Positions 1-64,000 of a stretch of DNA of 64,000 nt are shown piece by piece. The notes under the pieces were generated by a model. The model saw only the letters and a program-made list of their open reading frames with translations. It did no database searches and had not been told where the DNA came from. Source of the DNA: Eledone cirrhosa (taxonomy: Eukaryota). A program made the position numbers and the translations under genes. How positions within the stretch are numbered: position 1 is the stretch's first letter; each line of letters begins with the position of its first letter. The stretch lies in contig OZ024745.1 of assembly GCA_964016885.1 (NCBI GenBank), positions 118,730,001-118,794,000 on the forward strand, given 5' to 3'.

Positions 1-367
1 CATTGGCCTTGCAATCGAAAGGTTGTGAGTTCAATTCTCAGACCGGGTGATGTGTTGTTTCCTTGAGCAAGACACTTTATTTCACATTACTCCAGTTTAC
101 TCAGCTGTAAAAATGAGATGATAAGACTGAGGTCCCTATCATTCCACTGCAAAGTGGTCGTGGAGGTGCCACGGCAAAAAAAAGCACCCAGCCCACACTG
201 TAATGTGGACGTGTAGGCGCCACGGAAAAAAAGCACCTAGCACTCACTGTAAATGAGGTTGGTGTTAGGAAGGGCATCCAGCTGTAGAAATCAAGCCAGA
301 ATCAGTTCCCGTCCCACCCTTGCAAGCAGAGAAAAGCGGACGTAAAATGAAATGATGATGAATGATG
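1..367 (+). mobile_element. tRNA-headed SINE with RTE-derived 3' tail (5' end runs off the window)
   Basis: B-box-like GAGTTCAATTC at ~27 and core 'ccttgagcaagacactttatttcac'. The 3' end 'gtcccacccttgcaagcagagaaaagcggacgtaaaatg..gatgatg' matches the RTE 3' end at 26012-26063. Confidence 0.75.
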
Positions 368-1119
368 ATATATATATATATAGAGAGAGAGATAGATACA
401 CACATACATACATATATAATCTTTAATGATCTAAACTTAAAATACTTCTTGAAATATCTATTTACAGCAATACTATAAAGCAACACCAATAACCATAAAA
501 AACTATACTCCACTTAGACAGCAATAATATCCTTTCACCTCCTATGGGAGCCAATAACAGAACTGTATATGATCACAGAATTGGCTAAACACAGCAGTTA
601 GATTGCACCTATATCATACTCTACTGCCTTAAAAATAGGAAGGACATATTGGACAATGCATTCCTAAATGTAGTACTCATTGCCCTGCAATTACTAGGTT
701 TCACCTTTTCATTGTGGTGCATTGCTGGGTATTACTAGAAATGCCAAGAAAAGCACTAACAAAGGTTAACAATAACATCAACAATCCCCTTAAGGCTAAG
801 TAAAACTATGTCAGAGAGGACACAAGTGGAAAAGCGAGGGTGCAAGGTGCAAATTCAATGCTGCAGGTGGCAGAGAACAGTGTCTGATAACTAAGATATG
901 TTTTTGTTTGTTTGCTCTTAAATCCTCCATGCAATGAAGGTTGACATATTGCAGCAACAACAACAAAGCCAATTGAAACAGTAATAATAAAAAAAAAATT
1001 TGTAACAATACAATTTTTCAAAGAGGATTAAAGTTTTAGGAATACCATATCTTCTTTCATGTTAAATATGTATATATATTGGATGTTCATCAGGTTCAAG
1101 GATGAGTACCAGAGTTGTT

Positions 1120-1385
1120 TGAGCAATGGAACAGCCTGCTCATGGAATTAATATATAAATGGCTGAGCATTCCACAAATATGTGTACCCATAGCAGAATT
1201 CTCAGGGAAATTCAGTATGCCACATTGTGTGACAAAGCTAAACACTTCTATTACAGGTACAACTCATTTGTACAATGGAAAATAAAATATTTTATTCAGG
1301 AAACACAACACGCTACTAGGAATCGAACTCATGATGTTATAATCATAAACAAAATTCCTTAGCCACAAAGCCACATGCCTTCGCA
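1120..1385 (-). mobile_element. Degenerate SINE of a second family (similar copies at ~14830-15150 and ~18140-18415)
   Basis: Shared blocks 'ggctgagcattc', 'ctcagggaaattcag' and 'tgtgacaaagct', plus a reverse B-box 'ggaatcgaactc'. Confidence 0.55.
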
Positions 1386-2276
1386 CTATTAAAATATATA
1401 TAAACCTGCCAGAGACACTTCCGTACGAGCGAGACACGGTCTCTCAACAATTCCGGCATCAGATGAAACAAAACCATCTAACCCATGCTAGCGTGGAAGA
1501 TGGACGTTAAACGATGATGATGATGTACTATGAAAAGAGCAATGGTGTAATTATTTCAATTGTGAGGTCGTGAGTTTGATTTGCAGACCAAGCAATGTGT
1601 TATGTCCTTGAGCAAGACATTTTATTTCACATTGCTCTTTCTGCCAGGAGTTGCAACCAGTAGATAATATCAGCAATGGAAAGACCAATGGAAACATTGT
1701 TTCCTTGGTTCAATCTGACTAGTTCCATTCCACCTGGTAAACCAATGAGGTCTGAGATCTTGTCAATCAATTTTAAAAAATGTTGTTAATGATTTTGACT
1801 ATTGCAGCTGTCTGTAAGAGTTAGATAAGTACCAAATTTCAGGAATATCTAAACTCCTCAGATGTGTACTGTCTCAGTTAAATTCTTTTAGCTCCTTATA
1901 GTTTAAAATATAATTTCTATTTCTGCTTTACATTCTAAATGCTACTAAAAATATATTGCGCATCTGATATAAAAAGGGGTCTTAAATTGCATACCCTAGT
2001 CAAATACCATCTAACACAGGGAGCTACTGAACTGTTACACACTTTTGTATTTTAGAATGTCTCAGAAAATATGCATTTCATGAGAAAATCTTCATATTTT
2101 AAACCCCAGTGACAACTGAACATTTCAATAATATACTAGCAACAGCAACATAACATTGCCTTTAATAGGAAACCAAGAGTTATTTCAATCTCAGTCAGCA
2201 TATGAAAAAAAAGGTTCTTGTAATGATATACTTTCTTCTTTTATTTTTGTTTTTATTATTCTTTGTATAGGTAAGG

Positions 2277-2490
2277 GCAGTGGATTGGCAGTATCGGTAG
2301 AGAGTCGGGCACCATGCTTTGCTGCATAGAGTTACGGCCCTTTACGGTCTGAGTTCAAATCCTGCCGAGGTTAACTTTCCCTTTCATCCTTACGGGGGTC
2401 GATAAAATAAAGCACCAGTAATGTACTGGGGGTCGACTTTCCCCTCCCCCAAAATTACTGACCTTATGCCTATACTAGAAATCCTTATTC
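2277..2490 (+). mobile_element. tRNA-headed SINE with Meta-SINE-like core, the dominant SINE family. Other copies: ~2500-2650, 8775-8990, 12775-12895(-), 15480-15650, 16248-16670, 18652-18840, 35396-35520(-), 57760-57972(-)
   Basis: A-box-like 'tggcagtatcggtaga', B-box 'gagttcaaatcc' and core 'gccgaggttaactttgcctttcatccttacggggtcgataaaataaagtaccagt', repeated more than 15 times in the window. Confidence 0.8.
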
Positions 2491-3559
2491 TTTGTATAGG
2501 TGGTGAATAGGCAGATTCATTCAAACATCGGATAGACTGCTTTGCGGTATTCATTTTGACTCTCTTCTCCCCGAGTTCAAATCCCACCGCAGTCTATTTT
2601 GCCTTTCATTCATTCAAGGTCAATAAAAAAAAAAGTACCAGTCTATTACTTGGATTGATTCTTCCTCTATATCTCTTTCTCACTTCCTTTCTCTATCCTT
2701 CTCTGGAAGAAATCTGCTGTGTTCAGTCCTCGAGAGGGATGGCCCTGGCAAGTTTTTAAAATGCCCCAGGAACACAGCATGTCAATATGACGCCTCCACA
2801 ACTCCATCAGGAGCGACAGAACCATGTATACATTCTTTGTATGTATTGGATATAAAATGTTAATTCTTTCCCAAATAACAATGGTGTATATGGCCTACCA
2901 CTTAATTTTTGGGGGGGTTATACGGGTGAAAGAGAAATAAATCCCTTTTTTTGATAAGGCGCTTGTTTGTTATATGCTGCTTTTTTCTCTCCACAGGAGG
3001 AATTCAACTTTCTGCAGTTAATGTGGCTTTCTATGCTTGCTAGAATGTGATGGTTTTTACAGTTGTATACCCTTCTTATTGATAACCTATCAACTCTGCA
3101 ATAAGTTAAGTGTGAGACCTGTACATTGTTCAATCAGGTAAACTAAACCAATCAAAGTCAGATGCTTTTTACTGAGGCACAGTTCAATGGAAGTAGTAAC
3201 TTCTAAACTAATGAACATGCAGTAAGTACTCCACCACACATACATATGATCATCATCATTTCCATGGGTTGGATAGGTCCTTTCCAGCACATCCTCTCTC
3301 CACTTATCTCCTCTGTGAGGTTCACTGTTTTGAGATCAGCTCAGCTGCAGCTTTCTTCCACTGACACTTCACACAGAGTTCATCCTCCATATGCAACACA
3401 TGTAGAAACCAGTGCAGTCTTCTCACACACCATATCTGATTCCTCATATACCCAGCTGGTTCATGTACACTAACATTATACATCCAACATAAAAATTGTG
3501 CTAATGAAGTAATAGAGAGACATAGTAATGTGAGAGTTCACTTGAATTCTACCCATTAA

Positions 3560-3774
3560 CCCTTTAACATTTAAACTGGCCATATCCAGCCAGGATCCTC
3601 TCCTTTTTCTGTTCAAACCAGCCGTAATCAGCTGCTAATACTGATATTAAGGTATTGTTCTCAAAATAAATAATATCAAAATCTCATAGATTCGATATTA
3701 TGTGAGATAATTAATTGAGATAAAGCCTTTACCATGAAAATACAATAATATAGAGTAATGTAAATGCTAGTGGG
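3560..3774. mobile_element. piggyBac-type MITE
   Basis: TTAA on both sides; terminal inverted repeats ccctttaacattta...taaatgctagtggg; homologous to 4345-4561 and 10678-10898. Confidence 0.75.
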
Positions 3775-4344
3775 TTAATAATACTAAAAGATAGTTTTCC
3801 ATTAACTGTTATTTGTAGACAAGGTTTGAGCATCATTGCAGCCAACATTACAGTGTCAAATCTTCCTACATCACCTTCAAATGTTTCATAGCACTGTTCC
3901 TGTTGTATATATAGTGATGTTTGTCTGGATATCCCAGAGACAGTTAACCAGTTGTTCTTCTTATACATCAGCTGTGACCAAACTAGTTGACTCTTCTCTT
4001 CTCCTAATATCATACAGCAAAAAGATGGCCTCGTTTTGAATACAATAGTGCAATTTATTAATGCAGTCAATCAACTATACATTGTTCACACTTTTCATGA
4101 CAATAAACAGTAACCTCATCATGGTGTCAATTTACTTCAAGTAGGATTTTGTTAAATCTATTTGACAAGCCATAGCCATGATACACTGTTGAAGACAAAA
4201 TGTAACTAATGTTGATCTTGAGAACATCTTATTAACTTGGTCAGTAACAACTCAACTTGGACACTCAACAATATATATATGGTTGAGTGAGAAATCTTTA
4301 TTAACCCTTAACATTCTGTAATGATTTAGTAGAAAATACCTTAA

Positions 4345-4759
4345 CCCTTTAGCATTTAAACTGGCCATATCCGGCCAGAATTCTCTCACCTCTTTCAGTT
4401 CGAACTGGTCGTAATAGGCTGCTCATACTGATGTTAAGTTAATGTTCTCAAAATAAATGACATCAAAATCTCATAGGTTCGATATTATGTGAGATAATTA
4501 TGTGAGGTAAAGGCTTTAACACAAAAATACAATAATATATAGTTATGTAAATGCTAAAGGGTTAAGCTGGCTGTATCCGGCCAGAATTCTCTCACCACTT
4601 TCAGTTCAAACCAGTTGTAGCCAGCCACTCATACTTACATTGAGATTTTGATATTAATTATTTTAAGAAAAATACTTTAGATTCGATATTACATGAGATA
4701 TTATGTAAGATACCCCAAAAATACAATAGTATATATAGAGTAATGTAAATGCTAAAGGG
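4345..4759. mobile_element. piggyBac-type MITE (4345-4561) followed by a tandem partial copy (4566-4759)
   Basis: ttaa|ccctttagcattta...taaatgctaaaggg|ttaa gives perfect 14-bp TIRs with TTAA TSD. The second copy lacks the left TIR. Confidence 0.8.
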
Positions 4760-4883
4760 TTAAAATAGGCTTGTTAATTCAAATGTTTTATAGTATTTTT
4801 ACTAGAGGAAAGATCATTGTAAAAATTTGCACTAAATTAAAGTAAAGACTTCAATATTTAATGTTATGCAGTGCTGTTTGGTA

Positions 4884-7250
4884 TTTTTCAAGTCAGTTAA
4901 GCTTCCTGAGATCCCACTACATTTCTTGTGTACCCATTGTTTGCATTTGGGGCAGAGAATGGAGTTCCTACCTACACCTTTCCTACATACTGAGCAAGGC
5001 CATTTCCCTGAGGGGATCTGGGTTCTGTTTTCTCATCTACTTACAAGGACCTTAGTCTTTGTCAGGTTGACTTTGAGACCCTTTCTTTCGAGTCCCTGCT
5101 TCCAAGTTTGGAATTTCTTCTCTAGTTCTACCATAGATTCAGCTATAAGTGCGAGGTCAGCTGCATACAGGAATTCCCATGGGCATCCGGTCTTAAACTC
5201 CTCCGTTATTGCCTGCAAAACTATGATGAACAGGAGAGAGCTAAGAACAGAGCCCTGGTGAACACCAACCTATATGCTAAATTCCTCGCTATAGTCATTG
5301 CTAATCCTAACTTTGCTGACTGCTCCCCTATACATGGCTTGTACTGCTTTCACAAGCCATTCATCTACTCCTAGTTTTCTAAGAGCCCACCAGATTATAG
5401 CACAGGGAACTCTGTCAAAGGCTTTCTCGAGATCGACGAATGCCAGGTAGAGCGGCTTACTTTTAGCTAGGTATTTTTCCTGTAACTGCTTCCCAAGGAA
5501 GAGAGCATCAGTGGTGCCTCTTCCTGGCACAAACCCAAATTGCATCTCATCTAGTTTCACCCGGTCCCTAATCAACTGTGCTATAACTCTTTCTGTTACT
5601 TTCATGACCTGGTCCATCAGCTTTATACCTCTATAGTTTCCTCTATCTAGTGCATCACCTTTACCCTTGTAGCAGTTGACAATGATGCTGCTGCACCAAT
5701 CCTTTGGTATGACACCTAGTATTACCTGGTTAACAATATGTGTGGTTATGGTGTGACCTACCGACGCAGATGCCTTCGGCATCTCGGCAGCTATACCCGA
5801 TGGGCCGGTTGCCTTCCCCGTCTACATATTTTTGATTGCCTTACTTACTACGCTGCTGCTGACTTGTACTGCTGGCCCCTCTATAGGGTCTACTTGGTGT
5901 AGGGTCTCTTCTTCCCATGCATTCTCCTCATTTAGTAATTTTCATAATGGCTCTTCCACGCATTTTTCTTCTCAGCACTTGTGAGGGCAAGCTCACCTTT
6001 ATCATTCCGGATACACTTCTCTCCAATGACATCACAATTCTCTCTGACACACTGCCTCACAATCTTGAACACCCCCTGTTTCTGGTCCTCACATTGCAAA
6101 ACATGCTTGAATTTTCTATACTCCGCTTCCCTTCTAGCTAAGTATACTTGTCGCCTAGCTGCCCTCCTGGTCGCTATGTAATGTACCCTGCTTCCTCCGT
6201 TTTCCATTCTTTCCATGCCTTTCTCTTGGCCTTAACTACCTCATCTACCTTATTGTTCCACCACCAAGTCATTCTCCTCCTGCCTGTGGTCTTACTCCAG
6301 CCACAGATCTCATCCGTTGCCTTTAGTAAGTTATTTTTTGGGAACTGCCAGTGCTCTTCTACACCGAATGTCTCTCTATCTGTTCTTATTTACTGTCATA
6401 GGCGTTGAGTAAAATATCTTTAAATCTGTTACTGGCTGAGGGGTCTTTCAGCTTCCAGATCTTTCTTCTCCAGGTTGGCTTCTGTTTCCAGGTTCATCTA
6501 GTTCTGACTGTGAGGTCGCTGACAACTAAGTTATGTTGGGAGGTACATTCTTTACTAGAGAAGGCTTTTGTGTTTACGACCGTCCATCTGTCACGTCCTC
6601 TGATGAGGATAAAATCTATCTGACTAGAATGCTCCCCTGATCTATAGGTGATCAGATGGTTGTCGGGTTTTTTGTAGTTTGTGTTACATTTCGACATGTC
6701 ATTGGCATCACAGAATTCTAGAAGCCTGAGGCCTTCTTCATTTCTTGTGTCAACCCTGTGGCCTCCATGGACTCTATAGAAGCCGTCACAGTGTTTACAT
6801 ACATGTCCGTTAAAATCTCCTGCAATGATTAGGAAGTCATTGTCGTTTGTTAGAGTAGTAGTGTGCATTAGGGACTTGTAAAACCTATCTTTAAGTTCGT
6901 CTGGCAACCCCGATTGGGGTGCGTAAGCTGATATTATTGTGGTAATTGTTTTATTCAGGACTAGTCTGAGTTTAATGATTCTTGCATTCACCCTGTTCAC
7001 TGAGATTACCGTATCTACCTATTTGTCAGCTAGTAGGATACTTACACCACCCATCCCATCGTCATTTCCCACCCAGAAATATTTGTAGCACTGACTTTTC
7101 CCTACAAGGACTCTAGCAGACTCTCCTCTCCATCTAGTCTCTTGCACACAGCATACATCAATTTCCTTTCGCTCTAGCATCTCTACAATTTCTCCTGCTC
7201 TTCCTTTCATTGTGCTTACATTGATGGTTCCAACTCGGAGTTTTGGGCAT
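4884..7250 (-). mobile_element. RTE-clade LINE, decayed: APE endonuclease, reverse transcriptase and Cys/His finger; 3' truncated
   Basis: APE motifs 'GTINVSTM', 'CVQETRW', 'AYAPQ', 'GDFNGHV' and 'QIDFIL'. RT motifs 'NYRGIKL', 'QFGFVPGRGTTDA', 'FVDLEKAFDRVP' and 'LYAADLAL'. Multiple stops and frameshifts. Confidence 0.95.
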
Positions 7251-7336
7251 ATATATATATACTCATACATATTTTTATGTATATATATATATATATATTT
7301 ATATATATGTGTGTGTGTATATGTGTGTATATATAT

Positions 7337-7392
<56 letters not shown>

Positions 7393-7405
7393 GTATGTGT
7401 CTATG

Positions 7406-7436
<31 letters not shown>

Positions 7437-7439
7437 GTC

Positions 7440-7491
<52 letters not shown>

Positions 7492-9559
7492 CACACATAC
7501 ATATATTGTTGATATTGTTGGCATACGAGTGACTGGGTGGTGACTGGGTGGTTGTGTGTTGGAGAGTTTCCATGTGATTGTTATTATTGTGTAGTGAAGG
7601 TTTTGATTGTCTTTGTATGGATAGCATACCACTCTGTAAAGAGGTACACAGACAACAATGAGTATACTGTAGTGATAAGAGTTTTGGTTGTTGGCATTTG
7701 CTGCTTGCTTGTCTGTCAACATCGTGATAGTAGTTGTTGTAGCAGCAGCAGTAAAATGAGAGCTTGTTACTCTGAGGGTTAGAACTATTCCTTATACACC
7801 AATTGTGGACTTTCACAATATGACACCTCCAGTCTATTTATGTACCCTTAACCTCTTTGTGGACCTCAAGAAGAATTGAACTACAAGCTAATGAAACCTT
7901 CAGGTTTACGATGCTGTTGTTGCTTAACCCTCTTGGTGCTGTGGGTGAATGAATGCGCCATAGAGTAATCTCCCTTTAACACATAATACAGTATCAAGTG
8001 AAATAATTCATAAAAGAAATTCAGCCTCTAGCAGGTTAAAGTACCTTTAGAACTTTACTTTAACTATGTGAATTTGACTCTTCAATATTATGTGTGCTGT
8101 TGTTGTTTTCATGGCTACAATGTAGTGTCAATGACAAGATATTTTACTCATTATCATGAGACTTACAGGTGATAACCAGCTGAACTTTACTTTTTTGTCA
8201 GGAAGTGCATCTTTTTAATATGCTTAAACTATATTAGATTAGTGGCATAGGGCATAGTAAATTGTGACAAGTTACAAAAACTAGGCTCACTGAAATATCT
8301 CAAGTCCATTTATAAGTTGATTTAATTCCAAGGCCAATACGAAACTTGGTTTCAACTAAATTTTTTTTTAAATAGTAAAAATATTTTTGCCTAATATCCA
8401 ACAATGAATACCTTGATTATTAATTATTTTTTTAAATATAGGAACACATACAGACTTGCACCTATCTGATTAATATCCCAAAAGGATGAAAGCTAAAGTG
8501 AACCTAGTAGGATTTCAGCTGAAGATATGGTGAAGCAGAACAAATGCTGTTAGACATTTTACCAAATTTAATCCTTCTCTGTTGTTCTACTCATCTCCCT
8601 GATCAAAATAATTACCATAAAAGAATTTCTAACATGGGATCAATGAGGTCATAGACATTGTAGATGGTACAGTCAATCAACCCCTTTGATACCAAACTGC
8701 CCTAAACTGCACCTCGTTCTATTATATGACCTTATATATATATATAATTTTATATAAACTCTTGTTACGCTACCTATGGCAGTATCAATAGAGTGTCGGT
8801 GGTCAACATGCTTAGCTGCATGGAGTTATGGCCCTTTACGTCCTGATTTCATATCCCGCCGAGGTTAGCTTTGCCATTCATCCTTACAGGGTCAATAAAA
8901 TAAAGTACCAGTCACTACACAGGGATCAATTAAATCGACTTTCCTCTCCCCAAAATACTGCTGTCCTTGTGCCAATAGTAGATATCATTATACCACCATT
9001 TTAACAAATATGTTGCTATGGTGACAAAAACTCAAACTAGATCTGCTAATTTGAATAATTTTTGTGCTTATGACTGTTGATGGGTATATAAAGCCTTTAG
9101 TTATATATCTATCAGTAGATTATAAGAGATGTACAATGTTCCTGAAGATATTCCCAACAGCACCTGAAATTCTGGTCCAGCTGTTCATCATTTTCAATCT
9201 GTGGTGAAATATATAAATAAGACATGATTACATAGACATTTCTAGCAGCTTCAGTTAAATCCGGTGCTGTTTGTATACAGATATAAATTTATAGCATACT
9301 TCAACTGCTTAGTACATCATCATCATTATTTAATGTCTATCTTCCACGCTAGCATGGGTTAGACGGGAGTTGTCCCAATTTGAGGCAAGATTGGTCGGGT
9401 GACCGTGTCTTGCTTGTATAGGACTATCTGGCAGGTTCTCTATGGCTAGATGCCTTTCTTAACACCAACCACATTTACAGTACATAATTTAATACTCAGG
9501 GTGAGAGGGGCTTTCAGGATATTTAATTATCAGTATATTACTCTCTTTAAACTAATTAA

Positions 9560-10650
9560 AAGTATTTTATTTGCATTAGGTCCCCCATGCAGATGACAGA
9601 CTCATTTTTGCAATATGTACAGAACACAGTAATTTAGAAATCATTAACTTTCTAATTTCTAAAGGTTGCAAGATCTTTTGTACACAAAGTTCAGATGAAA
9701 TTGGAAGCCTCTGGCAAGAATGTTTCAACTGTATCAAAAAGAAAAAAAAAAATTCTAAACGCTCGGACACGATAAGGAAACTGCAACAGTTTGAAAATGA
9801 TAATCCCAAAAAATCAAGAGGTCCATCAACAAAAAACTTCATGTTGGAGTGGACTATCGGAACTATGGTGCACAAAAACTAACAATATAAGTGGTATATA
9901 CTGAGGAGAAGCTAATTCATGTCTGCAATGACACAGGAAAACAGTTTGATCCATACCAAGTGGTTATGTAATAAGGTTAAAAACACTCACGAACATGGCA
10001 TACTTACATTTTTCTCTGATGAGAAAAAGCTTCAACCAAAACCAAAACTCTAATCAGATGGTTAAGTGCCGATAGTTTGACTATCTCCAGAGTGACGCAC
10101 ATTAAATTACCATCATTAAGTTACTGTGATGGTTTTAAGAGTAATGTGTAACAGAGGTCATGTCATGCCACCTCATATTTTTCCATAGTCTAGGAATTAA
10201 TACAGCTGGATATGATGAGATGCTGGAGAGAGTTGTTAAGTTTTGGATGGATGAAGTACGCAATGGAAGGCCATACGGGTTACAACAAGACTCATCACTT
10301 TCTCACGAAGCTCACATAACCCAAGAATGGATGTCAAACAATATTTACAATCATGTAACACCAAAGTTATGGCCTCCAAGTGCACCATATTTAAATTCCA
10401 TGGGCTACTACATTTGGCCCATTGTTGAAAGGGAGACTAGCTGACATCCTCATAATACCATAGCTTTATTGACGACCACCATTGTCCAGGTGATGTCCGA
10501 AATGAATAAGGACCATTTAGTGTAGGCATGTCAACAATTCCTGTCCCATATTAAAGCAGTCATCAAAGCTGAAGGCAAATTCATAGAATAATCTTATAAG
10601 AAAGCTTATGGAGAACATGTGCAACATTTTTTATCAAAATACATTTGAAT
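9560..10650 (+). pseudogene. Tc1/mariner-superfamily (DDxD-type) transposase relic
   Basis: 'FFSDEKK' at ~10010 and ORF 10160-10444 'LQQDSSLSH...WPPSAPYLNSMGYYIW' (compare QQDxAPxH...WPPxSPDLNPLDY). Boundaries approximate. Confidence 0.85.
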
Positions 10651-10677
10651 TTTGGTAGATTAGAGTTGTTCTATCAA

Positions 10678-10898
10678 CCCTTTACCATTTACATTACTCT
10701 ATATTTACTATTGTATTTTCATGGTAAAGGCTTTATCTTACATAATTATCTCACATAATATTGAATCTATGAGATTTTGATATCATTTATTTTGAGAACA
10801 ATACCTTAACATTAGTATGAGTGGCCAGTTATGACCAGTTTGAACAGAAAGAGGGGAAACAATTCTGACTGGATATGGCCGGTTTAAATGCTAAAGGG
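10678..10898. mobile_element. piggyBac-type MITE, opposite orientation to the 4345 copy
   Basis: Same TIRs and internal sequence in reverse complement; tcaa/ttaa flanks. Confidence 0.75.
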
Positions 10899-11252
10899 TT
10901 AAACTACCAAATGTAATAGACGCTTGCCCAAGTTGGTGCACGGTGGAAGGGAACGTAGGATCATATGGTTACGAAGTGGTATCCCTAACCACACAGCCAC
11001 GCCTGTACCTATGTATACATAAGCAATTCTTAGTCTTTCTACTCGGACCCTGTGTTTACCTGTTTGTCTCCCTTGCTGGATAACTGCCAGCCATTTCTCA
11101 CTCTCTTCTTCACCCTAATTCACCTCTCTATGCTTAATGTATTTCATCCTCTTCCACCTCTTTTAACACAGCCCCTGTCTTCTCTTTTAATGCTTCTAAG
11201 GCATAACAAAGAGGGAACCCAGCCACCAACAAAAACAGCCCTATGTTTTAGC

Positions 11253-11333
<81 letters not shown>

Positions 11334-11519
11334 TAGAAGTTGTATTTAATTTGTTGGAAGTCCGACAAACATAAATGTTTATAACTGATTTAGAGCACTC
11401 AGCAGATTAATGGAGTAAATATTCAATGATATTAAATAAATGGAAACTATATCCAGTGAATTTCCAACCGATAAGGTATGATTTTCATGGGTACGTCTCT
11501 ATTTATAAAACAAACTTTG

Positions 11520-11585
11520 TATTTTATCTGATGAAAGCGTACCAATGTTGTCTTGGTTTGCTCTTGAAATATATATAATAAAATA
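11520..11585 (+). ncRNA. Type I hammerhead ribozyme motif (family A)
   Basis: tattttat-CTGATGA-aagcgtaccaa..ttggtttgctctt-GAAA-tatata-TA-ataaaata: 8-bp stem I, stem II, palindromic stem III and an AUA triplet. Confidence 0.8.
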
Positions 11586-12182
11586 AATATGGTTTTATAA
11601 ATATAGTTTCCATTTATTTAATAATATCATTGATTATATATATATACACACACACACGTTTATATATATATACGTTTATATTAAATTTATTAATATTTCC
11701 TAAAGATTATTTATTTTCCACGTAGATCTGTTACAAATTCTTCAGTTTAACTGACATGTACATATAGTGAAGAGAGAGAGAGAGAGAGAGAGAGGTGAGG
11801 AAGTGAGAGGGGGAGAAAGAGGGAGATAGAGAGAAGAAACCAATAACAGCCATGGGTGGAATTGTTAACACATTAGAAAAAGGGAGAAAAAGGAATCTAA
11901 AGAGTCACAAACTGAAAATACAGAAATATTTGCCAGAAATTCTATCGTAGTCGAAACAACATACAGTATGTATGTATATATATATATAAGTTTATCCCGA
12001 CTTCAATCGGGGGTAACCACAATAAGTAAGGTACTCAATAGATAGAGTATAAATATTTGATATGGAAATGGTTTCTACAGGACTAGAACTGTTTCATTCT
12101 GGAAAATGATTTCTTCCGAATGAAACAGTTCTAGTCCTGTAGAAGCCATTTCTATATGAAATATATATATACACACATATAT

Positions 12183-12229
<47 letters not shown>

Positions 12230-12656
12230 TTTGGTAGGACAACGATCTCCTCTTGTCAGAGAAAGAGACACATGCGCGCGTGCGTAGAAAATATTAATAG
12301 AATTTCTTTTCTATTTTTTTTTCTTTCATTTTTCCATTCAACTGCTGCAGTTGTACCTTTGCTATTACTGCTAATATTAATGTGGTGCAATAGTAGACTG
12401 ATTATTACATAGTGTGCAATAACCTCATTGCATAAATTGCAACAGTTTCAGTTTTTTCTTCTTTTTTGCTTTGCTATCTGTCATAACTACAGCACACCCA
12501 CACAGTTCCGCACAGACATATACCCAGTTGCACTTTTAATTTTCTGACATCGCAATAAAATAGTAAACACACTCGTAATAATATCTATAGATTGAACTCA
12601 GTAAATTGAAGTTTTTAAGTTTTTCGACTAACTGTATTACATTTGTTAGAGTCTAC

Positions 12657-12728
<72 letters not shown>

Positions 12729-12931
12729 AAACTAACACATGTGATATGTATGTATATATATAATGGTTTCTTATATAGGCACAAGGCCAGCAATTTGGGG
12801 AGAGGAGAAGTCGATTAAATCGACCCCAATGAGTGGCTGGTACTTTATTTTATCGACCCCGTAAGGATGAAAGGCAAAGTTAACCTAGGCGGGATATAAT
12901 GGTACACTAACACATGTAATATGCATATATC

Positions 12932-12995
<64 letters not shown>

Positions 12996-13377
12996 CAGTT
13001 GATGAAAGTTGGTTGATCAAAAATCTGCTGCCCTTTTCGTAAACAGGGATGAAGTACTCAATGATTTGTATTCCTGATGTATCATCCGGCGTTTTTGTAT
13101 AATAAATAAGAGAGACGGTTTTATTCGTACATCGTCAATTTATTACCTAATTTCATTATAACGAAGATGTACGAATAAAACTGTCTCCCTTATTTATTAT
13201 ATATATATATATATATATATATAACGAAGGAAATGTGGTAAGGAACCAGGTGGACCATAACGCACCAAAGTACTCAATACTTAGGGTAGTAGAGTGGGTA
13301 ATAGGAACGAGTAGGACCCCGACGGCTGAGCTCAAGCTGTTTCTGGTCCAGAATTAGCCGTCGGGGTCCTACTCGTT

Positions 13378-13420
<43 letters not shown>

Positions 13421-13459
13421 ATATTAAATAAGTGGAAACTATATTTATAAAACCTTATT

Positions 13460-13521
13460 TATTCTATTATATATATTTCAAGGGTACCAAAAACTTTGGT
13501 ACGCTTTCATCAGATAAAATA
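13460..13521 (-). ncRNA. Type I hammerhead ribozyme motif (family A), left arm of a palindrome
   Basis: Reverse complement reads tattttat-CTGATGA-aagcgtaccaaa gtt tttggtaccctt-GAAA-tatata-TA-atagaata. Confidence 0.85.
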
Positions 13522-13568
13522 CAAAGTGTGTTTTATAAATTTTGACATAGCCAAGGAAACACACTTTG

Positions 13569-13630
13569 TATTTTATCTGATGAAAGCGTACCAAAGTTTT
13601 TGCTACCCTTGAAATATATATAATAGAATA
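13569..13630 (+). ncRNA. Type I hammerhead ribozyme motif (family A), right arm of a palindrome
   Basis: CTGATGA at 13577, GAAA at 13611, stem I tattttat/atagaata. Confidence 0.8.
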
Positions 13631-13669
13631 AATATGGTTTTATAAATATAGTTTCTATTTATTTAATAT

Positions 13670-13726
<57 letters not shown>

Positions 13727-16700
13727 ACACTCACTAAGCGTGAAACTAATACTATTTGTAACATGTACTCCTGCGTTGTCTGTTTTTTGTATTCCGAACT
13801 ATATATAAACACGTTAGAGTCTTACAAATAGAGAATTGCAACAGTTAAAAACTTACGAGATTATTTTAACAAATCAATCAATCAATCGCGTTCCCGCAAC
13901 TGTTGTATCCAGTCGATTACACACACGTGTGTATGTAGTATATACGTAAATGTATGTGTATACACACACACACGAAGGGTTCGGGACCCCAACGGCTTAG
14001 CTCCTGTCGTTTTCAACAGCTAGATCTAGCTGTTGAAACTGTAGGACCTCAGCCGTCGGGGGCACCCGAATCCTATATATTACCCACTCTACTACCCCAA
14101 GTATCGAGTACCCAGGGGAGAAATGGTCTAACTGGTTTTTACTGCATCCATGGAGTAGTAGTATGGGTATATATCTATCTATCTATCTATCTATAGGTAT
14201 ATATATATGAGAGAGTAGTAGAATGGGTATATATATATGAGAGTAGTAGAGTGGGTATATATATTATATATATGAGAGAGAGGGGGGGGGGGGCATTATA
14301 TACGCCAAACCCGCAGCCAGGTTTTCTGCCAGGTAATGCCATTCGAATATATGTTAAAACATGGGGATGCCAAAACAAAATAAAGAAATATTGTTTAGTA
14401 AAATATATATATTATTCTTGTTTGATGGGGATGCCAAAACTAAATTTGCTTGTGATAGGAGATGCCGGGCATCCCCTGGCATCCCCTTGGCTACGGGCCT
14501 GATATACGCACATATAAAGCATGTAAGTGTATAGAAAAGAGAAGCGGGTGTAGAGGCTGGCAGACGAAATGAAACAATGTCAATGGAACAATTTTGCATT
14601 AGACATGAAATAATTGTTTCTACTTTTGGCACAAGGCCAGCTATTTCCCCAGTGTATTACTGTTACGGTGTCATTCCCCCAATTGGCTGCTTTTTTTTAT
14701 TCATTTATTTTTTTCTTCCTAACTTACACGTAGGAAAAAGTTGTTTACGTTAGAATAAAGACGAAAGATGTGAACAAATAACTTTCTCCGCGGTTTACTT
14801 ACAGAAATTAGGAACATATGGCATGGACCTCCCACAGTTTTGACGATGAGTGTTCCAGTTGTACAATCATGTAATTAATGTGTAAGTGGCTGAGCATTCT
14901 ACAGGCACGTGTATCCCTAAACGTAATCTCAGGGAGATTTACTGTGACATAATGTGTGATAAGGCGGGTCATTTGAATTACGGATACAAGGCCATCTGAC
15001 TGGCTTCGAAGCAATTTCGTCTACTCAGTTTCACTCACAAGGCATGGGTTGACTAGAGGCTATGTATGGTAAATGACACATTACCAAGATGCCACGCAAT
15101 GGAATCAAACCAGGGACCCAATGATTGCGAAGCGAAATTCTTACCAATTAGATCATACTGATTGCACTAGGATCATGTGAATTAATAGGAATTAAACCCT
15201 GACCCTTTCTAAAATATGGCATTCGTTATATCTCTGCATTGCATAATGTAAAAGGCAGCGTAAACGGTTTGGTGTGATGCTTCTGAGTTAAAATTTCCAT
15301 GAGTTTGAAATTGCCTTGCACCCGTCTAAAGTCGATAAAATAAATGGTGGGGACGATTAAAATTGATTAGTGAAAAATGCTTAGATTTGTGCTATTAAGA
15401 TCAATCCTGCCGCAAAATGTAGCTTTATGCTTATTGATAGAAATGAAGATTATATAACAGAAAGTACAATTGTTTGAGTATCGCACAAAATACGTTGTAG
15501 TTATTTGTAGCGTCTCTTTACGTTCAGAGTTCAAATCTCGCCGAGGTTTCCTTCGTTTTTCATCTTTCCGGGTTCGATAAAATAAAATATAGAGGTCGAT
15601 TTAATCGACTACTCACTACCATCAAATATCTTGCCTTGTGTCTGTATTGAATGGGAGAAAAAATACTTGTCAGCATTTATTCGTTTCAGACAACATCGAC
15701 TTAACCTTTAGTCAGTCTGGGCTCAACAAATTATGTACTAGACACGTAGTGGATTTATTAAATTGGCTACACCCATCCCTCAAACTTGCGAAAATGTATC
15801 AAAAGTGGAAATCATTATTCGTAACAGAAATATTATTAGCATATTTTCGTGAATGGGGGTCAAGTGTATCTCATGGCTGATAAGACAATATATCTTGGCT
15901 CTATTATTCAGGTCGCTGACTGAACATGTTTCAATTGCAATTTTCTCGGCAGCCCAGAGTCCCAGAATATATGACAAGCACATATTTCATACACTGGTCA
16001 AAGTATCAAGTTAGTTAAGTGATTATAAAGGAAGTAATTTTTTTTTTTTTAATAACCAACCACCACGTTTATTTTCATTTTTATTCGTAAGTATTTTTAT
16101 TATCGTTTATCTTAAAATTAATAAGGATTCAATGCAATGTGAAATTGTCATTGACAATTCATATTGTGACCTGAATAAAAAAAAACAACATTGTCAAATT
16201 AGTCAAATTCTTTCAGGTTGAGACAGTCACTCATAATTGACCAAATAGGGCGGTGGGTTGGCAGTATCGGTAGAACGTCCTACAAAATGTTTTGTTACAT
16301 TTTAGTTAGAGTCCTTTATGCTCTGAGTTCTAATATTTTGAAGGTCAGCTTGCCTTCCATCCTTCCAAGATTGATATAATAAAGTACCAGTAAAGTCGAT
16401 ATATTAGACTTTCCCTCTCCCACACAATTACTGGCCTTGTGTCTATATTAGAAACAATTATTGAATTAAAGGCTGCTTGAGTGACCGCATTAGATAAAAA
16501 ACAAAAATGTTTTGCGGTATTTAGTTACGACTTTCTACGTTCTGAGTTCAAATCCCGCCTTTCACTCTTCTGGGGTCGATAAAATAAAGTATCAGTTAAG
16601 TACTGGTGCCGATATAATCGACTTTCCCCTTCCTTCAAATGGTTGGCCCTGTGCTAATTTTTAAAATAATTATTAACTGACAATTCCGTTAAAGCATCTG

Positions 16701-17980
16701 GCAAAATACAATGCATCATTCTAAGTTCAAATACACCCAGATTAATGTAATTGAAAGTTCCCTTCTCCAAAACTCAAGGCCTTGTGCCAGTCAGAAATGA
16801 TTAAAAGGGTGGTTTGGCAGAAACGTTAGAGCGTCAGAAAACAACTCCTAAATGTATGTGCTGGTTCTTTACGTTCGCAGTTCAAATACCATCGGAGTCA
16901 AATGTGGCTTTCATCTTTCTTCTGTCACCCCCTGTTCAGAGGATCACCAATTCCACTGACCACACGACAATAATTTGTCTCTTTGAATTCTTCTCATATT
17001 AACCTAAATGTGACCATTGGACTATCTATACCTCATGCACTACTCCTATCTCGAGGATTTACTTTATCTCATCATGGCGTCCTTAGACATGCATCATACT
17101 CATTTCTTACACGTTCGTCTGTCGACATTGTGCGAGCACGCAGACATATAACCACACCTGATAACCACACATACACGTGTACACTGGTTTAGTCACACAT
17201 GCATGCTACGACCGATACACAACCACAACACACAAACAAGCACGTATACACTTTTATGAACACCCATACATTCTTGTCCACAATTTACATATAAACTTCT
17301 GCGATTCTGTCATAGCACGTAAAGAGAGGGGAGTAGTTAGACTATCTCATACTACTCCTTTTTTTCCCCTCTGCTGCCAGCGTGAATGTATGTGTGTAAA
17401 GGGAAGGTGAAAAAACTACATTGTATAAGGATGTGTAAATGTATCCGTGTATGTTTGTGTGAATGTATTTTTGTAAGTGTGTCTGTATTGTGCTTGCGCG
17501 TTTATATTTATATACTCATACATATAAATGTATGTTTATGCACACACGTACGTCAGCGTATGGGAAAATGTTCTAGTTTATTAAAATGTACATTAAATTG
17601 TGTGCTAAGAAGCCGAAGAGTACTCTTTTACCTGTTCCAGCCATGCTGGGGCACCGCCCTTGAGTACGATAAAGTTTTATCTATAACTACCAGCACGAGC
17701 GTTAATAATATGCAAATTAGTATGTCAATTTCAGAATGCTACTATAAGTAATAGGGTAAATAAGTCCGTTGGTTACGTATTTCCTTGTGGTTGTTTAGAT
17801 GATATACAAGCCTTTAGATGAGGAGCCAACTAGGTCAGAAAATCGATTTAACGGCTTTATCATTTTTTTTTTTTTCAATATATATGGAAATACGTCTATT
17901 TAGCACAGTCATGTGTCTATATTCTAAACAAATGTGTATATTCATAAACACCGCCTCAGTTACCTCTACTCTGCATAAAT

Positions 17981-18112
<132 letters not shown>

Positions 18113-19022
18113 TGTCGATGGATCTCCGTCGGTTTTTACGATGAGTGTTGTTCGATCAACTGAATAGCTTGCTCCTGAAATTTAAGTGTAAGCGGCTGAG
18201 CAGTCCAGACAGGTGACAGTGTGTGATAAAGCTGGCCCTTTTAATTACAGTACAGTGCATCAGACAGGCTTCCAAACAGTTTCCGTCTACCCTATTTCAC
18301 TCACGAGGCTTCATGGGTCGACCCATGGCTATGATAAATATATATCTCTTGTTTAAGGTGTCATGTAGTAGGATCGAACCCGGGACCTAATAATTGCGAA
18401 ACGCAGATGTTAACCTATGCAGGGCCTATGAGAGGGGAGGTCCAGTCGGTACGTTGTTCCGGGGCCCAAGAGCTAAGAAGGCCCCTCAGCAACCATGCAA
18501 CATCCATTTTGAGAAAAATCTTTGCCTGCTTCGGACCCCAAAGGGGTCTTGCAAAATTTCTCTTGGAGGTCCTGTAACCATGCTAGTGTAGGACCAGTAG
18601 TCCGAACAATAGAACTACTTGCTCAAGGATATAACATACAAGTGGCTGTACAGTGGATTGGCAGTATCGGTAGAACGTCGGATACCCTGCGTCGCAGCAT
18701 AGAGTTACGTCCCTTTATGTTCTGATTTCAAATCCCACCGAGGTTAACTTTGCCTTTCATCCTTACGGGGTCGATAAAATAAAGTACCAGTCACGCACTA
18801 GGATAATTGCTGGCCTTGTACCAAAAATAGAAACAATTATTACACATACACTTTTAAAGTAATTTAAGGGAGATTCAGCCTGATAATGTGTAACAAAGCC
18901 GGGCATTTGAATTAGCAACGTGAAATAATGGGTCTTGCTCAAGGAATCGAACTTAAGGTTGAGTCGAAAGTCGAACACGTGCCTTCACATACATATACAC
19001 GCATTCACACGCGTGTGTGTGT

Positions 19023-19077
<55 letters not shown>

Positions 19078-19160
19078 AGCTCTGTTACCTACATAGAGCA
19101 CTCTTTTTTCCTGGACTTTTCCGACGGAATTACTTCACATATATATTTATATATATATAT

Positions 19161-19356
19161 AAGATGGCGTAGAACAAAGGAGAGGCACAAAAAACAAAGA
19201 AAAGAACCCCCAGTTACTGAAGAGGTCACAGAATGTGTGACGAAAGAACTTTGACAACATATAAACAACCATCTGGTTGTGGAACCAACCAACCAACTGG
19301 AAATTTATAAATTTATAATAAATTGAAGTGAAAGCAACTGGTGCGTGTGTTTCTTA
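19161..19356 (+). mobile_element. Solo 3' pseudo-LTR of the Penelope-like element at 59341-61056, with an HHR variant at 19213-19255
   Basis: Near-identical reverse complement of ~59352-59577; gtta-CTGAAGA-g-gtcaca gaatg tgtgac-GAAA-gaac-TT-tgac. Confidence 0.8.
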
Positions 19357-19596
19357 TATATATATTTATATATATAATTAAGTTAAAAATGTACATCTAC
19401 ATATGCATACTGAAATACTAGTATGCATATGAATACACACACGTATACATATGTAGATGTACCAAGTCTTTCACTGGTTACTTTACTGTGAGTATCCAGC
19501 TATTCTGTATGTAAACACACAGACAAACCGGTTTTTAGAGTCATACTGGTTTTTGAGGAAACACCTTTCCTCTATTCTCCAGAAAGCCAGACAAGG

Positions 19597-19641
19597 AATA
19601 TTGAACTAGTTTCGTTGTTGTTACAACTCATCAGCAATATT
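19597..19641 (-). ncRNA. Type I minimal hammerhead ribozyme (inverted arm)
   Basis: Exact reverse complement of 20133-20177. Confidence 0.9.
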
Positions 19642-20132
19642 TACCTATCTACCGGCCTTTCTGGAGAATCGTAAAAGCACATATCGTTATATGCTTTTTC
19701 TATGAAAATTAGTAGTGGGCAGACTAATTTGCATAGAGTGTGAGTACGTACCGGTTCAACGGAGACGATAAAAACAAATAACGAAACGTGTGTTTACATA
19801 CAGAATAGCTGGATACTCACAATAAAGTAACCAGTGAAAGACTTGGTACATCTACATATGTATACGTGTGTGTATTCATATGCATACTAGTATTTCAGTA
19901 TGCATATGTAGATGTACATTTTTAACTTAATTGTTTAAGCGTCAGTCATACAAAAGTGAGTTACAAACGAAACGAAATTTAATTTCGTTTCGTTATTTGT
20001 TTTTATCGTCTCCGTTGAACCGGTATGTACTCACACTCTATGCAAATTAGTCTGCCCACTACTAATTTTCATAGAAAAAGCATATAACGATATGTGCTTT
20101 TACGATTCTCCAGAAAGGCCGGTAGATAGGTA

Positions 20133-20177
20133 AATATTGCTGATGAGTTGTAACAACAACGAAACTAGTTCAATATT
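20133..20177 (+). ncRNA. Type I minimal hammerhead ribozyme
   Basis: aatattg-CTGATGA-gttg taacaa caac-GAAA-ctag-TT-caatatt: perfect 7-bp stem I, 4-bp stem II, palindromic ACTAGT stem III, GUU triplet (predicted cut after 20170). Confidence 0.9.
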
Positions 20178-20554
20178 CCTTGTCTGGCTTTCTGGAGAAT
20201 AGAGGAAAGGTGTTTCCTCAAAAACCAGTATGACTCTAAAAACCGGTTTGTCTGTGTGTTTACATACAGAATAGCTGGATACTCACAGTAAAGTAACCAG
20301 TGAAAGACTTGGTACATCTACATATGTATACGTGTGTGTATTCATATGCATACTAGTATTTCAGTATGCATATGTAGATGTACATTTTTAACTTAATTGT
20401 TTAAGCGTCAGTCATACAAAAGTGAGTTACAAACGAAACGAAATTTAATTTCGTTTCGTTATTTGTTTTTATATATATATATATAAATATATATATTTAA
20501 ATTTCGTTTCTGAATTTGTTTAGCAAGATTATTTATCTGAAATCTTTGGGAGGG

Positions 20555-20656
20555 TCATGTTGCCAATAAGAAACACACGCACCAGTTGCTTTCACTTCAA
20601 TTTATTATATATTTATAAATTTATAAATTTACAAATCTACAAATTTCTGGTTGGTT
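20555..20656 (-). mobile_element. 3' terminus of the same Penelope pseudo-LTR, running into the gap
   Basis: 'tcatgttgccaataagaaacacacgcaccagttgctttcac' is identical to 59341 onward. Confidence 0.8.
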
Positions 20657-20856
20657 NNNNNNNNNNNNNNNNNNNNNNNNNNNNNNNNNNNNNNNNNNNN
20701 NNNNNNNNNNNNNNNNNNNNNNNNNNNNNNNNNNNNNNNNNNNNNNNNNNNNNNNNNNNNNNNNNNNNNNNNNNNNNNNNNNNNNNNNNNNNNNNNNNNN
20801 NNNNNNNNNNNNNNNNNNNNNNNNNNNNNNNNNNNNNNNNNNNNNNNNNNNNNNNN
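20657..20856. other. Assembly gap (200 N)
   Basis: Run of N. Confidence 1.
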
Positions 20857-20864
20857 GACCTGAC

Positions 20865-21212
20865 ATATATACATATATATATACATACATATATACATAC
20901 ATATACATATATATATATACATATACACATATACATATACATACATATATACATACATACATACATACATACATACATGTATATACATACATACATACAT
21001 ACATACATATACATACATATATGTATATACATACATACATATATATACATACATATATACATATATATACATACATACATATATATATATATATACATAC
21101 ACATACATATATACATATATACATATACATACATATATATACATATATATATATATATACATATACACATATACACATACATATATATACATATACACAC
21201 ATACACATATAC

Positions 21213-21247
<35 letters not shown>

Positions 21248-21444
21248 CATATATATATACATATATATATATACATACATATATACATATACACACATAC
21301 ACATATACATATATATATACATACATATACACATATACATACATATATATATATACATATACATATACATATACATACATATACATATACATATATACAC
21401 ATATATACATATATATATATATATACACATACATATACATATAC

Positions 21445-21493
<49 letters not shown>

Positions 21494-21498
21494 CATAT

Positions 21499-21547
<49 letters not shown>

Positions 21548-21660
21548 CATATATATATACACATATATATATACATATACATACATATATATATACATAT
21601 ATATATATATACATACATATATATATACATATATATATACATATATATATATATACATAC

Positions 21661-21691
<31 letters not shown>

Positions 21692-21758
21692 CATACATAC
21701 ATATATATATATATATACATACATATATATATATATATACATACATATATATATATAT

Positions 21759-21789
<31 letters not shown>

Positions 21790-21844
21790 CACACATATAT
21801 ATATATATATACATACATACATACATACATATACATACATACAC

Positions 21845-21877
<33 letters not shown>

Positions 21878-22222
21878 CACATATATATATATATATATAC
21901 ATACATACATACACATATATACATATACATACATATATATATATACATATACATACATACATACACATATATACATATACATATATATATACACATATAT
22001 ACATACATACATATATATACACATACATACACATACACATATATATATACATACATACACACATATATATATACATACATATATATATACATATACATAT
22101 ATATATATATATATATATACATACATACATATACATACATACATATATATATATACATACATATATATATATATATACATACATACATACACATATATAT
22201 ATACATACATATATACATATAT

Positions 22223-22267
<45 letters not shown>

Positions 22268-22492
22268 CATATATATACATATACATACATATATATATAT
22301 ATATATATACATACATATATATATATACATACATATATATATATATATATATACATACATATATATATATATACATACATACATATATATATATACATAC
22401 ATACATATATATATACATACATATATATATATATATATATACATACATACATATATATATACATACATATATATATATATATATATACATAC

Positions 22493-22535
<43 letters not shown>

Positions 22536-22554
22536 TATATATATATATATACAC

Positions 22555-22641
<87 letters not shown>

Positions 22642-22652
22642 CATATATATAC

Positions 22653-22685
<33 letters not shown>

Positions 22686-22824
22686 CATATATATATACAT
22701 ATATACACACATATATATATATACATACATATATATACATATATACATACATATATACATATACATATACATATACATATATATATACATATATATATAC
22801 ATATATATATACATATATATATAC

Positions 22825-22875
<51 letters not shown>

Positions 22876-22876
22876 C

Positions 22877-22921
<45 letters not shown>

Positions 22922-23234
22922 TACATATATATATACATATATATATACATATATATATACATATATACATACATATATATATACATATATATATACATAT
23001 ATATATACATATATACATATACACACATACATACATATACATATACATACACATATACATACATATATACATATATATATACATACATATATACATACAC
23101 ACATATATATACATATACATACATATATACATATACATATATATATATATATATATACATATATATATACATATATACACATATATACACACACACATAC
23201 ATATATATATACACATATACATATATATACATAC

Positions 23235-23271
<37 letters not shown>

Positions 23272-23320
23272 TATATACATATATATATACATATATATAC
23301 ACATATACATACACATATAC

Positions 23321-23358
<38 letters not shown>

Positions 23359-23459
23359 ATACATATATATATATATATATACATATATATATACATATAT
23401 ATATATACATATATATATACATACACATATACACATATATATACATATACACATACATA

Positions 23460-23493
<34 letters not shown>

Positions 23494-23508
23494 CACATAT
23501 ACATATAC

Positions 23509-23539
<31 letters not shown>

Positions 23540-23580
23540 CATACATATATATATATACATATATATACATATATATATAT
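20865..23580. repeat. Giant compound (TA)n/(TACA)n microsatellite, ~2.7 kb
   Basis: Only TA/CA dinucleotides; source of the spurious ~1000-aa YI/HI ORFs. Confidence 0.95.
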
Positions 23581-24030
23581 GGTGGCTGCCAACTCGTTTT
23601 CGAGTACGGCCACTACTTTATATCCATGTAGGAGAACCCCTACTGATGCGCTGAACGAGTGTGACTTTTTAGTCCAGCCAGCGACTTGAAAGCTCTGGTA
23701 CAAACACTACACTTGTGACAATTATTGACACATAGTGCTGGGCCATGGTACCATGTGACGACAAATGCAGAGAGATCTCCAGATACAAAGCAATGCCTGT
23801 GCCGTGAAGCTTTTATAGTGAGCAAAGGCACTGCACAATGCCAGTCCCACTCTCTTAACCAAGATGATATTTACCAAAAAGAAGAACAAGTCAACATCAT
23901 TGGATACCATCAGGGTTGCAGGTGTTATATCAGAGTTTTCCTTCTCCTAGAATTCCGCCTTGACAAAGGCTAAGGGGTCATCTCTCCCGGTGATTTTGGA
24001 TGGCCATTGACTCTTAAGAGCTCCTTTGCC
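23581..24030 (-). mobile_element. Non-autonomous RTE derivative, 5'-truncated copy of the 48748-49357 element
   Basis: Near-identical reverse complement of ~48905-49357; encodes the residual C2H2 finger '[22 protein letters not shown]'. Confidence 0.8.
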
Positions 24031-25498
<1,468 letters not shown>

Positions 25499-25499
25499 A

Positions 25500-27061
25500 T
25501 CTCTCTATATAAAATACTCAGTGTTTCTTTTCCTTATGCATTCCTGAACACCTTGACCAAATCAAATCAAATTTTACAAGGTATTATACTCCCGATTAAC
25601 ATGTAATTTTCATTTTATTTGGATTAAACGAATATAACACTTTATCTAAAAGACTATGCGGCAGCTGGAGAGAAATGAATCAAACATGCTCCGTTGGATT
25701 TGCAATGTCAATGTGCGTGAACGACCAAGCATAGATGAGTTGAGAAACTGTGTATAAAAGGAATAAGCTGTAGTGTGCGAGAGAGAAGACTGCGTTGGTA
25801 TGGACATGTGATGTGCATGGAGGATGACCGCTGGGTAAACAAGTGCCAAGAAATACTAATATAAGGAAGACACAGTAGAGGAAGACACAGTAGAGGAAGA
25901 CCACGAAAAACATGGGCGGAGGTGGTGAGAGCAGACCTCAGATCTCTGAAGCTCACGGAGGAGATGACAAAGGACCGTGACAAGTGGAGAGATGATGTGC
26001 TGAATAGGACCTGTCCCACCCTTGCAAGCAGGGAAAACCGGACGTAAAATGATGATGATGATGAATCAACCATATAGACAACTAAATATATAGATATTTC
26101 ATAACACCACGGCGACATCACATTTTGTATATATATATGTGTGTGTGTGTGTGTTTGTACGTTCGTTACGAACGTTAGACCTTAGTAAGCTACATACATA
26201 TCTTCACGTAAATATTTAATCAGATACACAGAGAATTAAACAGACACACATACATATGTGACGACTGACAAGTATGTGTGCGTGAGTGTGTGTGTGTGAG
26301 TATACCTACTTTTCTGTGACGACTGACATAACGAACGCTGAAGGGGGGCGCGGTAAAATATTACGTGTGTGTTTGAATGAATGTATGTCTGTGTGCGTTT
26401 TTTATAAGTTGTGTGTCTGTATGAACACACACGCACACACACACACACACACACATCTACACATACATATACATATGTAGCGACTGACAAGTATATGTGT
26501 GTAAATATATGTGTGTGAGTGTATGTGATATTATATGTGTGTGAGTAATTTGCACTGCATACAGAAATAGAGATTAATATATATTTCTTTTGGATGTTGA
26601 TACTTTACAATATTGAAATAAATGTGTCTATTCCAAAACTTCCTTTCATACCTTCAGATGTTCCATTTGAATTTAAGAGGCTTCAGTTTCCAGTCTAAGT
26701 TTTGTTATTTCAATTAACAAATCTCAGGGTCAATCCTTCAAGGTAGTTGAACTTGATCTCTCTACTACATGTTTCTCCTACGGTCAACACTATGTTGGTT
26801 GTTCACGAGTTGGAAGCAGCAACAATTTATTCATTTGGACACCAACAAAAAGTTACACAATTAATATTGTTTACCCTGGGGTGCTTCAAGATTGACAGAT
26901 TTTCATTTCTAAATTCTATTATCATTACAATTTTTATATTTTTAAAAAATAAAATATAGATATTATGAAATAATTATGAGCAAGAAAATATATCTTCGTA
27001 TTTATTGTTTACTAATCAGAATAAGAACAGTAAACCAGGCAACGCCGGGTGAGTCAGCTAG
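25500..27061 (+). mobile_element. Non-autonomous Helitron with a residual helicase C-terminus (~26620-26895), interrupted by an RTE fragment
   Basis: Translates to 'IPKLPFIPSDVPFEFKRLQFPV / ISINKSQGQSFKVVELDLSTTCFSYGQHYVGCSRVG...NIVYPGVL' (PIF1-like motifs V-VI). 3' hairpin ccaggc-aac-gccggg at 27035-27049, then CTAG|T at 27058-27061. Putative A|TC start at ~25500. Confidence 0.8.
25646..26065 (+). mobile_element. RTE LINE 3' end, 5'-truncated
   Basis: 'RERRLRWYGHVMCMEDDRWVNKC...RGRPRKTWAEVVRADL...DRDKWR' followed by a (GAT)n tail. Confidence 0.9.
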
Positions 27062-27295
27062 TACATATATATATACATGCATATACATATATATACATAC
27101 ACATATATATATACATACATATATATATATACACACACACATATGCATATATACATATGCATATATGTACATATATATACACATACATATATATATATAC
27201 ATACACACACACATACCCACACATATGCATATATACATATGCATATATGTACATATATATACACATGCATATATATATGTACATATATATACACA

Positions 27296-27334
<39 letters not shown>

Positions 27335-27337
<3 letters not shown>

Positions 27338-30300
27338 GGAAAAATTTGAACAGGGACAAAACAGAGAGGCAGTACAATAAATGTTTATTAATTTCACGCT
27401 CAGGAGAGTGGGGGGTAAGTGGGGGACGACGTTTCGGGCATAAGCCCTTCCTCGGGTGAGAAGTGTGTGGGAACAGAGTTCAAAAGGTGTGTAGGGGAGT
27501 GGTGGAGAGACATATAGCGAAAGGAAACGGTGCGAATGAAAAAAAAACAAATAAAGATAAAAAATAAAAATAAAGCATGATCAAAATACAAGGAATGAGA
27601 AAATTAAAAAATAAAGGCATGATCAAAATAAACTGAAATTAAAAGGGGGGTAAACAGGTGGTGGAAGGGTGGGGGGTGAGTAGGGGTGGTGGCGGGTGGA
27701 GTGGGGAGAGGGAGACGGGGTGTCCGAGCGGGGAGGGCTGAAGGTGGTGTGTGTGTGTAGGTGTGCGTGTGTGTGTGTGTATATGAAAGTAAGGGTTGGG
27801 GGGAAAACGGGGTTGCATGTTCAGGAAGGGGTGTGTGTGGGGGGTGTTTTTGTGGGTCGGAGTGTCTGAGCGTGTGTGGATAGGGGGTGGGGGGGAGAGG
27901 AATCAGGAGGCTGAGGGTGTAAATATGTGGTGGGAAGCACGTGTGTGTGGGGTTTAAGCGTGTTGTAGGTGTGGGTGGCGTGTGGAGAAAAAAAAATTTT
28001 TGGGGGTGTGTGTGCGGGTGAGTTATATAGGTGATTACGCAAGAAGATGGTTGAAAAGTTGGTAAGTTCCAAGGATGTTAGTAGATTGTTTGTAAGTCAA
28101 ATTCTGCGTGGGTAATCCATGAAGTGGTGGTCGGAAGAGGAGAGATGTGGGGTGCGCGCGCAACAGGAAGTGGTCAGCAGTGGGAGTGCTGTGGTCTGTT
28201 GGTGCTGGGAGTGGCCAGAAGGCACAGCAGCAGTCAGTGGAATGGTAGGGGGCGAGGATGGGTAGGTGTGAAAGTTGGAGTGAGGAGGGTGTGTGTGTGT
28301 GTGTGTGTATTAGTAGGGGTGTTAATGGGATGAGTGAGTGTGGAGCGAGGGTGTGGGTGAAGTGGGGAGAGAAGGGTGTGTGTGGTTCTATGGAGGGAGT
28401 GTGGTGTACTGGTGTGTGTATAGTTTGATGAGGAGGTGTTAGTGGGTGTTAGTATACGGGAGGTGGGGAGGGGTTGAATGCAGGTGTGAGTGGGGGTTAG
28501 TGGTGGTAGGGTGTGTAGAGTTGGTGGTGTACGAGGGTGTGTGGGTACGTGTGCGTGGGGTTGGGGGTGTTAGTGATGTTAGTTGCGTGTGGGGTGAGTG
28601 GTGTAAGTGGGTGCGTGTGTTCGTGTGCTTGGGGTTAGGGGGTGTTAGTGAGGTTAGTTGCGGGGTGGTGGGATGGAGGTGTGGGGTGAGAGGTGTGGGG
28701 TGAGAGGTGTAGGGGTGAGGGTTAGTGGTGGTAGTAGGGTGTGTGTTTAGTGTGAGCGCGTGTATGTATGTGCCGGTGGGTGTGTGTGTGTGATAAGGGG
28801 GGGGGGGGGGAGGGAAGGGATGTTAGTATGTTAGTTGGGGAAGGGTGGTCAGATGAGGGGTGGAGTGGAGGTGTTAGTATTGTTAGTGTGGGGTGGGCGG
28901 TGGAAAAGAGGGGTGTGTTAGTGGTGTTAGTGGGGGATAAGTGTGGGGGGAGGGGGGCGGTCGAACGCTAAAGGAATAAGGGTGGGGAGTTCAGGCCGGG
29001 GGAGTGTGGGTCTGTAAGATGAAGATAGTTCGTTGTTCGACCGTAAGGCGATGGGCGGGTGTTCCGTGGCACTGGAGTAGGCCACAGACTGTGAGATGGC
29101 GTGCGGAGTGTCCAGGGCCACCAAAGTGGCGGGCGATGGGGGAACTGCCCCCGAGACGAATATCCCGGAGGTGCTCCGTGACTCGGTCCGCCAGGCGACG
29201 TCCGCCAGCGAAGTCCGTAGACTAGGTTGGAGGAGGTGCAGCGGAAGGCATGCCGGACCGAGAGTGGCCGTTGGGACACTGGAAGGTGGTGGTGTTGGTG
29301 ATGTGGGGACAGGTGTTGCAGCGGGGCCTAGAACAGGGAAAGGAACCGGGGGGGGGACAGAGCGTGGGTTGGGGTGTAGGGAGCTGTGGACGAGGAGGGT
29401 ACGGAGATTGCGTGCGCGTTTGAAGGAGGGGAGTGGTGGGGTTGGGAAGATGTGGGAGGTGGAGGGGTCGGACTGGAGGCGTCGGAAGAGGCGGCGGATG
29501 GTGCGGTAGAGGGGTGGTAGGTGATGGGGAAGGGGAGACGGTGGGTGGGTGTGCGGTGGCGTGGGGTGAGGGTGGTGGAGCGGGGGACAGCACGGGCGCG
29601 GGTGAGAGCGGTGTAGACGAGAGAGGGGGGGTAACCTCTGCGGATGAAATGGCTGACTAGGGAAAGGGCTTGGGACACGAAGTCAGCATCACGGCTACAG
29701 AGGCGGCGGATCCTGAGAAGTTGGGAGTAGGGAATGGAGTGTTTAGTGTGGGTGGGGTGGGAAGAGGTGAAGTCGAGGTAAGAGTGGGAGTCGGTGGGTT
29801 TGAAGAAGGCGGAGGTGACGAGGGAGTGGTGGGAGGGGTCGAAGGCGACGGAAATGTCTAAGAAGTGGACGTGGGTGGTGGAGATAGAGGTGGTGAAGTG
29901 GAGGGAGGGGTGGAAGGAGCAGAAGAAGGAGAGAAAGGAGTCGAGCTGTTCTCGGGTGAGGGTCGTGGCTCCGATACAGTCGTCAATGTAACGACCGTAC
30001 AGTTCGGGCGTGGGGCCGGTGTACTGGGCAAAGATTTGCGCCTCAACATGGCCAACAAAAAGGTTGGCATAGTTCGGGCCCATTCTTGTGCCCATGGCTA
30101 CCCCCGTGACCTGTTGGTAAAACTCACCCGAGAAGGAGAAACAATTTAGGGTGAGGACCAGCTCGGCGAGGCGAAGGAGGGTGGGGGTGGAGGGAATGGG
30201 GGAGGGGCGAAGTTCGAGGTAGTGTTTGAGGGCGCGAAGGCCGTCGGCGTGGGGGATGACTGTATAGAGGGACTTGATGTCTAGGGTGAAGAGGAAGGGC

Positions 30301-30811
30301 TGTGGGCCGGGTAGGTAGGTGAAGGAGTCGAAAAGGCGCAGGGGCGTGGTTGGTGTCGGAGATGTGTGAGGGGAGGGTGGTGACAAGGGGGGCGAGGAGG
30401 GAGTCGAGAAAGGCGGAGATGAGTTCGGTGGGGCAGTTGCAAGCGGAGACGATGGGGCGGCCGGGGTTGTCGGGTTTGTGGAGTTTGGGGAGGAAGTAGA
30501 TGGTGGGGGTGCGGGGGATGCGGACGATGCGGTGGGGGGAGGAGGGAGGAGGCGATAAGGTCTTTGATGGTGGAGGAGACTTGTTGTTGGTAGAGGGGGT
30601 GGGATCGGAGGGTAGAGGGCGGTAAAAGAGGGGGTTACAGAGCTGCCTGAGGGCTTCGGCCTTGTAGAGGTCCGTGCGCCATACCACTACGGCGCCTCCC
30701 TTGTCCGCCGGTTTGATGACGATGTCATCTCGGCTACGGAGGGAGCGGAGAGCGAGGAGTTCGCCCCGTGAGATATTGTGCCGTTTGGAACGGTGGCGGA
30801 AGTCGAAACGA
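27335..30811 (-). mobile_element. Penelope-like retroelement (Neptune-like), decayed RT plus GIY-YIG, long 3' UTR and pseudo-LTR
   Basis: 'KPADKGGAVVVW', 'YFLPKLHKPDNPGRPIVSA', 'TLDIKSLYTVIPH', 'GVAMGTRMGPNYANLFVG' and 'RYIDDCIG'; Cys linker 'CSRPRCNTC'; 'CTSSNLVY'. The 5' end abuts (TA)n. Confidence 0.92.
27426..27457 (-). ncRNA. Degenerate Penelope-type minimal hammerhead variant in the 3' pseudo-LTR
   Basis: ac-CCGAGGA-a-gggc ttat gccc-GAAA-cg-TC-gt; core has U4->C and stem I is only 2 bp. Confidence 0.5.
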
Positions 30812-31311
30812 TAATATATATATATATACATACACACACACATATATATATACATACACATATACATATATACATACACACACACACATATACATACACA
30901 CATATACACACATATACATACACACACACATATATATATATATACATACACACACATATACATACACACACATATACATATATACATATACACACATATA
31001 CACACACACACATACACACATATACACACACACACATATATACATACACACACATATACATACACACATGCATATACACATACACACATACATATACATA
31101 CGCATATATACATATATACACACATATATATGCATATAAACACATATACATGTATGTATATACATATATATATATACATATATTTAAACATATCTATATA
31201 TATATATATATATATATATGTAGGAGGTGAGTTTTATTGTAGTACAATAAATATGTAGATTTAAAACTGCACTATCCACAAGTGTTTTTTAGCCTTCATA
31301 TCATGTTCTCC

Positions 31312-31382
31312 TGTTTTATCTGATGAAAACACAAATATTATTGCATGATGATGTTTGTTTTTGAAATGCGCATAATAAAATA
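31312..31382 (+). ncRNA. Type I hammerhead ribozyme motif (family B) within a ~200-bp TA-flanked element (31220-31420)
   Basis: tgttttat-CTGATGA-aaacacaaatattatt..gatgatgtttgttttt-GAAA-tgcgca-TA-ataaaata. Confidence 0.85.
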
Positions 31383-31417
31383 CATGGAACTCCTTTAACC
31401 ATCTTTTGATCTTATAT

Positions 31418-31495
<78 letters not shown>

Positions 31496-31719
31496 CATAT
31501 GTATGTGTATATGCATCATATACAGATAGAACGAGCGAGGGAGAGCTACGGGGGGAGAGATGCTCAGTGAGAGAGCGGGTGTCGTGAGAACGTTTAAAGA
31601 ACATAACACATTTTAACACTGTACTCCACGATACATATATCCACACATTAGATGTTTTTATTTTACCGTATCTGTTCATGCATATATGGTTATGTGTGTA
31701 TATGTATGAGACAGAGAAG

Positions 31720-32345
31720 TAATGATGGGTGAAGGGGACGGAGAGAGGGAGTGATGGGTGAAGGAAGAGAGAGAGAGTGATGGGTGAAGGAGAGAGAGAG
31801 AGAGAGAGAGATGGGTGAAGGAGAGAGAGAGAGAGATGGGTGAAGGAGAGAGAGAGAGAGTGATGGGTGAAGGGGGAGAAAGAGGGAGTGATGGGTGAAG
31901 GGGGAGAAAGAGGGAGTGATGGGTGAAGGGGGAGAGAGAGGGAGTGATGGGTGAAGAGGGAGAGAGAGGGTGATGGGTGAAGGGGGAGAAAGAGTGATGG
32001 GTGAAGGAAGAGAGAGGGGGTGATGAGTGAAGGGGAGAGAGGGAGTGATGGGTGAAGGGGAGAGAGAGTGATGGGTGAAGGGGGAGAGAGAGGGAGTGAT
32101 GGGTGAAGGAGAGAGAGGGAGTGATGGGTGAAGGAGAGAGAGGGAGTGATGGGTGAAGGAAGAGAGAGGGAGTGATGGGAGAAAGAGAGAGAGAGAAAGA
32201 GTGATGGGTGAAGGAGAGAGAGAGAAAGAGTGATGGGTGAAGGAGAGAAAGTGATGGGTGAAGGAGAGAGAGAGTGATGGGTGAAGGAGAGAGAGAGAGT
32301 GATGGGTGAAGGAGAGAGAGAGAGTGATGGGTGAAGGAAGAGAGA
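31720..32345. repeat. Purine-rich minisatellite, (ga)n-gtgatgggtgaagg, ~22-28 bp units
   Basis: More than 20 copies of 'gtgatgggtgaagg' separated by GA runs. Confidence 0.9.
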
Positions 32346-32430
32346 GTGAGGAAACAGAGAAATGCAGAGAAAGAGAGTGAGAAAGAGAAAGAGGGGGGGA
32401 GAGAAAGAGAGAGAGAAATGCAGAAAGAGG

Positions 32431-32471
<41 letters not shown>

Positions 32472-32956
32472 GTAGAAAGAGAGAGAGAGAGAGAAACATA
32501 GAGAAAGAGAGATGCATAGGCGGGTGACAATACGCGCGCGCGTATATTTGACACTATACACAAGGTGTAGAGGAAAGCTATCCAAACGCAAACACGATTA
32601 ACCACATATGTCATGTAGATAAAACAAAAGAGAAAGATCTTGCTAGAAATCTGCACACATGTAACGCCAAGTTTCCCAAATAGAACACGAGAGAGAGAGG
32701 GGGGGGGGTGAGGGGGGGGGGTAGAGGGCGGGGGGGGGGGGGGGGGGTAGAGGGGGGGGGGGTAGAGAGAATTATGCAGAAACATGTGACTATCCAGGAA
32801 ACGTGTTTTCCGATGTTAACAGATATGTCTGTCTATGACAATCTATATACAATAGAGAGAATGACATACATACACCTACACACATGTATGTGTATATATA
32901 TGTATGTGTGTGGCGTGTGTGTGTGTACATATATATACATATATATACACATACAC

Positions 32957-33024
<68 letters not shown>

Positions 33025-33140
33025 ACATCTATATATACATACACATATATATATATATATAGAGAGAGATAGATAGATTTCTTTATTTGCCACAGATTGA
33101 TAGATAGATACACACGCACACACACATATATATATATATA

Positions 33141-33172
<32 letters not shown>

Positions 33173-33374
33173 AGCGTGTGTGTGTGCAGGATATGTATAT
33201 GTGTATATGTACGTACATATATATGGTTTGTACTGACCGGTTTCAGCTATCTTTAGCTTTTCAAAGTTATATTTGTGCTGGTGTTGTTTATCTTTTAACA
33301 CGTGCCATTGTGTATAGCTTACTTTCTTTCTCTCCCACTCATATATATTATATAAATATATATATATATATATG

Positions 33375-33587
33375 TATATAGTGTATTTTGCAATACACTG
33401 CATGCTTAATTAAAAGCATTTCGAAGACCTTACGCTATTGTTTTAGAGTAGTGACAGTCTCACTTACTTTAAATTTTCAGCCTAAAAATTTAAAGTAAGT
33501 GAGACTGTCACTACTCTAAAACAATAGCGTAAGGTCTTCGAAATGCTTTTAATTAAGCATGCTGTGTATTGTAAAATACACTATATA
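33375..33587. repeat. Near-perfect inverted repeat, ~103-bp arms with a 7-nt loop
   Basis: 33375-33477 pairs with 33485-33587, two mismatches seen; set in (TA)n. Confidence 0.9.
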
Positions 33588-33628
33588 TACATTCATATAT
33601 ATATCGCTATTTCAGAGCACCAATTCTA

Positions 33629-33679
<51 letters not shown>

Positions 33680-33712
33680 AAGAAATTAAAAGATGGTTAA
33701 GAAAGTTCCATG

Positions 33713-33783
33713 TATTTTATTATGCGCATTTCTAAAACAAATATCATCCTAGGACGATATTTACGTTCTCATCAGATAAAATA
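33713..33783 (-). ncRNA. Type I hammerhead ribozyme motif (family B, divergent copy)
   Basis: Reverse complement reads tattttat-CTGATGA-gaacgtaaatatcgtcc ta ggatgatatttgtttta-GAAA-tgcgca-TA-ataaaata. Confidence 0.8.
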
Positions 33784-33843
33784 GGGAAACATGATATGAT
33801 GCCTAAAAAACACTTGTGAACAAAGAAGTGTCCAGTTAACATA

Positions 33844-33888
<45 letters not shown>

Positions 33889-33916
33889 ATATATTATATA
33901 TATATATATATATATG

Positions 33917-35365
33917 ATGGCTGAAAACTCTGCCAAGAGTATTGCAATCGCTTGTCAGGTTCAGATGTGGGACGCTCGTATATGGCTTTTCAAGCCTCCT
34001 AGAGACTTGCACCGCTTCACACACTGACGACAGCTATGGATCTCCCTGGCTTGAGGTCCTGCATCAGGTTGCCCGGGAACCCTCACAACACCGTGGTTCT
34101 CTTTTAACATGACTGCGTCTGTAGCTCCTGAGACTAGATTTGCTCAAGCAAATTTTTCCACACTCAGGGCACTTCAATTCAATGGAGACACCGATCGTTT
34201 CGAGAGATACACCAGGGCATTGTTTACGCACATCCCGTTTGATCTTCTCGTGCTCTATGCGTCTGTCCTCAAAATTATGGACCCCATCATTCACCATTCC
34301 ACGCCAAGTCTCTCTTTCACGAGCTTCTATTTCCCAGTCAGCCATCATCAAACCAGTTTTTTTCAATGAGTCCTTTACACAATCCTTGAATCGGAGCTTT
34401 GGCTTGTGAGGTGGTCTCTTACCCTCACAAAGCTCGCCATACAAGAGTTGTTTTGGGATTCTATCATCTTCCATTCTGCAGAGGTGTCCGGTCCATCGGA
34501 AACGCCGTTGGTGGATGATACTCTCAATGCTCCGACACTCACTTCTCTCAAGGACCTCAACATTACTCACATGCCTCTCTCCTACAACCCTCTGCTCCAC
34601 CACTCCAATAGAAGGTATATCCTCCCTTCTGTTCTGTGAATTGACCCTCACCTGCCAATCTCATTTCTGAAAGAGCAACGATGCCCATGCTATAGCGATC
34701 GAGTTTCCTCGACACCAAAGCAGATCTTCTTTCAGGGCGAGTTTTACTGGACTGGGAATCCAGTAAAGTTCTTACATTCTTACATCCAATATTCAGAGGT
34801 TTGAACCTCCTTGCAGTTGTAGGATCACGACCTGGCCCACGCTGTGGGCCATGGGGCACCTGCCGGGCCAGACCTCTTCACGTTAAGTTGCAGAGCCCTT
34901 ACTGCCATTGACATTAGGGTTATCATGTCATCATAGAGTTTGGTGCACTTTTAGGCTACGGCCAGCCACACGAACCTGTAACAGATCCTGAACAAGCGAT
35001 GCCTGTGCTTTGAAGGTTTTTTTTAAGTGGGGAAAGGCCTTGCACGCGACCAATCCCACTCTCTGAGCATCGAAATCACTACCCGTAAAGGAGAACTGGT
35101 CAACATGCTTCCGAAGCCGCAGGTTTTTTTTTCAGAGTTCCCCTCTCCTAGAAAGCTGTTGTGACAACAACAGATGGCCCTTCACTCCCAGGTAAAAAAA
35201 AAATTAAAAAAAGTACTATTTGGATGGCCGTTTACTCTGCTGAGTTCCTCCGCCCTTCGCCCGGTCTTGTATTTCATCCCGCAGGGTGTCCAAATATCAC
35301 CCTCCCCACCAAGAACGCTTGGTGGGGTCGCCAACGACCCGACCATGAGGCAGGTAGTACTGGGT

Positions 35366-35370
<5 letters not shown>
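33917..35370 (-). mobile_element. Internally deleted RTE (BovB-like) LINE: 5' UTR and APE N-terminus fused to the C-terminal region
   Basis: 'NVRTLLDS..RPERRSALV..IVALSEMRL..GYTFYWSG' is joined near 34590 to 'SNVEVLER..RRFRWTGHLCRMEDDRIPKQLLYGEL..CPECGKICLSKSSLRSYRRSH'. RT core absent. Confidence 0.9.
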
Positions 35371-35400
<30 letters not shown>

Positions 35401-35628
35401 GTTTCTACTTTAGGCACAAGGCCAGCAATTACCCAGTGCATTACTGGTACTTTATTTTATCGACCCCGTAAGGATGAAAGGCAAAGTCAACCTCGGCGGG
35501 ATTTGAACTCAGATCGTAATATATAATATTGTGTAGAAGTAAACACAGTAAACCCGTGTCTAAAATTTGTATATATATATATATATATATACACATACAT
35601 ACAAACACACACACATATATATACATGC

Positions 35629-35663
<35 letters not shown>

Positions 35664-35989
35664 TATATAAATAAGCATATACATGCACACACACACTACA
35701 TATAAACATATATACATACACACACATATATAAATAAGCATATACATGCACACACACACTACATATAAACATATATACATACACACACTACATATAAACA
35801 TATATACACACACATTCACGCAGGTAAATTACACGAGAGAATTTATTATTTCATCACAGAATGTGTAATGTGTTGGGAGATGGATGCCTGCGGAAACATC
35901 AAGAATATACATACACATATACACACATATATATATATAATAAACATATACATACACACACTATATATATATATATAAACATATACATA

Positions 35990-36460
35990 CACACACAGCA
36001 TAAGTACAACATATAAACACACATACAATACACTGTACATAGACTCACAACACATAGATAGAATACACTGTACATAGACTCACAACAGATACAATACACT
36101 GTACATAGACTCACAACACAGATAGAAATACACTGTACATAGACTCACAACAGATACAATACACTGTACATAGACTCACAACACATACAATACACTGTAC
36201 ATAGACTCACAACACATACAATACACTGTACATAGACTCACAACACATACAATACACTGTACATAGACTCACAACACATACAATACACTGTACATGAACT
36301 CACAACACATACAATACACTGTACATGAACTCACAACACATAGGTAGATATACACTGTGCATAGACTGACAACACATAGATAGAATACACTGTACATAAA
36401 CTCACAACACATAGGTAGAAATACACTGTACATAGACTCACAACATATACAATACACAGT
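35990..36460. repeat. 31-bp minisatellite (tcacaacacatacaatacactgtacatagac)
   Basis: About 13 tandem units with small indels. Confidence 0.9.
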
Positions 36461-37161
36461 CGTTACATGTCGTCAGATATTCTACATAGAATCACATTAT
36501 CCAAAGTGTCCTTTATATATGTATTTATTTATTAAGACGGAAGGGTATGATTTAAGGGTGATTTGATTACTATTTCTAGCAAGTCGAGCTACCACGAATA
36601 TGCTGCAGGTAACAGAAATATAGAGAAGGGCGGGTATAAGTAGAAGAAAGCAGTTGAATCAATGGATAGACAAAGATAAAATGAAATACAGGTAGATATA
36701 ATAAACATGGTGAAATATATATAGAGAGAGAGGCGGAGATAGATGGAGAGAGAGAGAGAGAGAGAGAGAATGGTGGAGATAGATAGAGAGAGAATGGCGG
36801 AGATAGATAGAGAGAGAGATATAATGGCGGAGATAGAAAGAGAGAGCTTCATAATATAGAGCTGCAGCAGTCAACGTGTGTATTCCACTAATGGTGCAGC
36901 TAACATTAGAGTGCAGAAAACACCAACATTAAGGTAGCTTAAAAGTGCACATGTGAATGCGTGCATTATTTCATTGCACTTCCTTCTTAGCAAATGTTGA
37001 TATCTCGGTGTTTATAGGTGAGGTAGGCGAGTACTATATACATTATATACACAATGAATATGTATGTATGTATGTATGTATGTATGTGTGTGTGTGTGTA
37101 CATAGTTGTATATATATATACACACACATATATGTACATGCATTTGTGTATATATATACAT

Positions 37162-37241
<80 letters not shown>

Positions 37242-37632
37242 ATATACATATACATATACACCTTGAGGTTTCACCGGTGGTGGCTGCTTATCCAAACTGA
37301 CATATTGAATTAGCTGCCGTCGCTAAAACTTCGAAGTCACTGTCAACAAATTATAATAAATAGATTTCACACACGTGTCCTCTATTCAGTCAATGGTTGT
37401 TTTTTAATTCGATAAATATATAAGTATGCATATAATGTATGCATATATATATATATATAAGACAGAGAGAGTTTGTGAGTGTGTCTGTGTGCATGAGCGA
37501 GCAGTTTCCGCCAACCAAATTCTACTTACAAGGCATTGGTCAAACGAGGCAACAACTGAAGACATTTACCCAACATTGTTGCAGAACGAAATTCTTAAAC
37601 ACCCGACTATGACTGTATCTCTGTGTTTGTGA

Positions 37633-37697
<65 letters not shown>

Positions 37698-37769
37698 ATG
37701 AATGTGCTTGCGCGCATTATACGTATGTATGTATATATGGGAGCGATGAATAATCTCAGAGATTGAATT

Positions 37770-37830
<61 letters not shown>

Positions 37831-37849
37831 ACGTATCCATTTTTACGTC

Positions 37850-38720
37850 CGCATAGGATAAAGTCACGAATGAGCCTGGACGTTAGCTAGCTGCTTTCAG
37901 TGTCCACGAAAGTGAGGCCCAGGAGAGTAAACATGAAACGTCCACATCTTTTAGTAACCTACTATCCTCAACGCCATTTGTACAAAAGCATTACAACTAG
38001 TTAGATGAGAATACCGAGATAGAAGCTCTCCTAGACCAGAAGCACGGCCTTCTCAAAGCCCAGCAGAATGGCAAGAATGATGCTTTCATAGTCGTACGTA
38101 AGACTGACCAGGTCAAATTTTGGCAGATGCAGGACACACTATATAGTAAGAAGACACACGAGACTCACTCCTGTGCAAATAGCACGCCTCGATGTTCCTA
38201 TAATGCTTTGAGGACTTGAGACCTATAACATGACTGGCTCATCTCCGCTGCTTGATAGAAAAGAAGGTGATCCTTGAAAGATGGGCAGATCACTTCTATC
38301 GTGTCCTGTATCGCCCAACCGCTGTCAAGGAGGTACTCTCGCCATAATTAGGGATCAGTATTTCCTTTATGGCCCTTTCTACTGAGCTCAAAAAAGATCA
38401 CAGGCCCCTTCGACCTGACAGAATTCGAACGGCGATTGACTGTCCTCGCTATCTCGCTCTTCCACTAAATATAGAGGGAAGAGGATATTCTACCGGAGTT
38501 CAGGGGTGCCTAATTGTCCAACATTACGAGTAGAAAATCGCCACTGCTGTCAGAATTACCGGCTCATACCTCTATTGTCATTTGTTGGGAAGATCTTCGC
38601 CTGAGCAATATAGAACCAGCTGATTATGTACCTTGAACAAGGTCTTGTGTCTGAGAAGCATCACAACTTTAGAGAGGGTAGCGGTACATATAATGCTTCA
38701 AGCACCACAGCTTCACAAGT
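37850..38720 (+). mobile_element. Highly degenerate RTE/BovB-like LINE fragment
   Basis: Remnants 'RWADHF..VLYRP' at ~38280 and 'NYRLIPLLSFVGKIFA' at ~38555. Confidence 0.65.
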
Positions 38721-40878
38721 GTTTGACTAATAGCAGTAGACAAGAGGCACCAAGGGTGGTTAAGCCACTTCTGAAAAGGTTGCAGCTTCTCTCGAGTATT
38801 TGTAGAAAATTAGTTATTGATACATAGTTTTATAATTGTAAAACTATGACTCCTCTTAAATTTAATCCAGCCCCAACCAATAGTATTGATACGGATCTAG
38901 TCAGAGAAGAAAAGAGGGCATATTGGCAAAGAAATATCTTGTCAGTCTCACCCGAACACATTTTTGAGTGGTGATATAGTCTGGTCGAACGAGCATAGTA
39001 TTATGTCTAGTCGTTATATCTCACCTTTTTACCCAATTTCTTGCTGTTGTTGTATGTATGTAATCGCCTGTTATTACTATTATTATGTGCCAAAAGTAGA
39101 AACAATTACTATTATTATTTTTTTTTTCAATACATAATTTCATAATTCGGCACTAACAGTAAATGATTCAAATTTATATTTTTCCTCCTCTCCCTATGAC
39201 ATACACACGTGTATATTTCTGTATGCTTGTTTCTGAATCTTAGTCTGTCTGTGTGTTTGTCTAAGAGATCCAGACTTGCTTATATAATAATGTGGGAGGA
39301 GAGGATTGAGGTGGAGGGAGAGGAAGCGACGATGATGGTGGCAATAATATCAGCATCAGCGGGAATAGCTATGATGACAATGATATAACAATATTAATCG
39401 TAACTTACATGGTCACTGCAATTATGGTGACAATGAAAAATAATAATGATAATAATGATAATTTGTTTGCCACAAGGACGTCAGTTCAATAAATATTGAT
39501 TTGTAACTTTGCAATGAATAATGATAATGATTTCTAACATGGGCACGAAAGGATATATTTGAAGAGAGTATGTAATATATAGTCGATTAAATCGACAATA
39601 GAAAAATGACTGGGGTGGAATTTTTTCTATTGACACCGGACGGATGAAAGGCAATGTTAGAAAACATTGCTAGTGAGAAGTCTAACATTAACACAAAACT
39701 ATACACATTTGGGGTTATATAGTTGATTAAATTGACTATTAGTATTTATTTTATCGATCTCAGAAGATTGAAAGGTAAAGACAACTTTAGCGGGGTTAGA
39801 ACTCAATGTAAGGAGAGTAGCTAAATACCTCTAGCTTCGTTGGTTCTGTTACTCTTAACACTCGGCAGACCCATGAATAATAACAATAACAGCGATTTCT
39901 TTTAATTACCACAAGGACCCGAAAGATTGTCAGACAGTACATAGGGAATATAAATAGGGAAACAACACAAGAAGCTGGGTAAACGGGTAAGATCAATAAT
40001 GGCATATTAATAAATAGAACTAAAGCTACATAATTGTTTCTAACATAGGCAAAAGGTCAGATTTGGAAGAAATAGGGGTAATCAATTAAATCGCCTCTGG
40101 TACATTATTTTATCCACCCCAAAATATACACTCTTCTTGTACGTAACGTCCTATTTTGTAGCCCCTTGCATAGCAAAATAAAATTATAATTATTATTACT
40201 GCTGTTTATTATGTAGGTTGTTATTGTTGTTTAGACGAAACACATCCCAGATCGAGCATACCTATATGCAAAGGTATTCCACCTATGACCAGCCTATCAT
40301 TTTAGGGCTATGTCTAAGAAAGTAAGATGCACTTTGACAGTGTTTTGGTTACTATTTCTAGCAAATCTGGCGACTGCTTCGGGCATTCCTCTGTGTAATG
40401 AATGCGTAACTGTAAAAGCGTCTGGATCATGTAAGTAAAAGTAAATATCTCTCTCTATGGAGTAGGTTAAAACAGACAGACGGGAAGACTGATAAATAAA
40501 CAGACAAACCGACAAATATGTAAGTAGGTACGATATGTAACTATACAGCTAAATATATGGATCGATAGATAGACAGTAAGATAACCAGAAAAGAAGACAT
40601 ATAGCTGGGGAGACAAACCCGCTGCTGTGTGGGTAGACAGTTATATAAATGGGTACATAGATATGTAGTTAGAAGGATAAACGGATAGAAAAGGCGACAG
40701 ATAGACACAGACATAACTAAGCTATTTCGGTGTATACATATTAGGCAATGCATGTGTTAACGGAACGTTGGTAAAGCAAAGCTATGTATATATGTATGTA
40801 TGTCTCTAAACCTTGTACAGTACACGTACCATGTGTGTTCACGTGTGTAAATATGCTAGCATGCACACATACACACCC

Positions 40879-40928
<50 letters not shown>

Positions 40929-40956
40929 GTATGTATATATATATATATGTATATAT

Positions 40957-40987
<31 letters not shown>

Positions 40988-41256
40988 CAAAGATACATAT
41001 ACATACATATATACATATCTATATACATACATACACCTACATATATACATACATAGACCTACATATATACATACATACATACATACATACATATAGACAT
41101 ACATACACATACATACATCCATATACACACATACATATATATATATAAACATGTGCGCGGATGGTTCCAATAAATTAGGTTGCCTAATTTAAACATGCAC
41201 ACTACATTACCAGACACTGCAAGTTGCACACTTATACGTATATACAGACAACCCCA

Positions 41257-41312
<56 letters not shown>

Positions 41313-43039
41313 TGAGGGAGGTTGTCTGTATATGCGTATATGTGTGCAACTTATATATATAATATTATCTGTGTATGTGTGTACAAAATGCATGCAAATA
41401 GACATTCCGACAATTAGAACAACCTTTAAATTTGTGTTTATAATTTAAGTTATACGTTTGATAATTATATCAATTTCCCTTCGACGATATACAATAGACA
41501 TAAAACAACGAACATTCTACATAATAAACATGTAATGTAATATAAGAATAAAGTTGTAAATACACGCACACACACTTATAAATATATGTATATATATATA
41601 CAGAGAAAGACAGAACAGCGATTTGTGATGGTTTCTAGTAAGGACGGGTGTATGGCTGATGAAGCGAAGAAGACGGGTGAAACTTTATAATGCTTACGAA
41701 GTCAAACACAAGCTAGAAAGTCCCATACTACTCAAATATTGATGAGTATTGTAATAATAAAGATTTCATTTAGATAATGATAACAATAACAAGAGAATTA
41801 ATTTAAAAAAAGAGAAAAAGTAAAAGGGTGTTGGTTGTTTTCTTACCTGACTTTATACCATATAATAAATCCGAATATTTGATGCTGAGAATGCAGTCAG
41901 TATGGGCATGGTAAGTATATACCAATACATGGGTATAGAACTATACTATGTATGTACGCATGAATTTATATATTTATATTCACATATATATGTGTAGACA
42001 CACATATGTGTATATATGTATCCGTTTAAGACTCTAAATATGTGTGTATACAAGTGTTAGTGTGCATGTCTTATGTGTATATGTTTATAGTTATATAGTA
42101 TGTTTGCGTAATTCTGTGAATGTTATATATTTTTTCTCAGACCATAACAAACGTGAAGTTGAACGAGAGATAAAGAGCGGGAGTGAGAGAAGCAAAATAA
42201 AGGAGAGAGTGGCCGAGTAATAGAGAGATAAGAGAGAGAGGGAGAAAGAGAGAAGAGTGTAATAGTAGAAAAAACTGTTCAACAGAAGCATTGAATGAGA
42301 GAGTGAGTGAAGCACTTGTAATAGTGGTGTGGCAGGGGAGGATAATTGTACTGGTGGTAGTAGTGGGAGTTACGTTGCTTGTTGTAGCAGTAGTAATAGT
42401 AGTTATGGTAGATGGTGTAACAGCAGTAGCAGTCGTAATGGTGCGGCTTTAATGATGATGTTGTCGGCGGCGGTAGTTGTGATAGTTGTAGCGGTGGTGA
42501 TGGTGGTGGCGGAGCATGAGGGCCCGGTGTTGAACGGTGAAGCGTAACAGTGTAAGGATTGCTGTAATCATGAGAAGGGGAGGAAAGCAATATCACTTCT
42601 CTCCCTTTCTCTCTCTCACACGCTCTCTCTCTCCATTAGCCCATCACCTCTCTTTCCTCCCACTACCCCTCTTTCTTCCACCCTTTTACTCTCACACTTT
42701 CAATGACTTTTCATCTTTAAGTCATCTACAGTACCCCCTCTCTCTCTCTCTCTCTCTATGTAGGTATTATCTATATATATATATATATATATGTAGAGAG
42801 AAAGCGAGAGAAATATATATATAAATAGATATTGTTTTATATTTATTGGCTCTCATTATTTTTCCCCTCCCTCACCTCCTCCCTATGTCTTCCTTTTTGT
42901 TCTCACCGCCTTTCTTTTTTTTTTACTACACTCACTCTTTGCATATTTCCTTCTCTCTAACTACTGCTTTCCCTCTCTCTCTATCTAGCTACACCCATAT
43001 ATATATATATATATATATTTTACAGGAACGATCGACTTT

Positions 43040-43622
43040 CGTCAAATCGGACCGAGGGAACAATGTTTCCGTTGGTCTTTCCAATTGCTAATACTATCTA
43101 TCGGTCGCAACTCCAGGTAGAAGGAGCAACGTGAAATAAAGTGTCTTGCTCAAGGACATAACACATCGCCTGGTCCAGGAATCGAACTCACAAACTTACG
43201 ATTGCGAATCCAATTCTCTAACCACTCAGCCACACGCCTATATATATATATATATACAAGGATATTAAATAAATGGAAACTATAAACTATATTTATAAAT
43301 AATAATTTGTTGAATTACCAACAAATTGAATATTCCTTCTGCTTATATATATAAGCAAAGAGTTATTTAATTTGTTGGTTATTCAACAAATTTATTTATA
43401 ACATATATATATATATAACATATTTATATACATATATGTTTTGCATGTATGAATCAAATCGGACCGAGGAAACAACGTTTCCATTGGTCTTTCCAGGCAG
43501 AAGGAGCAACGTAAAATAAAATGTCTTGTTCAAGGACATAACGCATCACCCGTTCTTCTGGGAATCGAACTCACAACCGCACGATTGCGAATCAAATTCT
43601 CTAACCACTCAGCCACACGCCG
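43040..43622 (-). mobile_element. Two SINE copies (43040-43240 and 43455-43622), with a head related to the SINE at 1-120
   Basis: 'gtgtcttgctcaaggacataac...ggaatcgaactcac...ttctctaaccactcagccacacgcc' occurs twice. Confidence 0.75.
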
Positions 43623-43623
43623 T

Positions 43624-43731
<108 letters not shown>

Positions 43732-43933
43732 TACATGCAAAACATATATATGTTATAAATATATATATATATTTGTATATGTATATATATACATATATAG
43801 ATAGATTTCTTTCTTAGCCACAAGGGCTATATGTATATATGTATATATAGAAATATATGTGTGAATGAAGTAATTCCATCGGAAAAGTCCAGGAAAAAAG
43901 AGTGCTCTATGTAGGCAACAGAGCTTAATTATT

Positions 43934-44064
43934 ATTATTATTATGTAATAAACAACATAAGGCAATTATTCCATTTACCAGTGGTTTCTTAAAAGCAAAA
44001 GGTTTTTAAGAAACCACTGGTAAATGGAATAATTGCCTTATGTTGTTTATTACATAATAATAAT
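43934..44064. repeat. Fold-back inverted repeat of the 3' half of an HHR element
   Basis: About 60-bp perfect arms; each reads GAAA-ccactgg-TA-aatggaataatt..., homologous to 51252-51298. Confidence 0.85.
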
Positions 44065-44074
44065 ATATAGAAAT

Positions 44075-44117
<43 letters not shown>

Positions 44118-44181
44118 TGTTTGTATATATATATATATATGTGTGTGTGTGAATATATAAATGTGTATATATATATATATG

Positions 44182-44240
<59 letters not shown>

Positions 44241-44527
44241 ATATATATACGTGTATGTGTGTGTGTGAATATATAAATGTATATATATTTATTTAGTTAT
44301 ATATTTGGGTGATCTGCCTTCTAACACATGTTATGCCCTCACCCGCTACCCTCGTAGCTATCCCTCTAATTACGCGCCACCCTTATGTATGAATATATAT
44401 AGATATATACCTTTCTTTCATTCTTTGAATTGATTTAATTCCTATAGTTGAGTCTTTCATCACTACCCTTCCGTTTTAAACGCATTTTGTCTTAGTAAAT
44501 TTAATTTTCCCTTTCTCTCCCCTGTCG

Positions 44528-44630
<103 letters not shown>

Positions 44631-45474
44631 GAGTACTCGTATTCCGATTTTCTTTATTTATAATTTTTTGTAACAAAAAAAAAAAGAGAAAAGAAAAGCC
44701 AAGAAAAATTGACTTCTCTTTGAGGTATTTAGTTCTGGTCCTTTAAGCTCTGGTTTCAAATCTCGCCTTAGGTCATCTTTACATTTCAGTCTTCTGAGTT
44801 CAATAAAATAAGTAAGTACCAGCCAAGTACTGACCAATTTATATTACTATATGTCAATGAAATTGTAGTAACAAATATTTTAGTTGCGTGCAACCCCGCC
44901 ACACATACACTGACAGCTACCCTCCATGTTTATCTATATAGAACATTATATCCATGAATGAATTAATGTCACTACCTCTCTTTATATATATAAGGTTCCA
45001 TTTTAGTCCTCTACTCTTTTAATCCTTTCGTGGGTATTTCGCGTTTTTTTTCTTTCCTATTTTTCCTTCCACTTCAAACTATTGTGGATTTTCAGTCCAC
45101 CTCTCAACTGCAGTTTATTTATTTCTTTAAAACCACCCCATTCTCGCTATTCCCCCCCCCCCTCCCTTCTTTTACCGTCTAGCTGGTGGATTTACTTTCA
45201 CATTTAGGTACTTTTTTCTTCTACACACATGTTTCTCCGAGTCATTTGAAATACATTTCTTTCGTTTTCATACCAAGTCACAAAGTTCTAACAACGCAGA
45301 GTCGATCGAATCAACCTCAGTACATTTCTAGTACATACTCGTTTTATCGACTCACGATTAGACGTTTCGATTTTCTCTCCTTTTTTTTCTCTGTCATACG
45401 TTGTTTTCTCATTAACACTCATCTCTCTCTCTTCCCCTCTCTCACCCCTCTCTCCTCTCTTGCTCTCTCTCCCT

Positions 45475-45512
<38 letters not shown>

Positions 45513-45969
45513 GCTTTCTCCCTTCTCTCCCTCCTCTCTCGCTCGCTCCCTCCTCTCTCCACCTCTATCTACCGCTCTATCACCCCCTCTCTCCCCTTCC
45601 TCCTCTATCGCTCCGGCTCCCTCCCTCTTCCCCATTAGTGTTCTTACTCATTGTTCTCTCAGTACCTTTATTTTTCTTTAAATTAATTTTTTTTTAAATG
45701 TTACTCTTGCTATTCCCTCCTTCCTCAAGTTCTCATTGTTATTGTTGTTGTTGTTTCACCTATCCTCTTCCTTTTCTTCACTCAATCTCCTCACCACCGC
45801 CACCACCGCCACCACCACCACCACCAACAACAACAACAACCTCACCACCACCATTACAAACAGTTCTATCGTTCTGATTATTTCACTTGCAGTGTTTTGT
45901 TACATAACTGTTACTTTCAGTCTCTTGACATCATCCTTCACCATGTATTTCTCTCTCTCTATATATATA

Positions 45970-46675
45970 TATATCGCTCTTTCATACTCTATATATCACT
46001 CTCTCTCTCTCTCATACTCTATATATCGCTCTTTCATACTCTATATATCACTCTCTCTCTCTCTCTCATACTCTATATATCGCTCTTTCATACTCTATAT
46101 ATCACTCTCTCTCTCTCTCATACTCTATATATCGCTCTTTCATACTCTATATATCACTCTCTCTCTCTCTCATACTCTATATATCGCTCTTTCATACTCT
46201 ATATATTACTCTCTCTCTCTCATACTCTATATATCGCTCTTTCATACTCTATATATCACTCTTTCTCTCTCTCATACTCTATATATCGCTCTCTCATACT
46301 CTATATATCACTCTCTCTCTCTCTCATACTCTATATATCGCTCTCTCATACTCTATATATCACTCTCTCTCTCTCTCATACTCTATATATCGCTCTTTCA
46401 TACTCTATATATCACTCTCTCTCTCTCTCATACTCTATATATCGCTCTCTCATACTCTATATTATCGCTCTCTCTCTCTCGTACTCTATATATTGCTCTC
46501 TCATACTCTATATATCACTCTCTCTGTCTCTCTCTATATATATATCGCTCTCTCATACTCTATATATCACTCTCTCTCTCCCTCTCTCATACTCTATATA
46601 TCGCTCTCTCATACTCTATATATCACTCTCTCTCTCTCTCATACTCTATATATCGCTCTCTCATAGTCTATATTA

Positions 46676-46728
<53 letters not shown>

Positions 46729-47097
46729 CTCTATATATTGCTTTCTCATACTCTATATATCGCTCTCTCATACTCTATATATTGCTCTCTCATACTCTAT
46801 ATATCGCTCTCTCAAACTCTATATTATCGCTCTCTCTCTCTCTATCTCTCTCTCATACTCTATATATTGATCTCTCATACTCTATATATCACTCTCTCAT
46901 ACACTATATATCACTCTCTCTCTCTCATACTCTATATTATCGCTCTCTCTCTCTCTCATACTCTATATATCACTCTCTCTCTCTCTCTCTCATACTCTAT
47001 ATATCGTGCTCGCTCTCATACTCTATATATCACTCTCTCTCATACTCTATCTATCGCTCTCTCTCTCTCTCATACTCTGTATATCGCTCTCTCTCTA
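45970..47097. repeat. Pyrimidine-rich minisatellite, (ct)n-catactctatatatc[a/g], alternating subunits
   Basis: About 45 units of 21-30 bp. Confidence 0.9.
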
Positions 47098-47134
47098 AAT
47101 AACATCAACGGTGTATGTTGTATGCGTGCATGTT

Positions 47135-47170
<36 letters not shown>

Positions 47171-47198
47171 CGTGTATATATATATATATATATGTGTG

Positions 47199-47231
<33 letters not shown>

Positions 47232-47234
47232 TAG

Positions 47235-47287
<53 letters not shown>

Positions 47288-47308
47288 GTGTGTATGTGTG
47301 TTTGTGTG

Positions 47309-47377
<69 letters not shown>

Positions 47378-48313
47378 TCGTTACTTATAACACGACTGTG
47401 TTCGAAACTCGAGAATAAGTAGGAACATGTTTTCAATACCATATTTAAGATAAAAGCGCTTCCTCATACTCACAATATCACTCCCCACCCTCGTATATAT
47501 AATGCTTTATCTGTACCCTCCCCCACCTCGCTCACTCTCTCTGTGGATATATATATGTGTGTGTGTGTGTGTGTATGCATGTATATATATAAACGCATAC
47601 ACACATACAAATACACAGACATTCAATCACTGAATGAAATCATAAATCATTTTTCTCTCACTGTTAGGTAAGAATCTCCCACCACCACCCCTTACTCCAT
47701 TATCTCTCACTTTCCGGGTTTAGGTTCTCGATTGTCAGTTTTACATAATCCAGTGTTTGGTGGGGTTGGTATGATGGCGCGTAGCTTAGTGGTTAGGCTG
47801 TTCATCTCACAGTCGTAAGATCCTGAGTTCGATTCTTGCCAACACCTGTCTTTCTTATTTCACGTTACCCCAGTTTACTCTTCTTCTTTTACGCCATCTT
47901 AGTTCTGGGAGCAAAGTCCCCAAGCATTCCTTCCAGCGGGTCCTTGTCAGAAGCAACCGTCTTCAATTGATCTGATCGGATGCTCAAGCGAGAGCAGCTC
48001 AACTCATGAATGTTATTCAACCATCTTGATCGGGAGTTTCCTTGGCAAAAATGAATTATGCCTGAAATTCAAAGGATCAGTTTCAAGCTGGCTCTCCCTG
48101 AGAACTCCGCTTGAGGAGATTTTTCAAATATTTCACTATGTTTTAAATTGCCTTGTCTGACGAACGAATGCGGACCTTTCTTGTATCCGTCTTATTCGGG
48201 AAACCTCTGGTAATGAGGTAATTATATTGTATTGTTTATTATACATTAAATATTTAGCTCTGTAACTTACATAGAGCACTCTTCATTCCTCTGACTTTAT
48301 CAACGGAAACTTC

Positions 48314-48388
<75 letters not shown>

Positions 48389-48432
48389 TAATTCAAAATA
48401 TTAACAAAAATAGACATTCGTGTGATCAAGTA

Positions 48433-48499
48433 TATTTTATTATACATATTTCAGAGGTACTGAGCTATCTTCAACAGTACGTCCTCATCAGATAAAATA
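48433..48499 (-). ncRNA. Type I hammerhead ribozyme motif (family C)
   Basis: Reverse complement reads tattttat-CTGATGA-ggacgtactg..cagtacctct-GAAA-tatgta-TA-ataaaata. Confidence 0.8.
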
Positions 48500-48551
48500 A
48501 GATGATGCATGACATACCCTGACTAAGTAGATGGTTAAAATTCAGCCATGA

Positions 48552-48602
<51 letters not shown>

Positions 48603-48665
48603 GAAAAGTATAGAAATTGTTGTAGCGAGAAGGTAACAGTATTCCATAATATATTCCATACATAC

Positions 48666-48696
<31 letters not shown>

Positions 48697-48747
48697 TGTA
48701 TGTATGTATGTATGTATGTATGTATGTATGTATGTATGTGTGTATGT

Positions 48748-49357
48748 GTCAGGTCACCAGTTGGTGCTACTGGTAACATGTATCCCAGTACAACCTGTCT
48801 CATGGTCGGGTCGTTGGCGACTAAACTGGCAACCCCACCAAGGTTTCTTGGTGAGGAGGGTGACTTTGGACATCCTGCAGGACTAAAAACAAAACCTGTC
48901 AAAGGGCAAAGGAGCTCTTAAGAGTCAATGGCCATCCAAAATCACCGGGAGAGATGACCCCTTAGCCTTTGTCAAGGCAGAATTCTAGGAGAAGGAAAAC
49001 TCTGATATAACACCTGCAACCCTGATGGTATCCAATGATGTTGACTTGTTCTTCTTTTTGGTAAATATCATCTTGGTTAAGAGAGTGGGACTGGCTTTGT
49101 GCAGTGCCTTTGCTCACTACAAAATCTTCACGGCACAGGCATTGCTTTATATCTGGAGATCTCTCTGCACTTGTCATTACATGATACCATGGGCCCAGCA
49201 CTATGTGTCAATAATTGTCACAAGTGTAGTGTTTGTACCAGAGTTTTCAAGTCGCTGGCTGGACTAAAAAGTCACACTCGTTCAGCGCATTGGTAGGGGT
49301 TCTCCTACATGGATATAAAGTAGTGGCCGTACTCGAAAACGAGTTGGCAGCCACCAT
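48748..49357 (+). mobile_element. Apparently complete ~610-bp non-autonomous RTE derivative in (TATG)n
   Basis: 5' UTR homologous to the RTE at 35370-34990, fused to the C2H2-finger coding 3' end; (ATGT)n on both sides. Confidence 0.8.
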
Positions 49358-49390
49358 GTATGTATGTATGTATGTATGTATGTATGTATG

Positions 49391-49424
<34 letters not shown>

Positions 49425-49518
49425 TGTATGTATTTCTACAAAGTAATACAAATTAACTCATGTAGACCCAAGGTTAATTCTGTTGCTCAGCTTTCCAGCC
49501 CTGGCCACATGGTATCAT

Positions 49519-49892
49519 TGTGGCAGTATCGGTAGAGGGTTGGACGCCATGCTTTCTAGCATAGTTACGTCCCTTTACAGTCTGAGTTCAAATCCCGCCG
49601 AGATTAACTTTGCCTTTCATCCTTACGGGGTCGATAAAATAAAGTACCAGTAATGTACTGGATAATTGCTGACCTTGTACCTAAAGTAGAAACAATTATT
49701 TCTCTTGGATTGGCAGTATCGGTAGAGGGTCGGACGTCATGCTTTCCAGCATAGTTACGTCCCTTTACGATCTGAGTTCAAATCCCGCCGAGGTTGACTT
49801 TGCCTTTCATCCTTACGGGGTCGATAAAATAAAGTACCAGTAATGAACTGGTATTTGCTGGCCTTGTGCCAAAAGTAGAAACAATTATTTCT
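49519..49892 (+). mobile_element. Head-to-tail dimer of the Meta-SINE-like family
   Basis: Two consecutive ~185-bp copies, each ending 'aaagtagaaacaattatttctct'. Confidence 0.85.
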
Positions 49893-50294
49893 CTAGACCA
49901 TGTAGCAGCAAGGAGAGCGATAAAGTTAACTTGCGAGGCTTTATAAGTACAACTTCTCTGCTTCACTTGTCTAATGTTATGTATTTATTTGATAGTGCTT
50001 ACATCAGACATCGCCCGTGATCACTGATGTACACATAGAAATATGTGCGCGAGTGTGTCTGTATGTGTCTGTATGTGTGTGTATGTATGTGTGTGTGTGT
50101 GCGCGCGCTCGTCTGTGTGTGTGTGCGCGCGCTCGTCTGTGTGTGTGTGCGCGCGCTCGTCTGTGTGTGTGTGTAAATAGAGAGGGAGGGAGAGAGAGTG
50201 AGGTGCGGGTACGTGGGCGGCAGGCGACGACTCGTGGTAGATAAATGCTTTTGATCGTTCATCCTAAGTGTTTCGTCTTTTTTCCTGTGCAACT

Positions 50295-50351
<57 letters not shown>

Positions 50352-50524
50352 CAAGAATATATATATATATATATATGCGGGATAACAAATTATTGTTATA
50401 GGAGTCCACTTAGATGTAGTCCAGTTAGGGTACTCCGAGTAGTGGATGGTATTAACGCTTGGTTAAGTTTGACTCAACAAGACGTCTCCATAGTGATGCT
50501 GCGAGTACGCGGTGATTTCTATGT

Positions 50525-50664
50525 AGTTTACACTTGGAGTAATAATAAATCAAGAAAGAAGAATGACATGGTTTGCTATACACTAAGCTATGAATAAAGC
50601 CCTTATTGTATAGCAAACCATGTCACTCTTCTTTCTTGATTTATTATTACTCCAAGTGTAAACT
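50525..50664. repeat. Inverted repeat, 58-bp arms with a 24-nt spacer
   Basis: agtttacacttgg...gctataca pairs with tgtatagc...ccaagtgtaaact, one mismatch seen. Confidence 0.85.
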
Positions 50665-50678
50665 CTTCTTTCTTGCTT

Positions 50679-50734
<56 letters not shown>

Positions 50735-50797
50735 TTGTAATATAATGAAACGAAATTTCATTTCTCACTGATACGTACATATATATATGTGTACCTG

Positions 50798-50898
<101 letters not shown>

Positions 50899-51213
50899 CA
50901 TGCTACTGTACGTCTGTATACATATATGTATGTACGTATACATACATACTTACATTTATATATATATATATATATATATGAAGTATTTCCGTCGGAAAGG
51001 TACATGAAAAAAGAGTGCTCTATGTAGGCTACAGAGCTTATTAGTAGTTGAGTGTGTGTATGTTTATGTTCTGGATATTTATTTTATATATATATATATA
51101 TTTTATATTTTTTTCCCCTAATTTCCTTTTCGTCCGTTTTTTTCATCCTCACTTTCATATTTCCTAAATTTTGTTTTCAAATCCATATTTAATAAAAACA
51201 CCATGTTATTTAT

Positions 51214-51270
51214 TCATTCTGACGACTGACGACAGGCACATCTGCCTTCAAGAAACCACTTGTAAATGAA
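51214..51270 (+). ncRNA. Degenerate hammerhead motif (family D)
   Basis: ttcatt-CTGACGA-(ctgacgac)aggca catc tgcct tcaa-GAAA-ccacttg-TA-aatgaa; the core heptamer is locally duplicated. Confidence 0.55.
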
Positions 51271-51555
51271 ATAATTATCTTATGTTGTTTATTACATAAC
51301 TAAATATATATATATCCCTGATGATTTCTCACGAATGAAACAGTTCTAGTCCTGTAGAATTGCTTCTATATTAAAACTTTTATACTCTGCTATGTATTGA
51401 GTACCTTACTTACTGCGGTTACCTCCGATTCAACCCGGAATAATTTACCTATATATATATATATATATATTTACATACATACATACATGTTCATCCATCT
51501 GTATATGTGTGTGTATATATATATATATTTACATGTATACATGCATGTGCATCTG

Positions 51556-51596
<41 letters not shown>

Positions 51597-51695
51597 TTAA
51601 TTGACTTCCCCCCACCACCAAATTGCTGGCCTTGTGCTTATAGTGGAAATCATATAAATTGGGATTGTATATAAGAATGCGTCCGCGTATCTGTA

Positions 51696-51739
<44 letters not shown>

Positions 51740-51742
51740 TAC

Positions 51743-51792
<50 letters not shown>

Positions 51793-51796
51793 ATAT

Positions 51797-52002
51797 AACG
51801 AAGGAGATGTGGTAAGGAACCAAGTGGACCATAACGCACCAAAGTACTCAATACTTAGGGTAGTAGAGTGGGTAATAGGAACGAGTAAGACCCCGACGGC
51901 TGAGCTCAAGACGTTTCGACGGCTAATTCTGGACTAAAAATTTTAGTCCAGAATTAGCCGTCGAAATGGCTTGATTTCAGCCGTCGGGGTCTTACTCGTT
52001 CC

Positions 52003-52003
<1 letters not shown>
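51797..52003. mobile_element. TA-flanked fold-back element (same family at 13222-13382, related copy at 13981-14150)
   Basis: Palindrome 51875-52003 centred on ggactaaaa-a-ttttagtcc; minus strand reads ..agccgtc-GAAA-cg-TC-ttgag. Confidence 0.75.
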
Positions 52004-52062
<59 letters not shown>

Positions 52063-52561
52063 TATGTGTGTATGTGAGTCCCGGGTTCAATCAGGCGTAA
52101 CCACAGTAAGTGAAGTACTCAATACATTTGTGTCTGTCTCTATATACATACGTGACTGTCTCTATATATATACGTGTGAGTGTGTGTGTATCTCTATATA
52201 TACATGTGAGTGTATATATATACATACGTGTGAGTGTGTATGACTCTATATACATACGTGTGAGTGTGTGTCTCTATATACATACGTGTGTGTGTGTCTG
52301 TGCCTCTCTATATATACGTGTGAGTGTGTGTGCTTCTGTATTTAAACAGATATAACTTTATAACATATATATATACATAAACACACACACATACACATAC
52401 ACATATAATATATATATGTGTGTGTGTTTATATATGCATGTATGCATATATATATATGTGTGTGCGTATGTATACATGGATATATATATATATGGATATA
52501 TATATATATATATGTAAATATGTGTATATATAAATATGTGTTTTATGTATATATATATATA

Positions 52562-52610
<49 letters not shown>

Positions 52611-52613
52611 ATG

Positions 52614-52646
<33 letters not shown>

Positions 52647-52715
52647 ATATATATATATATGTGTATGTATATATATATATATATATATATGTGTATGAAT
52701 ATATATATATATGTA

Positions 52716-52766
<51 letters not shown>

Positions 52767-52781
52767 ATATATATATATATA

Positions 52782-52847
<66 letters not shown>

Positions 52848-53831
52848 AGTATGTATATTACACACAACTGAAACTCTCTTTCACGCACTAATGCACACTC
52901 TCTTCCTTACCCTCCTCTTCCCTCTTCCCCCTCATCCCTCCATAGAAGTAATTGATTTCCACCCTTTCTCGTCATTCTGTCAACCTCTCACTCCTCTTTC
53001 TCCCCCTCTTTCTCCCTCCTCTTTCTCTCTCCTCTTTCTCCCCTCTCTCTCTATCTCTTTCTGCTCAGTTTCTCTCTCTCTTTCCACTCCACTCTCTCTC
53101 CCTCCTCCTCTCTCTCACTCTTTCCTCTCCGCTTCACTCTCTCTATCTACTCGCCCTCTCTCTTCTCCCTCCATTTCTCTCTCTCTTTACTCCGCTTCTC
53201 TCTTGCTCTTCATTTGTCTCCCTTTCTCTTCCCATCTGCTTCCTACCACGCTTCACTCTCAGTCGTTTTTCTTCTCTTCCTCTCTCTCTTTCTATGTCTC
53301 TCTCTTTCCACCCTCTCTCCCCCTCTTCATGTCTCATTTCTGTTCTAGGCCATTCACCTCATACTCGTTTTCTTCCAACCACCCCTCCTTCCCCGTTCTC
53401 ATGGATTTGCCAGTGCGCACGCACACATACACAAACACACCCACAGACGCACGCACACATACACAAACACACCCACAAACGCACGCACACATACACAAAC
53501 ACACCCACAGACGCACTCATAGGCAAACACACCCACAAACGCACACACACAGACACAAACACACCCACAAATGCACACATATACAAACACACAGCGCAAA
53601 CGCACACATATAGACACACACAGACACGTCTTACAAACCCATATACATATTTATATATATATATATATATATACATACATTCTTTAACTTTTTAGTTGGT
53701 GTTAGCCACCACGGCCTGGGCCATGCTTGGGCACCGGGTTCATTATATATATATAGAGAGAGAGATGTGTGTGTGTGCATGTATATATATATAAATGTGT
53801 GTGAGTATGTGTGGGTGTGTGCGTGTATATT

Positions 53832-53868
<37 letters not shown>

Positions 53869-54336
53869 ATGTGTGTATAGATAAGTATGTGTGTGCGTGT
53901 ATATATATATTTATGTGTGTGTATTTATAGATATGTATGTGTGCGTGTATATTTATATATATGTGTGCGTGTGTGTGCACCCACACAGAGATATAAACAA
54001 ACTGTCACACAGACAGACACTAACTCACAGATCAAATAAAGAGAGACGCTGCGACGTAGTTTCGATTCCAATTGCCACCCGTTTTTCTTTATCTAGGGTC
54101 TTGTTATTATGGGGTGACTGTTTACAGGTCTATTATCTGATCCCTTTTGTGTTTTCGTTTAATCCCAGATCAGACCCATGATCAAAGATTTCCAAAGTAG
54201 CGACTACCCGGCCATTTAGTTAAGACTGGTGCCTCAAACGCCTAACTCAAAGGGGCCTTTTCTTGCCAGGGGGCCAAAAGTGAGATGAGATGGTGGTACG
54301 ACGGTTTTCACCCGTTATAATTGTTTCTACTTTAGG

Positions 54337-54795
54337 CACAAGGCCAGCAATTACCCCAGTGCATTACTGGTACTTTATTTTATCGACTCTATAAGGATAA
54401 AAAGCAAAGTACTTTTGACACAAGGCCAGCAATTACCCTCAGTGCATTACTGGTACTTTATTTTATCGACTCTATAAGGATAAAAAGCAAAGTACTTTTG
54501 ACACAAGGCCAGCAATTAGCCCCAGTGCATTACTGGTACTTTATTTTATCGACTCTATAAGGATAAAAAGCAAAGTACTTTTGACACAAGGCCAGCAATT
54601 ACCCCAGTGCATTACTGGTACTTTATTTTATCGACTCTATTAGGATAAAAAGCAAAGTACTTTTGACACAAGGCCAGCAATTACCCCAGTGCATTACTGG
54701 TACTTTATTTTATCGACTCTATTAGGATAAAAAGCAAAGTACTTTTGACACAAGGCCGGCAATTACCCCAGTGCATTACTGGTGTTTATTTTATT
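54337..54795 (-). repeat. Tandem array (5 full plus 1 partial, 82-83 bp) of the SINE core/3' part
   Basis: Unit cacaaggccagcaattaccccagtgcattactggtactttattttatcgactctataaggataaaaagcaaagtacttttga starts at 54337, 54419, 54502, 54585, 54667 and 54749. Confidence 0.9.
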
Positions 54796-55489
54796 GGTCG
54801 GCTGTGCTGTGACCGGGGCGAAAACATTGAAAATGGGATAAAACTAAACAATTTTAACCATAAGCAACCACCCCCAATTCTCGCGCCTCCGTTCGGTGTT
54901 AAGGATCCGATCAAAATTCCAGAACTCTGTCGCAGCGAACAAACTAAAGAATATTGGTCGCTCTTCAGATAACTTTTATTAAGTTTGTCCTATACGTGGC
55001 AGCCCTTGTGGCAAATAAAGTAATTATTTATATTTAATGGTTCAAAGACTTGAAGGTATTTGCGAGATACCAGGTTCGATTCTCCGTAGCGGCCGATGTC
55101 AATTTCTTTTCCCATCTTTAAGGGTATTCACACTATTTTATAAGCTATGTTAATGCATCTCCGCGCATGAGCACATCAATCTCCATATTAAGTTTATATT
55201 TAATATTATAACAGTTTTATGGGAGTTTGTTTAGCGCCAATAGTTAACCTTGTTTCTTACAACACTGTCGTCTGCAAATGTACAATTGTATTTCTTTTTA
55301 TACAACACTAACAGAATGGCCCAGCGTTGCTCGGGATTTGCTCTAGGGTTCTTATATATTTGCTCTATATTTATCCTTATCGAGCCTCGTGAAATAAACA
55401 CGTTTGTTTATATTTTGTTTTTGTGTATGCAAAAATATCTGTATACGAATATATAATTATGAGGTATAAACGTTTGTATATGTATAATA

Positions 55490-55684
55490 AAGCCTTGGCA
55501 AGCTATTTAGAACACTGGTTTAACCGCTTTACTTCCCTCCGAAGAAGAGATATTATCTCGAAAATTAAGGACATTTAAATAAATCTAAGGTAAAACACTA
55601 ATTGTCAACAATATCTTTTGTATTTACATTCTTTATTCTATGTCCATACCTGCATTGTTTTGGCGTTATTATACATATACAAAC

Positions 55685-55686
<2 letters not shown>
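55490..55686 (+). mobile_element. Solo Penelope pseudo-LTR (family of 61245-62400) with an HHR variant at 55536-55570
   Basis: Reverse complement of ~61247-61414; cct-CCGAAGA-a-gagata t tatctc-GAAA-at-TA-agg. Confidence 0.75.
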
Positions 55687-55770
<84 letters not shown>

Positions 55771-55879
55771 CAGATTAAAGTTTAAGCAAAGAATCGCTGC
55801 TTTCAACCTTAATGGGATCTTCTGAAACTAAAAAAATCAATCTGTGAACGCAGAAGTAAATATTTCGTAAAACGTTATA

Positions 55880-55951
<72 letters not shown>

Positions 55952-56059
55952 TATATATATATATATACATACACACACACTATATACATATATATACACA
56001 CACACACATAGAGCGTCTTAATATCGTAATGCAGACAGCCAGACATACAGACAGATATT

Positions 56060-56297
56060 ATAAGGGCGCAACGTTATATTTATGTATCTATCTAAAAAGA
56101 AAGACTAACAATTATAGAGATCGCTAAATCGCCTAATGCGGTCCCTAAGGCATCAAAAATTTGAAATTGTTTTGCTCAAAGCACTCACAGGACCATAAGT
56201 ATTACATATGTAAAGTTTGAAAACAATCGGTTGGGTGGTTCTCGAGTTTTAGGGCGTCAGACAGAGAGACAGACATTCTCTGTTTTAGATATATAGA
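56060..56297 (-). mobile_element. Helitron-like non-autonomous element, 5' end fragment
   Basis: Minus strand starts a|tctatatatctaaaac..tgtctgtc..aaccgattgttttcaaacttt, resembling the start at 25500. Confidence 0.5.
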
Positions 56298-58077
56298 TAA
56301 GATTAGCTTTGTTGTTTCTGGTAGTATTTCATAGCGTTACGTCATATTGTTTTGTTATGTAGTGTGTATATATATGTGCTGTGTAATTGGTATTACATAT
56401 TTGACTGTTGAGTGGAGATTGTCTGGAGTAAATGATGTGTGGATTATATCTATATTATTCTACACAAATGACTATTGTGGTCTAGGTAAAAAACAAAACA
56501 TTTGAATAAAAATAGAACATGCTTTAGATGCGCAGTGAAAACATATCTTTGGCTCTCAACGACCAACAGTCTGGTAGTCTGGTAGTCTGTTAGTAGGTGT
56601 CGCCTAGTTTTAAGACCCAGTCCACCTCCGGTTCTTGGGTCGGATTTAATTGGGAGCAAAGGGAGCAATTGCTCAAGGCCCCTGCAGCGGGGGACACCAG
56701 CAACGGCCGTAATTTAGTTGTGCCCTCTGCTGGGCTTTTTAATTTTATCCCTTTGACAACGAAAACTACATTTTTAACAAAAAGTATCTAGTGTCCTTAC
56801 TGTGAGAAAATTCATCAAATTTTATCAACTTTAGAGACATCAGGTTATTATCAAAACAATATTCTAATAAAATATATTTGATGTCGCTGTGTAAAGTGGT
56901 TGTTTGTGCACAGTGGTTAGGAAGAGCATCCAGGCATAGAAACCATGCCAAATATGAAATGTATGAGCAAGATGAGGTCACTCAGATATGTCTGGTCTCT
57001 GTGACAACCTGTCAAACACGTGCAATTGTGGAAAGTGGGCGTAAAATGAGGATAGTTAACATTTTTTTAATTGTATATATAACTTTTCAATTCTTACTTG
57101 GGCTAGCCGACTTTGATATGTAAAATTGCGGGTTTGGTGTTATTCTATTGTGTGTGTGTGAGTGTGTGTGTGTGTGTGTCCTCCCCCCGAAACCTGAAGT
57201 GACCTAGAACGTCTACATCCGCCCTGTCTGGTTCTATGAGTTTTTGGTGTTATCATGGCAATGTATTGGTGTAATTGTTAGAGCGTGATGCCTTGCGGTA
57301 TTTCTTCCGACCGTTTACTTACTTGACGGTAATGTTTGCGATGACTCTGACGCCAAACCGCAGCAGTTCGCTGGTCTTTCGTTAGACAGCATTGGGGCGT
57401 ACATATAGGGGACATGCATGCGTGGGAAACTACTGATTTTCTCCCAGAACAAAACTATTGCCCAGGAGGCCTGCACCTCGAATGGGAACATTTGAGGTGA
57501 GATATACAGAGACCCTATGTATCAGGTATCGATTATGTCAGAGTATGTGTTATTTTATTGGGTGGTGATTGCTTAGAGTCAGTAGTGTAGGGATGGGAGG
57601 TTTGACTCGGGTGGTGCATTTTGGTTTAAGTATGTTTGATGTGTATTGTGTCTATTTAATTTGGAAGAGGAGTGGAAAACTCAAGGGCCGTCCGGGGTGG
57701 CACACATTCTAGCTACGACACAACATAGAGTTGTTTGTGTGTTATTGTTATTATAGTGACTTCTAGTATAGGCACAATGCCAGTAATTTGGGGGAAGGGA
57801 AAGTCGATTAAATCGACCCCAGTACGTTACTGGTGCTTTATTTTATCTACCCCGTAAAGATGAAAGGCAAAGTTAACCTCGACGAGGTTTGAACTCAAAC
57901 TGTAAAGGAGCATAACTCTATGCTGCAAAACATGGTGTCCGACTCTCTACCGAATCTGCCAATCCACCGCCCTCTGTTATTGTTATAATAATATAATTAA
58001 TGTTATGTTAATATAAATAAAGAAATAAAGAAAGAAACAAACAAATATTATTATTATCGCTACGGCGATAATAATAT

Positions 58078-58700
58078 TGGCGGTGAATTGGCAGTATCGG
58101 TAGAGGGTTGGACGCCATGCTTTTTAGCATAGTTACGTCCCTTTACAGTCTGAGTTCAAATCCCGCCGAGGTTAACTTTGCCTTTCATCCTTACGGGGTC
58201 GATAAAATAAAGTACCAGTAACGTACTGGGTTATTGCTGGCCTTGTGCCTAAAGTAGAAACAATTATTATCGCTACGGCGGTGGATTGGCAGATCAGTAG
58301 AGTGTCGGGCAATATGCCGTGCAGCATAGAGTTACGTCCCTTAGATTGTGAGTTCAAATCCCACCAAGGTTAGATTTGCCTTTTACGCTTACGGGGCTAA
58401 TAAAATAAAGTACCAGTAACACACTGGGGTCGATTTAATCAACTTCATCTCCTCAGAATTGTTGGCCTTGTACCTAAATCAGAAACCAATATTATAGTTA
58501 GGAGGTCGGTGGATTGGCAGTATCAGTAGAGTCTCGAATAACATGCTTTTCAGCATAGAGTTATGTCCCTTTACATTCCCACCAAAGTTAGCTTTGCCTT
58601 TCATCCTTACGGTGTCAATAAAATAAAGTACCAGTAATGCACTGGGGTCAATTTATTCGACTTTCTTCCTTTCCTAAAATTGCTGGCCTTGTGCTTAAAT
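58078..58700 (+). mobile_element. Three tandem Meta-SINE-like copies, adjacent to an inverted copy at 57760-57972
   Basis: Heads 'gtgrattggcag' at ~58083, 58281 and 58509, each followed by the core. Confidence 0.85.
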
Positions 58701-59050
58701 CATTTGTTTGAGTTTACAGTAGTTTATGTTTTTGTTTTTTTTTGTTATTTTCATCGATACAAGATTCGATAACAGAAGTACCAGGGAAGCTCTGGGGACA
58801 GCTTAATCGATTATGCTATCCCACCCCCTCAAATATAGCAGAGATCAGTTTCTGAAGTTGCTTTACGAGTTTTTTTACCTTTCCACTATTGATAAAATGA
58901 ATCCAATTTAGCCGATTGATTCCTTCCCAAGTCTTTAGATTGGTAAAAGGTAAAGATTGGGAGAAGATATCCTTTCTTTCTACATCTCTCTCCCTCTCTC
59001 ACACACACACACACACGCACTCTCTCTCTCACACACACTCTCTCTCTCAC

Positions 59051-59131
<81 letters not shown>

Positions 59132-59298
59132 ATACAATAACAGAGATAGTTTAAAGCTAAACTCTGACTGGTAACCATCTCACTCAACAAACATTAGGTT
59201 ATATTTTAATATAAACCCAATTTAAGTGTTTCGGGTGTTAACAATATGTATTATGTGGAAAAGCCAGTTGTATTATTTTATGAGATATAATTAAAGTT

Positions 59299-59340
<42 letters not shown>

Positions 59341-59343
<3 letters not shown>

Positions 59344-61056
59344 TGTTGCCAATAAGAAACACACGCACCAGTTGCTTTCACTCCAATTTATTATAAATTA
59401 AATTTATAAATTTAAGAATTTATAAATTTCCGGTTGGTTGGTTGGTTGGTTCCATAACCAGACGGTTGTTCATATATTGTCAAAGTTCTTTCGTCACACA
59501 TTCTGTGACCTCTTCAGTGACTGGGGATTCTTTTCTTTGTTTTTGTGCCTCTCCTTTGTTCTGTCCTACATCATCTTGTTTGTGTGTGTTGCGTGCTTAG
59601 TTTGCGCATGTGTTACATCCGGGTGTCTGTGTGTGTTTATATTTGTTTATTTGTTTATTTGTTTATTTACATGTTACTGGTTGGTTGTTTGTTCTATGTG
59701 AGTGTGTGTTTTCATTTTGACCTTAATTGTAAGTTGTGATGTTGCTATTCCATTCATGTTTTCTATTTAATTTGGTTGGAGTTCATTTATGTTTATTGCC
59801 TCTGTGATTTGTCTAAGCATTGTGTCTTTTCTGTGTGTAGATTCTATTTTTATTTCTATGTTCTCTAATTTGCCCTTATGTTCTATTTTAGCATGTTGGT
59901 GGAGTATTGATGATTCTTTTTTATCTTGAAGTTCTCGCCATTGTTCATTTAATCGTTCTCATATACTACGAGCTGTCTCACCTATGTACACTATATTCTT
60001 ATCTTTACATTGTCCTTCAGTACATCTTATGCTATATACTACATTTCTAGTTTTACAGTTAATATGGGGGCTTAGTTTACAGATTATGCATTTCTTATCT
60101 ATACAGGGAGGTCTTTGAAAAGGGTATGTATTGCTAATGAGTGTTTTTATGGAGGTACCTGGTCTTTCTACTATCTTAATATTAAGTTTATGTTTATCTA
60201 GGGTCCTTCTAAATTTGTAAGCTAATTCACCTCTAGGGGTTGTATTGATGAACAATACACTCTGGTATTTATTGCTATCATACCATGAGTTTATTCTATT
60301 AGCCTTCTGGCTCCTCTATACACTCTGATTTTATCTCTCTGATTGTAACCAGAGAACTGCATACGGTGGATGAAGTGTTGTATGTGTCTCTCTAGTTCTT
60401 TGGGGTTGCACATGCGGGACACGTTCCTCATCACCTGTACCACATCCGCAATCAGTATGTTGATTTTGGTGTGATCCGAAACAGCTGAGTTTCAGTGGAT
60501 CAGATATTTGGAAGTCATGGGTTTGGCATAATGGGAATGGAAGATTTGTTTTTTGTTATTAATGGTTTCTAGCCAGAGCTCTGTGTCTAGTACAGGTAAT
60601 CGATGGTTGGGGTGTTTGCTTGTGTAGTCTATAGTAACTCTAATACTCTGGTGGGTGGAGTTAGCTATTTGCTGGATGTTTTCCATGGTGTTTTTCTTTA
60701 ATTCCTGACTGTTCTCTAGTGGGGTGTTTTTACTACGATGTTTATATCATCAACATAGCGGGAGTACATTATCAGGGTTAAGAGGTTGCTGTCTTCTAAT
60801 TGTTCTTTAAGTTTAAGTTTAAGTTTATTGTCCCACCATACCATGAATAGGTTAGCTATGTCACCTGCAATGCTAACACCAATGGCTGCTCCCTCCTCTT
60901 GGGCATATGTTTTTCCATTAAATTTGAACATATGTTCCTTAAGGGTTAATTTTATACTGGCCCCCACCGCATGTGCAATCATTTTCTTTAGTGCATCGTG
61001 GTTTTCGGGGGTCCGTATGGCTCTGGTCCACCCATTCCATCTTTCTGTGTGGGTTG
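59341..61056 (-). mobile_element. Penelope-like retroelement (Neptune-like), 5'-truncated: RT C-half, thumb, GIY-YIG and 3' pseudo-LTR with HHR variant (59479-59521)
   Basis: 'YAQEEGAAIGVSIAGDIANLFM', 'SRYVDDINI', 'LPVLDTEL', 'CIDKKCIIC' and 'CKTRNVVYSIRC..YIGETARS'; both ends in (TA)n. Confidence 0.92.
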
Positions 61057-61203
61057 TATATATATATTTATATATAATTGGAAATCAGTAAAATCGAATC
61101 TTTGGCGGTTTGCAAGTGAATTCGGCCTACTTATATGAGATGATGAGTTAGTAAAGCACTCGATATATATTTATATATATATATATATATATTTCTGTCT
61201 GGG

Positions 61204-61244
<41 letters not shown>

Positions 61245-61247
<3 letters not shown>

Positions 61248-62400
61248 CAAGACAATGCAGGTATGGATATAGAATATAAATGCAAATGAAAAAGACATTG
61301 TTGACAATTAGTCTTTTACCTTAAATTTATTTAAATATCCTTAATTTTCGAGATAATATCTCTTCTTCGGAGGGAAGTAAAGGGGTTAATCCAGTGTTCT
61401 AATTAGCTTGTCAAGTCATGCTGACAGGAAATGGTATAGAGATTCCATTCTATCTCTAATGTCAAAGAGTGAAGGTTAGGTGGATAAAGAGTTGTCTCCC
61501 TTTAAATGGGGTTTGTACATGTATGTTTAAGTGTGTTGGAGAATATGTGAAGGCGTAAGTATGCGCGCGTGTGTGTGTGTGTGTGTGTGTGAGTGTGAGA
61601 GGATATGTGTATATGTAAATGTGGGGGCTAGATGCTCTATCATGTTAAAACTGGTCTTTGTGTGTGTATGTGTGTGTGAGAGAATAAGTGGAGGTGTAAG
61701 CGTGTGTGTGTGTGTGTGTGTGTGAGAGGGGGTGTAAGTGTGGGGCTAGGTGCTCTATCAAGTTATAAATTGGGTGTTGAGTTCTAGTCTATTATTGATT
61801 GGTGGTTGTGTTTTGTCTATAATCAGTGCCTCCTTAATTCTAAGATTGCTGAGGTTTCTTTCCTTAGCTTCTATTCTAACTGTTGTTTTTGTAGGTGTTT
61901 TTGTATTTCACTAGGTGTTTCTTAAATGAAGAAACGTTAGTATTGAGGTGTTCTTTTATTCTTATGTGGTCTGGTGGTGCTACCTATGTAGAAATTGCTG
62001 CATTTGTCGCACTCTAATCTGTATACGTCATAAGCCTGGTGGCATAGGTCTGTGTCGTTGATGGGGCAGTTGGCTAGCCTGCAGCGGCTGTCCTGTCTGG
62101 TGGACTGTCTTTTGGTTAACCCTCCGCGTAGAGAAGGTCCTGAGTGGGCTAGTTGGATATCTAGTCCCTCTCGTCTGATAGCTTTGCGGATAGCTGTTGT
62201 TGTTTCGTCACTGAAGTGTGGGAGCTTCAGAAAGCAGGTGTTAGTGCCTCGGGTGTGATGTCCTCTGTTGTTTCTCGAAAATTAAGGCTATTTAAAGGAT
62301 ATTTTAAGGTAAAAGACTAATTGTCAACAATATCTTTTGCATTTGCATTTATATTCTATATCCATACCTGCATTGTCTTGGCCTTCCAACTCCAAACGTT
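61245..62400 (-). mobile_element. 5'-truncated Penelope-like element (GIY-YIG remnant ~61820-62270, 3' pseudo-LTR with HHR variant at 61339-61373) capped by an inverted pseudo-LTR (62273-62400)
   Basis: Minus strand reads 'FLKLPHFSD..CRLANCPINDTDLCHQAYDVYRLECDKCSNFYIGSTTR'; 62273-62391 is the reverse complement of ~61247-61353. Confidence 0.85.
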
Positions 62401-63149
62401 TATATATATACATATATATATATATACACACACATATATATACACACACATATATATATATACATATATACATACACACATACATATATATATATATATG
62501 TATGTGTGTATGTATGTGTGTGTGTGTGTATATGGAAGTATAAATATATATCCCACGCAACTGAGCTACACGTACTGTCAGTTTGAGGTGTCTGTCGCAA
62601 CGACGGATATCCATCATCGTATGATACATTCAGCAGTTACAAATATTTTGTTCATTCTTTATTCTCTCTTACTTTCAATATATAAGTTGGAGATGATATG
62701 ATATACAAACTGAATGACATGATATAATAAAGGGAGGGCTCAAACGACATGCAAAGGTACCTGAAATCCAACCTCAGCCGGCTATTGGTACATATTCTTC
62801 ATTGACCATAATTAAATATGGAATGATACGCGATTTCCCCCCCCCCCCCCCCACCCACACACACACAGCCCCGGCGGACAGGATGGAGAAGGCGTTTCCC
62901 CGGAGGGACGGCAAGGAAGACGCGTTGGAAAAGGCACTCCAACTCGTGGGCCTCACACCTGCAGCTATATTTGCTGGAGAAAGTAAGCGAATGTTTGTTG
63001 TGACGTTAACAAATTTACTGATGTTAGCTTGTCAATTAAGTCATATTGTTATGACTAGCAATCGAGACTGTGTCACCGAGTCTGCTCCCCACCACACATA
63101 CCCTCCCCGTGTCCTTTAAGACTCGATGTTTATGTAATTATGTAATGTT

Positions 63150-63193
<44 letters not shown>

Positions 63194-63267
63194 TACACAC
63201 TCTCTCTATACACACACTCATACATACACACTCTCTCTCTCTCACACACACACACATATATATATAT

Positions 63268-63551
<284 letters not shown>

Positions 63552-63581
63552 AGATCAAGAGATGGTTAAAGGAGTTCCATA

Positions 63582-63652
63582 TATTTTATTATGCGCATTT
63601 CAAAAACAAACATCATCAAACAATAATATTTGTGTTTTCATCAGATAAAACA
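63582..63652 (-). ncRNA. Type I hammerhead ribozyme motif (family B)
   Basis: Reverse complement is nearly identical to 31312-31382. Confidence 0.85.
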
Positions 63653-63720
63653 GGAGAACATGATATGAAGGCTAAAAAACACTTGTTGATAGTGCAGTTT
63701 TAAATCAACATATCACCTCC

Positions 63721-63765
<45 letters not shown>

Positions 63766-63839
63766 TGATGGCCTCCAAAAACAACGGTCAATTTTTAAAA
63801 GGGTACGTCAATGTCTATTGATAAAACTGTTATATATTG

Positions 63840-63904
63840 TATTTTGTCTGATGAAGGCATACCATAATGTAACTTGGTATCCTTGAAATATATATAATGA
63901 AATA
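63840..63904 (+). ncRNA. Type I hammerhead ribozyme motif (family A, divergent)
   Basis: tattttgt-CTGATGA-aggcatacca..tggtatcctt-GAAA-tatata-TA-atgaaata, followed by the same tail as the 11586 and 13631 copies. Confidence 0.8.
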
Positions 63905-63948
63905 AATATGGTTTTATAAATATAGTTTCCATTTATTAATACCGTATA

Positions 63949-64000
<52 letters not shown>

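Follow-up and report, generated by a model that had tools for sequence, protein, structure and literature searches.

A head-to-head palindrome with hammerhead motifs on both strands in the Eledone cirrhosa genome, likely an ordinary relic of an already described PLE arrangement

The window analyzed here is a 64,000-nt stretch of the Eledone cirrhosa genome (contig OZ024745.1). At positions 13416-13674 it holds a palindrome of 259 bases, the element proper, which lies between a left (TA)18 tract (13380-13415) and a right (TA)24.5 tract (13675-13723). The two tracts are presumably the halves of one target microsatellite. Counted with the flanking TA bases, the arms are 13414-13533 and 13557-13676 and agree at 116 of 120 nt; without these bases, 13416-13533 and 13557-13674 are identical at 114 of 118 nt. 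The four mismatches are found at 13487/13603, 13455/13635, 13434/13656 and 13432/13658, and the arms are separated by a spacer of 23 nt (13534-13556). Inverted arms of about 120 bp, a spacer of about 23 nt and (TA)n flanks had been described in an earlier note on this DNA, and this description was borne out. The left TA tract is directly adjoined by 13244-13379, a copy of a repeat family that is palindromic, extends further on one side and differs per copy in arm length (also at 13976-14137 and 51850-52002).

Each arm carries a type I hammerhead motif. A descriptor search returned exactly the two motifs that the earlier note had placed on opposite strands and pointing outward, i.e., 13460-13521 on the minus strand and 13569-13630 on the plus strand, 47 nt apart. 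Both consist of an 8-bp stem I, CUGAUGA, stem II, GAAA, a palindromic stem III (8 nt) and a UA cleavage site, so the CUGANGA and GAAA core, a UH cleavage site and stems I and II are present. Cleavage is predicted after 13468 in the minus motif, 52 nt from the element 3' end, and after 13622 in the plus motif. The type I descriptor gave nine matches in the window as compared to a mean of 0.07 and a maximum of 1 in 100 dinucleotide shuffles, counts that, as the sequences are related, are not to be read as probabilities. The claim of a complete hammerhead on each strand held at the level of the motif only. Stem II is intact in the minus copy. In the plus copy, the substitution at 13603 disrupts stem II, giving a predicted pairing of 0.01 versus 0.999 in the minus copy and a monomer fold score of −0.4 versus −7.1 kcal/mol.

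For the analysis of covariation, eight related hammerheads of the window, from the two families A and B described below, were aligned. Standard pairing was found in 143 of 144 cells and a two-sided change in 6 of 18 pairs, the stem III palindrome included, both counts being based on related sequences. In three of the eight sequences, the 8-nt stem III stays palindromic via two compensatory changes. Shuffle excess and stem covariation show that the palindrome hammerheads are real motifs. They possess the short palindromic helix III of the dimer-dependent type. The published G10.1-C11.1 pair with a preceding bulged nucleotide, as given in the consensus of PMC4209133, is not found in the window motifs; the first stem II pair (10.1-11.1) is A-U in six of the eight, G-U in one and unpaired in one. 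With Rfam, no match at gathering score was obtained anywhere in the window, and none of the 60 matches that the region 12900-14200 gave up to E = 10 was to a hammerhead family. These matches were mostly to generic hairpin (miRNA) models, which are artefacts of the palindrome, and a miRNA precursor was rejected. A relaxed hammerhead scan, run without shuffle control, yielded 15 rows; 48146-48223 and 51213-51270, which are tied to no family, were not used.

The palindrome arm is part of a dispersed family (family A) with other loci at 11424-11632, 63764-63945 and 43256-43296. The first belongs to a head-to-head sibling on the plus strand (11333-11632), composed of a 180-nt plus copy with a hammerhead at 11520-11585, an inverted arm of 29 nt and, beyond this short arm, an extension of 91 nt. 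A solo copy of about 180 nt (63764-63945, plus strand) lies between TA tracts and has its hammerhead at 63840-63904. At 43256-43345 on the minus strand, a 3'-end fragment without hammerhead is joined to a 50-nt piece that is like the 11333-11423 extension. Five family A 3' ends stop at approximately one point and the 5' ends vary, i.e., there is 5' truncation with a fixed 3' end.

Comparison with these siblings revealed the origin of the spacer. In an ungapped comparison with the sibling upstream region, 16 of 23 positions match when the spacer is read on the minus strand and 5 of 23 when it is read on the plus strand; against the sibling at 63840 the two readings scored similarly (16 versus 13). 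Since the next three bases beyond the spacer also match the sibling, there is a 3-nt overlap at the junction. The spacer thus is the minus copy's own upstream sequence, which leaves two copies that differ in 5' truncation. Copy 1, a 141-nt 3' end, occupies 13416-13556 on the minus strand with its 3' end adjoining the left TA tract. Copy 2, a 118-nt 3' end whose truncation point lies 12 nt upstream of stem I, occupies 13557-13674 on the plus strand and adjoins the right TA tract. The head-to-head junction (13557-13559) comprises 3 nt assignable to either copy, a microhomology that by itself is weak evidence, and TA is absent from it. Element 13416-13674 is thus formed by two 5'-truncated copies of one dispersed element, which have the same 3' end and meet head to head.

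Compared to the siblings, three features are diagnostic of the two arms: stem II is short, arm position 6 is C and the 3' strand of stem I is the same in both. Each arm also carries two private substitutions. These features fit one template followed by drift. Outside stem II, the 11508 sibling differs by four substitutions from the right arm and by eight from the left arm; because this sibling is nearly as close and siblings are few, it is not proven that both arms stem from the same RNA. Two independent insertions of near-identical copies at one site would also give a pair of opposed copies, and the window has a precedent. At 63548-63945, the outward hammerheads 63582-63652 (minus) and 63840-63904 (plus) belong to two families, have (TA)20 between them and are independent insertions that mimic a head-to-head pair. 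However, this pair differs in sequence and is separated by a TA tract, whereas the palindrome arms abut and share diagnostic variants, and we consider independent insertions very improbable. The minus-strand member at 63548-63725 is one of the family B solo hammerhead elements, which measure about 150-200 nt and lie between TA tracts (also 31221-31421, 33678-33832 and 48388-48553). Family B has stem I in common with family A, and two of its copies start at one 5' motif.

The inverted termini and TA flanks would also agree with a MITE-like DNA transposon having long terminal inverted repeats and a TA target. Against such an origin, the siblings are solo or have other arm lengths and the stems covary as RNA structure. 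A second copy of the palindrome was not seen among the window BLAST matches listed. MITE copies are numerous, uniform in size and fixed in their terminal inverted repeats, whereas each of the four family A loci of the window has a different layout. The MITE was rejected, and we attach almost no probability to it.

Three PLE coding remnants are present in the window, with motifs that were read by eye. Both 28900-30800 (minus) and 59342-61050 (minus, broken) contain RT, a CX4CxxC linker and GIY-YIG, and by their sequence motifs both appear Neptune-like according to the definition in PMC8557442. The remnant at 61247-62272 (minus) has a GIY-YIG-like end, with weak support from Atlas, in which GIY-YIG occurs in 11% of the members of one matched cluster. 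In 59342-61050 (type I hammerhead) and 61247-62272, hammerhead variants are located near a 3' end, and this 3' end adjoins (TA)n. Hammerhead scans found none in 28900-30800, a GC-rich and frameshifted region of unusual composition in an AT-rich genome. Frame 59962-60315 (minus) gave a single match, to an Octopus vulgaris RT-domain protein with 57% identity. Pfam was run on those stop-to-stop frames of the window that are non-repetitive and 45 aa or longer, 297 in total, of which four gave RT matches; GIY-YIG was unmatched, nothing was found on family A, and no host gene was identified in these frames. Two 3'-end fragments of the 59342-61050 family, 19162-19354 (plus) and 20556-20656 (minus), flank the element at 19376 that is discussed below. 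A broken LINE (4835-7018, minus) contains an endonuclease of the AP type and RT; a PHD-finger match comes after them.

None of the family A copies in the window is linked to a PLE ORF, and BLAST of the coding-remnant 3' ends against family A gave no match, so PLE membership of the family rests on architecture. The palindrome shows an inverted 5'-truncated copy at its 5' end, a hammerhead near the 3' end and (TA)n flanks. Overall, it is very probably a PLE-derived relic. A 29-nt family A motif had 0 matches in bacterial and archaeal genomes, and three family A k-mers had 0 matches in the supplement of PMC8557442, where two Octopus Naiads are included. Family A does not fit a Naiad PLE, which is expected to lack a canonical hammerhead and to have an N-terminal endonuclease, whereas family A has the full core.

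PLE insertions often carry an inverted 5'-truncated copy right at the 5' end, together with tails and microsatellite or (TA)n targets, and a (TA)n target preference is described for Neptune, Naiad and Hydra (PMC8557442). The palindrome resembles the EN+ PLE insertions with inverted pLTR of Penelope/Poseidon, Neptune and Hydra (PMC8557442; PMC3846280) in that 5'-truncated copies are joined head to head with their 3' ends outward. The unequal arms, the hammerhead near the 3' end, the microsatellite target that hides any TSD and the apparent tails at sibling loci are also similar. In contrast to these insertions, the palindrome consists of the last 141 and 118 nt, without ORF, tandem pLTR or tail. 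By analogy, it would work like a minimal inverted-pLTR PLE insertion.

Cervera and De la Pena described dual hammerheads on opposite strands in Schistosoma, about 100-700 bp apart, as well as a 5'-truncated PLE with a second, opposite-strand hammerhead (PMC4209133). The palindrome shares with the PLEs of Schistosoma mansoni and Cotesia congregata bracovirus the close opposite-strand type I hammerheads, the truncation and the palindromic helix III. Whereas these published pairs are about 100-700 bp apart, the spacing in the palindrome is 47 nt, and its motifs differ from those in PMC4209133 by the 8-bp stem I, a long stem II with a pyrimidine mismatch and A-U instead of G-C at 10.1-11.1. Non-LTR retrozymes (PMC7229834; bioRxiv 10.64898/2026.07.22.740005) are likewise short, AT-rich and non-coding, with a type I hammerhead and a likely dependence on PLEs. 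However, retrozymes form tandems in head-to-tail orientation and release monomers or circles, whereas the palindrome is head to head and has one ribozyme per strand, which makes double cleavage of a single transcript impossible. A non-LTR retrozyme was rejected because head-to-tail tandem hammerhead units are not present at the palindrome. Family A resembles PAc, a Poseidon element of Anolis, in its AT-rich target and in an RT start that lies downstream of the hammerhead; in PAc there is overlap between hammerhead and ORF start, whereas such an ORF was not detected for family A (PMC11167929). In the giant squid, 235 hammerhead loci have been reported (PMC6962438). We found no description of octopus hammerhead-bearing PLE families in the literature, of which subscription papers were covered to a limited extent. 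Element 13416-13674 is likely an octopus example of an already described PLE arrangement and an ordinary relic of mobile DNA.

The head-to-head layout recurs in the window. Five of the 14 hammerhead/PLE loci that were tested, from three families, carry a second copy of their 3' end in inverted orientation at the 5' junction; the fragment 20556-20656, which is cut by the N gap, was omitted from the test. The five, with their approximate arm lengths, are 11453 (29 nt), 13416-13674 (the palindrome, 118 nt), 19788 (413 nt), 55494 (24 nt) and 62272 (109 nt). Palindrome arm identities in the window vary (99.8%, 96.6% and 92.7%). Complete hammerheads on both strands occur at two of the five loci (13416-13674 and 19376-20472), and in the other three the inverted arm lacks a complete hammerhead. 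Whether the second ribozyme is kept depends on where the copy was truncated, and this speaks against the pair having been selected.

Element 19376-20472 belongs to an unrelated family and carries back-to-back hammerheads at 19597-19641 (minus) and 20133-20177 (plus). With a 466-nt partial tandem, a 413-nt inverted copy of 99.8% identity and a 74-nt tail, and without an ORF, it is a young, textbook PLE layout. Its partial tandem pLTR at 19788-20472 has no counterpart at the palindrome locus. The GIY-YIG-coding PLE remnant is part of a head-to-head element as well (61247-62399) and has a short head-to-head sibling at 55466-55690. In both, the hammerhead core is a minimal variant, CCGAAGA.

A solo copy might also have been turned into the palindrome by a later template switch during replication or repair, which would leave at the microhomology and return in the self-complementary TA tract. 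A solo copy between TA tracts does exist (63764-63945), and microhomology and TA flanks would allow such a switch. However, recurrence of the layout at the 5' junction in three families points to the integration step, and the layout is a general PLE feature (PMC8557442). A later switch therefore seems improbable.

The loci also differ in the position of their tails. In 19376-20472 the tail sits on the long arm, whereas an apparent element tail is found on the short arm in 11333-11632, where 11333-11423 is a candidate tail of 91 nt, and in 61247-62399. The palindrome locus has no tail. Both short-arm extensions resemble sequence at other loci, with a score reached by 0 of 1000 shuffles in each of four comparisons. 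The similarity covers little sequence (E = 0.004 at about 74% across 50 nt; shared end 7-12 nt), and the extensions could be separate insertions.

We consider it fairly likely that the palindrome arose from a single round of PLE retrotransposition, with both strands of the cut target priming reverse transcription at one RNA start site. A PLE GIY-YIG/RT protein, acting in trans, would nick both strands of (TA)n. Each 3'-OH would then prime cDNA from the RNA 3' region, beginning at one start site, and both cDNAs would stop early and become joined via about 3 nt of microhomology. The four substitutions, two of them assigned to each arm, would have been added later, and the double hammerhead would be a by-product of both cDNAs passing the ribozyme. 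For the purified PAc protein, an AT-rich target, cutting and extension of both strands and the same RT start sites have been reported (PMC11167929). This Anolis PLE protein is predicted to be dimeric, and insertion does not require the hammerhead of the element, which cleaves only when the protein is present (PMC11167929).

Priming by both ends of a cut TA tract on one RNA 3' region had already been proposed in the earlier note. The arms that end at the same base, the shared diagnostic variants and the absence of TA at the junction are in agreement with this proposal, but the same arm end is predicted by a fold-back. In that case, the 141-nt cDNA (or antisense RNA) would fold via the 3-nt microhomology and copy itself, yielding the second arm. 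Such self-priming also accounts for a spacer that comes from one copy only, for the junction microhomology and for the shared variants, and Arkhipova et al. read head-to-head PLE palindromes in this way (PMC3846280). The route to inverted PLE insertions is still called open (PMC8557442). The long-arm tail of 19376-20472 fits fold-back and two-ended priming as well. On the other hand, the 3-bp fold-back is not the favored DNA fold, since cross-spacer pairing appears only once the second arm is at least 9 nt, and extension of both strands has been demonstrated in vitro (PMC11167929). The apparent short-arm tails at 11333-11632 and 61247-62399 weakly favor two primings because copying of the long cDNA cannot supply such a tail. 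Fold-back self-priming is thus credible but rather unlikely.

The RNA-level behavior of the palindrome was explored by structure prediction. The predicted transcript of the element is one hairpin of 118 bp, with perfect runs of 46, 31, 20 and 16 bp and energies of −164 (plus) and −158 (minus) kcal/mol. Its folding z-score is about −30 versus 200 shuffles. For both strands, forcing the transcript into the ribozyme fold costs a predicted 87 kcal/mol. Whichever strand is read, transcription passes through the antisense arm first. Folding of prefixes of increasing length gives 96-100% pairing of the sense arm with it once 16 nt of the sense arm have been made, at a point where stem II does not yet exist; this prefix folding describes equilibrium rather than kinetics. 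For the monomer hammerheads, unconstrained prediction gives no ribozyme fold, and in the minimum-energy fold of the dimer stem II is paired intermolecularly and stem III is not. Because both folds are off-ribozyme, folding alone does not show activity. In vitro, motifs with a short palindromic helix III had no activity as monomers and low activity as dimers (PMC4209133).

The earlier view that a transcript from either strand could fold as a ribozyme or as a hairpin is not supported by these predictions: the hairpin is favored by 87 kcal/mol, the plus stem II is damaged and the sense arm is sequestered early. A read-through transcript is predicted to form the 118-bp hairpin and not a ribozyme, and a ribozyme fold could be possible only for an RNA that starts at the junction. 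According to these models, the locus is probably catalytically silent and probably at most a passive source of dsRNA. If transcribed, the predicted hairpin would suit ADAR or Dicer. A bistable switch was rejected since no bistability is predicted and the hairpin wins on both strands.

A selected ribozyme/dsRNA switch, or conversely a fold-back artefact of the assembly, is highly improbable. The number of predicted long dsRNA loci in octopus is unusually large and hyper-editing is high (PMC5625713), which would suit a switch, and inverted PLE structures trouble assemblies (PMC8557442), which would suit an artefact. In the palindrome, however, one ribozyme is decaying, and three of the five inverted arms in the window lack a complete hammerhead. 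An artefact is countered by the four arm differences, two of them private to each arm, and by the unequal divergence of the palindromes, as is expected of real, aging DNA.

By itself, the palindrome matters little: the 64 kb contain five such junk structures, and the architecture has been published. Its value is that of a data point on a genome dense in short head-to-head relics, of which truncation points, microhomologies and tails can be counted to distinguish two-ended priming from self-priming. If transcribed, such palindromes would be ready substrates for ADAR or Dicer in an animal with extreme editing (PMC5625713). A more speculative and doubtful extension is that octopus head-to-head relics arise from two independent RNA-templated primings by a dimeric PLE complex and, across the genome, are a major source of the near-perfect dsRNA hairpins that underlie A-to-I hyper-editing in octopus. 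The two RNAs would possibly be held together via the palindromic stem III. If the dimeric-complex reading is true, a short-arm tail would settle the priming question from genome sequence alone.

Other repeats in the window were recorded as well. Five further near-perfect palindromes (12057-12160, 13102-13197, 33375-33587, 43933-44065 and 50525-50664) are flanked by microsatellites and were not matched by a hammerhead; they are possibly other PLE ends or MITEs. A 200-N assembly gap (20657-20856) is followed by a 4.6-kb degenerate AT microsatellite (20865-25511). An abundant short repeat, present as copies, tandem arrays and inverted clusters at 12760-12900, 49521-49894, 54328-54794 and 57749-58697, presumably resembles an octopus SINE.
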